Below are positions 1-64,000 of a DNA stretch of 64,000 nt, piece by piece. The stretch is from contig CM074515.1 of the NCBI GenBank assembly GCA_037379345.1, positions 21,576,001 through 21,640,000 on the forward strand, read 5' to 3'. Numbering within the stretch: the first letter of the stretch is position 1; each line of letters begins with the position of its first letter. Under the pieces are notes generated by a model. The model searched no databases. It was not told the DNA's origin and was given only the letters and a program-made list of their open reading frames with translations. The position numbers and the translations under genes are program-made. This stretch comes from Perna viridis. Its lineage: Eukaryota.

Positions 1-831
1 ACAAAGGTGAAATACACACCTGTTGAAATAGAAAATTCTGTCAGGAGTTTTAATGAGAATTTGGAATCGTGGAAATTATGGTATAATATGACATTGCCTA
101 TAGCTCTGTCCTGTCGTTAATAGCATGAAAAAGATTGAATTGTTTACTTTTTGAAATTTGGAATCTTTTTAAATTATGATTCTATTTAGAGAATGACAAA
201 TATTTATGAGTGCTTTGTTATATATCAATAGAGAAAGACAGGATGTTTATCAAACAAAATATGGTTATCTGTATGTAAAATAGGACTTAACATTTGTCAC
301 CTTACAAGGAAAAAAATTTGTTTGAAAGAAATTTGTCGTTTGTCTGATTATGACTGTTTAAGTATACATAATAATCAGATAAGGAAACATGACATCAAAT
401 TAATTATTATTTTGCCAGGCATTGGTCAGATTTTCAACAAACTATAATTGATTAAGGAAGGGTCATGTAATTTACACTTAATTGATGCAAGATAGGATAT
501 TTGACATCTCAAACGTTTATCTCCTTCATATGTATTAACAAGCCTTTTCAATATTTTGGGAAAAAACTCTGTGCATATGTTAATACTTGTATGTGGATAG
601 TTGTTCCACTCTGGTTGAAATTCATTTTCAGATAAGAGTTTGTTTATCCAGTTCAGCCTGATTTGAAGCTTTTTTTTTGCCTGGAAACCAGATCCCATCG
701 TAATAAAACTGTATAATTTTATAAACTTTTTGATATAAAGGTTTATGATTATTTTTCTGACTTTAAAGGATGTAGGGGTCATAACCATTCCATATACTGG
801 TACATTACCATGTTTCATATGGATACTTTAC

Positions 832-1179
832 TGGTGGTCTTGTGGTAGCATGCTCAACCCAATGGTGGTGATGTAGGGTTTTATTCCTGACAGAGTCACA
901 CAGAAGACTTTAAAATTGATAATCACTGCTTCTTGGCCAAGCATGCCACATGTAGGAGAAAGTGTGCCATCTATTTGGGTCAGAGTCAAATTTAGTGTCA
1001 GAGTGGGATTACATATCTATTCTTGAGCATTTGCCTCTGTGAGCTAGCACAATAAAAATCTGGTTCAGTGTGTGGACTAGTACAAAGCAGGGTTTCTTTG
1101 GATTGGTCAAATATTCTTGTCATGAAATGCATGACTTGTCTGCCATAGAACGTAAAACCAAAATCTCAATCAATCATTC
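832..1179 (+). mobile_element. tRNA-derived SINE (bivalve V/Meta-SINE-like), decayed
   Basis: tRNA-like head (gtggtcttgtggtagcatgc...), body shared with 8995-9321 (cactgcttct..gccaagca, ctctgtga.ctag, aataaaaat, gtacaaagcaggg) and a (TCAA)n-type tail. Confidence 0.7.
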
Positions 1180-4100
1180 AGATTATTCTTTTTTGTTTTA
1201 ATTTTGTGAAATAAACTTGAGGAGTCTGAATTTGATTCCATAACCATATATTTTTTTTTCATTCTATGCAATATCCCTCACTATAAAGTTATTCTGAAAA
1301 AAAATGTCTATATTTGATAACTGCATGATATCACTACTATATTTGATATCCTTAGTACTTTCATGGTAGTTGTATAAACTCGCATGAAATAAAAAGGTGA
1401 ACTTTCAGCGAGTCTACAAGCTTTTTTTGTGTATGTTTGATGACTTTTGGAACATCACTGCAACATAAATATTGTTCCAGTCAGTTTTTGTGGCTGGCTG
1501 AAGTTTTCCACCTTTAAAGTTACACATGTCATGTTTGAAATGTACAAGATAATAGGTGCCATGTAGATTACTATCACTGTTAAAATACTTAAAAAGTAAT
1601 TTGCATTAATTGTAATGTACATTCTTTACCCTCAAGGGTCAAATTTGTAGTCAATTTTCTGAATTATGACAAAGAAAATTAATTGCTGAAATTAAAAAAA
1701 TATGTGTCCATTAAGCCAATTGTTTGTGACATACTTTTGATGCCAAATAGATCATGCAGTTAGAAATTCTCTATTTGTGGAGGTGGATATCATCTTTTAA
1801 TGTTTCAGGGGTTCAGATTAGCAGTAGTCCAAGGTCTTAGTCTCACTATTTCAGAATCAGGACTTTTGAATTCCTTTTCCCTATTGCCTGGACCTTCAAT
1901 CTCTTACACTGACATTTAATGAAGTCCTTTCATTTTCGTCCAGACCTTCGTCCAAACCTATCACTCTTGAAAGCTTATTATAACTCAAGTAAATTAACAA
2001 ACTTACTATTCGTATTTATTATTAATGTGAAAATACTTGTTCTTTTTTATGTGTGCAATAATATGTAGTAACAACTTGTACTTTATAGCGTTTTTAATGT
2101 CTACCCATAATTTTGTTTAACGTAGTTTGTTTAAAAGATGTTTTAGTTTACCTTTTATGAGATGGCAATCTTTATTTATAAGATGTAAAAATCATTTTTA
2201 TTGTTATATGTTATATATACTGATCAATAATAAAAACATATGTGTAACATTTGTTCCTTTCAAAAGTCATTATTTTGCACATTTTAACTGATGTAAGGGA
2301 AACACATCAAAATGTCAAGGTTTTATAAGTGCAAATAAGACCATATTCTGGTTACACTAGATTGAAAGCAAATTCAATATGTTTTATACACTTTAATTTT
2401 CTATTTATTGAGGTATATGAAAGATTCAGGCTATATTGAGCTATGCAGTTTAAGACTAACTTTTTATCTCCAATTTCTGTTGTATCTCTGGCATAGGTTT
2501 ACAAGGAGGCTTTTTTCTTTGAAAATGCCTAGTGAGGTCTGATCATAATGAAACTTGTTACACATGTAAATCAAGATACAAGATACAATTATATGATTCT
2601 GACCAAAGTGTAGGGCAGGGTTTGAGGACAATAATGTTGAGAAACTTATTTTCTTGTATAGAAAGTCAAATGTGGATCTAATATTTATAGTTTGAGGAGA
2701 GGGCATAAGAGAAAACTTTCTAAGCTATTTTTTTAGGGGGGTTGGGGTTAAAATAAAGATAAATCCAAATCCAATCTACCATTGAATCCATTCATGATAC
2801 AATTTAAATGGATTTCAACTTAAATATTTTCCTTCTTCTTATTTTGATTTTTCAGTTTTTCTTGTAGCCTTACTTTATATCAGACTAATAATATATGCAC
2901 CTGGAGAAGTCCACATATGGTCTTTAATTTTCATATTTTCCAAATAAGGAACCTCTTTGTGGTTAGGGCATATTTACCCAACGCCCACAAAATCTTACAC
3001 CCAACATTCCTACATGGTTTAAATAAGGACTATATTGTACTTTGTGGTTTTATATCTATTGAAGTTTTTAATTGAAGAGGTGTTTTCAGATTGGCTGTAT
3101 TACTGTATGTGCTGAGTTGTGCATTGATGTGCATTTGTTGTGCATAGAATCGTTCAGGTGTGTCTAATTTCTCAATCTCTATTAAAAGTCAGCTGTTTTC
3201 ATTAAAATTTGCTTTGAAATTGGGATATAATGATTTGAGTGCCTTTACTCACGGAAGACATGCTCAGATTTATTGGGAAAAATGTGTCAATTCATCACCT
3301 TGGAATTGATTGCTTTGAAGCTTTGGTCAAATATGTACTCATCTCTAATATTTATTGACTCAGTATTACTCTCACTTGAAAGAAAAAAAAGTTGTACAGA
3401 TCCTTGATTTTTTTTTATTTCATGATTTAGTTTTCTCAAAGAACCCTTGAATGAATTAATTTTGTCTGTTTATCATACAAGTGCACCTATTGCTGGTTTA
3501 AGCAAAGTTTTTGTAATTTCATTTTATTTTATTTGTTATGTGTTGTAGGTAGTATTCTCTATGATCATAGTGCTGTCTTTAGTTTTTGATCATTATACTA
3601 TCTCAGGATTTCCATTTAAGCCATTATTTTAATCATATTCCATTTTTAAGCTCAAAACAACAGCAGCCCCACAAGGAGCAGAATTTAACCCCTGACATCT
3701 GTTTGCTCTTCACCAGTACCTGAAGCTTGAAAGGTCTGTCAGATGACATATGATATATGATATCTCATTTAAACACAATACATGACACTTCTCTAGAGCT
3801 ATTTTCTAAAGATGTGCAAATTATATAGATCCTTCAGGGAATACTAATGTGTCCAAGTGTTAAATTTCTTAAATGGGGGAGGACTATTGTAAATCTGTAC
3901 AGGGAGATAACTCATGTTTAATAGATACTTGTACTAAGTCATGATTCTCCAAATGCTTCAGTGGTAACGGGATAAGTAAGAAATTGTCGTAGTGAATAGT
4001 GTTTGATTTAAATGTACAAGTTCCATACAAATAGGCAATAAGTCTGTTGTTCCATGCCCTAAGAAACAGATCTATCCAGCAGAATATAAGAATTTGACAT

Positions 4101-5165
4101 GCTAAAAAAATGTAAAAATCCTGCATTGTTTGGTGTGTGTTTCCTGCCCTGGATCTCATTTGATGAATCGCAGTCACTTTCTTACTAGTTTTAAAAGTGC
4201 AAACATTTTATATTGCATGAAAAATTTTCATCAATCAAACTTAAGGGAAGGAAATTGTGTCATTTTTAGAATTGTGCTACTTCTGGGTAATTTTATTCTA
4301 TTATGTCATTTTGGACAGACCCAGTTGAGTAGGTCCTGGATGGATTGATGTTTCAGCATTAGTGTGCTAGCAAGAGCTTCCTTAGCTAGAGAATTGTGCT
4401 ACTCTATAGTACTCTGTTGAAAAAAAAAAAAATAATAATAATTTGAATATTCTGGCTATATGTTAAAAGTTTTAAATTATTATAAATGCAAATATGAACT
4501 TGTTGTAAAATATTTTCAGTTTATAATTTATGGATTGATTATTTTAATTTACCATAGATGTATAACCATCTTCTGGATCTACTTATCTTTGATGTTTGTA
4601 CAAGTTGATTTAGTTCTTTAAGATACTGGCAATAAGGCCTCCCCCTCTTACTTCCTGTTTTGTGTTATTATAAACAATCATTGAGTAAACCCTTTGATGA
4701 TATCATAGATACAGAACTAATGTAGATTTAATTGTTCTTAATGTTGGAAAAAAGTTATAATTATGATAAATGCACCATATTTATTGTCATTAAGTATACT
4801 TAAAATTGTTTTTATCCATAAAAGATGAGTTTTTAACATTATACATAGACGATACATTGAGTAACAGCAGTTTTAATATCAAGAAAGAAAAAAAATACAG
4901 TAAGCCTGATAGGGCAAGTTGTGATTTTTTGGCAAGGCATTCAAAGCTGTCACAATTCATTTGACATAGCGTTGTCATTGAATATTGGCAATTTTTAAAT
5001 TCAAGACAGTTTTCTGAAATAGAAAATAAGTCAGCCAAAAAAGTTGGTGATAAAATAAGTTACCATCTCTTTGGAGTTGTCATTTTTAAATCAATCATGA
5101 TTCATTTTGTAGAGTTATAAGCAGTTGATCATTTCTTGGATATTTTGATTAAAGGATTCAGTCCA

Positions 5166-5294
5166 NNNNNNNNNNNNNNNNNNNNNNNNNNNNNNNNNNN
5201 NNNNNNNNNNNNNNNNNNNNNNNNNNNNNNNNNNNNNNNNNNNNNNNNNNNNNNNNNNNNNNNNNNNNNNNNNNNNNNNNNNNNNNNNNNNNNN
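5166..5294. other. Assembly gap (129 N)
   Basis: Run of N. Confidence 1.
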
Positions 5295-5898
5295 ATGTTT
5301 ATGTTATGTCAGAATGAAGTTTCTGAAAAATATTTTCTGATACCAGATTTGTATTATTACCTTAGTCTTGAAGTTGACTCTGAGTTGTATTAAATCTTTA
5401 TTATACCCCCATTCTATATAATAATAGTGGTGTCCTTCCAATGTCCCTTACACAAAAGGATACCATTACTCATCCTTCACAATTAAATGGAATTTAATGA
5501 TCTATCGCATAATCTTAATTACATATTCCTATTGTGCACCTCCTATTTTGGATTTTGGTCCAAATTAATGTGCATGTTATCAAATGGGGGAGCGGGGGTA
5601 TCAAGATTGCTCACAATTTTTCTTGTTATATATATGTTTTATGGGTGTTCGACAGTGATTCAATTGACAATTGAAGTTTTCACAATTCAGTCAAATATGT
5701 CCTTAGGGACTTGTCAAAAAGTATAAGTGATAAAAAACAACATAAAACAAACTACTGCCAACTTAATAAGAATTTAGTATGAATGATCATCAAAAGTAGG
5801 GAAAGAGATAAGGCAATTTATGATTATAAAATGTGAAAAGAGACACAGATTCCATTCCATTGTGCAATGTAATAAAGCATAGATGAACCAAGCCCTTA

Positions 5899-6153
5899 TC
5901 TACTACTGTTGTTACCCCTGTGCTATACTGCTGGTCTACTACTGTTGTTACCCCTGTGCGATACTGCTGGTCTACTACTGTTGTTACCCCTGTGCTATAC
6001 TGCTGGTCTACTACTGTTGTTACCCTTGTGCGATACTGCTGGTCTACTACTGTTGTTACCCCTGTGCTATACTGCTGGTCTACTACTGTTGTTACCCCTG
6101 TGCTATACTGCTGGTCTACTACTGTTGTTACCCCTGTGCTATGTTGCTGGTCT
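5899..6153. repeat. 36-bp minisatellite x7
   Basis: Unit TCTACTACTGTTGTTACCCCTGTGCTATACTGCTGG; copies nearly identical. Confidence 0.95.
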
Positions 6154-6163
6154 CTTTGTCATG

Positions 6164-6600
6164 ATGTCTGAACAATAACTAAATTAAAAGTGAATAGATC
6201 TCTTTGAAATTGTACCAAAAGCTGCTTTACTGCAAAAAGAAGGTTTGGATAGATTTAGGGGGTTGTGACAAGCTGTGTTGAAAACATGGGCCAAAAAATG
6301 ACCAGAATCATGGGTTTTTATTATGTCTGGACAAAAAGTTGTCTGAAAGTGAATGTATCTCTTTGAAATTGTACCACAAGTTGCCATACCACATGATTTG
6401 GGGGGTTTCAACTTTTACCTATTTGGAATTTGGGACTAAAAAGGGTTGGAACAAGAATTTTCATGATATCTGAACAATAAGTTGGGAATGGATCTCAGTG
6501 AAATTATATCATGATGTGCCATACCACCATGGAGGGTTTGGATTGATTTTAGGGTTGTAATTGAAATCATTTATGAATAAAGGGCCAAAAAGGACCACTT
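6164..6600. repeat. Degenerate tandem repeat of about 150 bp x3
   Basis: at(g/a)tctg(a/g)acaa recurs at 6164, 6323 and 6467, each followed by gaat..atctc..tgaaatt.ta and gggccaaaaa-like motifs. Confidence 0.6.
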
Positions 6601-8561
6601 TGATTCTGGTCATATTCTTATCTTGTGTAAAATATTTAATTGGAATCACAATTCAAAGATGTATTAAACATGAATGGTATACTTCTCCCAAATAAAAGTT
6701 TATTTAGATATTGGGAAATTTGGATTTACAATACCTTGATTTTATTGTTACAGCTATTTAAAATATACAGGATGACAAGAAAAACAACAAGTCATAATCA
6801 GTGTAATTTTTAACAGAAAAACACATCTTGCATTATGAATACCATTTAGGACATAATTTATCTTACTCAGAATGATCTTTTAGCCTTTTCATCTGAAAAA
6901 ATTCGGAATCCTTCATTATGAGCAACAGCCTATGATGTTATTATTATACTACAATTAGTTACCTATGATTTAACAAAAAGCTCCACAAAATGCTAGGTAG
7001 ATACAAGCACACTGACTATGGACAGTTTTCTATGTATTGGTAGATACCCACAGCTTCTTAAACAAAACAAAAATAATACCTTACCTGGGTATGACCCGAG
7101 TGAAGTGTCAGGAATTTTTTTTTGGCATGTTAATCCAGGCATAAGTTTTGTGGGTCAAGTAGAAAGTTCAGGAGCACATGATAGATAGGTAGATATGTAT
7201 CTTTCCTTCAGGTTTTTGTTAAAAAATTATCTGAAGCATTAAATCTGTACAAAATTGATGAGCTTCTGATATCCAGTTACTTTGTAGTTTTAATGAAAAG
7301 AACATGTTGGGCAGATGAAAGTTATGATCACTTTATGCATTTGAAAAGTTGGAAATCTGAGGCACTGTTGGGTTAATGATATAAACAATGTAAATTTATG
7401 AATTATTATTATGGTAGGGAACATTTTTTTGGTAATTTTAGGTAGTGATTATATCTTAAAAACATATTTCTCTAAAATATTCATAGAATGTAAATTCAGA
7501 AATTTATGCATGAATTCATTATTATGATTTCTGAACCTTGTGTAATTTATTTTTCCCTGATACTTATTTTCATGTTTAAGGATATTAGTTTAATTGCACA
7601 TCTATCAATTTTCTCTACTAAACCGCAGTTTAACGTATATACAATAACGTATATACAATAACGTGAGGACTTATTTGACACTATTTTAGTTCATGATTGT
7701 TTTCTTGCTTGCAAAATTAGCCAAAAATAAATGGCTCGCCAAAATAAGTTGCTTGACAGTATGTTATAGTAAAAGATTAAAATGCAATTTAAATTTTCAT
7801 GAACTCTGGAGAACTCCAACTTAGTTTTTAATGTTCAGTTATACAGCAATTGCAGTCCTTTCTGGGAAAATGATATGGACACAATTGTGAACTGATTGAT
7901 TGAAACAGAAACAAAGACATCAAAAGTGAAAGGAGCTTATTTTCTTTATGGATCTCAATAATATACATCAGATTGAAGGTGTTATCTGTCAAAACAAAGT
8001 GTCCATCACTTTCATACATTGGAGTAATTAATTCTGGACAAATTGATCAGCTGTCTTGGCCAACAATGTCAGATTGAGGTGATCAGCTGTTAGTTGGTAA
8101 AGAGGCTTATATGATGTGCAATCACTTTACTTTGTGATGTTACTTTGCAAATGCAGAAATTATTGGAATCAGAATCTTAGGTTATATATGATCTCTGTAT
8201 TTGATATTTGATAGTAGATGCATTGTTTGAAATGAAAAACCATGGTATTGCTGAGTTTTAAAGGTCAGTTGAATATTATTTTTACATAGTCAAATGGTCC
8301 TCTAGGTTCCATTGAAAGGAGTAGTTGGCTCTTTGGTGCTTTTGTTTGTAGTATTCTATGGCTAAAAATAGAATTATGTGCATGTACTAGGAAACCTTTT
8401 AAAACCATGCTTATTTCCCAGAATTATTACTTATCTTTTTTTTCAAATTTGCATTTTTTTCTGTTTTTTTTTTACTAATATCAGTTATATCTTTAAAGGA
8501 AACAAAGGGTGAATTTCACAAGAAATATATAAGATTTAGCTTGACCTCTGAATATGTATTA

Positions 8562-8919
8562 GGCCAAAATAAAATGTATGTGTGTTTACTGTACCCTGCT
8601 GGAAAAAATAGGGTCGGTAGGTCGAAATATATCCACAAACTTTGTATTGTCACTGATTGGGGCTATTGCACTCATCTTTTCCTTTCGATTGGTGCATTCT
8701 TTGAAAGTTAGAGACTAGACACTTGACTAGGCATGGAACACAGACTCAGAGGTTGACATATTTGTTTGAATTGGTAATAAAAAAAAAACAGGATACCGAT
8801 GGAGCAAAATTTCCTGATTTTTCATTTTCCGCCAAATTTGCCAATAAAAATGTTTAAGGTCAGCGTTGGAAAATAGGGTCGGTCAGGTATCATAAACACA
8901 AATATATATTTTTTTGGCC
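8562..8919. mobile_element. PIF/Harbinger (Tourist)-like MITE
   Basis: TTA|GGCCAAAA...TTTTGGCC|TTA with long imperfect TIRs. Confidence 0.7.
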
Positions 8920-8994
8920 TTATCAATTTAAAAAACAACAGAAGATATGTCAGGAGAAAACCCTGTTTCAGTTACATGACAGTATCAGATACTG

Positions 8995-9321
8995 AGCCCA
9001 CTTCTCGACTGCAGAAGGTCAAGGGTTGGATACCTGGCCATGTCACATCAAAATCTTTCAAAGTGGTAGTCACTGCTTCTTTGCCAAGCACATGATATTT
9101 AAGAGGATAGACTAATGACTAGTTGGCTAGAATCAGAATAATGTGTCTGATTTGGGTGGCATGCCCACCGGTGGGCTGTTGTCTCTGTGATCTAGTGCAA
9201 TAAAAATACGGCTCAATGTGTTTGACTGGTACAAAGCAGGGTCTGTTCGATTGGTAAAATTTTCTCATCCTGGAATGCATGAAAATTCACTATACAATGT
9301 TGAACAATAATCAATCAGTCA
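8995..9321 (+). mobile_element. tRNA-derived SINE, second copy
   Basis: Collinear similarity to 832-1179; ends aatgttgaacaataatcaatcagtca. Confidence 0.7.
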
Positions 9322-9770
9322 GATATTTAGTCACCATAATCATATTGTTCTTGTCTGTTTAATTTTAAATGTTAGATCATTTCCATCAAGGGAAAGATCA
9401 CCTTGTTACTTGGTCCCTACATCCCCTCTTGTCAGTAGCAACAGTCAACATGTTAAAGATGACCTGTTATAGTTGTTTTTTTCATGGTTGGGTAAGGTTG
9501 TTCCCTTTCATGTGGTTTACTCTATAATTAGTGGTCATCTTTATTTGGATTGAGATAAATAGGGGATGTCCAGGTTTATTGCAAATAAATTGTGTGTAAA
9601 TTGTCACCATCTGACCAATCAAAACCACATTAAAATACATTTAGAGGTACCTTGAGGGGTATTTCACACTAATCTCTGATTTGTACCAAAGATATTTTGT
9701 TGGTCAACATGTCTTATATGTTTTTGCTTCCTTCTGTTCTTTCTATCAAGGTACTTTGTATGTACTGTTA

Positions 9771-9996
9771 GGCCAAAGAAAAAATAGTCTTGTTTCCTGC
9801 TACAAAAGCAAGAAAAAAATGGTAGGGTGGTATGCAAATTATTTTATTTTTCAAAGACATTTTACATTGAGTTATTGAGGAAATAGTTTAGACTTCAACA
9901 ATGGTTGAGCCAAAATGGTCATACAATGTTTAGGGTAGTCATAAAAAGCTAGGTTAGGTAGGGTTACAGGAAACACATATAATTATTTTTTTTGCC
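9771..9996. mobile_element. PIF/Harbinger-like MITE related to 8562-8919
   Basis: TTA|GGCCAAAGAAAA..tgtttcctg ... caggaaaca..TTTTTGCC|TTA. Confidence 0.65.
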
Positions 9997-10905
9997 TTAT
10001 CTAGTGATGAATATTTTCTATGGAGTAATTAATTTTTCTAGAATTAATCCCCTGTCTTCCTTTCATCTTCTATCTTTTCTATTTTCCATTTTTCTTTAAC
10101 ATACTATCTAACAGTTTTACTGTCCTGTGTGGAACTTTGAACTTCTTTGAACCTCTAAACTGAAACTAAAAGTGTCAATAATATGATTTTGTTCAGCAAT
10201 TTTTTTTAGTAAAGCCATGCTTGTAACTGAGAATTGCAGAAGCTGGTACAAACAAAAAATTACTAGAGAAATTAAACAATAATCAAAGTCAAGCTTTGTT
10301 GCTTAAATTTCTGTTAATAAACATTGCTTTCACAGTAGAGGAGAAAATATGGCTCTTGTAAAGTTTTCCAATAAAACCTGATATTTAACAGGATGATCAT
10401 CTAATAGTCATTTAACATATATCATTATGATAGAATGTGTTTGACAGGTCAATACAATGCAAAAAATTGCATAGCATTTTAAGGTCAACAACATTCATCA
10501 GTGTAAATGTATACATTCAAAAAAAAAGTTTTACATTTTTTACAATGTCAACTCAAATGGTATGAACAGAGCTATTGTTACCAGTTAAAAGTTAATGGGA
10601 TAATTTGGTTTTAATAGCCATAACTTATGCCTGGGAGGTCAAAGGGATCTTGAAATTGAAAATAAAACATGTTTAAATAGATCCATGGGAAATTTGTGTC
10701 ACTAGGTTAGGTAGATTGGCTGTAATGTAAATATAGTTAGTGAATTGTACAAAGAGAGGTAACTCTAATATGACAATAGTGAATTCTCGTCTTCTAATAT
10801 TCTACTTATTATTTGGCATCTGCTCTTATGTATGATTTATGTATTATTTCTTTTTAATTTAATTGCAAAATGTACACCATTGAAAACATTTTCCTTTTTT
10901 TACAG

Positions 10906-13652
10906 ATCTTGATGTGAATCCTGAGTACATGAAGGTCATATCTGATGCTGCAGCCAATGTACAAAGGAGATCTTCTGGATCAGATAAACAGAGACATGGA
11001 TTTATGGATCGTTCTCCAAAAAGTTCATGTTCATCTCCCTCACATTCTTACATAAACAAGTCTCCAAATCAATCCTTCAGTAATCAGTCACCTCATAATT
11101 CATATTCCGATAAATCACCGAAGCATTCATTCACAGAGAAATCTCCAAAACATTCTTTTTATGAAAATGTGCCAAAAGTACATTCTCCGAAAACTTCTAT
11201 AGCTGATGGTACTGATGACACAGAATTTCTTAACAAAGTGTCAAAATTTGAACTCATTTCGCATAATAAAGCCACATCTCCAACTGTTAAATCACCAGTA
11301 AGAGTGATGCCCCCAGATACACCAAATAATGGATCTCTTGGGAACAATACTTTAAAGAGACAGAACAGCTCTTCAGGGGCATCACCACATACCGGTGAAA
11401 AGGTGTTTACTCGTGAGACTGTTACCACAAGAGTTCCTGCGAGTATTCTTTGTGGAAAATCTACCCCTGAACGTGTTCCAAGTACAGGTAGTACAAGTTC
11501 TAGCTCACTGACAAGTGTCAGTAGCAACAGTGGAGTGACACTGTCATGGAATTCAGACTCCCCCAAACCTACTCATATGAGTCCAAGTAGTAGCAAGGGA
11601 AATTCACCTAAATCTAAATCCCCACAGAACAGTATTGCTGTCACACCTAAATCAGTTAAAGAGAAGAAGCCCATTAACTTTACAGAATCTGCCACTTCTA
11701 AAGTGAGAATGGCAACCAATGCTGAACTTTTAGCAGAAAGTATTATTAATGGAGATTTCTTGGCTGGATGTGATAGTAGAAGTGAAAGTAATCGGAATAC
11801 TTTCGATGGAATGGATTTTAATTTCGATGAGTTGACTGCAAGCCAACAAGACTTATCAATAAAGCATAAGGAAATGGTCGCAGAAAGGAAAAAGGAACAA
11901 GAACAAGAGAAAATAGAAAAACAAAGATTGGAAGAAATTTTGAGTATGTGTGCTGAATATGAAAAACAAATAGCAGAGGAGAGTGTTTGTAAAGACTCTC
12001 ATAGTCCAAAACCTCATACTACTGCCTGGTCAATGCAAAAATTTCTTGATACCAACCATAAGGTTTCTGATGGACAAGGTGTTTCAGTGCCAGTAAAAGA
12101 CAGTTTTTCTTATTCAGGGGGTATACCAGCTTCAAATAATACAAATTTAAATACATATTCTCCTAGCTTCAGCCAGTCCAATGCTGTCTCCTATTCTACA
12201 TCGTATGGTTCAACAGAAAAGCAGATTGCTCCTGGACAAGTTCCTACAGATAGCAAAACTCAGTATTCAAAAACCGTTGAGAATGTGAATTCTCCTATGA
12301 TGAATGGACCATATTCACCTTGTGGTAATACTTCAGTTGCTCCTTCTAAAGGGACACCTCCTCCTGTGTCCCCAAAACCTGTAATGGTGAACAAAACTTT
12401 TGACTCTTCAGTGACTTCAACTAGTGGTGATATGGTGAGTTATCCTGTCACTATGTCAAAACAGTGGACCAATCAGCCGTCATCTTCTCTTAGTTATTCT
12501 GTCACCATGAACACAAGTGGGATACCTCCCGTGGGATGTAATTCTGGAAGTAATTCAGGTGAAATAGTCAGTACACAGAAATATTTTGCAGAAAATTCTA
12601 ATAAAAGACTATCTCTTCCTGATTATGAAAATAATATTCCATCAATTACCGACTCCACAAAACTTTCATCTGCTGTAGAGAATGTTTCAAATGCATTTTC
12701 TTCAATGGACTGCTATAGTGATGGTATTGCACAAAACAAGGGGAACAACTCTTCTATAAACAACACTCAGGTACTGCCAATGACCAACAGAATAAATGGC
12801 CCAGAAAATGTGGATTTAGGATCAGAATGTATGTCACCAAGATATGATGATAATTCATTCAAAGTTTCACAAGTTCAGAGACCCAATCAGCTACCTAGTT
12901 TTGTTGATTTTACGAAGGAGGTACATTCTCTAGACAGAAAAGAGAAATCCGAATACAGAGGCTCTATGACAAAAATAAAAACAAATGGTTCACTTACTAT
13001 GTTATCGTCCCCCAGTAATTCTCACAAGGATTTTCCGTTCAGTACACAAGTGAGGAGATGTAGTTCAAATTCCTCAAATTCAGAAGAGGAGTCGACGAGT
13101 GGCACTAACTCTGAAGATACTGGTACTATTAAACGTAGACCAGATATGAACCGTAACAAGGAAAATTCTTTGGGAGGTACATGTTCCCCACTACAAAGCC
13201 CCAAACTGTCACCTCGCATGGGGAGTAGAAGCCCTCAAGTCTCAAGACGAAATTTCAAAATTGATAATAAACCCAGAGACCCAGTACTTTCTCCTACAGA
13301 GACAATAAAAAGTGCTTTAAATTCACTGGATGAATTTATTCCAACACTAAATGGAGTTGCATTTAATGGACCAAGTGATCAAAATTCATTTAGTTCTGTT
13401 GAATTAAACCAGAGTAATGATTATCTAACCAATCAGACTCATGGGATTTATGAAAACCTTCAATGTCGAGTTGTTCCTAACGGCAGTGTGCCAACTGAGA
13501 AGGACCAAACAGTTTCAGGTTCCAGGTTGTCATCTGGATCCTTGGGTAGCAGGAAATCTGATGGGAGAATTACACCAGTCAATAATGAACCCATACTGTC
13601 TAAACCAAGGGAGAGAATTAGGTCTGATTCTTCTAACAGCAGTCAAAAGCGG
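10906..13652 (+). CDS. PHLDB: PHLDB1/2 (LL5)-like protein, large internal exon (2747 bp), Ser/Thr/Pro-rich with a short conserved coiled coil
   Basis: Lies in the 932-aa ORF. Acceptor ttccttttttacag|AT at 10905/10906 (phase 1); donor AAGCGG|gtaagt at 13652/13653 (phase 0). Encodes ERKKEQEQEKIEKQRLEEILSMCAEY, which resembles the LL5 motif ERLREQEMERLERQRLETILNLCAEY recalled from vertebrate PHLDB1. Confidence 0.9.
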
Positions 13653-15639
13653 GTAAGTTATACTAATTACTATCAAGTCAGAAATTATTGTGGTTCTTAC
13701 TATTGTTACTGACTTATTTTTGCAATGATAAAATTTTTTCACTCCATATGACAAAATTACAAAAGTACTGATTATATTGATAGTTAAGTCATGTGAAAAC
13801 ATTATTTGGTACATGTAAATTCTCAGTAATAAATTTGGAGAATTTCACACAGGAACTGTTGAAATTTTATAACCTGTCTTGAAAACTTGAACTGAAAAAG
13901 AAAACTACCATCAGAAAATGTAAGCTGTAAACAAAAAAAAAAAACCAGAGAATTGATTACCACTTAAAATATCCTAACCAAGTACCTTTATACTTGAGGT
14001 TTGGCCACTTGAATGTACATGAATTCACAAGTACATGTACATGCATAAGGTGAAGATTTAAGTTACACTAATTGTTTTTTCCTCAGGATTTTTTATTACT
14101 AATTTTGTACTATTTTTCATGGTTGCAATTTTCATTTTCTATTTTTAAAATTTTTGGAAAAAATTCAAGAACTTAAGAATTCTTTAAAAGATAATAGTTG
14201 TATTATGACAGTTTAAATACCAAGAAGGAGTGACTTGTATGGGTTTATGACATAATGTAAGACTGACTTCCGAAAACTATGACCCCGTTTGACATCAAAG
14301 GAAAAGCCCAATCAAATGAGAAACCGTGATAAAGTCATTATAATTGTGTAAAAACCTTGATCTTTTGTAAAAAGTTAGCGATCAGGTCATCCTTGTACAC
14401 CACTTTAATTTGTCTGGTGTATTTATTTATGTTTTTTAACAGGTTCAAGTTGCGTTGATCCGTCAACATATTTTACCTGTATGTACCTGTGTTAAATTAT
14501 TATCAAATTTGGTTTATCTTTTAATGGCCGATTCTCCTAAAGGATTACATCTTATTTATAACTTCTTGCCTTCATGGTAGGTATTTTACAAATGTTAAGA
14601 GAAGTCTTAAAATAATACATTAATATTTCTTACAAATGACAGCCTTTCCTTCATGAACTACTAGTAGTCATACCCAGTACAAACTGCTAGTTCCCTGAAA
14701 ATGCATGTATTTATATTAATTGACTTGTTTGAAATATTTTGATTTGTTTTGTTGACAGCTTGTAAACTCTTTTTCTTCTTTGAAGTGGGTTATAAGTTCA
14801 GTCATCTAGATTTCTATTTTGATTGACTTGTTTGGTAGGATGTCAAAGTTTGTCTTTAGTAAAGGTCCTTATTTTGTCATGATCCGATGTTGCTGACTGT
14901 CATGTTAGACTGTTGTTTGGAACATCATACTCTCTTACCTATTACTGTTCATTGGTTGATATGGGACATCCAAAATTAAGACTCACTATTACCAGACTTT
15001 CAATGAGTTCTGTCCTCTGCTGTGGTCTTAGTTGTCAGTTTAAATACTTCTACTGAATACTTCACTTTGTTACCCTTGTAGTACTTTATACAATTATATA
15101 AAGGATGCTCTAGACTTCAATGCTATAAGGGTTTTCCAAGTACTTTAGGTGGATCCAGGGATGGGGTTCAGGAATTCAGTGCCCCTTTATGTTCTAAAAA
15201 TTTGGTTCATTTTACAGAAAAAAAACCCCTAGAAATCACAGTAACAGGCCCCCCTTTTTGGATTCTCTGGAACCACCACTGAGTGCTAGCTTGTATCTAT
15301 TTATGTCCTACCTACACAACTTTTTGTCTATTAAATTCACGTCACATACATGCCTATCCTATTGAAACAAAATTAATATCAAGGTGCTAAAATGGTGCAT
15401 TCTTTGGAGCGTTTTTGGCATTTTAAGCAAAGTCAAAAAGACTCATATTTGATTTCAATAATAGCAGAAAAAAGACTTTGATATTCAAGTTAAACACTTT
15501 GGAGATTGACAACAATGTCAATAAACCAATACCTGGTAACATTTTGACTTTACTTTCAATAAGTCAGCATCCAATATGTTGCTGTCCAATCAATTTCTGT
15601 TTTGTGGGATTGCTGTACATACCGGATATATCTAATACA

Positions 15640-16900
15640 ACAATGCATGCCTTTAGATATTTGGACAATATTTTGGCTCTAAACAAAGATGACTTCAATA
15701 TTTATAATGAAGATATATATCCTGTAGAATTGTCTTTGAAAAAAAGGAATATTGATAAGAAAGAATTCCATTTCTTGATCATAGTATTCATATTGATAAT
15801 GGTAAACTTAATACATGTACTAAAATTTACAATAAAAGGGATGATTTTTCATTCCCAATTGTCAACTACATGTTTTAGATGGTGATGTCTCCTTGTCACC
15901 ATCATATGGTGTTTTCATATCACAATTGGTTTGATTTGCTCATATTTGTAACAGTGTTTTTGATTTTAACAAAATTAATCTTTATAGTACAGAGAAATTA
16001 TTACAACAAGCTCGTAAAAACATTCACAAAATTTTTAACTGATACAAGGAACTAATTCTCAAATACTAATGTACTTGTAAAGGATTAATGCATGCAGGTA
16101 TCTCTCACCCTTTGTTTTACAATCATATTCTACACAAAGCACAGAAAGTTTGATACTCACCCAATAAGTTAACTAAATTGTTGAATAGCCTCATTCATAA
16201 GGGATATTATTATGATATCATTGTCAAATCATTAAGGATAGCATTTTTGTTAATAGTGTTGATTCTGTCATAGGGTGTTTACACAGAAATTAAAACACTA
16301 TATTTAAAAGCAGTTTTTGGAATGACATGGGTTGTGTCCTTATTGTATGACTTATGATGTTCCATGGTTCTCAGCCCTACATGGGAAGAATTGGGATTGA
16401 TTTTACATATGATAGGGACATAACTATTTCTAGGGTTAAACTGGTCTGGAGCTGCTATGTCAGTTAACTGCTAGTAGTCGTTGGTTTGTACATTTGTGTA
16501 ATTTATTCTCAGTTTCTTTATTTCCCTTATAATAAGGGATTCATACCTTTTTAAACTGATTTTTTGAGGTGTGTTTAATTGTGTAAAATTTTTTCCACTG
16601 TGGCCAGATTTTAAAGAGGGAGAGTTGTGGTCACACCAAAGTATTTTACTGGTAACCCTGCCACATTTTTTGAGTCTGTCTCAAGTCAAACATTTCTGGC
16701 CTCTGCATGTCTTGTTTTGCAATTCATTCACTATACCTGTGTATAATGATACTTTGGGGTCAGCTGCAGCCTGCCCTGCTTGTGTGAGGGTTTCCTCATC
16801 ATCATTGAAGACCAATGGGTGGCCTTGGGATGCCATTCTCTTTGGTTTCCAATTTGTTTTGTTCTGACCCTGATGTTGCCATTTGTAGCATGGAGTTTAC
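15640..16900 (+). mobile_element. Decayed, 5'-truncated Penelope-like retroelement (Naiad-like): RT/thumb remnant plus 3' untranslated region
   Basis: Frameshifted peptides FRYLDNILALN..IYPVEL, KIYNKRDDFSFPIVNY, DGDVSLSPSYGVFISQLV*FA, KLLQQ, LVKTFTKF and GISHPLFY, ending HRN* at 16291-16293. No GIY-YIG motif is visible after the RT. Boundaries are approximate. Confidence 0.85.
16331..16424 (+). promoter_or_regulatory. SECIS-like (type II) RNA hairpin in the 3' UTR of the Penelope-like element, degenerate
   Basis: 19-bp helix 16331-16349 with 16406-16424, all Watson-Crick or G-U. Core ATGA (16354-16357) opposite TGA (16398-16400). Upper helix of about 11 bp; apical CCC/GGG ministem. The conserved AA is replaced by CAG. 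Confidence 0.6.
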
Positions 16901-17164
16901 TTTTGCCTATATTTTATCAATGCACAAGTATAATTGCTTGTGATGCCAAAGCAAGTTCCTGCATGCTTAATAACTTATGCAGCAATGGAGGGGTTTCTAA
17001 GACAGTAGTATTTTCGTTCTTTTCATGGCTGTATGAACTTTGTTTTACCCAAACACCTGATTCTGGATTTTCATTTAAAGATGATACTGGGTAAAATTGA
17101 AATTCGTGAAAAGTAATCAATATCCATGAAATTTTGACACACCATTCAGAGCTGCCTACTTGTA

Positions 17165-17858
17165 TTCTTAAAAATTGAAATGATAGTCACTGGTTTTCCA
17201 ACTGGCACACAGTATATGGGGAATAGAGTGATGAATGGTTGGCTTGGAGTCAGAATAACCTGTCCAAGTTGGATGACATACCTTACTGCAGACTGTTACT
17301 TCTGTTAGCTAGTATGATAAAGGTTCCACTAGTACTAGAATCTGTACAGGTGGTATCAGTCTTGTATTACATATTCCTGAGCGGGTGTATGTCTAAACAG
17401 GTTGGCTAAAAAATATAGTGCGCTTCCTTTTTGCCTTTTCCTGTTTTTGTTTCATTTTTCATCACAAGTACAGGGTAAATATTAATCTATGACACAAAAA
17501 ATTTGTTTTTGAGAAAAAACAGTATTTTCATGAAAAATAATGCTTCAGAAAAGGGGTCTATTTTATGAACTCAAAATAAAAGTGAAAGTAGAAAAGTCTA
17601 TTTTTAGTTTGACCTGTCCTGGTGTACCAAAATTTGTGCCTTTTTTTTCTAAAATGGACCTAAAAATTATTTTTGACATTTCCTTAATTGAAAAACATGG
17701 TCAAGAGTTAGATTAAAACTCCTTGCCTATTTTTTTAAAAATCATGAAAATTTAAGGTATACTATAGAAGCCTATGGGGCAAAGAATACTAGACTGAGAC
17801 CAGGTGGTTCAACAGTCATAAAATATCTGCCATAGGATGTTAGACAATAATTAATCAA
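17165..17858 (+). mobile_element. SINE copy interrupted by a MITE
   Basis: SINE body (tagtcactg..., tggttggcttggagtcagaataa, gctagtatgataaa) at 17165-17351. Tail (ctgccataggatgttagacaataattaatcaa) resumes after 17801. Confidence 0.6.
17352..17801. mobile_element. Non-autonomous DNA transposon with 17-bp TIRs, nested in a SINE
   Basis: Left end ggtatcagtcttgtatt versus reverse complement of right end ggtctcagtctagtatt (15/17); AGGT direct repeat on both sides. Confidence 0.65.
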
Positions 17859-19106
17859 GTAATAAAAGGGTTCCAAGTCTGAATCTACTCCACATTAAAA
17901 TTTACTGGTGAAATATTGACAAATGAACATAAACTAAATGTACTACAAAGTGGTAGGTGGTTTACAGGTTGTTTTGTCTTGAAGATTTGTTTTTATTGTT
18001 GTAGGAGTAAGATTTATGTCTCATATGAACATTTCAATCACTTCACATCTGTCTCTATCCAAAGAAAGACTTTGATCAATCAGCTGGTTGATTTATCAAT
18101 ACTTGTCACATTCAATCACTTTATGTTGCCCTGATAAAAAGGTACTTTGAATGCAACAAGGGGGCTGTAACATCCCTTCAATGCTGTGTTGTAATTTTTA
18201 GTACAAGGTAGCTAGTCTGATTCACCTTTCAAGTTTAATGACATTTGATTTCTAAAAGTGTAATATTCAGGGCCACAGAGTGACTGGTTTAGAGATTCCA
18301 CAATATAGATGTCACAGAAGAAAACTCCTCTAAAACAGAAAATTAAAAAAAAACTCCCTCCACCAACCCCTCCTCTATCCTATGCAAAAATGTACCTTGG
18401 TGTAAACATTTTCCACTGTATTAGCGACACATTTGCAGCAGTAACTGAGAACACTCCTCAAAAATAGGACATACATGTATCAAAATACACCCCCCTCTCT
18501 TCTGTTACAAAATGCCTTGGTTCATACAGATTCCATTGTACTGGTGTCACATTTACATCAGTAACTGAGAACAGTTCTCCTTTTAAACAGGAAATGTAAA
18601 AATACAAAGTACCCTGGACATTTTCAGCAGTTAAACAGGAAATATCTCATTACCATTTACGTTTACTTCTATAAGCAGTAAAATCTACTTGAGTACATAA
18701 ATATTTATCTTTCATAAATGGGAAGTCACATATACATGTTAAAACATCTCAAGAAAAACAGCTATAAAACTTGTAATATTCTCCAACTATTCATGAACTG
18801 TCATCTTCTCGTCAGGTTTTTAATGACTAAGTGACATTGATTTCTGTGTGTTATGGTCTGTGCCTATATGATGGGAGTTTTCAACATAGATTTAGTGTAA
18901 ATACTGTGAAAATGGGAAGAATGGGGAAAGTAGCTTTTACATTCACATCATGTTTCCTCCTGAAAACTGTAAGTTTTGTTTCATTAATTTTATCTTTCCT
19001 CTTAAAGTTTGAATTTGTTCTAGTTTATGATAAAGCATGAAAACATTATAAACAAACACTGATGGTGTTAGTGTAGGAAAACAGTAACCATCATCTCTAC
19101 ATAGTC

Positions 19107-19343
19107 ATTTGGACGTAGTTGTGACAATTGGCTAGAGTTGTGACATTTTGACACAGTTGTGTCAATTGGATAAGGTTGTGACATTTGGCCACCATTGTGA
19201 CATTTGACCATTATTGTGATATTTGACCAAAGTTTTGACAAGTTACCAAGGTTGTGACATGACATTTGGCAATGGTTGTGGCATTAGGCCTCAGTTGTGA
19301 CATTGTGATATTATTTTGCCACCATTGTGACATTTGACCATAG
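19107..19343. repeat. Degenerate minisatellite of about 20 bp (about 12 copies)
   Basis: Recurrent (g/a)ttgtgacattt(g)acca core. Confidence 0.85.
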
Positions 19344-19418
19344 CTTTTGTTTTCAATGATAACAGACCAAACTAAAATATAAAAATGTTTTGGAAAGTGC
19401 ATTAATGTACTTACTGAA

Positions 19419-19798
19419 GTAGTCATTTTAAGAATCATGCAAATTATGTAAAATGTGATACACCTAAAAAAGGCTACACATTTTTATTTTTGTTATTAAG
19501 TTGCTTTATAGGTCTATATGATGTAGTGTGTAATTATTCATTCCAATCTGTCTGCTCTAAGGAGATAATCCACACAGAAAATTCAATAGTTTCTAATGTA
19601 TTTTAGTGTCATTTACAAAGTTATCTCCTTTAATTTTGAAGTCTACAGAACATTCTATATAATTTTTATCACCTATGAACATAGATTATATGAAAAATCA
19701 CATGTTACTTTCTCTTTACTATGACATTTTAAACAAAATATCAAAAATAAAAATATGTAGGCTTTCCAACCTTGTATGCTTTTTATGTGGAGTGCTAC
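19419..19798 (+). mobile_element. TTAA-flanked MITE (about 380-400 bp family), copy 1
   Basis: GTAG...CTAC ends with subterminal AAGAATCATGCAAA; collinear with 21581-21980 and, reversed, with 30173-30550. Confidence 0.75.
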
Positions 19799-20069
19799 TT
19801 AACAGTCAACATAGTACTGCTAATAAAGGGATCTGTTTACTCAACCATACATACAAAATACATGTATTTAACTCATTATCGATCAACAAACATTACTCAT
19901 AGAATGTGATTATGGATATTTGTTATATTATTGTAAATAGGTATTAAGAACTTTTACATTTATATCATAGTAACCAAGCTCTGATTATAATTTGGGCCAT
20001 CTTTCTCATTTTAACTTAAATTGTAACATAAATTTGACCAGTGCTAAACACATCTTCCTTTATTTTCAG

Positions 20070-20195
20070 GATTCAAATAACAGTCAACAGTTGGACAAAT
20101 TGAAGCAGACAAAAGCAGAGCTAGTGAAGAATATAGCTTCTCTTAAACAACAGATTGTTGATATCGAAACTCAGGAAAATGAAGCTCTTAGAGAG
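20070..20195 (+). CDS. PHLDB: PHLDB-like coiled-coil exon (DSNNSQQLDKLKQ...ENEALRE)
   Basis: tattttcag|GAT ... GAG|gtttgt; 126 bp, phase 0/0; coiled-coil composition. Confidence 0.9.
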
Positions 20196-21580
20196 GTTTG
20201 TGAATTTATAGACAATAATAAAATCGATAGAAAGACAGGCTATTTTAACAAGATGGATTAATGGTATTTGTGTCTATTATATTACAGTTTATATAGATTT
20301 CTTCTGAGCCTTCAGGTTTTTAAATTATTGGTGGACTGAGGTCCAGGACATTCAATTTCTGACCAAGGACCATTGTAGTTTCTGGACTTTTAGCCCTTTT
20401 CATTGTCACCTTTTTGAGGACTTTTGGTTTTACTCAAGTGATCCTTTGATTTGAAACTTGCACAAGTCCAAGACTTTCCACCAGTGAAAGGAATTTTTAT
20501 CCTTGGTCCTTCTTTATGGGTTGGGCATATGTTTTTCTGCTGTCTCTATCTGGATCAATGTCTGTTTTGTGGGACTTTTGATCCCTTCATGTGAATAATT
20601 TGAAGTTTAGTATAGATCTCCAGCATTAAAGATTTAAATGTGTATTGGTTATATCTTGCTCACACATAAACCTCTTATTTACTGGAGTGGCTGCCTATGT
20701 TCATTGATGTCCAAATTGCATGTAGTTTTCCTATGATAATGGAGTCACACTCATTAACAGGACCGGCAATCCTGACCTGAACATAGATGAATATACATGA
20801 GTTGATGTTTTGGCTCTGAAGGGACAAAATTTTAATAAGATATTCTTTAGGATTTTCATAAAATGGTTTTTAATCTCCATGTTTTGTTTTAAGTCTGAAT
20901 GTCTTGATTTTTTTCTAGTCCCTGGCATATAATATACATGTACTGAAAATGTACTCTACACAATACATATTTATACATGTGTGCAAGTATAGAAAAGATA
21001 CACACATCAATAAGGAACATTTTTTTATACATTATGTGCATGTACTTCACTTTTATAAGTACAAACAAAATAGCTTGTTCAAAATAAAAGCATGGTTTTG
21101 AAATTGGAATATACTGGTACAATAAGTGTATGAAAATATTCTACTACTACACATCGAAATGTGCCACATATGGTGCTCAATTCATATGATAATCACATGG
21201 TAATCTTTTGATAATTTACTAATGATAGTCAAATGATGTGATTCCCAAATGCTATGGTAATTTTGGCAAGTAAATAAATGGTAATCATATGTTTGGGAAA
21301 AAACATATGATTATCTTATCACACTTGTTTCATATGATTTTCATATGTTGCAAACATATGATTCGTATTTGTAGAATTTTTGGCTGTGTATGCAAAAAAC
21401 CAGCATTACCAATGGTACAAACAATAGGGAATCCTACAACAAAACAGTATCAGGAATATTAAATTAAAAGTAGATTAAGACCAAGTCATACAATACAAAG
21501 AAACTAAAAGTACACACAGTAAAAAATAACAACAGAAATAATCAACAAATGGTAACTTTTGAATTTAACATAATGATTAA

Positions 21581-21980
21581 GTAGCTGTCTTTGTAAGAAT
21601 CATGCAAAATCTGAAAAAAAAATGTGATACACCCTAAAAAAGGCTGCATATTTTTATTTTTGTAATTAAGTTGTTTTATGGGTCAATATTATGAAATGTG
21701 TAATTATTCATTCAAATCTGCCTGCTCTTGGGAGATAATAAACAATGAAAATCCAGTAGATTCTATTGTATTTGAGCGTCATTTACAGAGTTATCTCCCT
21801 TAATTTTGAAATCTACAATGCATTCTATATAATTTTTATCTCCTAAGAACACAGATTATATGAAAAACTGAATGTTAATTTCTGTTTACTATGGCAATTC
21901 AGACAAAATATCAAAAATAAAAATATGTAGGCTTTTTACCCATGAATCACATTTTGCATGATTCTTAGCTGGAGTGCTAC
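21581..21980 (+). mobile_element. TTAA-flanked MITE, copy 2
   Basis: TTAA|GTAG..TAAGAATCATGCAAA ... TTTGCATGATTCTTA..CTAC|ATAA; ends about 60 bp before the exon at 22043. Confidence 0.75.
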
Positions 21981-22042
21981 ATAAGTAGATGAAAGTTTTC
22001 TGCAATGTAGTTGGTATAATATAAATGTTTGGGCTGTTGTAG

Positions 22043-22180
22043 TTGGAAATGGAACGAGCATTACTGGAAGGGGAACACAAAACTGAGATGGAAGAATTAC
22101 AACAGGAGCAAGAAAGGATCAACACACTTAAAATCCAACAAGCAGAACTCATAGAGAAATCAGCAAAAGAACGAGAAAAG
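22043..22180 (+). CDS. PHLDB: PHLDB-like coiled-coil exon (LEMERALLEGEHKTE...KEREK)
   Basis: ttgtag|TTG ... AAG|gtatac; 138 bp, phase 0/0; EMERALLEGE matches the LL5 signature EMERALLQGE. Confidence 0.93.
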
Positions 22181-23757
22181 GTATACAAGATTCAAGCTAT
22201 GTTAGTTACTGATGGCATATGAGAAATTTTTATAAATCTTTCTCCAAACTATTCCACTAAACAGGCAAACAAACAAATTTTGTGATGGTCTTCACATGAA
22301 ATTTATGTGAATTGAACCTTCACATTAAACTGATGCGAATTGAGTCTTCACATGAAGTTCATGTGAGACTTTCATGAAAATCTTGTTAACCAATTTCCAT
22401 GTGAAAACACATAATATTTCATGTTAAATTCATATGAATTTCAGGTGAGTCTTGATTCACATGAATGTAAACTATTTTTGCCATTGTACTGGGTAGTCTA
22501 TGGGTATAATTAAAAATAAAATATTATGGTATATTGAAGTTTCAAGACCTTTTTAGTGTCTGTACATCAAAAGATCTATATATTTCAAGATGACCAATGG
22601 GTGTTTTTGGTGGTAGTTCACATTATGACCTGTTAAAAAATTAGGATTATCAATTAAAAGTAGATTATACTCATAAAAATTATCAATTAACAAAAAATCA
22701 TTGGTTTTTGATTAGTACTTGATCATATAATTGATTTAGAATTTTAAAAAAATATTAAATAACTTCCATTACATAAAGTTTCATGATCCTGCTGAAAAAA
22801 GAACCAACGAGGGGTCTGTTTTTTAAAATAAAATATTAGGGATACACGTAGAGACAAAATAACCCAGGAAAATGTACTCTTTATTTTTATTAAAATTACT
22901 CTAAATTTTTTTCATTAATGCAGGCAATACTGTTGGTTAGTATATTGTTACGTGCTGCACCTACATGTGCATGTTCTATTTTTGTCGTGAACCCGGCTGC
23001 ACTTACATGTGCATGCTCCATTTTTGTCATGACTGCTTGCCAGTAAATCCAGTATGTCTATATTTAGGTTTTTAAAATATGTTTATGTTTCACAACTAAA
23101 ATATCATTCCAGTATCGTATTCACCGCTGTATCTATCTGTTAAAATCTGAATCATAAATATATGGAAAAAATTCTCCACTGTTTGATGAGTGGTGTCAGT
23201 TTTCAGTTATCTTGTGTGTAAGATGTCGGTGATATGAGGGGATGTCTTTATATGAATGCATATCTTTATACCATTGATATTGTTGTTGATGATAATATGA
23301 ACATTTTCATAAATACCAAGAACATCCGTACATGATACCCTGTGTCTCAATGGTATTAAAATTCATAGCTTTTGAATGATTCTTTATGGTGATTTTAATA
23401 TATACAAGTTATGAATATTTTACATTGACCTGAGTCAGTGGTTGTTAAGTTATGGATTCTTTATACTGACTTTTTGATAATGTTATAGATTTTTGAGTCT
23501 TTCATAAAGATATGACTCACAATAGTGCAATGCAATGGGTTCATCCTTTTACAGGTATTTTTAGACACAACTCTGAGATAATTGATTGGATTTTGGTTTG
23601 CGTACATGAAGTTGATCATTATCTTATTATCATCATTTTTTTGATTTGAATAATTTTATGAGAGTTATGGGACTTACATGCATTACTTTTTTTAATTCAG
23701 CAGGAAACCTATGGCAGTGTGTAGCAACTTTGTGAGAAAAAAAAAAAATAATAAAAT

Positions 23758-23983
23758 AAAATCCAAAGTTATGGTATATTTATGGAAGCTTGGAGTGCTA
23801 GATATGAATCCTTTTCTTCACCTGACCTTTTCTGTACCTTTAAATTGATGGACACTAGTCAGAGTATATAAAAATTCCAAAGTTATTGTATATTTATGGA
23901 AGCTTTGGGTGCTAGATGTGAATCCTTTTCTTCATCTGAATTTTTCTGTACCTGTATATTGAGTGACGTTGGTCAGAGTATAT
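23758..23983. repeat. 114-bp tandem duplication
   Basis: tccaaagttat.gtatatttatggaagctt...gtcagagtatat occurs at 23762 and 23876. Confidence 0.9.
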
Positions 23984-26187
23984 CAGTGGTTGTCATGACT
24001 ATAAGTATCTTAAACTGAAAGTTTTAAAAATCTACCAAGTCTAATTCAGTTTTTGTGTCCTGAGGTCAATTGAAATACAATCTCCTGCACAAAGGGTATA
24101 TTCCCTATCTCAAAGCTGTACACCTCTGTCACACTCCGTATTTAACTCCACCCCTTTATGCAAATTAGTACAGTGCACTGGAAACAGCTTCACAGATTTG
24201 CAATGAGCAATGGGGAGTGGTACATAGAGAAACATGAATTTGTTATAGGTCTGGGGAGGAGATTGGTTGAAATAGTGTGATATGACCTATATACTATCAG
24301 TTTTACTAGTACTACTTTCTGTGAATTCCTCTGTCATTCTCCTGGGTCCCCATAAAACTTTGCATGAGGCATTTTGTGCATTTTATTATGTAATTTAAAC
24401 ATACAGGTAGTATTTTATTAGTTTGTCCATTCTGCTTGTGAGGAAGAGAACTTGAAATTAAAGTTAACATAAAAAAAATTAGCACCTTCCCAAAAAGATT
24501 ATAATAAATCCATGAAAGTAACAAATATTGTTGACTTGTTAACACATTTTTAGTAACCTTGATATAAAATATACTTTGAATCCTTTTCTTACATGATAGG
24601 ATATTTTAAGTGCTAAACAGTTCAAAACGTTTTCTCAGAAAATGATTTTATTTCGAATGGTATGAGACCTACAGTATAATCCTACATACAGTATTAGGTT
24701 CTCTGGGATTGGCCCCTAGTGTAAACCAACAGGAAGTTTTGTCTTTCATTTACCGGTAAACTGTAGTTTTTTTTGGTCTATTTAAAGTGAAAATGTGAAA
24801 GAAAATATTAACAAGATAACTAATGAGGAAAGTGATTTATTTATTGCATGTAATCAAATAATGTTTTAGAGTGTCAAATCTGGTATGATTAATGATATTT
24901 TTTATGTAATTAATGCATTGAAAAATGTTAATCAATGCATGTAATATGTATCTGTGTAACATTTTAGAAAATAACCAATAATGACATTGTTATTTTCATT
25001 CTGTATACCCCTGGTATATTGATTTTTGTACATGAAGTGCATGCATCCTTAAAAAAATAGGAAATGTTGTAGAAAGTGGAAGAATTCCAGCAGCCATTTG
25101 AAATTGTGTTTTTTTTACTATTGTTAAGAGGGCTTTCCCTAGCTTACTGTAAGTGTTAGTTGTGCTTCTTGGCATCACTATATTTTTTATGTGACCCTTC
25201 TTTATGTAATTTTACTATGAGTACACACGTTTTTCCCTCTACACTTTGACTTATAGATTTTTACTTGTAAGGGAGTGATACATCCTTGTTTTTCAGTTAG
25301 GGTTCACATCATCACAATATAAACAACTAAAATTCCATGTTAGAAAATCATTTAAACCTGAGTGCTGCGGTAGGTTCCAGGAACATTGAAACTTCCTTTT
25401 CCACAATACATCAAATTGGTTTAAGACCTCCTTGTTTATCCTATTGATCTCATTACTTGACTTCCATGCTCCTGTGATGGCCATTAAAAATGGTTGGACT
25501 TGAATAGACAGCAACAGTGGAGATTATTTGATGATTCTGGCTACCCAGATTATCAAGCAGATAGGCTAGATATAAATTTAACAAAGAATTAAAAGCTGAT
25601 AACGGGATGTATATTTTTAAAAAATCCCAACCTTGATTAGAAATTAAAAGCTCCACATGAGTTGAATGTAAAAGTTCTTATGGTGAAATTTATTACATAT
25701 TCCTGAACACTGAATTCTAAAAGTTTTCTAGCTTTTATAATAAATGTTCAAATTTGATGGCATACTTAAAAGATTTTCATATACCAGTATTTTATGAAAG
25801 TGGGTTAAATACATTCAAAGTGAGCTTTCAAATGCTCTTGCTAGAGAATCACTTCAAGCTTTCTGTCTTAATTATGAAAATAAGTTATGAGGTGTTTTTG
25901 AGATATATGGACTGTAAATTTAAATGTGGAGAGTGAGCATAAGCTTGAAATATATTGAAGAAAATGTGAAGATTTATTATGGCATCTCCACTGCTTCAAA
26001 TTTATATACATTACTTAATGGAACAAAATGTTAAATATATCATTGAAAAAACGGTTAGATTTGCTGAAGAATTGATAGAGATTTTTTTATATTTTGTATA
26101 TTTCATATTGAAATTGTGAGGTTAAATCTGTTTTCCCAGTGTATTTTTACTGTTTTGGCTGAATATATGAACTTTGTTATTTTTAAG

Positions 26188-26379
26188 GAGATTGAGATAA
26201 TGGATAGAAAACAGGAAGAACTTTTCAGTCTAGAAAAGAAACATTTTGAGACTGAACAGTTACTCTCCAGTTGTAAACAGGATGAACAAGATCAGATCAA
26301 GGACCAGTTCGATAGGGAGCAAGAATTAATTGACCAGAAACGGAAGGATTTTGATGATCTGGAATTCAAACAACTGGAG
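26188..26379 (+). CDS. PHLDB: PHLDB-like coiled-coil exon (EIEIMDRKQEE...KDFDDLEFKQLE)
   Basis: ttttaag|GAG ... GAG|gtaatg; 192 bp, phase 0/0; FDDLEFKQLE matches LL5 FEDLEFQQLE. Confidence 0.93.
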
Positions 26380-26393
26380 GTAATGTTTTAATA

Positions 26394-26751
26394 CAGTGAA
26401 ATATATCTAAACTGAACTTCTTTGGACTGTAGAATTTGGTCGCTTATCCTACCGGTGCACCTGGTCCATGCTCCCAATTTTTAGTGGAGTCCGAGTTGCT
26501 CATTTGTTTTTGTTACTTTGTATGTATGATTTTAGTTACTTTATGTTCATTGTTGTGTATGTCTGCTTTCCATGTCTGGTCTTTGTCCCTGGATTACATT
26601 CATTTGATTACCGCTATAACCTTGGTTCCCTTAATTGCTCTTAGACAGGTGTTTGGGTCATCCAGGTTCAAAATACATTTGGACTGACACAATGGGAATT
26701 CTGAATATGTCTGGTTAAGACAGGTTTTCGGTTTAATCAGGGATTTTACTG
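26394..26751. mobile_element. Tc1/mariner-pogo-like MITE (TA|CAGT...ACTG|TA) carrying a nested insertion
   Basis: Same family as 44331-44508 (opposite orientation); interrupted at about 26442-26640; starts 14 bp into the intron after exon 26188-26379. Confidence 0.65.
26442..26640 (+). mobile_element. Dispersed repeat, probably a Penelope-associated terminal fragment, copy 1
   Basis: Highly similar to 34015-34217 (ccggt.cacctggtccatgctccc..ggagtccgagttgctcatt..ggtctttgtccctggattac). Family assignment is from recognition only. Confidence 0.65.
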
Positions 26752-27431
26752 TACTTTAGGAAAACCACATTGGAGATATATATTTATCATAAATCTGCTA
26801 AAGAATGAGTAATCAATGTAGCAGAACTTAAAAATAACCAAAATTATTGCTCAACAAGTTGTGGTTTATCGGAATCTTCTTTTTCATCCTATCCTCTGTG
26901 TCTGGTGACAATTGTTTTGATTCCCAGTGGTTGGATTGATTTCAAATTTGGTATGTAGCTTTAAATTGGTCGGGCATACATTAAAATTTTGGTTGCTGCC
27001 CACTATCGTTTTCCTATTTTATTGGATTGCCATACTATGGGGGTATAAATAGCATGACAATTCATGCAACTTTATATTTGGATGCCAGGGTTAAGGCACT
27101 TAAATTTAAAATCTTGTGAGAAATTTTGCTCTTAATTTTTCAATTTGTACATACCTCTTTATAGATACCGGTACTTAATTTCTAGACTTATACATCTAAG
27201 TGTTTTTATTGCAAATAAAAAATAAACCAGTTATGTTAGATTTGATTGGTCACAAGACAGAAACTAAAGATTTCAAGGAATTTTGTTGGACATAAGAACA
27301 AGAAAGGGATAGTGCTCTGAAATTCAACCAAAACTCCAAGGAATTTATAGTAGAATTCAGAGACAACTACCTTATCTTTCCTATTCCATGCAGTGACATA
27401 AACACTAAACAAAACTTGATGTTAATTTCAG

Positions 27432-27524
27432 TCTGAGGCAAGGTATGAAGAAGAAAAAGAAAAGTTACAGAAGAAACTAATGTCTGATCAACATAAGCTG
27501 TTAGAGAGATATAAAAGTAGAGAG
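27432..27524 (+). CDS. PHLDB: PHLDB-like exon (SEARYEEEKEKLQKKLMSDQHKLLERYKSRE)
   Basis: aatttcag|TCT ... GAG|gtatgt; 93 bp, phase 0/0; continues the LL5 ESRxEEERE pattern. Not in the ORF track because it is too short. Confidence 0.9.
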
Positions 27525-28638
27525 GTATGTCTTCAACTGGTGAGGTGGTGTAAATAACAAAAAAGGGGGTCTTTGTAAGTAGAGAGTATGTTTACAGCTG
27601 TATAGGGGAGTAAATAACTAAAAGGGGAGTCCTTGGATCTAGCTATGTTAACACTCTAATGCTTTCCTGAAGAATGAATTGCTCTTAAAGATAACAGACA
27701 TTAGTTTACTTCAGGACTTCAATAAAATTTAAAATAAAACAAAAATAAATTCATGAAAATTAGCATGGTCTTTTTTATAGACAGATTTTTTATGTTTCAT
27801 GTAAAGGTACTTAAGCTAACATTATACTTACTTGTTGAAGTGAATAAATCAAAATGATCGACTTAATGGGAGAGAACTTCCACATACTGTCATAAGTTTG
27901 CGGGATTTTTTGGTTAAGTGAAGGTATTGATTTCCTAACCATAAATTGCTTGGCTATGCATTTACTAAAAGTAAATATTGATGACATATTTTGAGTGGTA
28001 GTTAAATCCAAATTCTAACCAAGATTTTTTTCAGAACTTAAATATATCTGATAAAAAAAAACAATCATGAGGAAAAACTTTATTGATAACTACACTTATG
28101 GATATTTAGCAAGTTTGAAAATACAAAGACAACATTATTATATTTTCCAACAATGTAATATTTTTTTAATACAATTTTTATCCCTCTGTCATGCAGACAA
28201 GTCAGTGACAGCTCTAATAACTTTAGAAAACATTTCTTTGCATGTATCAACCTTAATGTTTGGACAGTATTTGTCAAGGGGATAAAGTTTTGAACAACTG
28301 GCCCCAAGTTACTTGAATTGTATAAGGTCCTCTTTACATTAATGAAAAATCAAACATTTCTTCTGAAAAAGAAAATCATATCAAGGAAAAAAACATTTGA
28401 CAGCTCCCCCCTCCATTTCAAGCAGGAAAAAAACAAGCCAGATTGCACTGTCTAGGTTTCAAAACAGACTTTTTTCAAATTGGCATGGTCCATTGGCCAC
28501 TTAACCAAAGCAAAATTGTACATTGTACCACCAATAAAGCTGATGTTAATCTTGAGTTGCTTCCCTTTAAAATGATTTTATATTGATATCTATAAAAATG
28601 ACCAAAATACTTGATAATGAATTTTCACATTTTGATAG

Positions 28639-28749
28639 AATCGACTGAAACAAATAGACACTCAACAAAGTGAGATGTTAACTGGTGTTAGGAAAGACTT
28701 GGAAATTTTGGAACAGAGTCGACTACAGCTTGTGGAACAGCTCAGAAAG
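28639..28749 (+). CDS. PHLDB: PHLDB-like exon (NRLKQIDTQQSEMLTGVRKDLEILEQSRLQLVEQLRK)
   Basis: ttttgatag|AAT ... AAG|gtctgt; 111 bp, phase 0/0; resembles LL5 ERLAILDSQ...LQLLQK. Confidence 0.88.
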
Positions 28750-29538
28750 GTCTGTCTGTCTGATCCATGTCAATGTAATTATTAATTCAGTGTTTTGTTA
28801 TACTTTGCTTTTTTGCTTTATTTGTTAGAGATTTCCAATTTTTATTCCTGTTTCCTAATTTTAGTTTTAGTTTTGGTATATTTGTTTTTCTCTTGTGTTT
28901 ATTACACTGTGTTTTGCTTTTTATAGTATTAAAAGGTATTTTATCTTAATTCATACTTGAATCCTTTAATTTTATGAGCTGATGATGATAAGGCAGCAAA
29001 CTGGTCTGAGTTTGCACTTGAAATGTGCTAACTGTTTGACAGAATCTAATTTTTCCTGTTAGCCAATTAAAATGCCAATAGTGACTATGAACTCATTTTC
29101 TACCAATTACATTCACCATTGACATTCTGGACAATAATGCTTGTACTGAATCTCAAATTATCCTCAAACAAAAAGCAGTTCACCTAAGGTCTTTCATTTT
29201 TTGCGGTATTTTTCAGTAATAATTTGAAACAAATACATGTTTATGTTATTAAAAAACTAACCATACTTATAAATTGAATAAATGTCATTTTTGTTTTTAA
29301 TTTTGTCTTCATCAAAGTCAGCGTTAAGCTTGCCCTATTAAGATCACTTGACATTAACTGCAATGACGTCATTGAAGACACAATGCTGTTTATTCCATAT
29401 TAACAAATGGTATCTGCTCATAGAATTTAAAAAAAAACATGATTCTCCCACCTGAAGATTGGAAACCACTTAAGAATTATAATTTACTATTTAATATTGT
29501 ATTTTTCTATGTGTGAAGTTACGGACTTTTATTTCCAG

Positions 29539-29616
29539 GAAAGCACAAAATTAATAGAATTAAAGAAGAAACTAAAATCCCAGACAAAAACTGATGAAGA
29601 TGACTTTTCAGATGAG
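29539..29616 (+). CDS. PHLDB: PHLDB-like exon (ESTKLIELKKKLKSQTKTDEDDFSDE)
   Basis: ttttatttccag|GAA ... GAG|gtatag; 78 bp, phase 0/0; resembles LL5 EKEKLTVLERR. Confidence 0.85.
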
Positions 29617-30172
29617 GTATAGCTTGAGCACAAAATTTAATCTCTTCACAACTAATTGAAATGGGATACAATACTAATAATAGGTTGAAATAGGATTTAC
29701 CAAAGTTTGAAGTACTTAAAAAAAATATAGAAATAAGTTAAATTTTTATCTAGGGAATATTTGTTTTCTAGCATAATAGATTGCAGCAAATCAAATTTTA
29801 TTTGATTTACTTAGTTCATAATTGCATGATATGTTTTTTTATTTAGTATTAGAATTGTTGACTCTGGCTTTTTTACTCCCCCATTTCACAATAGAGAGTG
29901 CTTTTTTTCTTGGTTTTGCATGCTTTTCTTCTTATTTTGTATTTTTTTTTACCTATATCATCAATGGTGAAAGCCGATCTAGTTGCTTGAATCAGTTTGT
30001 CTGTCCATCCATCTGTCACACCGACTGGGTACCTACTTTTAAATCTGTTACTCAAAAAGCATTTTACTAATATTATTCAAACTTTGCACAGTCTTTTTAT
30101 TCATATCGAAAATGTGAATCTCTTATTATGGTGAAATTATATTATTTTTTTTCAACATTTTTAGCATGTTAA

Positions 30173-30550
30173 GTAGAACTCCGCATAAGAATCATGCAAA
30201 TGTGAAAGCCTACATATTCTCATTTTTGATATTTTGTTAAAAATGTCATAGCAAACAGAAAGTAACATGTAGTTTTTCATATAACCCTTGTTCATAGGAG
30301 ATAAAATTTATATAGAATGTACTGTAGAATTAAAAATTAAGGGAGATAACTATGTAAATTACACATAGAATTTATTGGATTTTCCATGTGTATTATCTCC
30401 TAAGAGCAGACGGATAGGAATGAATTATTATACATTTCATCATATAGATCTACATGTATAAAGCAACTTAATAACAAAAATAAAAATATGAAGCCTTTTT
30501 AGGTGTATCACATTTTACAGAGTTTGCATGATTCTTAAAAAGACTGGTAC
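30173..30550 (-). mobile_element. TTAA-flanked MITE, copy 3 (inverted)
   Basis: Reverse complement of copies 1 and 2; TTAA|GTAG ... GTAC|ATAA. Confidence 0.75.
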
Positions 30551-31036
30551 ATAAACATTGTCTTCTCACTGTATGTTGTCAGTGATAATACTCTGTGTAA
30601 TCTATAACTTAAAATGTGTAATATCAAACAAACTTTGCAAACTGTTTATCGGTATACATACATATTCTTTGTTTACTGTTTTGATATGGAAAAATGGAAG
30701 AACTTGTACAATAGATTAAACTCCTAATAAATACAGATGAAGAATTGAATGTTTGTTTGTAGTTCTAGGATCATCATGAATACATGATAAAAAGTCTAAT
30801 CATGGCTTGATCTTACAAATAATTTTTGAAAGAAAATGTATATTGGTACATGTGATACTATTTGTCCACAGCTTTGACATGTACATGTACTATCTCGGAA
30901 GAAAATGTTATTGAAAATGTCTAAGCGCTTACTTGTCATCTTTATGATTGTCTAAAAAATGATGAAGGTTACATTTAAGTGTTGATAACACAAAAATTAG
31001 TCCATGGTATTTCAATGTTTCATATGATTCTTGCAG

Positions 31037-31208
31037 GAAAAACCAGACAGTTTCTCAGACATCAACCAGAATTCCTCGCCGAAATCTTCTATAGTTAACA
31101 GTACTACTGTATCTCATTGGTTAACTAATTCTGCCAAAGGTGAGAGAAAGAAATCTGCCACAATGCTGGAGATCGAGAAAAATCACACACTTTTCCTAGA
31201 GCAACAAG
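31037..31208 (+). CDS. PHLDB: PHLDB-like exon (EKPDSFSD...SATMLEIEKNHTLFLEQQG) ending at a GC donor
   Basis: ttcttgcag|GAA ... CAAG|gcaagt; 172 bp, phase 0/1; SATMLEIEK...LEQQG resembles LL5 AATLQDIETKRQLALQQKG. Confidence 0.88.
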
Positions 31209-31963
31209 GCAAGTAGTTCGTACACTGACACTGGGTTATCTTTGATTGGACAAGAGTTATCTCCCTCATAACAGTATTTTATTTAATCATTTTACATGGA
31301 AATTTACTTGTTATAAAATTTCAAAAAAGCTGTACCGTCTGTGTTAGGATACCAATCCAACTTTTTTTTTTTTAAAATTGGTATTATGTTTTAAACCTAA
31401 TTACTCACTGCTTCTATGAAAGAGATATTGTTGCAGTTTTTAAAATGTTGAAAATAGCTTATGTTAACATAATTTACAATGCTTATGATTAATTTTTGAT
31501 GAAGCCATAAACATTTGCACAATAATTAGTAAAACATTTGGGAGATGATTCTGCATAAAGATTAAATATTAAAATCATGGATGATTTTCGAGTAGTAGAC
31601 AAAGTTGATGGACTATTTGTATCCATTTGATAACCCACTTTTTGCATGTTCAGAAAATAATTAAAACCTGAATGATCAGTGTACTAGTGCTTGACATAGG
31701 AGTTTACTAATGTAGTATGCAGAGACAATTCTTGGCTATTACTGTAGCTGAAGTTTTGTTTTTGCACTTTGTTTACTAATAACTGTTTTGTTTTTTAAAT
31801 TTATTATTAACTTTTTTCTCCTACTTACAGGTAGTTGTTTTATCAATTTCTTATTTCATGGTTTTGAGTTTTCTATGAGAGTAAAAAAATTATTCTTTGC
31901 ACAGATGTATTTTGTAGTTCTAGGTTCTCTCTTATTATTTTGTTATATTTTATGTGTTATATA

Positions 31964-32153
31964 CTGTGAAAGTACTTTAATTCATGGATTACGGAGGAAA
32001 CACAAGTTCATGGATTCTGGAATTCGTGGTAATGAGGTTTTCAGGATACACATTGATGGGAATCTTCTTTTCGTTCTGAACCAAATTTTGTGGTTTGGTC
32101 TACCCATGAAAACCATGAAAATTGGTACCCCACGAATAATAGTACTTTCACAG
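31964..32153 (-). mobile_element. TA-flanked MITE (CTGTGAAAGTACT TIR), copy 1
   Basis: TA|CTGTGAAAGTACT ... AGTACTTTCACAG|TA; reverse orientation relative to the other three copies. Confidence 0.8.
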
Positions 32154-32960
32154 TATCAGGTAAAGTTGTCAAGATTCAAAATTTTAAGTTTGGAGTTTTA
32201 TTAAATAAATATATTTGATATGGTGAATGTTTAAAAGAGGCTTGTAGTACTAACATTTCTTTTATAATGAACAAATTCGTTTTTTTTTGCCACTTTCACA
32301 ATGTTTTCAGTTTGATAACATTAAAATGTTAAGTTTCCATTATATTTTCCCTTTTTAAGTGGATTTTACACAAGTTTCTTTTAAAAACTTCTTATGTACA
32401 ATTTGTACACATTCATGGAAATGAATATGATTTTTTACACTTTAATTGTTTCAACAGAAAAATCATTATTTGTTCTGTCATCTGAGTTGCTTCCCCTCTT
32501 CATTCTTTAGAAACATCTGTTGTTCATCAAGTCATCAATCTAAAACTATCTTCTGTTTTGATATTTAGGGCTACCTAAAACAGGTAATGTTGTTCTGACA
32601 CTTATTCACCTTTATTAATCATTTATAATTATTTCATTTGGAATCTTGATTTGGTAATTGGGAAGTTTTATTTTTATTTTCAAATCAGAAATGGACATTA
32701 TATTTTATAGTATGAAAATAAATGTAGGTACCAGGATTTTCAAGCTGCTGAACATTTATATAAACAAGTAGGATAAATCTGGGTTATAGTTGGAGCTTTC
32801 ATTTATTTAATTTTTTTTTTTGTTTTTTTTTTATTTAAGTGGAATTGAAGAGTTTTGGAAATCCTTAACTGTACATGTTTTGCACTTTTAAAAGATTCTG
32901 AGAACATGTATTTCATGTATATGGCTGATATTATAAATAGTTTGCATGAGATATTTAATA

Positions 32961-33213
32961 CATACCTGTTAACCCTCCCACATTTTGGGGGAGATCCTCA
33001 CAAAATCAATGAAAAATTTAGAGGATCCCACATAAAAATGACAGATTTATGGGAGGTTTTGGTTCAAATTACTATATTTTCTGTGAAAAAATATTAGATA
33101 ATTGAATTTTTACTTTAAAAAAAGAAATTGCTTTTATGTCAAAATCTCCCACATGAGACAGTGTCGATGGGGGAGAATTTCCTACATGAACTGTTCCCAG
33201 GTAAACAGGTATG
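32961..33213. mobile_element. TIR element (CATACCTGTT...AACAGGTATG)
   Basis: 14-bp near-perfect TIR and internal ctccc/gggag motifs; no clear TSD. Confidence 0.55.
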
Positions 33214-34014
33214 GTAAGATGGTTTACAGTTTCAACTAGTAACATTTTGTGAGCCTGTCCTTTCTTGGGTGTTTAATCTGCTGTCCCTCTGTCCATTAGT
33301 CGACACTTTGTACAATAACTCAAAAATGCTTTGAGGGAATTTAATTTTTTTTAGTACATGTTTGTGTTCATTGAATTCATTTGTTATTAAATGTTTCCCC
33401 AATTTCATTGTTTTAGAGTTATGTGACTTTAAATATCAGGAAAATGGGGAATGGGCATATCATGTGCTATAAGGCAGCCATTTATTTTACACTCAATTAT
33501 TATTTCTCGTACACAAAAGTCAAACAGCAGAAAATGATTTCTTGAATTTACTCAAATGGTTTCAATGTCACGTTTAATTCTTATAATTATTATCGGAAGA
33601 CATTTAGCTTTCTTATCAGGACAGTTTTGATTTTATTTTCCAATATCATTATTTCCCACATAATATCAATACTAGCAGTAAATGGATATAGCATCCGATT
33701 GGTCATCATTTTTCTTTTTCGTTGGTGTGAAGAATTACTCCAATTTAGGAAGCTGATACTAATAGAGCACACCCACAAAGCAATCATATTATAGTCATGT
33801 TGATTAATATTGTTTACATTAATTACACCTCCTACCCTGGTTTTGTGTAGTCATGTAGCCATATATAATAGTCTTAATAGATATGGACCATATGAATTCT
33901 GATGACAACTGTTTTAGGTTTTTAATACCCCGATTCCATGGGTGGTTTAATGAAATCATGTCTGTCCATCCTGCAGAACCATGTTGCAGTTATCTTGACT
34001 CCCAAAAAAAAGAG

Positions 34015-34217
34015 GACGTTTACCCTTCCGGTACACCTGGTCCATGCTCCCAGTTTTTATTGGAGTCCGAGTTGCTCATTTGCTTTTGTTACTATTTATG
34101 TATTATTTTAGTTACTTAATGTTTTTTGTTTGTATGTCTGTTTTCTATGTTTGGTCTTTGTCCCTGGATTACTCTCTTTTGATTTCCCCTAGAACCTTGG
34201 TTCCTTTGATTATTCTT
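34015..34217 (+). mobile_element. Dispersed repeat, copy 2 of 26442-26640
   Basis: Collinear high similarity; explains the similar spurious ORFs at 26436 and 33883/34044. Confidence 0.65.
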
Positions 34218-35286
34218 TCCCAATGGATGGATATATGTTATTTGGTATGTGACTTTATTAGATGGGGCATACATTTTAGGGTATTTTAGATGTTGTCACA
34301 TGAAAACTTTTATGAGTATATGATAATTTTGCCTTGTTTCATGGTGTAGTTTGTGATGATATTTTATTTACACAGAAAAAGTAGCCATGGGTTACTTTGT
34401 CAGTCCTTAACGCCTTTTTGTTACATTAAACATGTTAGTGCTAAGCATGAAAAACATGACAAAACATGTTACAAACTTTCCTGTGATATATTTTTTATTT
34501 ACTTGTGAAATAAATACTATAGCATCATTGTATTAGAAAGAAATTGCATTAATGATTTTTATCTTATTAAAGCATGTCATATTCTGCTTTTAATTACAAT
34601 TTAAATTTCTTCTTTAGAAACATTAAGAATTAAGAGAGCATTGCATAATATAAGTTTTTTATGGTAATGATAAAGAAATCAGAAATGAAAACCTGCAGTC
34701 AATTAAAGTAAAGCCGGGTATTGAAATAAATAAATCAATGAAGATATTTCCGTAAAAATAGTGATAAGAAGTGTTTCTTCCGAAGATAAAAGGGTTTTGT
34801 CTTTGATTATTCTCTGATGATTTTTGGATCTTTTTGATCTTTGTTTCTTGTGTATTATGTAACTACCTTGTCTTAATGAAGGGAAGAGTAAGACTTGGTC
34901 TCCTGTTATTATCTTGTTAATTAAGTTTTGTGAAAGCCATCTAAACTGAGCCTTGAAGAAACAAGAAACCCATCTAAACTAATCATGTGGAGAATACTTT
35001 TCTTATCACTTTCTATGTATAGTGGACTTAATTAATACCCAACTACCTGCCCTACTCAAAGAAAATATCTGAGGCAAGGACATCTCTCAGAGGCAGATCC
35101 AGGACTTGGGTTAGAAGGTGGATTGTAAATAGAATTAAAGGGTGAGGGAATCAAAGCAAGAGAATTTTTGGAGAAGAATTTGTGAAAAATCAAGATTTCA
35201 TGCATAAAATGTTCTCCCCAATTTTTAGGGGTGAGGTGTACACCAAGTCCAATGAACCTACGTCTGTTTCGCTAAACTAGTCTCAG

Positions 35287-35616
35287 CAGTGGTATTTTTT
35301 GCTTTAAATTACTTTTGAAATAAGGCTGTTTCTTTAAATGAAAGTTTCCCAGTTTGTGACAAAAAATGGCTCAAAACATTACCAAATAAAGATGAATTAT
35401 TTCCCAACAGGAAGTCGTCGGGTAAGGATTCAAAACTACGTTGATTAATTGTTCATGATTTCTTTTTTTATCATCCTCTATAAAATGAATGATTTCAACG
35501 ACAGGTTCTAGGTTTTGTAGTGTTATTCCGAACTTCCCAATTTTAAAAAAAAATTATGCATATTTTCCCAATTAAAAAAGGATAAGATCGGTTTTAAAAA
35601 GCCAACAATATCACTG
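35287..35616. mobile_element. hAT-like MITE with an imperfect 5-bp TSD
   Basis: CTCAG|CAGTGGTATTTTTTTGCTTT ... AAAGCCAACAATATCACTG|CTCAC. Confidence 0.55.
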
Positions 35617-36717
35617 CTCACAATTCTATATGGATTTGTCATGTCATAATATTTGTCAGCATTTATTTCATGTTACTTTGTTTTTAAAAATTTTCAGCTT
35701 TTAAGATTTTCTTGCATGAAACTTCACTATGATGTGAATAGAGATAAATAAATCATAAAACTATTTCTTTTAGGAATACTTAAGATGAAATTCTATTATT
35801 TAATTTGGGCAACATTATAATGATGTAAAATATTAAGTTGATATTGATTATAATTATGTCATACACCCTTTAACTTTGAAAACATGAGTTTGGAATACCA
35901 TTATGATTTTTCAATCAGGATTTAATACTGTTGTCTCTCAAACAAGTCAGAAATTCAATTATATCTTTACCATTATGTAAATCCTTTATCAGGGAGATCA
36001 TAAGTTAGTGTTTTATTTCCAAGGCATTAGCATGTGTCATCGTAGATCACTTTTTTGACATGTCTATTAAATTTGATAATAGTAGGAATCTTCTGCTTAT
36101 TTCCGATCTACATCAAATATTTTTAGTACCAAGCTTACTTAATTGTGGTGAGTCTTTTTTTGGTTTCCTTTGTTGTAATAATAAAGATGACTTTCAGGAA
36201 CTGAAATCCATTTCCAATTCCTTCTGGGAAAGTTAAGCCTTATCTGTTAGTGGAAAACCAAAACAAATCACTTTTATTTCTTCAGTAATGGAAATGTTGT
36301 TTTTTTTTTTCAATATTTGTTGAAAAGTTTTTTCTTACAAGTATAATTTTCAGGATATTTTTAAAATTGATGGTTTTTTTTAATACTTGTATTTCATTTA
36401 TTTAGAGCAGTGTAATTTAATATTTAACATTAAAGCTTCCTGAGACTGTCAATTATTTTATTTTCACATGTATATGGTGTTCAATAGCTTCAAAATATTT
36501 CTACTGCACTTAGCAAATTTAGTAATTCCCCCTCAGTATTTACATGACTGAAGGGGGGATTAAAAAAAATGTATTCATATTATTATAGCATGGCACACTT
36601 TCATTTTTTGGGGGTAATAACATCTTTTTTTCCATAGGAAGAACTTTCATAAACTGGGTGAAGCTGGTTGTTAAGAAAAGTTCTGATTATTACATTTTTT
36701 TATTATTTCCTTGTTAG

Positions 36718-36904
36718 GAAGTACATTGATTGAGCAAGAAAGGAAAAGACTAGTAGAATTGAAAAGGAGGGCAGCAGATGAAGGTCGGGCCCAGTGGGAG
36801 GAGAGAAAAATGAGAGAAGCTAATTGTAAAAGTTTTAACTCCCTCGAATCAGAGGACTCCAGTATTGCTAGCAGCTGTGAAACTCCTTCAGAGAAAGAAA
36901 CAAG
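36718..36904 (+). CDS. PHLDB: PHLDB-like exon (GSTLIEQERKRLVELKRRAADEGRAQWEE...SLESEDSS...EKET)
   Basis: atttccttgttag|GA ... ACAAG|gtatga; 187 bp, phase 1/2; resembles LL5 VIEEQRRRLAELKQKAAAEAQCQW and SLESSDS. Confidence 0.93.
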
Positions 36905-37782
36905 GTATGAGTTATTTCCCTTGATGTGTTGAAACGTGGTAGGAGTTATTTGCCTTAAAGTGTAGAAACAAGATAGTAGGAATTATATCCCTTGAAGTGT
37001 AGAGTGTGATATTTATTTTCTTTAAATTATTTGAAACTTAAAAAAAAAAAATGCTATTAGCACATTTTAATTCTTTATTCTGATGTTTCAGTCATGAAAA
37101 AAGTATTCCATTCTTTAATGGACTGTAGTGTATATATTACATGTGTTTATTGATTTGCCCGTGTTATAATTCCTTTTTTTCTTTAATGCCCAATGCCCAC
37201 ATGTCTCTGCATACAGGACAAGAATACATTTTATAGCATTTCTTATAATCAACCAGTCTTTTTTTTTTAGTCTGATTATTTTATATGGAGATTCTTCATT
37301 TGTTAAATCTATTACTGGTTATAATATTGTCATGGCATTTTGCCTGTCATCTATAATCAGACTGGCAACAATCAAAAGGCAATCAGATGTCATACTTAGG
37401 CTGGTGATCTTTATATAATTACTCTATAAAATTGTGTTCTTGGTAATAGAATGGATTTAACACGAAAATATGGAATGGAGTATGCTATATGATAGTATAA
37501 ATGATTCAAGAAGATTTTAGGCTTTGCCTATAAGGAGTTATTTGTACTCAAATAACATTTGACTTTGTTGATAATGTACCACTATACTTTTAATGTCTCG
37601 GCCAACAGGATTATATGAGACTTCCAATAACACCCTATCTGTCTGTGTTAAAAGTTTAAACAATCAATTCCTAAATGCATACTTCATTTCTGAAATATAC
37701 CACTTCCGACAAAATGATTTTAAGTCTTTCATGTTTCAAACATTTACATATATAGGACATCTATAAAGCTGCATCTTTTTAA

Positions 37783-37993
37783 GGAGGTAGACCTAGGGTA
37801 AGGGACACCACTCTTATAAATCACTGGAACGTTTGTATTCAGCATTTTACATCAATGTCATGTAATCATCAAAGTAACTTGGACTGATTTCATTCTGTTT
37901 CAAATGAATGCTTGATAGGCTTTGGTTAAATTAATATGATACAAGCATATCACTGATTACAATGGTTTTGTCCCTTACCGTAGGACTACCTCC
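37783..37993 (+). mobile_element. Kolobok-like MITE (24-bp TIR), copy 1
   Basis: TTAA|GGAGGTAGACCTAGGGTAAGGGAC ... GTCCCTTACCGTAGGACTACCTCC|TGAA (22/24 TIR match). Confidence 0.75.
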
Positions 37994-38209
37994 TGAAGAT
38001 GACTTTAAAAGGTATATACTGGGTATGTCATGGTGAAATGTAGTATGTCTAATTGATTAACTTCCTTTTCATATTTTTTACACTTAATCAGTAATCTTAA
38101 AAAATCAGTGTGTTTGGTCGTCATGCCTTTGCCTTTATGTTGTATGTGATTTGGGTTGGTGTTATATATCAACTTTCTGTACAAAAGTGGGGTATTCCCA
38201 ACACTACAA

Positions 38210-38366
38210 CAGGGGAAAAAAAGTAGAAAATATATGCTGGTAGCCCAGACTTTATGTTTGTTTAATATTTTCTGTATGTTCAACTAAATTTTACCCGAAA
38301 GTTTGGTAGCCCAACTCAAAATCTAGTAGCCATGGGCTACTGGGTAACTGCTTATTTTTAGCCCAG
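38210..38366. mobile_element. hAT-like MITE with 5-bp TSD
   Basis: TACAA|CAGGGGAAAAAAAG ... CTTATTTTTAGCCCAG|TACAA. Confidence 0.55.
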
Positions 38367-39180
38367 TACAACACAGCCTTATTTTAGGGATGTCAGATAT
38401 CTTAGATCAAATGGTCTACTTCCTCTTTTTAGAATTTTTCTTCTTTGGTCACTGTCCAATTTGACAATGACTAGTCAACCTTTGAACTAGATAAGTATCT
38501 GACCTACTGGAAAAATAGGTTACGGATCCAGAAATATATGGTAAAGATTATTATTTACTTCAACTTAACACTTGAGTAGAAAGCTCCAAATTTAGAACCT
38601 AAACCTAGAATAATTGCAATTTCATTGTTCTGAAGACTCAATAAGATTGTACCAGAAAATATGCATTTGAACATACATTTGAAAAAATTAATGCATTTTC
38701 CATGTTGATGGAAGCAAACAGACTAACATCGTTATCTTGTATCTGTTTTGGTATCTGGATCATTGATCTTATTATAAGTCCAAATTATCAAATTATTTGC
38801 ATTTGCAATTTAAAAATGTAAATTATGTTGTTTGCAGCATCAATTTCCAGTGATTTAAGGCTTTAATTTCAAAATTATGTAAAACAAATTTGATGTCTTT
38901 ATTTATCTGAAAAGGGATCAGTATTCTGTCGATTTTGTTTTTGAACTTATACAAGGCATTGAAAATTGAGAATTCTGTCAATTAGAATTTTTTTAATTGA
39001 GTCATGAGTTAAATCTGTATATTAATGGCTTAATGATTCTGTATATTTCATAGAAATCGGCTACTATCATGACGGTGAATTCAGTACATAAGTTATACAG
39101 TACAGTCAGTACAAAGTCCCCCTATTTTGAAATATCTGAGATTTCTTACTCATTTTCCCAGTTTTTGACATTGTATGATA

Positions 39181-39378
39181 CAGAGTCGTAGCCCCTGGTA
39201 GGGTAGGCACTACTTGAGCAGTACCAATAAATTTTGTTGGTATGTTATGCAGTACCTGAAATTCTTGTTTAATTAAAAAAAACAGGGTATTTCACTCAGT
39301 AACTTAATAAAAACAAATTCAAACATATGTTTTTGTTATCCCTGCTGTACCAATTGAGATTTTGGTGCTACGCCTCTG
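39181..39378. mobile_element. hAT-like MITE with 5-bp TSD
   Basis: TGATA|CAGAGTCGTAGC ... GCTACGCCTCTG|TGATA. Confidence 0.7.
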
Positions 39379-39557
39379 TGATATGCTCATTGTTTTTAGT
39401 TTTAATTATTCTCTTTTTATTACTGAAGACCACTAAGGGTGGTAAGTCATGCTGTTACAGTTAAAGTATTAACTAGATTACTGAAGGCAAGATAAATTTA
39501 CCTACTCTTCAGTTAAGACAGCATGACTAACCCTTGAAGTAGAGGTTATTTTACCTA

Positions 39558-39762
39558 CTGTGAAAGTACTTTTGTTCATGGGGTACCAATTTTCATTATT
39601 ATCGTGGGAAGGCCAATCCACGAAATTTGATTCCTATTAAAAAGGAGATTTCCATTGATGTGTATACTGAAAATATCAAACCAATAATTCAAGAATCCAT
39701 GAACTTGTGTTCCTTCCTAAATCCATGAAACTTGGTATCCACATATTAAAGTACCTTCACAG
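39558..39762 (+). mobile_element. TA-flanked MITE, copy 2
   Basis: TA|CTGTGAAAGTACT ... AGTACCTTCACAG|TA. Confidence 0.8.
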
Positions 39763-40846
39763 TATTATATCTAACTCAAATTAGACAGTATATTCACAAA
39801 TCATTTAGCTAATTTCTACAATCAAAAATAAAAAAAAAAAATAATAATAATATTGTATTTCAGTAATAATTTTTTATATTATTTAAGATGTCTTGATGCT
39901 AGTGTTTTTAAATTGGTATTTTTTTGTTTAGTGTACACAGTAGGAAAGAGTAACTGTACTGACATGAACTGTGTACACAATAGAAATTTGTAACTATACT
40001 GATATGAATCGAGATAAAAAATATTCAGCAAATATAGAAGAAATCATTTGAATAAGAGATGTTACTTCTGGTTATGAGAAATTTCCAAACAAATAAAATA
40101 TGTTCAATATTGGCCCAACACAGAGGAAAATGAAGCTTTGTTTATGGTGCAATGGAGGAGCGAGGACTGGGCATCTCGGAATAGTTATACATCCAAGTTA
40201 TTTAAGTGGTATCAAACTTTGCTCAGTAAATCATTATTATTCTCATAAAATTTTTAACACAGCTAAATAGGTTAGTAGTAGAACAAAAAAAATATAAGTT
40301 ATTTCAGCTTGGTAATTATTACTCTTGGCATAACAGCTCCATAAACAGTAAACATTTATAGATCTCTTCCCCATCCGTGTCCATTAAACTAGTTGAACTT
40401 GACAGAACAATATCTGTTTTTATAGTGTAAAGTGTTATTTATTGTACAAACTTCCGTAATTCACACTTGAAATGTTAATGAAGATTTATACATGAGTTGC
40501 ATGCATTTTGCATTCATAGCAGTATTGTCCTCACAAATAAATTAAACCTAGGTTTTTGGTTTAGATTATTATCTGAGAATTATTTTAAATTGCAATTACT
40601 GCAGGGTATAAATAATGAACATTACTGTAAATGCATCAGTATTATGGGAATATAATATTCTATACAATATAAATCCTTAATTGGCCAAGTCTATTTTTTC
40701 AAGGACACATTAGCAATCTTATTTCAAGGACACATAACAATGGCAATTAGTTAAAGTAATATAGACACTATACAAGTAAAACCTCAGTAATAAGGACACT
40801 TAGCAAGTACACCTTCATAATTGAGGACTTTAGGCAAGTACATAAT

Positions 40847-41062
40847 CATTAGTAATAACTATAGGCAATTACACATGTTCATCCTTATTAGTAATAACTA
40901 TAGGCAATTACACATGTTCATCCTTATTAGTAATAACTATAGGCAATTACACATGTTCATCCTTATTAGTAATAACTATAGGCAATTACACATGTTCATC
41001 CTTATTAATAATAACTATAGGCAATTACACATGTTCATCCTTATTAGTAAGAGCTATAGGCA
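40847..41062. repeat. 39-bp minisatellite x5.5 within a degenerate array (about 40700-41300)
   Basis: Unit attagtaataactataggcaattacacatgttcatcctt; flanks carry decayed aggacactta/ggcaagtaca units. Confidence 0.92.
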
Positions 41063-41975
41063 AGTTCGTCATTAATGAGGACTGTGTGCAAGTATTTTCA
41101 TTGATTAGGTCTTAAAGCAAGTACATCCTCAGTAATATATTAAGGCAAGTACATTCTCATTTGTGAGAAATTTAGGCAAGTACATTCTCATTAGTATGGG
41201 CTATGTGTAAGTACAGCTCATTAACAAGGACACTTAACTAGTGAGTCTTCATTAGTAAGGGAACTTAAGGCAATAACAAACCATTATTAAGGACACTTGG
41301 TGATTAAAACAAAATGACACAGTAGGTAAATGTTTTGTTTATTCTTTACAAAGACAAAATTTGAATTTCTGAATTTGTTCATCAGTACATTTGTACACAC
41401 AGAAGGCCTCTAATAGTACATGTAGTATATTGGAGTCACAAATTAAAAAAATGAAATACACAGTTCTGTAAAATGAAAATATATTTAAATATTTAAATTC
41501 AAAGTTGTGAACTTCTCTGCCTGTGACTTGGTCCAAGTTCTGAGTTACCTGTGAATTCAGTTCCTGATGAAGGAAGCTGTTATTGTGTTGCTACTTGAAT
41601 AGAAATGATTATTTCCATGTATAGGACATATAATTAGAGCAAATTGGTCCTAAGAGATTATATTCTACATTCATTATCTCTCTGGTTGCAGCAGTTATGT
41701 CTGTTTTAAGCTTAATATAAAAGTACCATTTATCAGATTGCCATATTAGCAGCCATTACTAGAGCTTGGTTGTACACCCACTATTATGGTTGTGGTTTAG
41801 TGTTAATTCTTGAATAAATGTGTGTAATTTTTGTTTCTGTTCACATGTACTTACTGGTATTATTCTCTTACTTGTTTGATTAGATAACTTTTTATAGAGT
41901 TGTGTCCCTTGAACTATGTCTTTTTTATTTTATTTTCAGTTTTCTTGAGTATTTTAGAGTTGGTTTCACATATTG

Positions 41976-42009
41976 CTGCTCGGACGTTAAACCCCAACAA
42001 ACAAACAAA
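41976..42009 (+). mobile_element. Extremely 5'-truncated retroposon (SINE/LINE 3' tail)
   Basis: ctgctcggacgttaaacccc followed by a (CAAA)n-type tail, flanked by a perfect 9-bp TSD CACATATTG (41967-41975 and 42010-42018). Confidence 0.7.
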
Positions 42010-42856
42010 CACATATTGATGTGATTCAATTATGTATAGATAGTAGGAACAAACAATTGTGACCTTTTCATTCATTGTTTTAAGGAGAGGGTAGGGTCAT
42101 TACATTTGTGTATTTATTGCTATATGCAATTAAAGCTTTAGAAATCTTGTTTTCTTGATATTTATAATCAACACATATTCAAAGTAGTGAATTGAACATT
42201 TTATTCAGATCTGTCATGCCAGCTGTCAGTGGCTAAATATTTTTGAAATGTATATGAAAGTAACTGCACAAAAAACTACAAAAAAAACAGTGTACATGGT
42301 AGAATTTGGACTTTCAAATTCAATATATGGATTTAACCAGAAAGAAATAGCCACTAATAATCTATACATAATAAAGTTTAAGAAATTTCTAGTATTTAAG
42401 TACCATTCTGTGTAAGTATCAGGCAATGGGTGGCACATCATATTTCTCAATTTGGTCTTTTTTGCCTCAAATACATTCAACACATCTAGAAAACAACTGA
42501 ACAGCTATTTAAATTTATCCAGAAGCATTGGTGATGTAGATATTTTTTTTTACTTCTTATATAAGGAAAAAGTTCAGGAAAATTTTCCCGCCATTTTTCC
42601 ATAGTGCATTTCAACTAAATTTGACCTATCAATATCTTAAAAGGGCAAACTTTTCAAACACTTTGACAGTAATTTCTTGAGGTTATGAGGTTTAAATACT
42701 TAGATTATGCAATAAAATGTCCGTGTATTTTTTATTCATGTGCCACACCTTGTACACATTTTGCTTGACTCTTAGACGGAGAAGTACTTAAAGTTTTATA
42801 ATAATGTTTGAGTTGATCATTATGGAAGTATCAAAAATGATGAAAAGTCATATTAA

Positions 42857-43068
42857 TGAGGTAGACCTGGGGTAAAGGACATAACTCTTTAAATCAGTAA
42901 TATGTTTGCATCATATTCAATATCACCATAGCCTATAAAGCTTTCATTCAAAATAGAATGAAATCAATCCAAGTTACTTTGATGCTTAGACAATATTGAT
43001 GTTAAATGCTGAATACAAACATTCCAATTATTTGTAAGAGTTAAGTCCCCTACCCTAGGTCTACCTCC
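42857..43068 (-). mobile_element. Kolobok-like MITE, copy 2 (inverted)
   Basis: TTAA|TGAGGTAGACCTGGGGTAAAGGAC ... GTCCCCTACCCTAGGTCTACCTCC|TTGA; interior is the reverse complement of copy 1. Confidence 0.75.
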
Positions 43069-43369
43069 TTGAAAGCCTGGATGGTTAAGTAATGTAGTCT
43101 TTAACGAAGATGTTAAATTTAATCCTTCTTTGTATGGTTTCTAAAACTGTTTACTTGTTTAGATTACTAATTGAAAGGGGGGATTTTTTTGTGCTTTTGC
43201 TTTCTCACTGTTTGAAATTCTGTAAATATGTTAGCTTTTCTCCTAATACCACAAGCAAAAAGTAAGGTTTTGGGTAGAATATTTTAAAGTTTATTCATAA
43301 GTGTACCCCATTGAATATTATAAGACTGAGTTTAGAGAAAGTTTGTATTTAACTGTATATCAGAAAAAC

Positions 43370-43665
43370 ATTTCAGACTGAGGTTTAAGACTGCATGTAC
43401 ACCAGATGACATGTCAGACTGAGGTTTAAGACTGTACCCCAAACAACAAGTCAGTCTAAGGCTTGAGACTGTACACCAGACAACATGTAAGACTGAGGTA
43501 GAAGGCTATTCACTAAATGACATGTCAGACTGATGTTTGAGACTGTATACCCTTGTAGATGGAGGTTTAAGGCTACATGTACACCCGAAACATGTCAGAC
43601 TGAGGTTTTAGACAACATGTCTGACTGACATTTCAGGAATATTCTATAGCGTACACCAGACGACA
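43370..43665. repeat. Degenerate minisatellite of about 37 bp (about 7 copies)
   Basis: Recurrent cagactgaggtttaagactgtacaccagacaacatgt. Confidence 0.85.
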
Positions 43666-44330
43666 CTACAGAAATAATCCAATCAAGCTGTTGTTGCTAT
43701 GATGTAATCAGAAAAAATAAAAGTCATTGTTGTTATGTCACTGTTGATGATGAAGGGAGTTCAAACTACAATACTTTATTATGGATATTGTCAATAAGAA
43801 TCAAGCCGTAGTTCTAGACAGAAAGAAACACCACATGTTCAGCATGTGAATGAATGGATTTGTAGTTTGATGAACTAACTGTTTTTTTTCTGTTGTAATT
43901 GTGTAGTCTAGGACCATGGGAATCTCAGTAGTACTGCGGGGGAAACTGTAATAAATGACATTTGATTCACAGACAATTCAAATTTTACAAAATTTCATGC
44001 TGATTAAACAAAATTAGAATTTTATTTTTATATTGCAATGATGATGGGCCTTGGATTGGTGTCTGCTGGTGATCAATAATTCAACTATAGTAATTGCTTA
44101 ATGCTCCACCAATAGTAGGTCCGGAGAGACGAATCGAAATACTCCTCTACGTAATTAGCTTTTTAACACAATAAAACTCTTCATCAGTATTCTAGTAATA
44201 TACGTCTGTTGAATAATTCATTAAGGCATTACAAAGTAATTAAACGTAGTCGACTGTTAATCCAGCCCAGGATTTGATGCTAGTCTTGTTCCTGTGTCAA
44301 GATCTGACTTCAATGTTTTATTCTTTTATA

Positions 44331-44508
44331 CAGTGAAACCTGTCATAATCAAACCTTAAATTAACCCAACACCTGGCCGAACCAGACACTTTAAACAGCA
44401 CTTTTATACCAAAATTAATGAATTTTGAACCTGGGTAAGACAAACACCTGTCTAAACTGAACAAATCTTTAAAATCCAAAAGGGGTTCAGTTTAGACAGG
44501 TTTCACTG
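44331..44508. mobile_element. Tc1/mariner-pogo-like MITE
   Basis: TA|CAGTGAAACCTGTC ... GACAGGTTTCACTG|TA, perfect 14-bp TIR. Confidence 0.8.
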
Positions 44509-46957
44509 TAATTCTGTTGTAGAATACTGTTAGAATAGGAACTAAACCTAAAAAAATTGTATATTTTTTTAAAATGTGTTGCCATTATTTATTATACCAG
44601 ATGTATGGTAAATAACCCTTTTTATTTTGCTTCAGTTAACTTACAGTACAGGAGACCTTGTATGATGGCCACACTTCAGTGTAACCAAAATTCAAGAATT
44701 TAATTCACCGAATGCTAAATGCAACTTCTGATGCACCATCATACCGCAAGTAATTTTCGAGTATGATTTCTCCCATTTTAATGACTACACCTGCGCTGTG
44801 GACCTTTGATTCTTTAAGTCTCTGGTATCTCTATAAAGATATCATAATGTTGATTTTCTGCTTTTTTTTTTCTCTTTCTATATATTAACGCTTTTACTAA
44901 AAAATAATGTCATGCTTTGGAAATATAATACTTAAAATTCTGTATAATAGATCATACAAAAATCTAGAATCAGCATTAGTTTTTTTGTCTATTTCTTACT
45001 TGCATTACCACCTACCCAATGTGTGGATAAATGACATACCCCTCCTCCACCCAATAGATTACCACTCAATATATCAGGAACATATCTATTATAGTAAATC
45101 TTTATTATTTTCCTTCATAAATATCATATACCAGCACGTGTTATAGCAGTGTCATTACCAGGGGTCATGTAGATCCTTTAAATCAATAAATATATATTCG
45201 GAATTATTTGGAATTGTGGGAAGACAGAAGAGTACTGCCAAACATGGAGAATAACATAATCGAAAACAATTATGAAGGTTGTCACAAATGCATGATTATA
45301 TCATTTAATTTTATTTCATTGCTGGAGGTTTTATGACATTTAAGAAAGTAATTCTTCCATGCAAGCCACCTCCATTTTGCTCACGCTCTTGAACTTTAAT
45401 ACCCTGCAGATTTTGATGATCAAACTCAACATGCTTATCAGTCTTCTACTTTAAGAGAAGTCTAGTGATAATTGATAATGCAAAGTTGGGAATGATCACT
45501 TGAAATATTCTGAAATGTCCCACAGGAGTAGTCATGTGTTGGGAACATGATTATATGGTACCATAACAATCATTTAAATCAGTGTGAACAAATAACATGT
45601 ATACATTACAAATACAGGGTAAATTGTTAATGTGTTTTCTTTATTTACCTCTTCAAAGATTTCTGGATTGCATTTCATGTTGTTGGGAGAAAAACTGCAG
45701 TAATTATATAATTCTATATTTACCGATACAGATTAAAAACAAGTCAATCAGAAAATCGTAATTTATTTTTCACGACTACAATGGAACTTAATTATTATTC
45801 TGGTCATTAAAATGTCATCAGGCGCTAGCGTTAACCTTTTTCCAAATACTTAACCAGATTTGAGGTTGATGCTCGATAATGTTTTCTAAGGATTAGTTGG
45901 TCCTGACAAATGTTCTTAGGCCTACGATAGAATATTCTAGAACAGACTCGTGTAGGGAAATGTCTAAAGTCTTTTTAATTTGTCTCTAAGCATTCTTAGA
46001 TAGAAGCTGTTTATAATGGTAAAGATTCCCATTGTGAAATCTAAAAAGAATTGAATTGAAACGAATTGCCTTTAGATCCCAAAGCATTTTTCTCTATATC
46101 AACTGTATCCTTACATAGCTCCTGAATTAAAGATCATCCTGTAATTATACTAAGCTTAAGACTGAAATCTTGAAAGAACGAAGATAAAAAATTTCAGTCT
46201 GAAATATTACTAACAATTGATTAGACAAGTTAAGAATATTGAACACTTTTACATTTTAATTCAGAATTCATCAATATAAAAGTGGGAGAACCTTATTGTA
46301 TAGACTTCTCAGTTGGATATTTTCTGGAAGGAAAAAAATATTTTCTTGTTCAGAACAAATTAAAAAAAAGTTATTTAGATTGGTTTAATTGGATAGAAAA
46401 ACTATAGAAATAGATCTATATTGTATATCAGTAATAGAAGACAAACTTTTAATTAGAATCTAGACATACTAGATTTTGTTTTTTTTTAAGTCTGTTCACT
46501 GTGAAATCATGTGGTGAAGATTTATTGTCATGTTTACGCATTTAATGATTCTAGTCTTGTATCTGGCTGTCCGTCTGTCTGTCTGTCCAACTACTTTTGG
46601 AGTATTTAAAACCCATTTTTTAATAATTTTTTGGTAGAATGTTTATTTTGCTGAAATTTTGTAGGTAGGTTTGGGCATTATATGTTGAAATGTGTGAAGG
46701 AGTATTATTATTGTTCGAGGACTCCAAAGGGAGATGATCAAACTGAAGAGTTCTACATGTTGACACCTTGTAAGCTCAGTTCCTCTGGTGCTACTCGAGT
46801 GATTTTGATAAAAAAATTACAGGAAGGTTGTGCATCATATATAGATATGCATGATAGAATACAACTATTGTCAGAGGACTGAAAACTTATAGATTTTTTA
46901 CAATTCACATTTAACTCCATTTGAAGGAGTGGATTTTCCTCACTGTGTTTTGATTTT

Positions 46958-47216
46958 TTTCCCCAGACAGTATAGAGCATACACCACTAACATGTTTCCC
47001 CAGACAGCATAGAGCATACACCAATATCATGTTTCCCCAGACAGTATAGAGCATACACCAGTATCATGTTTCCCCAGACAGCATAGAGCATACACCAGTA
47101 TCATGTTTCCCCAGACAGCATAGAGCATACACCAGTATCATGTTTCCCCAGACAGCATAGAGCATACACCAGTATCATGTTTCCCCAGACAGCATAGAGC
47201 ATACACCAGTATCATG
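46958..47216. repeat. 37-bp minisatellite x7
   Basis: Unit tttccccagacagcatagagcatacaccagtatcatg. Confidence 0.95.
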
Positions 47217-47517
47217 CATCTCATTTCATGTTTTCTTTCTCAAAGGCTTAAGTGATGGATGAAGAATAACTTTGTTTACCAGGCATATACTGGAAAATTT
47301 TGTTTTATGGGTCAACATTTTATAATGTGAAAGTTTCTAAACAGTGTATTATTTGAATATGGTATTATTTTGGATTTAAGAAAATAAGAAAAAACAAATT
47401 ATTTGTAAGATTTACCCCTACTAAGGGTGTTAGTCATTCTATAAATTCCAAAATAGTTCCAGATTCAAATAACGCTTTGTTTCTATTTCTTTTGTGTTTA
47501 AAAATGCAGAGAGGTCA

Positions 47518-47554
47518 AGGCTTGTTTCTGAAACATGTTTCAGGAAGCATGTTT
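47518..47554. promoter_or_regulatory. Candidate p53/p63/p73-family response element (three perfect half-sites)
   Basis: AGGCTTGTTT (47518-47527), AAACATGTTT (47531-47540) and AAGCATGTTT (47545-47554) all match RRRCWWGYYY; spacers are 3 and 4 bp. Confidence 0.4.
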
Positions 47555-49355
47555 ATTTTCCTCCTGTTGTCTTTAGAACTTCCTCTATATGAACAAGCAA
47601 CAAATTACTGCAATATAAGGGCTTTTGAGTATGGTTGTTGAAATTTTTCATGCATGGTTGTCATGGCAAAATCATTCTTAATTGGAAATATGATTTTGCA
47701 CATGGTTACATCTGTCAAATTCTGTACCATGATTTTAGCCATAATTTAATTGTCAAAACACTTGATCTGTACTCTGTGGACCAGATTTGATCAGCAGCTA
47801 CTTGAAAATATTCTGTCATCGTAAAAATCGGTAAATCATACGAAAACTAACCGTCACAGATATAATAATGTGGTAATTATGAGGAAGATCTTGAAGGTTT
47901 GCATTTTTGCTAGAGTCTGTAATCTAACTAACTTGTCTATGGAATTAAACAGTGGAAACTGAAGTACCATTAAGTTTTCATGAAATGTTAAATTTTACCA
48001 GAAAATATTCTGTCTGACGGCAAAATTGATACTTTATAGTGTGTGCAGAATGTGGTTTTGAGTACAGCTCGATATGTAATCATATAGCGATGACAAAGTA
48101 GCATCAATATCATTACATTGGTGTTTATTTATACCTTGTAAGAAGAATCATATACATATTACCAAAATTCTATCTGTCTTTTCATACGTCATGTAACTTT
48201 TTATTCAGTAGATTTTGATGACACTTTACATATGAGTTTGGCATTATTTGTTAATGGATATGCGAAGTAAAAGATAAAGAAACACATTTCAGTTGGTGTG
48301 GAATTATATTAATTCTTACAATTATATCCATGATATTTTTTGCTTTTTATAAGTGAATTTTTTGCTGAATTTATACAGCTTTTTTTTCTTTTTTTTTAAG
48401 AACACAAGAACAGACCAAACTTTCCACCTATGTCCCTTTCAGTGGTTATGATCTGTGAGACAAATTCAGAAGTTAATCAAATATTCATTGGAAGTTCTTC
48501 CCAATCCCACATAACATGTTAGGTGTAGCTTTCATGATGGATTACAGAGATTGACATGACCATAATTGATTGTCTTTTATGACTACCATATAAATAAGGT
48601 GTTTTCATGGTCAGTTACCAGTCTGAGTTATCATTGATTAATAATTATAAGTCCTGTTTTTGACCCAATGAGACTTATTTTCTCCATTTCAATTATTCTG
48701 GACAGTCTTTGTTGGTATAATTACCAATGTTTTTTCCTGTTTTGGACACAGACAAAGCTATTGTCCCAGCTGTAGATGATATCAATTCTTTGAATTGATT
48801 TAATCAAACTGGACCCAGTTGTGATGGTGCTTCAGATACAGAATACACAATGATGCAGGAAGTTGCATATGTTTTTGCATGCTTTCATAGAGTACTGGGT
48901 TAAAATGTATAGGACATCTGGGTAATAGAATGATAGGCTCTTACAGAGCAAAATAAGGTTTTGTGTGTGAAATCTAAAATGTGTGTCTTTAGAATTTAAG
49001 ACATTATTCTGCTGTTCATAGGAGACTTAGCCATAATAAGTAACTTCTAACAATATAAATCTACAAGCTTACAAATATCACTTTTCCTTAAGGTTAATTT
49101 CACTAGCATTGGTTATTGTGAAATAGAATTTCTATAGCCTGTTGCATGGTTACTGAACAGGGAACCACTGCATTCAAAATCCTACAAGTATTGTTTTGTT
49201 TTTGAAATATTTCCTATCTGTTATAAATATTTAAAACTAATATTTCTCTTTTTTAGTAATGAAAATAAAATCTAGGAACTGGTTCTGTAATGTCATGTGT
49301 AACTTTCTTGATTTTTAGTCACTGACCATTTCTGTTCTGAAACATTTATAAGGTA

Positions 49356-49519
49356 CAGTTAAACCTGTCTTAACTAAACCTGATTCAACCCCAAATCTGT
49401 CTAAACTAGATACTTTTTTAAGTCTCTTGTACAAGTTAATATATATTGAACTTGCGTAAACCAAACAAAGGAACAAATTATACAGTCCTAGAGGGGAACC
49501 ATTTTGAGAGGCTTTATTG
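49356..49519. mobile_element. Decayed copy of the 44331 MITE family
   Basis: TA|CAGTTAAACCTGTC ... GAGAGGCTTTATTG|TA; internally similar to 44331-44508. Confidence 0.6.
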
Positions 49520-52500
49520 TATTAGGATTTTACTTGAACAAAGGCACCTTGCTATTCTTAATTTCACAGTGTACAGAGACATTAACTCTTTCTGAATAAT
49601 AAATTGGTTATCAATATTTTATTGCACTATTTTGCAGAAATATTACTACTCCAAAATATGAGATTAATTTTCCTGTAAATAGGTAATAAATGTAGATGTT
49701 ATTGGTCCCGTGCCTGCAATATTGGATTCACAATTAATTTTATTACGCACTAAAATGTATTGTAGTGCCATTTCATAAAATGTCTCAATTCATACAGTTT
49801 AGAGTGACTATACACATTGTAATAGTGTTGAACGATAAATTGGTTGACGAGACAGTCATTGGCCTCATTTGCCTTTTTATATTTAATTAGTATGAACTTA
49901 TTCATATCTTTTATAGTTTAGATGGTCAGATTGAGATCAAATTAAACTTACCCCAGTGTTATACTGTATATCAGGTAATTTTTGAAGGGTGCTCTTGTCT
50001 TATTTTAGCAGTCTGTCTAAAAATGCCAAAATCAATATTAAATCTGAGCTTATGTACTTAGTGCTACTCTTACAATCTGCCAAAGTATATTCCACTAAAT
50101 TTTTGCATACTGTTTTGTCTAAAAATTGCCAAATTTTACCATCACAGAAATAACTGTGGTAGCTGATATCATGCAACTCCTTCCATCCACCATTTAAAGG
50201 ATTTCAATGAACTTTTTTAAGATTGGGTAATCTATTTAAATATTTATTGATATACATAGTAATTACAGTTGAAATCTTGAAATGAGGACCATTCCAGCTT
50301 GAAAAATATCAAGATGAAACAGGAACAGGTAAAGTGACCTTTTGCTCTTCAATCAAAACAACCTTTATAGGAGTTATTGCCCTTGAACAATGAAGATTTT
50401 TATTTAATAGAAAATTTCTTTATATATTTATATAACTTCATATATTTTTTCAATTAGAATATCAGTTTTATTTTGACCTTAAACTATCTGACAGGAACTG
50501 TTGAAGTAAATGTCAGAGGATGATTGGCTGTAAGAATAAGGTAAAGCTGTAGAACAGATAGTACAATGTATACCAATTGTAAGTCTAGACAACAATAAAA
50601 AAATAGATTCTCCGGATGAATAAAAAGTATGATTGATATTGGATGTAACATGTTTTGGTTATTGAACCATAATATTTATATTTTGTAGGGATTTTAGTAT
50701 TTTAGTAGTGCTGGTAACATCTTGTTGATATTTATGTTTGAACTTCTGGTGTAAATCTACATGCTTCTTGGCACAAAGATTACCCTGTGTATAAAATCAT
50801 TGATTCTCAAACTTAAATACGATTATTAACGGTGGTTTCGGTGCACAGCATATATCCTTAGTAATGAAATGTAAATGAAATTGCCTGCTTCTATGAAGGA
50901 TGACCTAAAACCACCTGTGACATATCACATTTTAGTCTATTGTTTTAACAAGAAGAAAATGAACTTGCATTTTTTTGTTGCTCTTAAAGAAAAAACAGCC
51001 TTCTTTTTTAGGCCAAAATGTGTTACTCAGTTCAATCCTCACAGAATTTCTTGTACAGAAAAGTCATCACTCCTACATTGAATACCCAAGGAATCATTCA
51101 AATAAGCATGCTCAAATTGAGCTGCTTTAGTGACTCAGTCATTTGTACTTTTCAGTTATTGTCCTCTATTCATAGAAAAATGCTTTCAAGAAGAAAAAAA
51201 AATTTTCTAGGACTAAATATTATTTGAATCCTTTTATCCAGTCTGGTGCCCACAATAAACAGATATTTTATTCACAACTTGGTAACAGTTGTACGATATA
51301 TGTTTTATGAGTGAAATATTCTACACTAATGGCTAGGTAAGATGGCTATACTACAAAGTTTAAGATGTAGGATTTAATTCGCATGTCTTTGCATATAATT
51401 GGTACCCTGATGTCTTGTCATCTGTTTTAAATGTCGCTGTTTGAAAATGCATTTAATTTATGTGTGCTGTTGTACACAAGATTGAGTACTATGGAAAATG
51501 TGAATATGTGTAGAAGCCAACTTGAAATGCATGTTTTGCATTTTTCCATGAGACGGAGCCAAAGACTGTCCTGAAGGACTTTCAGATGGTACACTTTCTA
51601 TTTACAACACCCAGATTATAAAGTTAGTAATGGATTTATCTTCGCCTACAAGTGTGAAATTTACTCTTTTGTCATCAGATATGAGCTAAATTGCAACATC
51701 ATCACAATTGTTTACAAGAAATTATATTTTTTTTCATGCAGAAAGTATTTTTTTAACCAGGTGATGACCAACACAAGACTAAGCAGGTTTTATTAGTCTT
51801 TATTATGTTTTACTTTTCTACTTTTGGTTTATTGGGGGCTCATGTCATGTTATCATGACATCAACAGACAGTTACATATACTTCCAATGTCATTCATAAA
51901 ATATGTGTCAGTGTGAATGTAGGGCATCTGTAGTGTTTCAATATAAATATTAAAACACTTAAGAGAATTGAAAATATTTCTTCTTGGAATAACATGAAAA
52001 AACTTGCCATTTTGAAGTCATTAGCAAGGTACAAGCAATACCCCCATGATGTTTTGCAGCCATCCAGAAGAGGCATGTGATTTGTACAGATGGATAATCA
52101 ACCAATCAAAAGTCTGCATTTGTTACAACCTGGAAGAATTTTTGTTTTTTTGTTTTCAGGTTATATTGTAACATAAATGAGTATGATTCTACATGTATAA
52201 TTGATAAAAACTGACTTAATCAAGGAAACCAATGTTAGTCATTTAATTCAATGTTTTACATCTTTAAAGTTCAATTAAGACAAAGCCATGATATACTGCC
52301 ATTTATCTTTCTAATAAGTTTTTTCTATCCTTCAGATTTGTTCCACATTTAGAATACTATTTAAAGGGGAAAATGTGGATATGCATTTAGCTTGCCTTAT
52401 GGAATAACTTATTTATTATACCTTAATTCATTGTTAAGATAGCAAAAGGAAGGGGCATAATTATTCTAAAATAGCAGTTACTACGTCAGATAGTAGATAT

Positions 52501-53282
52501 GTAACTGATTCAATTAGGGACGGATGAACACTATGTTATAAGAGCATAAAATTGTCGTCTGCTATTTCCAGTAAATTATTGCAACTTTTTATTGACTTAC
52601 CTAATTACTAAATAGTACACAATTATTTTTGAAATTTGGTATGTTTACATGTCAGGTTGACTAAAAACAGTCTAAATTCAGTCTGAAGTAGCAGGTTGGT
52701 TTAAAATCAGACTTCCTTATGCCTTTAATGATGCTGATGATGACTTTCATTAAATTGATTACATCTTTATAGCCAAATGTAGGATAAAGAATTAGATTTA
52801 TAAGGGCTAAATGAAGTTCAGAGGTGTGTAAGTTTAAGATATATATTAGGATGTAGTAGCAGCTGAAATAGAAACCATTGATAAAGATTTAAAAAAAAAA
52901 ACATACAAAGCATTCAAGTACATAGATGTCATTTATTTTTGTCCATAAATTTAAGAAATAAGTCACAGAAACTCCATTTTATCATTGTTTTACCTCTGGC
53001 TGACCATTTATGCCACACTATTTTACGGCATTAATGGTCAGCTCATGATAAAACATGTTTCCGTGATTTATTTCAACTCTAATCAGGACAATAATTGTAC
53101 TTTTTTACATTTTTGTGACCTATTATGGTAACTTTAGACCTGCCATATTTGTACATATTTGGCTGTATACTTTACACTAGCTATGTCATTTGAAATGGTT
53201 GCCTAAGTGAAACTTAGGTTTGTATTTTTTATGATGAAGGAAGGGTGAATTAAGTACGATGATGTCAGATATGGCAATAATC

Positions 53283-53398
53283 ATTTGCATTATAAGGTCA
53301 CAGTGTTCACATGTGCACAGGTACATTTCAATCATTGACGATTGTTATTGTTTGGTTTCATACATGATGGGGCACATGGCGAATGCTACCGAGTATGT
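53283..53398 (+). promoter_or_regulatory. Candidate internal promoter plus micro first exon (MMGHMANAT-, 53364-53392)
   Basis: Octamer ATTTGCAT at 53283-53290 abuts TATAAGG at 53291. ATG at 53364; phase-2 donor ACCGA|gtatgt at 53392/53393. The neighbourhood retains CpGs and has CCACGCCC/CCAAT at 53582-53592. Confidence 0.3.
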
Positions 53399-53714
53399 GT
53401 ATAAGTGATTTTTACGTTATATGATATAACTTTTCTAAAACATAACGTATAATATTTTAGTAAATATGAATTTGATGTTCATTCACGCTACTGAAACGAA
53501 TGAAAACAGCTGATACACATTGGAACGTTACATGTGTTTGTTTACATGATTAAGGTAAGTAATAATTTACACACATGCAAACCACGCCCAATAAGTTGCG
53601 TGCTGCTCATATGGCAGTTGAAAATTGACCACAGTTGTTATCTCAAAACCTGTTAAGTATGTCATATAGAATAAGGGTTTTATCCTTTCACCAATGATAT
53701 TTCAATGAGATAAT

Positions 53715-53853
53715 TCATTATTATACTAGTGTCCGTCAGTCTGTAGAACCAGTACTAACATCATTATTATACTAGTGTCCGTCAGTCTGTAGAACCAGTA
53801 CTAACATCATTATTATACTAGTGTCCGTCAGTCTGTAGAACCAGTACTAACAT
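53715..53853. repeat. 46-bp perfect tandem repeat x3
   Basis: Unit tcattattatactagtgtccgtcagtctgtagaaccagtactaaca. Confidence 0.95.
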
Positions 53854-54226
53854 ACTTCAATTGATTCTGATTACACATGGTACTTATACTTTGTCTAATG
53901 AGAATCTAGGAACTTGTCCATAAATTCTGAAGGTTTATAGTGGAAGGTCACAGTTGGACTTCTTTAGGATTTATTTGGTTTATACATACGAACAGTCCGT
54001 GGAAAATTTTTATAAAAGTTTGAGATCAAAGATCAAAGTCACAAAAGTGGTTTTTTTTCTTAAAAAAACAAGGGCTTTTTTTAATGTTGGTTTTTGTTTT
54101 TTACCTTCAAAGTATTTGTTTTCCATATTTATCATATTGATAAAATTGGTAATACCACATTTACATGTTATAGTAAAGTTAAAGAGTCTTAAGAACTATG
54201 TAAACCACTGATCGTTTTTAGTACTA

Positions 54227-54433
54227 CTGTGAAAGTACTATTGTTCATGGTGTACCAATTTTCGTGGATTTAATAGGTAAGGTAAACCACAAAATTGGGT
54301 TCCCAGCAAAAATGATTGTTTACTTTAAATTGTATGACAGGATTATCAAAACCATGAATTTAAGAATCCAAGAACTTGTGCTTTTCCCCTAAACCACGAA
54401 AATTGATATCCACGAATATAAGTGCTTTCACAT
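54227..54433 (+). mobile_element. TA-flanked MITE, copy 3
   Basis: TA|CTGTGAAAGTACT ... AGTGCTTTCACAT|TA. Confidence 0.75.
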
Positions 54434-55584
54434 TATTGTCTTTGATTACCATTGGAAGAACTGGTGTCAGGTAGTCAGTTGTAGAGAGTTTTGGTTCCCT
54501 TTTTTTGGAAAGAGGGTTTAGGGGAGCTGACTGATTCCTTATTTTATTGCCGTTCATATGACCTTTGTAAATGGAGAATAAGTTTACTGGTACTTCATTG
54601 GTAGTACCAAAGGTACTTTTACTATTATGGTTAAGTCTTTTATCTTTTATATTTTCAATACACATGTAAACTTCATTAAAAATTGATTTCCAAAACAATT
54701 TAATTTAAATAAAAGCAACTGTAAATCAATTAGGTTACCTGCAAGTCAGATTAACTTTCTCAAGAAAACATAGTGAGAAAATCATTGAAGCCTTTATAGT
54801 ATTACGTAACAAGTCTAAAGGTTGTTTCCGTTAATTCTTTATGTTTTGCAAAAGATTGATTGATCGATTGATTACCTGAGTTGAACTTGGATTTTAATGC
54901 TATTACAGCCATCTTAGGTCATGCTTAGCAGATATGTGATGCTGAAATATGGAGAGATAACCATCATCAGGTTGGAAAACAATTGTTTATAGGATTTACC
55001 AAAGTCAGTTGATGACTGCTAGTTTATCTCTTCTCAAAGGTCAAGGGATTAAAATATGATATTGGTTGATGAATCTGTAATCTAAAATATGCTAATGAGT
55101 TTGAATAATTTAATAGATTTGGAAAAAATTGCATTTAAATTGAAGTTTTAGCATAATTGATTTCTAACAAAGGAAAAATTTCATGGGTACTCTTGTTTAA
55201 AACATTTTAAAACTTGAAGGATGTTTGATGCTAACACAAAAATGATTTCATCAGCAATTGATTGAATTTGTTTTTGATTATCATCACGCAATTGTTAGTG
55301 TCTGGAGTCTATAAAGAAACACATGTTTACTGATTTTGTTTGGCCTTAGAGATTTATAAATTAAGTTCTATGGTACTTTGGAAGTCCACTTTCTTACTTC
55401 ATATGACATAAATAGAGCATTGGACTTAGTGCAGACACTGTTGCCATAGATATCAGAGCGTAGAAGGGGTTCAAATCATGCTGAGAAAGCAAGTAAATTT
55501 GCGTCCTTGCATCAATTTTAGAGTTTAAATGGACCTTAAGTAGACTTTAAAAATGTTCTTTTTTTCATCTTTGCATCAACATTT

Positions 55585-56432
55585 AATGTTGATCCTAGCT
55601 GTGTTGATGTTGATACTGGCTGTGTTAATGTTGATCCTAGCTGTCTTGATGTTGATCCTAGCTCTCTTAATGTTGATCCTGATCCTAGCTGTGTTAATCT
55701 TGATCCTAACTGTCTTGATGTTGATGTTGATTCTAGCTCTCTTAATGTTGATCCTAGCTCTCAGTGTTGATCCTGATCCTAGCTGTCTTAATGTTGATGT
55801 TGATCCTAGCTCTCTTAATGTTGATCCTGATCCTATCTGTGTTAATGTTGATCCTAGCTCTCTTAATATTAATCCTGACCCTAGCAGTGTTAATGTTGAT
55901 AATAGCTGTCTTAATGTTGATGTTGATCCTAGCTCTCTTAGTGTTGATCCTGATCCTAGCTGTGTTAATGTTGATCCTAACTGTCTTAATGTTGATGTTG
56001 ATCCTAGCTCTCTTAATGTTGATCCTGATCCTAGCTGTGTAAATGTTGATCCTAACTGTCTTAATGTTGATGCTGCTCCTAGCTGTGTTAATGTTGATCC
56101 TAGCTGTCGATTATAGCTTTGTTAATGTGGATTGTAACTTTGTTAATGTTGATTCTAGCTTTTTTAGTGTTGATTGTAGCTTTGTTATTGTTGATCCTGG
56201 CTTTGTTAATGTTGATTGTACTTTGTTATTGTTGATCCTAGCTGTGTTAATGTAGATCCTAGCTGTCTTCATGTTGAGGTTGATCCTAGCTGTTGATCCT
56301 TGCTTTGTTAATGTTGATCCTAGCTTTGTTATTGTTGATCCTAGCTGTGTTAATGTTGACCATAGCTTTGTTAAAGTTGATCCTAGCTTTGTTATTGTTG
56401 ATCCTGGCTGTATTAATGTTGATCCTAGCTTT
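55585..56432. repeat. 21/27-bp minisatellite array
   Basis: Unit aatgttgatcctagctgtgtt with 6-bp (gttgat or gatcct) insertion variants. Confidence 0.95.
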
Positions 56433-57771
56433 GTATGCTATATGGTTATATAGTTCTGTACTATCAGTAACATTGTAGAGTTTCCCACATCTCATTAGAC
56501 TATTTTTTTTAAATTTCCTTATAACAAATAAATCTTATTGCTCTATTTAACTAAAAAAAGTGATGACATGAAAACTGTTCATTTTCAGAATCCATAAAAT
56601 ATTAAAAACCAGTAAAATATATATACTAACAATACTTCACATTATTTTTTTTATTTTTTTTTTTGATAAAAAATTCAAGTTAATGAGCCTGTACTTTTTG
56701 TTTACATATCACGATCAAATGATATAATGATTATGTCATTTATGAATAATTGAATTTGACAAAGTTGTTGTTGTGCTAATTACTTATAGTGAAAACGATT
56801 GAAATATTATTATCATGATACCACTAGAATTACAGAAAAAGTTTCTAATTTCTCTACAATCAATAAAACAATAGAGCCTTTGATGAGGGTCTATCATCAA
56901 ACAATTCCACTACAAATTCTCCCCTGATTGGTGGACATGGATTCTTGGGACAAACAGAGAATTTATTATTGTGAGGTGTGTCGCAATTATCAAAATTACT
57001 GCATTGACATTTCAGTAACTGGAGTCCACAGTGCTTAGAATTATTAGCAAAAAAATCTATATACTGAGATAGAATGATATAACCATTATCATAAACTGTA
57101 AAGGTGTTGAACTGTGGGTAATCATAAAACAGAAAGTCTACATCCTGTCAGAGATACACTTCTATTGATTCATTCACATTTTTTTAAGGACAAAAATAAA
57201 ATGAGGATGTTCCAATAATGGACTTGATTAATGTGAGGAGTTTTTAACTTTATGGGATCTTATCATGATTTTCTGATTGCTTTGGAAGCCTTTTATGATT
57301 TCTCTACACTTTAGTGAATTTAGAGATGTTGGAAAGTTCATTAAAGTATGCTGTAGTGTTGTGGTGAATTCTACGATACATGGATCATTTAAACCCAACA
57401 TTGGTGTTCTGATAGCTGCTTTACTCATGTACATTTAAACATGAGGAAATTGGGTTTTTGTGGACATGCTAATAGCCGTTGTTTGTATTGGTTATACAAT
57501 TTTCCATGAAAAATTGCCAAAGTCACGCATATTCTCTATATCTGTTAATTTCATAATTTTATTTATATTTACCGGTGAGTTACGACTAATCATTGGAAAT
57601 ATACAGCAAAATTATCTTGTAAAATATTTCTGTTATGTTCTATTGATTCTGTTAAATATTTATAAAGAATAGAATTTATTTTACAATATATGTAAACTGT
57701 GTATTGAAGACCAATTATTTGCAATGATGATTGAGGAAAATATAATTGACAGTTAATCACTCTTTGATCTG

Positions 57772-57861
57772 ATTATAAGGCAGTCTCGAGTAAAGACCGA
57801 ACCGTTACAGCAAGTTGCAGCAGGTACCTGCTATTTATTATTAGAGGTGCATTAATTCTTA
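57772..57861 (+). promoter_or_regulatory. Candidate TATA-type core promoter and 5' UTR of the 57862 exon
   Basis: TATAAGG at 57774-57780, 88 bp before the ATG, followed by a local CpG cluster (tctcgag, accgaaccg) in otherwise CpG-poor DNA. Confidence 0.4.
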
Positions 57862-58937
57862 ATGCAAAGTTCTGCTAATTGGAAAATGGATTTGAGTGGA
57901 ATTTTCTCAGAGTATAGGAGAAAAAATGGGATTTCTCACCAGGTTGGAGATGTGGGAAAATCAGCTATGCCAGGATTTAGTAACCTGACTTATGGAAATA
58001 AGAGCAGTTTGTCACTGGACTCTCCAACACGGACTGAGAAATTACAGGTAACTTTCTCAACTCAAAGGGAAGAGCGAGTAAAGGATATTGAACGTGACTC
58101 TGGTATTGAAATTTTAAATAACAAAACAATTGATAGTGGGTCTAAAAATTCTGACAAGTTTTTGAATAGCTTAAGTAACAGTAACACTGTAGATGATGGT
58201 TTTGTTGATATATCTAGTCCAAACGATAGCGATTCAACATCATCTGTGGAATCCAAAATTTCCATTCAGAGTGTCAGAACACCAACTGACATGGCAATAG
58301 CAAGGATAGTGGACAGTAATGGTGGACAGGCCTCACCCTCGGTCAGAACACCACAGAAAAATGTTAGAATCAGTCTCTCTAGACCTGAAGTAATGCAGAA
58401 AACAAGTTCAGGGATAATGTCAAAACCAGGAACACCACAAAAATGCATTGCATCAAAACCAGGAACACCTCAGAGGTGTTCCACTGGTGTTTCTCCTCAG
58501 CATAGTACATCACAAAAAGCAAGCTGTTTGAAAAAGATAGCTGTGAATTCTCCATGTACAAGTAGGGAGCTAGACTTAGTTATGAATCATCATCGAACAA
58601 GTCGGGAGCAGGACAGAGTAGCTTGTTTACATAAGAGAACCATGTCTGCAGACAGATTTGCAAATCACAGCTTGAGCGATTCAAGGAGTAACCTAGGACC
58701 ACCTTTGAATATAAAACACTATAAGAAACAACAGGAGTCTCTTTTCGCAGAGAATAGGAATTATGATCAGTTGTTCCAGAATTTATCACTACGCAGTGAA
58801 ATGAAAAGTCGCCAGGAATTTAACAGTAAGAGTGATATAGATGATATGGAATTATTACCCTCATATTTTAATTCTCAAGGATTTCAACTGGATTATTGTT
58901 GGTTCTGTGGAAGACCTATGAATCTGAATAGTTCAAG
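57862..58937 (+). CDS. Probable alternative first coding exon of the PHLDB-like gene (or first exon of a nested gene); about 358 aa, Ser-rich, with a C-terminal CWFC motif
   Basis: 359-codon ORF with higher GC than its flanks. In-frame stop at 57853 just upstream of the ATG. The ORF stop (58939-58941) lies inside a strong donor, TCAAG|gtaagg, of phase 2, the same phase as the donor at 36904. Confidence 0.7.
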
Positions 58938-60031
58938 GTAAGGGCATCAGGGATATTTCTCTGTTAAGAAGGAATTTTCTACTGTTAGTAAATAGTCCAG
59001 TTTTGGGGTAGACTTATATTTTTTCGTGGTCTTCTGATTGTTTGTGTGTGTGTGTTTTTCTTTTGTTTTGATCTATAAAACACATTTTAAGACTCTTGTG
59101 AAGGTACATTGCTGTATGTTAACAACAATGCCACCAAGCTAATGTACTATGTAAGATTCACTGACTTCGTGTATTGTGTAACTTCAGTCAATTGTAGTCT
59201 TTTTTTTTTCTTGTTTGTCTACTGATGCTGAAGAAGAGGATATTTTGTGTCCAATTTATGGTACTATGAGTATAATTAACTAAGGAAAATAACGAGAAGA
59301 CACATAAAAAACACCTTTGTTGTAAAATAATCTGATCTTTGTATAGCTTCATTCCAAGAGTCAATTGAACTTAACACTCCCGGTGAATTATTTGTCTGAT
59401 CTTTGGTTTATAGCTGCTAGCCAATCATAAATGAATTGTCTAGTTACAGCAGTATTGCTGCGAAACTAAAACCCCTCAAGACCTTTCGTCCATTTTAGTC
59501 TTCTAATTAAATTTAATTTTCTTGGCTTCTTTCCTGTTTTTGGCTGTGCTAAGATGAAAATTTAAATGTCATTACCAGCAATGAAATTTTATCAATAATT
59601 GACATTATACAGCAGATAACAGGAGTATATATTTCTTTTTTTCCTGTTATACAAAGTTTCCAAATTAAAGAGATTTTAATTGAATTGATTTGTCTTATAG
59701 TGCTTATCATTAGACTTCAATTTTCTGTGATTTTTGTCCTTTTTTTCCCTGAATGCAGATTTTTAAACATATTTCTTATTGGATAAAATTGCAGTTATTC
59801 TAAATCATGCTCCAAGGTATACCCTATGTATCAGTACCAGTGATCCTTATATTTACCTTCAGTATCTATATCAAGGCCTGCATTGTTCTTCAGGTTTCAC
59901 CTTAATCAATATGAAGGCTTTAAGTGCTTCTAATTTTCCTTAGGTATCAATTTCTTGGCCAGAAATACTCTTCAGATTTAACCTTAAATATTAATATCAA
60001 TATCTGTCTCTCAGATTTACCCTAAGTATAA

Positions 60032-60151
60032 ATATCAATGCCTAAAGTGCTCCTCGGATGTACCTTAGATATCAATGCCTAAAGTGCTCCTCGGATGTAC
60101 CTTAGATATCAATGCCTAAAGTACTCCTTGGATGTATCTTAGATATCAATG
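60032..60151. repeat. 37-bp minisatellite x3, with decayed units upstream to about 59810
   Basis: Unit atatcaatgcctaaagtgctcctcggatgtaccttag. Confidence 0.9.
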
Positions 60152-63100
60152 AAATGTTTGACCTAGTGAAATACAAAAATGACACCCCTCTATCCTTCCC
60201 GAAGAATTTCGACACTTTCAGTATTGAGAATCTTCTCATGCAAAAATATGATAAAAATTAATTTAGTCAAATACAATGTACAGTATGTATGTGTTTTGGA
60301 ATGATACAAGGGAAATATAGTGGTAAAAATATGTACGTAAGTTCCATATCAGTGGGTCTTTTACTTGAGATACACAAACTTTGGATAATACAGAGATGTT
60401 TTCATTAATTAGTTCAAAATATACAAATTAGTTAAAATAATTATGAATTTCCATTATGAACTTTTAGCATTACTGAAGTTAGAGTTTTGTCAATGTTGAA
60501 AAAATGGAATCACATTTTTCCCAAAATTTACTATAATAAAAACATGCAGTTATAACTGAATTTACAATATACTAACCTGGAACATGAAAGAGACTTATTT
60601 GTGGAATGTTTCTTATCAAAAGACTTAAAAAACATTGTCATTATTTTATTGCAATGTTATCCAACAGCAACTACGCAGACTATAAGCATAAAAGATAACT
60701 TATGTAAGCTACAGACACTGTAAGATGTTATAAATACTTTGACATTTTGTTTTATAAGTCTTAAGGAAAATATAGTTCTGGATTATGGAATGCTTGTAAC
60801 CTATATACGACAAGATTGATGTAAACAAAGTTTCTTGATCAGAAAAAGGGTTTTTGTGAGTTTTGATCATGTGATCAGATTTGAATTTCTAGGAGACGTC
60901 CTGTTTTGAATATATAGTTTCTGAAAACCTTGATATTAGTTCAAAAGCAACATGTTTAAGATCTTTCCTTTTGGTTTCCTGAAGGTTTGCAGATTAAACA
61001 GTGAATTCTGCTATAGGGGAATTTTAATATTTTAGGAAGAGCTTTGATGACTTAAAAGTCTTTCTAGATTAAATACTTTGTCTATCTGATCAGCTGGTGG
61101 CATTTACCTGCTCAATAAATCTTTCGCTCTTAAAAACCTCTTTAGTTTAAAAAAAATAACATTTTCAGTTTGACATTTTGTATTTAAAGCAAATTTAATT
61201 AAGTAATACAATGATAATCCAAGAAGACCTTACATACTTTAATCAATGAACTGTACTAAGATTTTTTTCTTTGTAATACACCCCTCCTCAAACAAAACTT
61301 GGGGGTTTGTAGGAATTAGCCAATTTGTCTGTTTTTCACTTTGTTTTTTTTTCACATTTGATGTTAAAGCAATTTCTAAACTATGCAAGGGATTTTGATG
61401 AAAATTCACAGGAAGATTAGGCATCATATATAGTAGTGTGGGGAGGAATATGTTATTACTACAATCATATGAAAGCTGGCATGTATCTTTGAAAAGCAAT
61501 CTGCAACTTAATTGAACCCTTTTTATAAAAAGCTATCCACTGCTAATCAGATATTACCATAAAAATTACAATAGTACTCTTGTATTTAGCTTGACCAATA
61601 GTCCTATGAGTATCATCCAGTATTATTTTAAGCTTCAGTTGTAATAGTGATGCCAACAGGAAATTAGAAATGTTAAGTATCGGTGGATCAGTTTTGTTTC
61701 CGAGAACATGCAGTTATTCTAATTGCTTTAGCACAGCTCCAATACACCAAGTGGTTATATTCGACCATAACAATTTTCCCACACCTCAGGATAATTTGTA
61801 CATCTCCCATTTTCATCTATAATTCACTATTATATAAAAGGTCTGTGTCATGACTAGTAATGTTAGAAAATGTCAAATGCCGAGAAATTTTCTGATGCCT
61901 AATTGGAATAAATATAATGTTATGAGCAAATTATATGGAAAATTATTTCAGAACCCGTTTTGTCTTTTTATGTTCTATTTTACCATATGGGGATTATTAC
62001 ATTGGTTAACCGAAAACAGCTACTGTTTTGAGTTCATCACTAATTGAGAGACCAAAAATATACACTACCAACTATTAATGAGCAAATCAGAGTTTAAAAC
62101 TTGGAGAAAGATTTTAACTTTTAACATCCTAAAAGATTAAAGGCTCCTCTATTATATTAGAATTAATGATGTAGCCCTTTAACAAGAGTACAGACAGTAC
62201 TAATGCCTGAAGTCATGTAATGTCAATTCTGTAGTCCTTTAAAAATCTTTAAATTTTTTTTCTCTTAATTTGTTAAAAAAAAGTGCCTCCAGCTTTTGGT
62301 TTACCTGGGTAGTCAAGGAATCTCATTTATGATTAGTGCTCTGTATGCTTCCTCTCTTTTATTATTCTAATTTGTTGTTGTTGTCTTCTGTTTTTTCCTT
62401 ACCTAGGCATTGCCCTTTGAGACTTGAATCATTACTTTAATTCTAACTGTGCTTTATTTGAAATTTCTTCCATGTTAAGAGGGTTTATAATAAGAACAAA
62501 TATTTTATGGATCTAGATGAATGTGAGGTCTTGAGAACCCTAACCTTTCACAGATTAAACAATCTAGGTGTGGCTCCTTTACATTTTCCTGGAATTATCT
62601 GTTTGAGTAATGACCTCGAAATTTTGTAACTTGAAAGTCAGTGAGTTTGAACCCCCTGATGTTTCAAAAATAATAAGTTATTAACAGAATTCCTGGAAAT
62701 GTAACAGTCAATGACTTATATCTCGATGACATTGAAAAGTGTCAAAATTTGAGGGGAAAAATGGTTTTCCAGTTTGAAAGCATTGTTTTATTTTTACCTG
62801 TTAGAAATCATCCAAGGTTAACCATCGAATTATAGATTTATTTAAGGAATGAGATGTTTTATTTTTACAAGTAGACAGCTGCATTGTGTTTAGAGTGCTG
62901 AACATGCTTCTTTGGTAGTGCTTGGCAAATATATTAGCATTCATAGTTTGTATTAAATCAATGCTAACACAAAAGATCATGGAAACTAATCTTATTGACT
63001 AAGGCTCAGGTGTTCAATGACATTGTTATCAGTGATGTTTGAATAGGGTCAGGAAAAGTCTACCGGAATCTTAGCATTTTAAACTACTATAAGCCATAAG

Positions 63101-63715
63101 GGATTCCCCTCAACGATCATATGTACAGAGATCAAATGCGAGGATGTGACAAGAAGAAATATAATGTACTTAGTTGCAATAAGTTTCATGATAACTATGT
63201 TCCATGGTTTCTGATGGAGTTTGAAATGGAAAAATAGATAAATTTACAACATGTATTTACTAGCTGTACTAGGTCAAAGTTCACAAGGAAGGGTTTGATT
63301 ATTATTCTTGACTATGTCATTCTTGTAATGAACAATACTGTTGGCATTTTAGCATAAACTTGTATTGTACTTCTGTCTGTCTGTATGTCAACAAACATTC
63401 TCTAAACTCCTTCATGAAATTGATATGAAATTTGGCATGCAGCTTCAGCATAAACTTGTTGTGTGTGTTTGAAGTTATGTCATCAGTAACATATTGATAT
63501 AGCTTAGGCACCGTGTCCTTTAAACATTTCTTCTACTCTTTTATACCTGCCAGATATGATAGGGCAGATAGATTATTGAACTCTGTGTCCATGCAGCAGC
63601 ATCTGATTTAAAGTATAGGGTTGACATAAAAAATAAAAAAAAACTCATGCAGACATCATGATATGGAATAAGAAAATAATATGTTATTTTATGGTTCTGT
63701 CAAAAAAGGCTTCTA

Positions 63716-63906
63716 CTGTGAAAATACTATTTTTTATACCAATTTTTGTGGTTTTTGTGGGTGAGTTAAACTACGAAATTTTGTTCTCAATAAAAAGAAG
63801 ATTCATTTGCTGAAAATCTCAAAACCAAGAATTCAAGAATCCATGAACTTGAGTGTCTTCCCTAATACTCGAAAAATAGTGACCATGAATTAAAGTACTT
63901 TCAGAG
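63716..63906 (+). mobile_element. TA-flanked MITE, copy 4
   Basis: TA|CTGTGAAAATACT ... AGTACTTTCAGAG|TA; shares ttcaagaatccatgaacttg with copy 2. Confidence 0.75.
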
Positions 63907-64000
63907 TAATTATATTATTCAGCGAGAAGGCACTGATCATGTTCATGTCACTATTAAACTGTATTGTCATACCAATATTTTTTCTCATCTGATTGCTTTT

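Follow-up and report, generated by a model that had tools for sequence, protein, structure and literature searches.

Penelope-like elements (PLEs) of the Naiad clade that encode selenocysteine (Sec) were described by Craig et al. in 2021 (PMC8557442), and four of them were named: Naiad_Scon and Naiad_Mmer from clams, and Naiad_Sdum and Naiad_Smim from spiders. In the portions of that paper drawn on here, the published Sec Naiads have three or four in-frame UGA codons and a type I SECIS element located 1–21 bp behind the stop codon, and the donation of SECIS elements to host genes is proposed but not shown. In the same portions, neither UGA codons nor a SECIS are reported for Naiad_CGi, Naiad_Mgal, Naiad_Mcor and Naiad_Tgra. 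A search of the literature on Sec-encoding transposons found no paper beyond PMC8557442. The locus analyzed here lies in a 64,000-nt stretch of the Perna viridis genome (contig CM074515.1, positions 21,576,001 to 21,640,000), which is called the window below and to which all unlabelled coordinates refer. As selenoprotein Naiads were already published in 2021, the family found at this locus is a further member of that kind; new here are a Sec-x-Sec linker motif and subfamilies distinguished by Cys or Sec at two sites.

The Element Copy and Its Host Intron

A decayed, 5′-truncated Naiad-type PLE was located at 15650..16840 on the plus strand, and it was the sole copy of its family in the window. 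It showed 84% identity to the family majority sequence and represented the last third of a unit of ∼3.7 kb. The original prediction had placed a reverse transcriptase (RT) ORF ahead of the hairpin described below; no intact ORF was found there, and the segment 15650..16293 (+) was instead a remnant of the C-terminal part of the RT, which starts just before the mutated catalytic motif, is frameshifted several times and runs through the family stop codon TAA at 16291–16293. An ORF of 152 aa (15427–15882) consisted mostly of flanking DNA plus ∼40 RT codons, and neither this ORF nor the large upstream exon of the host gene gave a Pfam match. Behind the hairpin, the rest of the element 3′ UTR (16425..16840, +) carried a 45-nt deletion and stopped ∼55 nt short of the family end. 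No hammerhead ribozyme was detected with Rfam in window positions 10000–22000 or in 20 relatives.

As shown by RNA reads from three runs, which joined 13652 to 20070 on the plus strand, the element was contained within a GT..AG intron of 6,417 nt (13653..20069, +) that was spliced out in all three runs. The RNA depth was <1 over the element versus 10–22 over the upstream exon. This large exon (10884..13652, +) contained a low-complexity reading frame, and 10884 is not a mapped exon boundary. The downstream host exons encoded coiled-coil-like stretches, and an exon encoding a PH domain (Pfam PH, E 9e-20) was found 12 kb past the window end, so that the host gene with the coiled-coil exons likely carries a terminal PH domain and is PHLDB-like. 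The element had been predicted to lie in sense orientation within the PHLDB pre-mRNA; its sense orientation and intronic position were borne out by the spliced reads, whereas PHLDB is a putative name, drawn from the coiled-coil exons and the downstream PH exon and not from a named match.

Several further features of the host region were observed. An alternative exon at ∼18600–18968, within the large intron, was joined to 20070 in all three RNA runs and, as a first exon, likely opens a short host isoform that lacks the large exon. A low-complexity frame of 361 codons at 57856–58938 (+) is possibly a further large exon of the host gene. Intronic repeats at 17300–17900, 19220–19860 and 21470–22000 attracted RNA reads from both strands.

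The Hairpin Behind the Reverse Transcriptase Stop

Folding of 16331..16424 (+) gave −36.3 kcal/mol with a z of −5.51, and none of 200 shuffles was equally stable, whereas the minus strand of the same segment gave a z of −1.64; the presence of a 3′-UTR hairpin at this position was thereby confirmed. The hairpin started at the 38th base behind the TAA, which agreed with the predicted spacing of 38 bp, and the distance from the TAA to the AUGA was 61 nt. Its basal helix paired 16331–16349 with 16406–16424, and according to the pair list the 19 pairs comprised 15 Watson–Crick and 4 G-U pairs, just as a 19-bp helix whose non-Watson–Crick pairs are all G-U had been predicted.

The SECIS proper occupied 16354..16400 (+), with AUGA at 16354–16357, an apical AG at 16373–16374 and GA at 16399–16400. 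Helix II was formed by 16359–16370 and 16388–16397, which gave 10 pairs and a 2-nt bulge (16364–16365). At the apex, the loop bases UCAG, with CAG at 16372–16374, were followed by a CCC/GGG ministem of three pairs (16375–16377 with 16383–16385). All parts of the predicted architecture, namely the AUGA/GA core, the upper stem and the CCC/GGG ministem, were therefore recovered, as was the mutation of the apical AA to CAG. The core of the window copy (AUGA-U and U-GA-U) fitted the type II pattern UGAN/KGAW; the unpaired apical adenines of type II were lost in the window copy (AG), but the family kept them in 55 of 65 distinct copies.

The window copy gave no match to Rfam SECIS_1 at E ≤ 5 when positions 10000–22000 were scanned, and a simple pattern scan detected the majority hairpin but not the window copy. 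With a SECIS model built from relatives only, the segment 16342–16412 (+) was the top match in the 64-kb window (22.9 bits, E 0.012), and the next match reached 15.0. Because the apical A was lost and the intron is spliced out, the window copy is likely a SECIS relic without function.

The Family in the Perna viridis Genome

When the genome was searched at the DNA level with 16280–16620, 2,962 candidates were obtained, and further copies among the best 40, which were scored, were 83–87% identical. The number of candidates dropped from 2,962 at the 3′ end via 390 and 155 to 75 at the 5′ end, which is the 5′-truncation gradient described for Naiads in the portions of PMC8557442 drawn on here. 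A majority sequence built from 150 loci (134 distinct places) was 3,687 nt long and contained a single frame of ∼984 codons arranged as endonuclease, linker and RT, within which a zinc-finger-like Cys cluster, a GIY-YIG-type motif, a KR-rich block, a CxC linker, a DKA motif, the RT and the TAA followed one another. One frameshift was retained in a T run whose length had no clear majority. All family copies seen were ∼10% decayed, and no young or intact copy of the Sec family was found among the scored candidates (best 40–150 of up to 24,875).

Across copies, identity to the majority was 90% in the hairpin, 89% in the RT and 90% in the downstream UTR. No selective conservation of the hairpin relative to its flanks was observed, and the same held for the 16 best-kept copies. 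The family had been predicted to spread SECIS hairpins through the genome; this was found to be true in a passive sense only, as the copies seen are ∼10% decayed and their hairpin has changed as much as the sequence around it. In 65 distinct copies, the AUGA was kept in 48, the apical AA in 55, the GA in 52 and all three in 35, and the top half of the SECIS was exactly kept at 16 places. RNA reads from many diverged copies mapped to the SECIS region on either strand (about 25–39 sense and 13–75 antisense); as expected, these family-wide reads represent passive transcription, with no host gene assigned.

In-Frame UGA Codons at Cysteine Positions

The only in-frame stops of the ∼984-codon majority frame were TGA codons. 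Among distinct copies, TGA was found at the zinc-finger Cys site in 11/20, at the first CCHH Cys site in 14/23, at the Cys that precedes the GIY-YIG motif in 11/25, at the first linker Cys in 34/44, at the second linker Cys in 22/43 (with TGC in 11) and at the site eight residues behind DKA in 20/49 (with TGT in 20). At the 21 other Cys codons, TGA was observed in 14 of 916 cases and in at most 7% at any one codon. Ordinary codons keep their state in ∼65–75% of copies, and a TGA share of 44–77% therefore fits an ancestral TGA. Relatives had Cys or TGA at all six sites, so that the conserved in-frame TGA aligned to Cys that a selenoprotein-encoding retrotransposon had led us to look for was present in the family and at the same sites in its relatives.

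CpG decay was also considered as a source of TGA and was rejected: CGA codons gave TGA (45) about as often as CAA (48) among 409, and CAA was seen 0 times at the six sites.

A metagenome scan with the relative P0003 yielded 58 loci, of which 27 had TGA at one or more of the sites, 19 covered a site without TGA and 12 covered none; in L121 and L149, both counted among the 19, the first linker Cys position does read TGA. L122 was open over 1003 codons if five TGA were read through, and L133 over 1079 codons if six were read through. Two of the relatives carried extra TGA codons, L130 (2–1156) at a Cys position just behind the GPKY motif and L133 in the N-terminal part of the RT, where L131 has Cys; the Sec sites therefore vary widely in the clade.

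Two tRNA-Sec genes of equal score (L229 and L230) were found over the Rfam cut-off on contig C8, 4.7 Mb apart. A separate array (L231; C6:43,388,200–43,414,600) contained ∼50 tandem units of ∼520 bp, each with a tRNA-like match just under the tRNA-Sec cut-off (45.9 bits), and is a putative tRNA gene array.

SECIS Elements of the Relatives

With Rfam SECIS_1, 7 of 20 relatives matched just behind the RT stop. The match of L132 (38.8 bits) was the one above the gathering score, and that of L121 lay at the place homologous to the window hairpin. The relatives-only SECIS model was constructed from 16 hairpins of metagenome relatives, none of them from the Perna viridis genome. In this alignment, whose rows and structure were chosen by hand so that pair counts lean toward the model, 84.8% of cells were paired versus 37–47% for slid partners, and 17 of the 19 pairs changed on both sides across the 16 relatives. 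Helix II covaried across relatives, and the ministem did so weakly (69.6% paired).

When the model was applied to 29 of the 30 sister loci from the DNA search of the genome, the 14 best matches all corresponded to the hairpin on the element sense strand; 12 of the 29 loci reached E < 0.1 and 17 fell short of it. Among 25 further relatives, nine had a 3′-UTR match at E < 0.05, five being near-duplicates of training rows. No match at E < 1 was obtained for the Cys-only elements L153, L154 (21 nt of UTR only), L155, L157 and L161, and none was obtained behind the stop of the younger Cys-only Naiad family of the genome. L124 has TGA behind DKA, yet its 211 nt of UTR gave no model match. A pattern scan matched the UTRs of 13/32 relatives, including that of one Cys-only element (L153), and 7 of 252 background windows. 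In the SECIS of an intact relative (L137:4340–4425), a 20-nt insertion was observed in helix II.

The family majority contained all three parts of the AUGA/AA/GA core that had been expected in a consensus. Its AUGA-to-AA spacing was 15 nt, compared with 11–13 nt in the relatives, because of the 2-nt bulge and the presence of CAA for AAA, and its helix II had an A-G mismatch. As stated in the part of PMC3753652 used here, the grade assigned by SECISearch3 is lowered by bending and insertions, and the bulge and spacing of the family SECIS may reduce this grade, where an A is expected of Sec Naiads. Genome-wide, SECIS_1 gave two matches among the 129 scored of 20,424 candidates, neither of them in the family. 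These two, L248 (32.8 bits) and L249 (29.6 bits), are candidate 3′ UTRs of host selenoproteins.

Placement in the Naiad Clade

The family frame, with its endonuclease region first, ended behind the RT, which upheld the reported lack of a C-terminal endonuclease. It aligned with L161 over residues 7–917 (E 3e-102), and in L161 Pfam GIY-YIG was found over the cut-off in the N-terminal part (121–212), RVT_1 being weak. Among 32 relatives, GIY-YIG was detected by Pfam in 6 and RVT_1 in 9; L122 itself had no Pfam match. The CxC linker was present and was read as Sec-x-Sec or Sec-x-Cys, and the DKG motif was DKA in the family frame. Naiads are further recognized by an RT3(A)–RT4(B) distance about 20 aa longer than that of canonical PLEs; this distance was 85 residues in the family. 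With the predicted structure of L122 (mean pLDDT 80.5), telomerase RTs occupied ranks 1–16 (E 1e-9 to 6e-6), and no match was obtained when PDB sequences were searched with the alignment of 32 rows.

In a quick tree of 42 rows, restricted to unnamed relatives and with 16 rows dropped as near-duplicates or for their length, the family was placed in a 12-row subclade inside a 34-row clade (SH-aLRT 99) that also held the clam-type L132; the Cys-only younger family of the same genome fell outside this clade. Published Naiad sequences were compared by eye. The N-terminal GIY-YIG region, the CxC linker, the DKA motif and the grouping with clam-type Sec Naiads are in accordance with the proposed assignment to the Naiad clade.

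The younger family (L225:2109–4298 (−), L226:2104–4239 and L227) had open frames of up to 730 codons with no UGA, carried Cys both in the linker and downstream of DKA, and was of the oyster/mussel type. It shares the genome with the Sec family, and the protein identity of the two is ∼39%. At L224 (C3, ∼46,030,000–46,080,000), at least 15 tandem, near-identical units of ∼3,409 bp of this Cys-only family were found; the units read at L224 share the same frameshifts, and the array was therefore amplified after the element broke.

Subfamilies and Probable Cys/Sec Switching

When 33 copies were classified by their codons at two sites, the second linker Cys followed by the position behind DKA, 7 were Cys/Sec, 10 were Sec/Sec, 16 were Sec/Cys and 0 were Cys/Cys. 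The Cys/Sec group showed a divergence of 0.119 versus 0.097 and 0.087 in the other groups (P 0.006), and it shared the outgroup base at 4 of 7 linked sites, with one site opposite. In a tree calculated without the Sec codons, eight copies of the Cys/Sec type were set apart (94/97), and the rest of the tree was star-like, with 2 of 33 inner branches starred. No TGA was found at the second linker Cys in any of the 32 relatives covering it. Because the Cys/Sec group is the most diverged and TGA is absent from these relatives, a gain of Sec from Cys at the second linker position during amplification is probable, as judged from the aligned copies.

A later loss of Sec to Cys behind DKA would be the simplest order of events, but the case for it is weaker than that for the gain, since the Sec/Sec and Sec/Cys groups differ at the DKA-site codon only and show no difference in age (P 0.12), and since Cys stands behind DKA in L121 and P0001–P0003, the closest sister elements. 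The oldest subfamily would have had a Sec-x-Cys linker together with Sec behind DKA, a later one would have gained Sec-x-Sec, and the largest carries Cys behind DKA.

Discussion

The hairpin has a SECIS structure and lies behind an RT stop, the family carries TGA at Cys codons, intact relatives have the same arrangement, and the window copy is intronic. It is very probable that this is a SECIS in a dead Naiad-type copy whose ancestors are likely to have read five or six UGA codons as Sec, the intronic copy itself being likely functionless. The identity of the family as a selenoprotein Naiad is supported, and Sec insertion is predicted from sequence.

In eukaryotic Sec decoding, SBP2 binds the SECIS core and thereby delivers eEFSec together with Sec-tRNA. 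By the same route, the element RNA would have recruited the host Sec machinery, and ribosomes would have passed three UGA codons while translating the endonuclease region, then one or two at the CxC linker; some subfamilies would have had one more behind DKA. As all of these UGA codons lie upstream of the RT core, no RT would have been produced without recoding, and the element would have needed the selenium supply of its host in order to move. Since reverse transcription would proceed from the 3′ end, truncated insertions mostly carry the SECIS and few carry the UGA codons.

It is possible, although unlikely, that the family encoded Sec with a SECIS already weakened by the bulge and the CAA, with the result that UGA was recoded inefficiently or decoded in part as Cys, and this may have aided its extinction. 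The 15-nt spacing and the helix II defects of the majority are in keeping with such a weakening, as are the Cys behind DKA in the largest subfamily and the ∼10% decay of all copies seen. However, the hairpin is carried by hundreds to thousands of copies (2,962 candidates), helix II retains its 10-pair register, and a further UGA was likely gained, which a failing SECIS would hardly permit.

That at least one sense copy of the family in a host 3′ UTR drives Sec insertion into a host protein, as a transposon-donated SECIS, seems very doubtful. RNA reads in both orientations, the full core in 35/65 copies and the exactly kept top half at 16 places would allow for it; among the family SECIS copies no sign of host use was seen, and the window copy is excluded from this reading because it is intronic.

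The TGA codons might also be true stops in a non-autonomous family that was moved in trans, with the hairpin serving as an RT-recognition or RNA-stability structure. No intact family copy was found among the scored candidates, the family SECIS is off-canon, its 19-bp basal helix exceeds what a SECIS needs, and the same genome holds a younger Naiad family whose frames are open over long stretches. That younger family, however, is just ∼39% identical in protein, the stops are confined to Cys-homologous codons within a frame of ∼984 codons, intact relatives have TGA at the same sites, and hairpins of the SECIS type go with the TGA-bearing clade and are lacking in Cys-only elements, all of which renders true stops highly improbable.

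Although the window copy lies in sense orientation in a host transcription unit with all 19 basal pairs intact, the idea that the host gene has adopted it as a functional SECIS or a regulatory hairpin can be dismissed as extremely improbable, given the lost apical A, the splicing out of the intron (depth <1 versus 10–22 on the upstream exon) and a hairpin identity (90%) equal to that of the RT (89%) and the downstream UTR (90%).

With the window copy read as the remnant of a Sec-encoding Naiad, the Perna viridis family and 27 of the 58 metagenome relatives indicate that Sec use is widespread within a single large Naiad clade. Gene callers cut such ORFs at UGA, and P0001 and P0003 accordingly begin just behind the linker. 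As dated fossils, the copies offer a rare view of a single-codon change from Cys to Sec once a SECIS is present. For the window copy, no activity was detected; the bulged SECIS variant suits a standard reporter.

Comparison with Known Systems

The following comparisons refer to the portions of PMC8557442 and PMC3753652 drawn on here. The Perna viridis family resembles the clam and spider Sec Naiads in its N-terminal GIY-YIG region, CxC linker, DKA motif and C-terminal RT, as well as in its ∼3.7-kb unit, its 5′-truncated copies and a SECIS closely behind the stop. The family stop is TAA, in line with the UAA or UAG expected ahead of the SECIS in Sec Naiads. By eye, its endonuclease region resembles that of Naiad_Scon and Naiad_Mmer, and the stop region of L132, which belongs to the large clade of the family, resembles that of Naiad_Mmer; compared with clam-type elements, the family forms a separate 12-row subclade. 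The domain order and motifs are also common to the Cys-only Naiad_CGi, Naiad_Mgal, Naiad_Mcor and Naiad_Tgra (PMC8557442), and the younger family of the genome (L224–L227) resembles Cys-only bivalve Naiads by eye.

Four of the six UGA sites match published ones, namely the Cys before GIY-YIG, the first CCHH Cys, the zinc-finger Cys and the site eight residues behind DKA, whereas the two linker sites of the Perna viridis family are absent from the published list. In the linker, UGA is found at the first Cys and, in younger subfamilies, at the second Cys too. The number of UGA codons is thus five or six in this family versus three or four in the published Sec Naiads. A comparison of five 3′-UTR motifs with the part of the PMC8557442 supplement used here gave no match to a published consensus and one match at an unrelated place. 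Unlike the published type I elements, the family hairpin has an apical ministem, 61 nt between the stop and the AUGA, a 2-nt bulge and a 19-bp basal helix.

With type II SECIS elements (Rfam RF00031; PMC3753652), the family shares the UGAN/KGAW core, a 10-pair helix II, a third helix and the position in the 3′ UTR; the unpaired apical adenines are likewise present in the family majority, and the window copy has lost one of them. The family SECIS differs from these elements in its 15-nt spacing and in belonging to a mobile element of which many decayed copies exist. Compared with the published Sec Naiads, the Perna viridis family is extinct here and is polymorphic for Cys and Sec among its subfamilies.

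Follow-up and report, generated by a model that had tools for sequence, protein, structure and literature searches.

The window analyzed here, a stretch of 64,000 nucleotides (G000:C5:21576001-21640000), contains exons of a PHLDB/LL5 gene on the + strand. The encoded protein has a C-terminal PH domain preceded by a coiled coil, homologous to PHLDB, its long form carries an ELKS-binding motif, and the nearest proteins bear the name PHLDB1. The exons of the long form map to 20070-36904 and are followed by a GT-AG intron of 33,233 nt. Within this intron lies the exon at 57886-58937, whose properties agree with those expected of an alternative first exon in this mussel gene. The features of the gene are as follows.

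11841..11972, + strand: ELKS-binding motif of the long form, in the large exon (match to PHLDB2 chain 8whm_B, E 9e-7)
26185..26379, + strand: coiled-coil exon of the long form ending in a likely CLASP(TOG4)-binding motif, placed through the homologue P0044
36717..36904, + strand: last long-form exon before the 33,233-nt intron, also with a phase-2 donor
57126..57885, + strand: unspliced 5' leader, from contig pieces, with many short upstream ORFs and an inexact start site
57886..58937, + strand: coding portion (350 codons plus 2 nt) of the alternative first exon, Ser-rich and predicted to be disordered
58938..58943, + strand: phase-2 splice donor, joined to the shared exon that begins at L002:6138 and lies beyond the window, 11.2 kb downstream

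The splice was seen in all four runs examined, which come from four studies. In each, contigs end at 58937 and continue with 26 nt equal to L002:6138-6163; these runs were taken as RNA by guess, and such contigs drop rare forms and cannot show the start site or the tissue. Two 18-nt matches from an unrelated contig were disregarded in the mapping. The shared exons downstream are L002:6138-6234, L003:134-280, and the PH exon L003:2002-2445, the last two placed by homology. The same arrangement is found in the Mytilus edulis model P0007 (544 aa, named PHLDB1), in which the orthologous exon is joined to three exons ending in the PH domain. The alternative N-terminus proposed in an earlier sequence-only reading of this DNA is thus confirmed by both the spliced contigs and the M. 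edulis gene model. The sum of the exon lengths gives a short product of about 580 residues, which is presumably transcribed from an internal promoter and translated. In runs X1 and X3, the contigs show variants at 58734 and 58887, and the one at 58734 fits a Gln/His difference in P0006.

The reading frame is preceded by an in-frame stop immediately before 57856, and the in-frame ATG at 57862 has a weak context. The Met at 57886 (A at -3, G at +4), where similarity to the relatives begins, is the likely translation start. On the 5' side, contig pieces extend to 57126-57327 in three of the four runs, and the longest single contig begins at 57577. The transcribed leader holds 18 upstream ATGs with short frames between 57201 and 57727; they may damp translation, or the true start may lie closer to 57600. 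An 850-bp degenerate minisatellite (55583-56434) lies about 0.7 kb upstream of the leader and explains several spurious ORFs, and the other Met-started frames of at least 60 aa in the 33-kb intron were judged by eye to be repeats or noise. No splice into the exon from upstream was found in the contigs of the four runs. The exon might nevertheless be a symmetric cassette of the long form, entered at 57869 by way of a weak acceptor, where an AG in phase 2 is present, with both flanking junctions in phase 2 as well. However, this position is crossed unspliced in three of the four runs, the fourth starts after it, no loose end occurs at the acceptor, and similarity to relatives begins only at Met 57886. 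We therefore regard the cassette as very improbable.

The short and long forms share only their last 228 residues. In LL5-beta, a protein of 1253 residues, ELKS binding was assigned to residues 306-562 and CLASP binding to 563-916 (PMC10337942, accessible part), and the shared segment lies C-terminal of both regions. The CLASP-binding motif was located through P0044, a long-form homologue whose residues 141-188 match PHLDB2 chain 8whk_B (E 0.0012) and map to 26185-26379; this exon queried alone gave no match to 8whk_B. Both structures, 8whm and 8whk, are deposited for the CLASP2 and ELKS2 complexes according to the available sections of PMC11297316, and the order in which they are listed there would indicate which code belongs to which complex. 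Both the ELKS- and the CLASP-binding motif are encoded by exons that precede the alternative exon, and the short form has neither, which makes a role of this form as a microtubule anchor unlikely and speaks against the earlier suggestion of a cortical microtubule-anchoring isoform. Like PHLDB1 and PHLDB2 (LL5-alpha and LL5-beta), the long form has the ELKS-binding motif, coiled coils, and a C-terminal PH domain, whereas in the short form everything except the last 228 residues is replaced by an unrelated N-terminus. Pfam assigned no family to the alternative exon, to the large exon, or to one of the coil exons. A search of the genome for FHA domains returned 16 matches, none near the PHLDB/LL5 gene, a blank result that is no proof of absence. 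The downstream neighbours, judged by eye, are presumably an alkaline-phosphatase-like gene (L004:751-6548), a frameshifted LINE reverse transcriptase (L007:5304-8151), an out-at-first-like gene (L009:214-3462), and DNA polymerase epsilon-like exons on the minus strand of L009-L011.

All motifs on which the sequence-only reading was built were confirmed at their positions within a single + strand frame, 57856-58941. They are listed here with the conserved segments found in this study.

58090..58113, + strand: ERDSGIEI, an 8-residue invariant run in mussels containing DSGIE at 58096, a non-canonical DSG motif
58132..58152, + strand: DSGSKNS, species-specific, likely chance
58180..58236, + strand: invariant island of 19 residues that includes DDGFVD and, overlapping it, the xLIR match DGFVDI
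58192-58209, + strand: DDGFVD, within the 19-residue island
58348..58476, + strand: three T-P-Q-K/R proline-directed kinase sites in a segment prone to repeats
58684-58710, + strand: RSNLGPPLN, a match to RxxLxxxxN without conservation, likely chance
58816..58923, + strand: most conserved block, ending in CWFCGRPM (58897-58920), the sole part common to snails

Four relatives of the exon were found, all mussel-like: one from Mytilus coruscus (57% identity) and three other proteins (49-50%). The resulting alignment holds five sequences from three mussel lineages with 56-64% identity between lineages, and 148 of its 351 columns are invariant (background 42%). No longer homologue was present among 1,996 candidates, a search of 1.84 billion representatives returned one match (P0005), and the ESM Atlas gave no usable match. 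Chance rates were obtained from 20,000 composition shuffles. Under the alignment, the motif cluster noticed in one sequence splits into chance matches and real islands: DDGFVD, DSGIE, and TPQK stand as conserved islands among mussels, while the D-box and DSGSKNS do not.

The pattern RxxLxxxxN is the consensus of the APC/C D-box. The letters at 58684-58710 match it, but only one of the nine columns is invariant, the full D-box is absent from this N-terminus in the seven other mussel sequences and in three snail sequences, and no KEN box is present in the alternative first exon. The pattern occurs in 10.9% of shuffles, and an ordinary Ser-rich exon of 942 aa in the same gene contains both RxxLxxxxN and KEN, which indicates that such matches arise easily. 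The D-box is therefore likely a chance match, failing the conservation test that its proposers had called decisive. Similarly, DSGSKNS had been read as a beta-TrCP degron and does fit the DSGx(1-3)S pattern, yet two of its seven columns are invariant and DSGx(2-3)S/T appears in 9.9% of shuffles, so that it too is likely due to chance. At least two DSG motifs occur in 1.6% of shuffles. All five columns of DSGIE are invariant, inside the 8-residue run; this motif has Glu and no second Ser and does not conform to DSGx(1-3)S.

The six columns of DDGFVD are all invariant and belong to the longest invariant run of the alignment (19/19 columns), a length reached in none of 20,000 column permutations. 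DDGxxD occurs in 0.43% of shuffles. Since 10% of all 6-residue windows in the mussel alignment are invariant, one conserved hexamer is not rare in itself. The six residues are identical to residues 268-273 of CDC25B, a phosphorylation-independent beta-TrCP degron (PMC9606124, excerpts), and the earlier comparison with this Cdc25-type motif is supported. DDGFVD is also predicted to be disordered and has five lysines within 40 residues (at -37, -23, -16, -12, and +21), so that the features expected of a DDGxxD-type degron, a conserved motif, disorder, and nearby lysines (PMC4729826, partial text), are all present, in mussels only. Unlike the CDC25B degron, the mussel motif lies in an unrelated protein, is conserved among mussels only, and is a candidate. 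DDGFVD may plausibly act as a constitutive beta-TrCP degron restricted to mussels.

The same island may alternatively be an LC3/GABARAP-binding motif, and the short form would then be connected with autophagy or Atg8-coated membranes instead of beta-TrCP. In all five mussel sequences tested, DGFVDI agrees with xLIR (PMC5119064, partial text); it is their only match and has acidic residues before the Phe. However, xLIR is unspecific, being matched in 23% of shuffles against 0.43% for DDGxxD, and the match is absent in the two snails; we consider this reading unlikely.

The excerpts of PMC9606124 report beta-TrCP activity as about the same in G1, S, G2, and M and describe DDGxxD degrons as constitutive, and the surviving degron therefore predicts steady low levels of the short form, not mitotic destruction. 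This result goes against the proposed mitosis- or meiosis-regulated degradation. In a literature search, nothing was found that links PHLDB2 with beta-TrCP degradation in mitosis. The results do not reveal a programme of mitotic or meiotic destruction for the short form, and nothing ties it to oocytes.

TPQK occurs at 58348 and 58432 and TPQR at 58465, the latter two within a duplicated SKPGTPQ, and SPTR at 58021 is a further S/T-P-x-K/R site that had not been noticed before. At least four such sites occur in 0.13% of shuffles, a rate that is too low because two of the sites arose by duplication. Each of eight mussel sequences has 3-6 copies of TPQK/R, with varying copy number and positions. 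In the mussel-like lineage of P0003, P0005, and P0026, a 14-residue tandem repeat carries one TPQK per unit, and its copy number differs between alleles or species. The full CDK consensus is present at four of nine S/T-P sites here and at 4-6 of 9-11 in the mussel relatives, versus 1-2 of 18-19 in Bulinus and Biomphalaria. The putative CDK sites claimed for this exon are kept, as a repeat unit, in all eight mussel sequences. This enrichment, the survival of TPQK through repeat expansion, and the invariance of two beta-TrCP-like motifs in mussels would suit a cell-cycle-regulated short form, in which CDK1 acts on TPQK and DDG together with DSGIE directs destruction by beta-TrCP in M phase, perhaps in eggs. 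However, the TPQK copies are duplications and not independent, and other proline-directed kinases read this motif too. In addition, the D-box is not conserved, KEN is missing, and the flat beta-TrCP activity and constitutive DDG (PMC9606124, excerpts) do not suit an M-phase switch. Such regulation appears doubtful.

The most conserved block of the exon is its end, which had escaped the sequence-only reading, with 32 of 35 columns invariant in mussels. A search with residues 255-430 of P0007 returned 14 proteins. In the Bulinus and Biomphalaria models, an unrelated Ser-rich N-terminus of 590 residues ending in YQLEYCWFCGRPM is joined to the same coiled-coil exon. These two short forms lack the D-box, DSG, and DDG motifs, ERDSGIEI included. 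All 5- and 6-mers common to the mussel exon and the two snail N-termini fall in the CWFCGRPM motif, whose pattern has a single occurrence in this genome. In a Batillaria model, the motif is represented by its upstream half, and CWFCGRPM is missing. The short forms of the snails cluster separately from Haliotis (99/99) and may represent a separate gene, a paralogue. In P0033, P0034, and P0035, the snail short forms, the coil is 12-14 residues shorter and the PH domain has diverged. Near the start of the mussel exon, YRRKNG (57910-57927) is identical in Batillaria P0035 at residues 116-121 (0.7% of shuffles), with RNGY/KNGY near the starts in L021 and L027 and GKNGI in two snails; it is possibly a second old element.

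The pattern was also scanned against metagenome contigs, and three of the ten matches (L021, L023, and L027), taken to stand for two animal lineages, were retained. The other seven (L018-L020, L022, and L024-L026) have neither upstream similarity nor a phase-2 donor and were rejected as chance. In the retained contigs, of which L021 and L023 have 92% DNA identity, a 46-codon exon ends in the CWFCGRPM motif and a phase-2 donor, and 16 further residues are shared with the snails (0/20,000 shuffles). Comparison of their frames gave 20 synonymous versus 10 non-synonymous codon changes, and 27 of 39 differences fall at third positions. The retrieved parts of these contigs yielded no PHLDB exon. Degenerate copies of the motif-plus-donor end lie just downstream of the exon in L021:1539-1942 and L023:2020-2343.

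The CWFCGRPM motif resembles the CxxCG motifs of zinc knuckles. It has the C-x-x-C-G-x-P spacing and a small predicted hairpin, whereas the exon holds only one knuckle, and another chain or region would be needed to supply the second pair of ligands. In a structure model of the M. edulis form, which is of poor quality (mean pLDDT 41.6, and below 50 for residues 15-300), the hairpin at 301-311 (pLDDT just above 50) lies on the cysteine motif and is followed by a helix at 320-397. A fold search with this low-confidence model gave no match at E 0.001, weak PDB matches to ribosomal L34e (E 0.16-0.55) were not significant, and a literature search found no paper on CWFCGRP. The motif may serve as a metal clasp, a lipidation site, or a docking site. 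The exon ranges from 46 codons in L021 and L027 to about 590 residues in snails with this motif alone in common, and mussels also have invariant runs without a known motif (EFNSKSDIDDMEL and PGFSNL). Both observations would agree with a function of the terminal cysteine motif only, the mussel islands being other docking sites or slowly evolving filler and their degron likeness a coincidence. Against this, an exact six-residue degron match stands in the longest invariant run, with predicted disorder and lysines nearby, and we give the coincidence little credence.

The best explanation of these results is that an internal first exon is spliced to the last three exons and would yield a short protein of about 580 residues in which the coiled coil and the PH domain are retained. 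Lacking the ELKS- and CLASP-binding motifs, this form likely works as an adaptor that binds membrane lipids and is not coupled to microtubule anchoring. The CWFCGRPM knuckle directly before the coiled coil would be its old functional core, probably a binding site or metal clasp of a new kind. Turnover control may be added in mussels by the disordered tail, with DDGFVD likely recruiting beta-TrCP constitutively and the TPQK repeats taking proline-directed phosphorylation, while the D-box is a chance match. Taken as a whole, this explanation has in our judgement about an even chance of being right. We see a much smaller chance for a more far-reaching account, in which the short LL5 form is ancient across molluscs and perhaps beyond, its CxxC knuckle holds two chains together by means of zinc (or carries a lipid), and the resulting redox- or metal-sensitive dimer replaces ELKS/CLASP anchoring and competes for PIP3. 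Mussels would then have grafted on a CDC25B-type degron by convergence, which would keep the form scarce. Isolated PH domains of LL5-beta neither localised to nor disturbed receptor clusters (PMC2171857, accessible part), which argues against simple competition for lipid.

Bivalves and gastropods have an identical CWFCGRPM in an exon whose other parts differ more than tenfold in length, which points to a binding function not yet described and easy to test. It is common for a scaffold to be shortened by an internal first exon. No account of a short LL5 form with the eight-residue cysteine motif was found in the literature searched (main texts and listings), and the accessible parts of PMC7278972, PMC2934625, and PMC10443533 describe no such isoform. 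Automatic gene models in Mytilus and snails already contain this short form, and the Biomphalaria one is labelled 'serine-rich adhesin for platelets' in databases, a misannotation.

What the first reader, a model, noticed from the sequence alone, without database searches (positions are those of the whole stretch)
57862..58943. Hidden alternative first exon: an orphan-looking 359-aa ORF probably swaps the whole N-terminus of LL5/PHLDB
Seen: the ORF lies on the same strand about 21 kb downstream of the last identified PHLDB exon. It has an upstream in-frame stop, a TATA-like box 88 bp before the ATG, and a stop codon that is part of a strong donor (TCAAG|GTAAGG). That donor is phase 2, like the donor of exon 36718-36904 (ACAAG|GTATGA). 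I saw no AATAAA within about 2 kb downstream. Known: LL5 proteins end in a coiled coil plus PH domain, which has not appeared by 64000. Inference: a short isoform in which this 358-aa region replaces >1280 aa of upstream sequence but keeps the PIP3-binding PH domain.
Basis: partly seen in the sequence, partly recalled or inferred. Interest (0 to 1): 0.85.

Follow-up and report, generated by a model that had tools for sequence, protein, structure and literature searches.

The report
Alternative first exon of mussel PHLDB/LL5
The "orphan" ORF is a real alternative first coding exon inside a long intron of the mussel PHLDB/LL5 gene; it is spliced onto the shared coiled-coil and PH-domain exons to give a short isoform, a common kind of gene architecture, here with an unexplained motif shared with snails.

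Summary
ORF 57862-58941 (+) is real and far longer than chance allows.

**RNA evidence.** Transcript contigs from four studies all end at the predicted donor (58937). They continue with letters that occur only at 70138, the first shared coiled-coil exon of PHLDB, 11.2 kb downstream. The same contigs run colinear with the genome upstream of the ATG, to 57577 at least, and show no acceptor use.

**Comparative evidence.**
- Related mussels have an in-frame stop two codons before the conserved ATG (57886) and no AG there, so this is a first coding exon, not a cassette.
- Long PHLDB1 models of oyster, Solemya, Gigantopelta and octopus join the 36904-type exon directly to the 70138-type exon.
- A canonical Mytilus galloprovincialis model skips the nested exon.
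- A Mytilus edulis model (544 aa) is exactly the short form.
- dN/dS is 0.14-0.18.

**Predicted product.** About 579 aa: a Ser-rich, probably disordered N-terminus, then an 81-aa coiled coil and a PH domain.

**Not mussel-specific.** Snail proteins (Biomphalaria, Bulinus) have a single large first exon ending in the same CWFCGRPM motif, spliced in the same phase to the same exon.

- The likely start is 57886.
- The TATA-like box lies inside transcribed sequence.
- AATAAA does occur 1.6 kb downstream.

This is an ordinary mechanism, and the motif is a modest novelty. The scan holds no earlier finding of this on other DNA.

The parts
36718..36904 (+). Last canonical (long-isoform) PHLDB exon before the 33.2-kb intron that holds the alternative exon. 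Its donor is phase 2 (ACAAG|GTATGA).
   Evidence: Sequence. Matches Ostrea and Solemya PHLDB1 models at 80-84% identity. In those models this exon is joined directly to the LSSGED exon.
57126..57566 (+). Weakly covered transcribed stretch upstream of the exon. It may be an extended 5' leader or promoter-proximal transcription. The strand cannot be told from contigs.
   Evidence: Short low-depth contigs in 3 of 4 runs (57126-57457, 57141-57403, 57387-57562, 57327-57502). There is no coverage at 56000-57056 in any run. A leader starting here would hold 19 ATGs.
57577..57885 (+). Minimum 5' leader of the short-isoform transcript, colinear with the genome.
   Evidence: The X1 contig covers 57577-58937 without a break. 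The X2 contig starts at 57712 and the X5 contig at 57773. No loose ends or joints lie here.
57774..57779 (+). It lies inside transcribed sequence, so it is not the only promoter, if it is one at all.
   Evidence: Position. Contigs of X1 and X2 start 62-197 nt upstream of it.
57853..57855 (+). In-frame TAA that closes the frame upstream of the ORF.
57862..57864 (+). First in-frame ATG. It is specific to this species and in a weak context (T at -3, C at +4).
   Evidence: Aligned to ATT in three related mussel sequences. Context.
57868..57869 (+). AG that could serve as a phase-2 acceptor, which would make 57870-58937 a 1068-nt in-frame cassette. It is not seen in use and is not conserved.
   Evidence: candidate list. 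No loose end here in 4 runs. The aligned position has no AG in L013, L014 and L017.
57886..58937 (+). Coding part of the alternative first exon, from the conserved ATG (MDLSG...) to the donor: 350 codons plus 2 nt. It encodes a Ser-rich, probably disordered N-terminus.
   Evidence: Homologues start at this Met. DNA similarity to relatives is confined to 57852-58942. dN/dS is 0.14-0.18. No Pfam hit. AlphaFold2 mean pLDDT is 37.
58348..58518 (+). Region of repeated (S/T)PQ(K/R) modules. It holds three of the exon's four [ST]Px[KR] sites. Module copy number varies between species and alleles.
58771..58923 (+). The most conserved block of the exon, ending in the invariant CWFCGRPM motif (58897-58920). 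The motif is shared with gastropod proteins.
   Evidence: Invariant columns. Motif found in Biomphalaria and Bulinus proteins next to the same junction.
58938..58943 (+). Splice donor GTAAGG. The ORF's TAA stop (58939-58941) is intronic. The donor joins to three shared exons that lie beyond the window end and so cannot be listed as parts. In extended window coordinates these are 70138-70234 (G000:C5:21646138-21646234, coiled coil, phase-2 acceptor), 74134-74280 (G000:C5:21650134-21650280, coiled coil) and 76002-76445 (G000:C5:21652002-21652445, linker plus PH domain, stop TAG at 76443-76445).
   Evidence: Contigs of all 4 runs leave the genome after 58937. Their 26 loose letters map uniquely to 70138. 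GGTAAG is conserved in 4 species, and similarity ends there. Downstream exons. PH domain: Pfam PF00169, E 1.4e-19.

Best explanation
The ORF is the alternative first coding exon of the mussel PHLDB/LL5 gene.

**Transcript structure**
- It lies in the 33.2-kb intron between canonical exon 36718-36904 and the shared exon at 70138.
- Transcription starts inside that intron, at or upstream of 57577.
- Translation most likely starts at the conserved ATG at 57886.
- The exon's phase-2 donor at 58937 is spliced to the acceptor at 70138, the one the long isoform uses.

**Predicted product**
- A protein of about 579 aa (587 aa if 57862 is used).
- A 351-aa Ser-rich N-terminus, probably disordered, replaces the whole long-isoform N-terminus.
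- That N-terminus carries conserved short motifs, (S/T)PQK modules and a terminal CWFCGRPM motif.
- It is fused to the last 228 aa common to all isoforms: an 81-aa coiled coil, a linker and the PH domain.

**Shown here**
- The ORF, the splice, and colinearity with the genome upstream.
- Conservation, purifying selection, the PH domain, and the nested arrangement.

**Inferred**
- The promoter position and the start codon.
- That the PH domain binds PIP3 as in mammalian LL5.
- That the short form lacks the regions which bind filamin, ERC1 and CLASP in mammalian LL5beta. It would then bring different partners to the same membrane sites, or pair with the long form through the shared coiled coil.
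For: **Splice**
- Contigs of X1, X2, X5 and X7 (four studies) end at 58937 followed by 26 letters.
- Those letters occur once in the 124 kb examined, at 70138.
- The exon DNA has a single copy in the genome, so there is no retrocopy.

**First exon**
- Contigs are colinear from 57577, 57712 and 57773, with no joints and no loose end at 57870.
- Relatives have an in-frame TGA two codons before the ATG and lack the AG.
- DNA similarity between species starts about 30 nt before 57886 and stops at the donor.

**Same acceptor for the long form**
- 36904 to 70138 is in frame.
- The junction ...KET-S-LSSGED... is present in Ostrea, Solemya, Gigantopelta and Octopus PHLDB1 models.
- In M. galloprovincialis the nested exon (L023 40287-41234) lies between the canonical exon (22004-22192) and the shared exon (47755-47859), and the annotated canonical model skips it.
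- Long models map to the window exons but not to 57862-58941.

**Short-form model**
- M. edulis CAG2232768.1 (544 aa) is the N-terminal exon plus coiled coil plus PH domain.

**Selection**
- dN/dS is 0.14-0.18.

**Deeper conservation**
- Biomphalaria and Bulinus proteins of 805-808 aa have one 590-aa first exon ending in the CWFCGRPM motif.
- In the Biomphalaria locus, the one with DNA examined, that exon has a phase-2 donor spliced to the homologous exon.

**Mammalian domain map**
- Taken from PMC10337942.
Against: - The 5' end is not mapped, because contigs cannot show a cap. Weak contigs at 57126-57566 could be pre-mRNA of the long isoform, or a long leader with 19 ATGs.
- The runs are labelled RNA only by guess. 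The spliced junction is what shows they hold RNA.
- Use of the 70138 acceptor by the long isoform in this species rests on homology and reading frame, not on reads.
- A phase-compatible AG exists at 57868-57869. Biomphalaria has a strong phase-compatible acceptor right before its ATG, so cassette use in some lineage or at a low level is not excluded.
- No protein-level evidence exists.
Confidence: 0.88

Rival explanations
1. It is an internal cassette exon of the long isoform. Acceptor 57869|57870 and donor 58937 would insert 356 in-frame codons between exon 36718-36904 and the exon at 70138.
For: - 57870-58937 is 1068 nt, a multiple of three, and both ends are phase 2.
- Biomphalaria has a strong acceptor one base before its ATG in the compatible phase.
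Against: - Contigs from three runs read straight through 57870 into upstream genomic sequence, with no loose end there.
- The AG is absent from three related mussel sequences, which have an in-frame TGA two codons before the ATG.
- In M. edulis the only AG after the upstream in-frame stop is in the wrong phase.
- No long PHLDB model contains this sequence.
- The polypyrimidine tract is poor.
- Contigs drop rare variants, so low-level use is not excluded.
Confidence: 0.05
2. It is an independent single-exon gene nested in the intron. Its transcript reads through 58938, stops at the TAA and is polyadenylated nearby.
For: - The ORF has its own stop at 58939-58941.
- ATTAAA lies at 59506 and 59664, and AATAAA at 60535.
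- One low-depth contig in X5 covers 58948-59194.
- Two Logan contigs carry the unspliced 359-aa product. These may simply be DNA.
Against: - In all four runs the exon contig leaves the genome exactly at 58937 and enters the PHLDB exon.
- The donor GGTAAG is conserved, and similarity ends at it.
- The Mytilus and snail models continue into the coiled coil and PH domain.
Confidence: 0.03
3. It is transcriptional or splicing noise, or a decaying exon with no protein function.
For: - No Pfam domain and no confident fold.
- A long leader containing upstream ATGs is possible.
- No proteomic evidence.
Against: - A 350-codon frame is kept open in at least six mytilid sequences and two snails.
- dN/dS is 0.14-0.18, and long invariant blocks exist.
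- It is expressed and spliced in runs from four studies.
Confidence: 0.03

Closest known systems
PHLDB1/PHLDB2 (LL5alpha/LL5beta) of vertebrates, and the annotated PHLDB1 genes of molluscs
   Same: - The three shared exons encode the family's C-terminal coiled coil, the ARPLTRYLP linker and the PH domain.
- They are 80-84% identical to the Ostrea and Solemya models, and the C-terminal module is about 60% identical to vertebrate proteins.
- Many N-terminally shorter vertebrate isoforms are listed in databases.
   Different: - The N-terminus here shares no detectable similarity with any part of the long PHLDB proteins.
- It has no FHA domain.
- By position, it lacks the regions that bind filamin, ERC1 and CLASP in mammalian LL5beta (PMC10337942).
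PHLDB3 (LL5gamma), the short vertebrate paralogue
   Same: It has a similar overall build: a short protein with a coiled coil and a C-terminal PH domain and no FHA domain (PMC7278972).
   Different: - PHLDB3 is a separate gene, not a promoter variant.
- No sequence comparison with PHLDB3 was made here.
Mytilus edulis gene model CAG2232768.1 (544 aa) and Biomphalaria glabrata / Bulinus truncatus 805-808-aa proteins ('serine-rich adhesin for platelets')
   Same: - All have one large Ser-rich first coding exon ending in CWFCGRPM.
- All continue into the coiled-coil and PH exons.
- A phase-2 donor was checked in the M. edulis and Biomphalaria loci.
   Different: - They are automatic models filed as separate genes and are not described in any paper I found.
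- Apart from the last 50-150 residues, the snail N-terminus is not alignable with the mussel one.
- Whether the snail protein is an isoform of the canonical gene or a paralogue is unresolved.

Membership tests
PHLDB / LL5 family | C-terminal PH domain | tested here: met
   The last exon (76002-76442 in extended coordinates, = L008:2002-2442) hits Pfam PF00169 at E 1.4e-19, 71 bits against a cut-off of 25.1.
PHLDB / LL5 family | Coiled coil and conserved linker directly before the PH domain, collinear with known members | tested here: met
   The shared exons align to the Ostrea, Solemya and Mytilus PHLDB1 models at 72-100% identity, in the same order.
PHLDB / LL5 family | The upstream exons of the same locus belong to PHLDB1, so the ORF is intronic to that gene | tested here: met
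   The 942-aa open frame 10884-13709 finds proteins that NCBI names PHLDB1 in Mercenaria, Mya, Octopus and Gigantopelta. Exons up to 36902 map to these models.
PHLDB / LL5 family | PIP3 binding by the PH domain | not testable with these tools
   Inferred from mammalian LL5beta and PHLDB1 (PMC10337942, PMC2934625). The basic beta1-beta2 motif reads HKR here; from memory it is KKR in mammals, and no mammalian sequence was inspected here.
Alternative first exon (alternative promoter) isoform | The exon is spliced to a downstream exon shared with the other isoform | tested here: met
   The 58937-70138 junction is present in contigs of four runs.
Alternative first exon (alternative promoter) isoform | The exon is not entered through an acceptor: the transcript is colinear with upstream genomic DNA | tested here: met
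   Contigs run from 57577, 57712 and 57773 without joints or loose ends. No conserved acceptor exists, and upstream in-frame stops are present.
Alternative first exon (alternative promoter) isoform | The long isoform skips the exon and uses the same acceptor | tested here: inconclusive
   In frame and true of the orthologous models, including M. galloprovincialis on L023. No reads from this species were laid on 36904 or 70138.
Alternative first exon (alternative promoter) isoform | A mapped transcription start or cap within the intron | not testable with these tools
   Contigs cannot show a 5' end. Contig ends at 57126-57141 and at 57577-57773 are only lower bounds.

The most novel reading that the evidence does not exclude
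The short form may be an ancient LL5 isoform class, at least as old as the bivalve-gastropod ancestor. On this reading, the invariant QL(D/E)YCWFCGRPM motif next to the coiled coil is a functional element. It could be, for example, a CxxC pair that forms a metal clasp across a coiled-coil dimer, or a docking site. The rest of the N-terminus would be a fast-evolving, phospho-regulated disordered region.
Probability: 0.35. Interest if true: 0.5.

Novelty: new member of a known kind. Interest (0 to 1): 0.33.

Why it matters
**Annotation**
- This settles the annotation of one locus. What looks like an orphan ORF in an intron is the 5' coding exon of a short PHLDB/LL5 isoform.
- Existing automatic annotations file that isoform as a separate gene (M. 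edulis) or under a misleading name (Biomphalaria).

**LL5 biology**
- Invertebrates make a short PH-domain form from the same gene that makes the long scaffold. In vertebrates a short form of similar build is encoded by a separate paralogue (PHLDB3).
- The work also turns up a short, strictly conserved cysteine motif of unknown function that could be tested.

The mechanism itself, alternative promoter use, is commonplace.

Tried and rejected
- **Pfam.** The ORF gave no family, even at E 10.
- **Exhaustive HMM search.** A profile of the mussel alignment against 1.84 billion representatives found only the mytilid cluster. The snail homologues were found later through the shared C-terminus.
- **ESM Atlas.** No usable hit.
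- **AlphaFold2.** On the 8-sequence alignment, mean pLDDT was 37 and pTM 0.13. No fold search was worthwhile. With so shallow an alignment this is weak evidence for disorder.
- **PDB sequence search.** The conserved 55-aa tail gave nothing below E 0.7.
- **Exon duplication idea.** I tested whether the tail of the alternative exon is a diverged duplicate of canonical exon 36718-36904, since both have phase-2 donors and MAFFT aligned R.E.N.KS. hhalign gave probability 0.05, so this is rejected.
- **BLASTP against long PHLDB proteins and the 942-aa exon.** Nothing better than E 2.
- **Genomic loci of long PHLDB genes in other molluscs.**
  - Ostrea and Gigantopelta were not on record.
  - The Solemya and Potamilus gene ranges were too long to fetch.
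  - Presence of the nested exon outside mussels and snails therefore could not be tested.
- **Upstream DNA conservation.** None is detectable between this species and its relatives. Two close relatives are 94-99% identical over about 1.4 kb upstream, against about 88-90% in the downstream intron. This is suggestive only.
- Exons were handled one by one, by reference.
Full report
**Observation.** The ORF 57862-58941 (+, 359 aa) is present as described.
- An in-frame TAA lies at 57853-57855.
- The frame ends in ...TCAAG|GTAAGG, so the TAA stop (58939-58941) sits inside a good donor and the exon would end in phase 2.
- Exon 36718-36904 ends ...ACAAG|GTATGA, in the same phase.
- The window is 32% G+C, and a stop is expected every 13 codons. 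An open frame of 361 codons is expected about 4e-8 times per window, and 200 shuffles of the 20.8-kb intron never exceeded 179 codons.
- The exon also stands out in composition: 38.5% G+C against about 31% around it.
- Two details were wrong. AATAAA occurs at 60535, 1.6 kb downstream, with ATTAAA at 59506 and 59664. The first ATG is not the conserved one.

**The gene around it.** The window is G000:C5:21576001-21640000.
- The 942-aa open frame at 10884-13709 finds proteins that NCBI names PHLDB1 in clams, octopus and a snail, and an Ostrea protein with a PH domain.
- Ostrea and Solemya long models map onto window exons at about 10890-13268, 20037-20198, 22043-22177, 26179-26400, 28642-28749, 31079-31210 and 36717-36902.
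- Beyond the window end they map onto 70136-70237, 74131-74283 and 75999-76439, and nowhere onto 57862-58941.
- I fetched 60 kb downstream and set the three last exons by their splice signals: 70138-70234, 74134-74280 and 76002-76445, with stop TAG at 76443.
- The last exon hits Pfam PH at E 1.4e-19.
- The next gene downstream looks like an alkaline phosphatase.
- The ORF therefore lies in a 33.2-kb PHLDB intron, 21.0 kb after the canonical exon and 11.2 kb before the shared exon.

**RNA evidence.** I laid Logan contigs of four runs from four different studies on 56000-60500.
- In every run the contig that covers the 3' part of the ORF stops matching at 58937 and goes on for 26 letters.
- These letters occur once in the 124 kb examined, at 70138, directly after a ...tttcag acceptor. 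They read, with the two carried-over bases, S-LSSGEDNL.
- The exon DNA occurs once in the genome, so a processed copy cannot explain the joined form. The runs therefore hold spliced RNA, although their label 'RNA' was only a guess.
- On the 5' side, the X1 contig is colinear with the genome from 57577 to 58937, X2 from 57712 and X5 from 57773.
- No joints and no loose ends lie anywhere between 57577 and the ATG.
- The loose ends reported at 57549 and 59217 belong to unrelated abundant contigs that share only 18 letters.
- Short low-depth contigs cover 57126-57566 in three runs. Nothing covers 56000-57056, and only one weak contig (X5, 58948-59194) lies in the downstream intron.
- The transcript therefore starts within the intron, at or upstream of 57577. 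The exact start is unknown, because contigs cannot show a cap.
- The TATA-like TATAAG at 57774 lies inside two of the contigs, so it is not the only promoter, if it is one at all.
- A leader from 57577 holds four upstream ATGs besides the in-frame one at 57862. A leader from 57126 would hold 19 ATGs in all.

**First exon or cassette?** An AG at 57868-57869 would give a 1068-nt, phase 2-2 cassette in frame with both neighbours, so this rival had to be tested.
- The contigs read through it.
- I fetched three related mussel sequences from metagenome and assembly contigs (L013, L014, L017). The aligned position has no AG, and a TGA lies two codons before the ATG.
- In M. edulis the only AG after the upstream in-frame stop is in the wrong phase.
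- All homologous proteins start at the Met that corresponds to 57886. That ATG has A at -3 and G at +4, whereas 57862 has T and C.
- Between this species and its relatives, DNA similarity runs from 57852-57854 to 58942 and nowhere else nearby. The donor GGTAAG is conserved, and similarity collapses after it.

**Use of the same acceptor by the long form.**
- The join 36904 to 70138 is in frame.
- The resulting junction...SEKET-S-LSSGED..., is what the Ostrea, Solemya, Gigantopelta and Octopus models show.
- In M. galloprovincialis (L023) the canonical exon lies at 22004-22192, the homologue of our ORF at 40287-41234 and the shared exon at 47755-47859. The annotated 546-aa model goes from the first to the third and skips the nested exon.
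- The M. edulis model CAG2232768.1 (544 aa, named PHLDB1) is the other path: 316 aa of the nested exon plus the 228 shared residues.
- I could not lay reads of this species on 36904 or 70138 because the single read-laying run was used, so this step rests on homology.
- All four exon contigs break at the same point, 26 letters into the shared exon. That is what a branch in the assembly graph would give if a second path enters there, but I do not count it as evidence.

**Selection and age.**
- dN/dS is 0.16-0.18 between this species and the three relatives, where dS is saturated at about 2. It is 0.14-0.15 between the more distant pairs among those relatives, where dS is about 0.16.
- An exhaustive profile search found only the mytilid cluster, which at first suggested a lineage-specific exon.
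- A search with the shared C-terminus then turned up Biomphalaria glabrata and Bulinus truncatus proteins of 805-808 aa. Their N-terminus ends ...SYQLEYCWFCGRPMPPFG directly before the shared exon.
- On the Biomphalaria locus (L021), this N-terminus is one 590-codon exon with a phase-2 donor (ACAAG|GTAGGT). It is followed by a 13.4-kb intron and the homologous acceptor.
- BLASTP links the last 50-150 residues of the snail and mussel exons at E 3e-8 to 3e-7.
- A Batillaria model has a related end...SYDLETCC.
- The exon is therefore at least as old as the bivalve-gastropod split.
- Whether the snail protein is an isoform or a paralogue is open. Its C-terminus is more diverged (65% against 81% for Haliotis), and no canonical exon lies within 10 kb upstream. 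A strong acceptor sits one base before its ATG, in a phase that would allow an upstream coding exon.
- I could not obtain the long genes of oyster, Solemya, Potamilus or Gigantopelta to look into their introns.

**What the product is.**
- From 57886 the spliced frame is 1052 + 97 + 147 + 441 nt, which gives 579 aa. It gives 587 aa from 57862.
- The 351-aa N-terminus is 16.5% Ser. It has nine (S/T)P sites, four of them [ST]Px[KR].
- The (S/T)PQK module varies in copy number between species and alleles, with 2 to 6 copies.
- It has no Pfam family, no look-alike in the ESM Atlas and no PDB relative.
- It is modelled without confident structure: pLDDT 37, with only a short N-terminal helix and a low-confidence helix before the motif.
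- Conservation is concentrated in blocks:
  - the first 37 residues;
  - VKDIERDSGIEI;
  - an acidic Ser-rich block;
  - SCLKK...NSP;
  - the last 50 residues, ending in CWFCGRPM.
- This pattern fits a disordered region that carries short linear motifs.
- The shared part is an 81-aa coiled coil, a linker and the PH domain.

**Likely mechanism (inferred).**
- In mammalian LL5beta the PH domain binds PIP3.
- Residues 323-356 bind filamin, 306-562 bind ERC1 and 563-916 bind CLASP. The full-length protein self-associates, probably through its coiled coils (PMC10337942).
- If the mollusc protein is organised alike, the short isoform keeps membrane targeting and one coiled coil but loses the cytoskeletal and scaffold contacts.
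- It would then either bring other partners, bound by the new N-terminus, to the same membrane sites, or modulate the long form by pairing with it.
- The proline-directed sites suggest regulation by phosphorylation.
- The CxxC motif directly before a coiled coil could form a metal site across a dimer.

**Comparison and novelty.**
- Alternative first exons are common, and databases list many shorter PHLDB1/2 isoforms in vertebrates.
- The same short form exists as automatic models in M. edulis and, partially, in M. coruscus.
- I found no paper on it.
- This is therefore a new, well-supported member of a known kind. Its modest added value lies in three points: the nested exon is old, it evolves under constraint, and it ends in an unexplained invariant motif.

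**Limits.**
- The transcription start, the start codon, the relative abundance of the two isoforms and any function are not shown.
- The run of N near 5.2 kb was left alone.
- The three shared exons lie beyond the window end and are therefore described in the text and under the donor part, not as separate parts.

Noticed in passing
window 55583-56434: An 850-nt minisatellite with periods of 21, 27, 48 and 75 nt and 65-84% matches. It lies 1.4 kb upstream of the alternative exon and about 0.7 kb upstream of the first transcribed contigs. It creates long spurious open frames in several reading frames.
   Followed up: no
extended window 71085-71110 (G000:C5:21647085 onward) and L022:19667-19729: Copies of the 3' end and donor region of the shared exon 70138-70234 recur in the intron after it. 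The translated fragment ...EQVHFVS appears again at 71085. M. edulis also has a copy about 290 nt after its exon, 81% identical over 21 aa.
   Followed up: partly
window 59407-59532: A 125-nt intronic stretch matches the intron downstream of the homologous exon in all three related mussel sequences at 64% identity, E 1e-3 to 2e-4. Part of it (59505-59524) also matches unrelated abundant contigs, so it is probably a dispersed repeat rather than a conserved element.
   Followed up: no
window 60032-60151: A 37-nt tandem repeat, 3.2 copies with 96% matches, in the intron downstream of the exon.
   Followed up: no
window 58348-58518 and proteins P0003, P0004, P0005, P0059: The (S/T)PQK-containing module of about 14 aa varies in copy number between closely related sequences. 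This gives products of 337, 351, 366 and 376 aa, so the repeat expands and contracts in frame.
   Followed up: partly
L021:9985-10003 (Biomphalaria glabrata): A strong acceptor (gttgtttttag) sits one base before the ATG of the snail's large first coding exon, in a phase compatible with a phase-2 upstream donor. That exon is 1773 nt, a multiple of three. In snails it might therefore be entered from an upstream exon.
   Followed up: partly
extended window about 86967-92917 (G000:C5:21662967-21668917): The next gene downstream on the + strand has exons resembling alkaline phosphatase, with translated fragments such as ...GMGVPSVTAARILRGQ... and ...VVTADHSH.... It was not searched.
   Followed up: no
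window about 5166-5294: A run of 129 N, either an assembly gap or masked.
   Followed up: no
L013 vs L017, 1.4 kb upstream of the homologous ATG: In two closely related mussel sequences the 1.4 kb upstream of the exon is 94-99% identical, peaking at -930 to -730. The downstream intron is about 88-90% identical, and synonymous sites differ by 15%. This may reflect a conserved promoter or leader. It was not tested statistically.
   Followed up: partly
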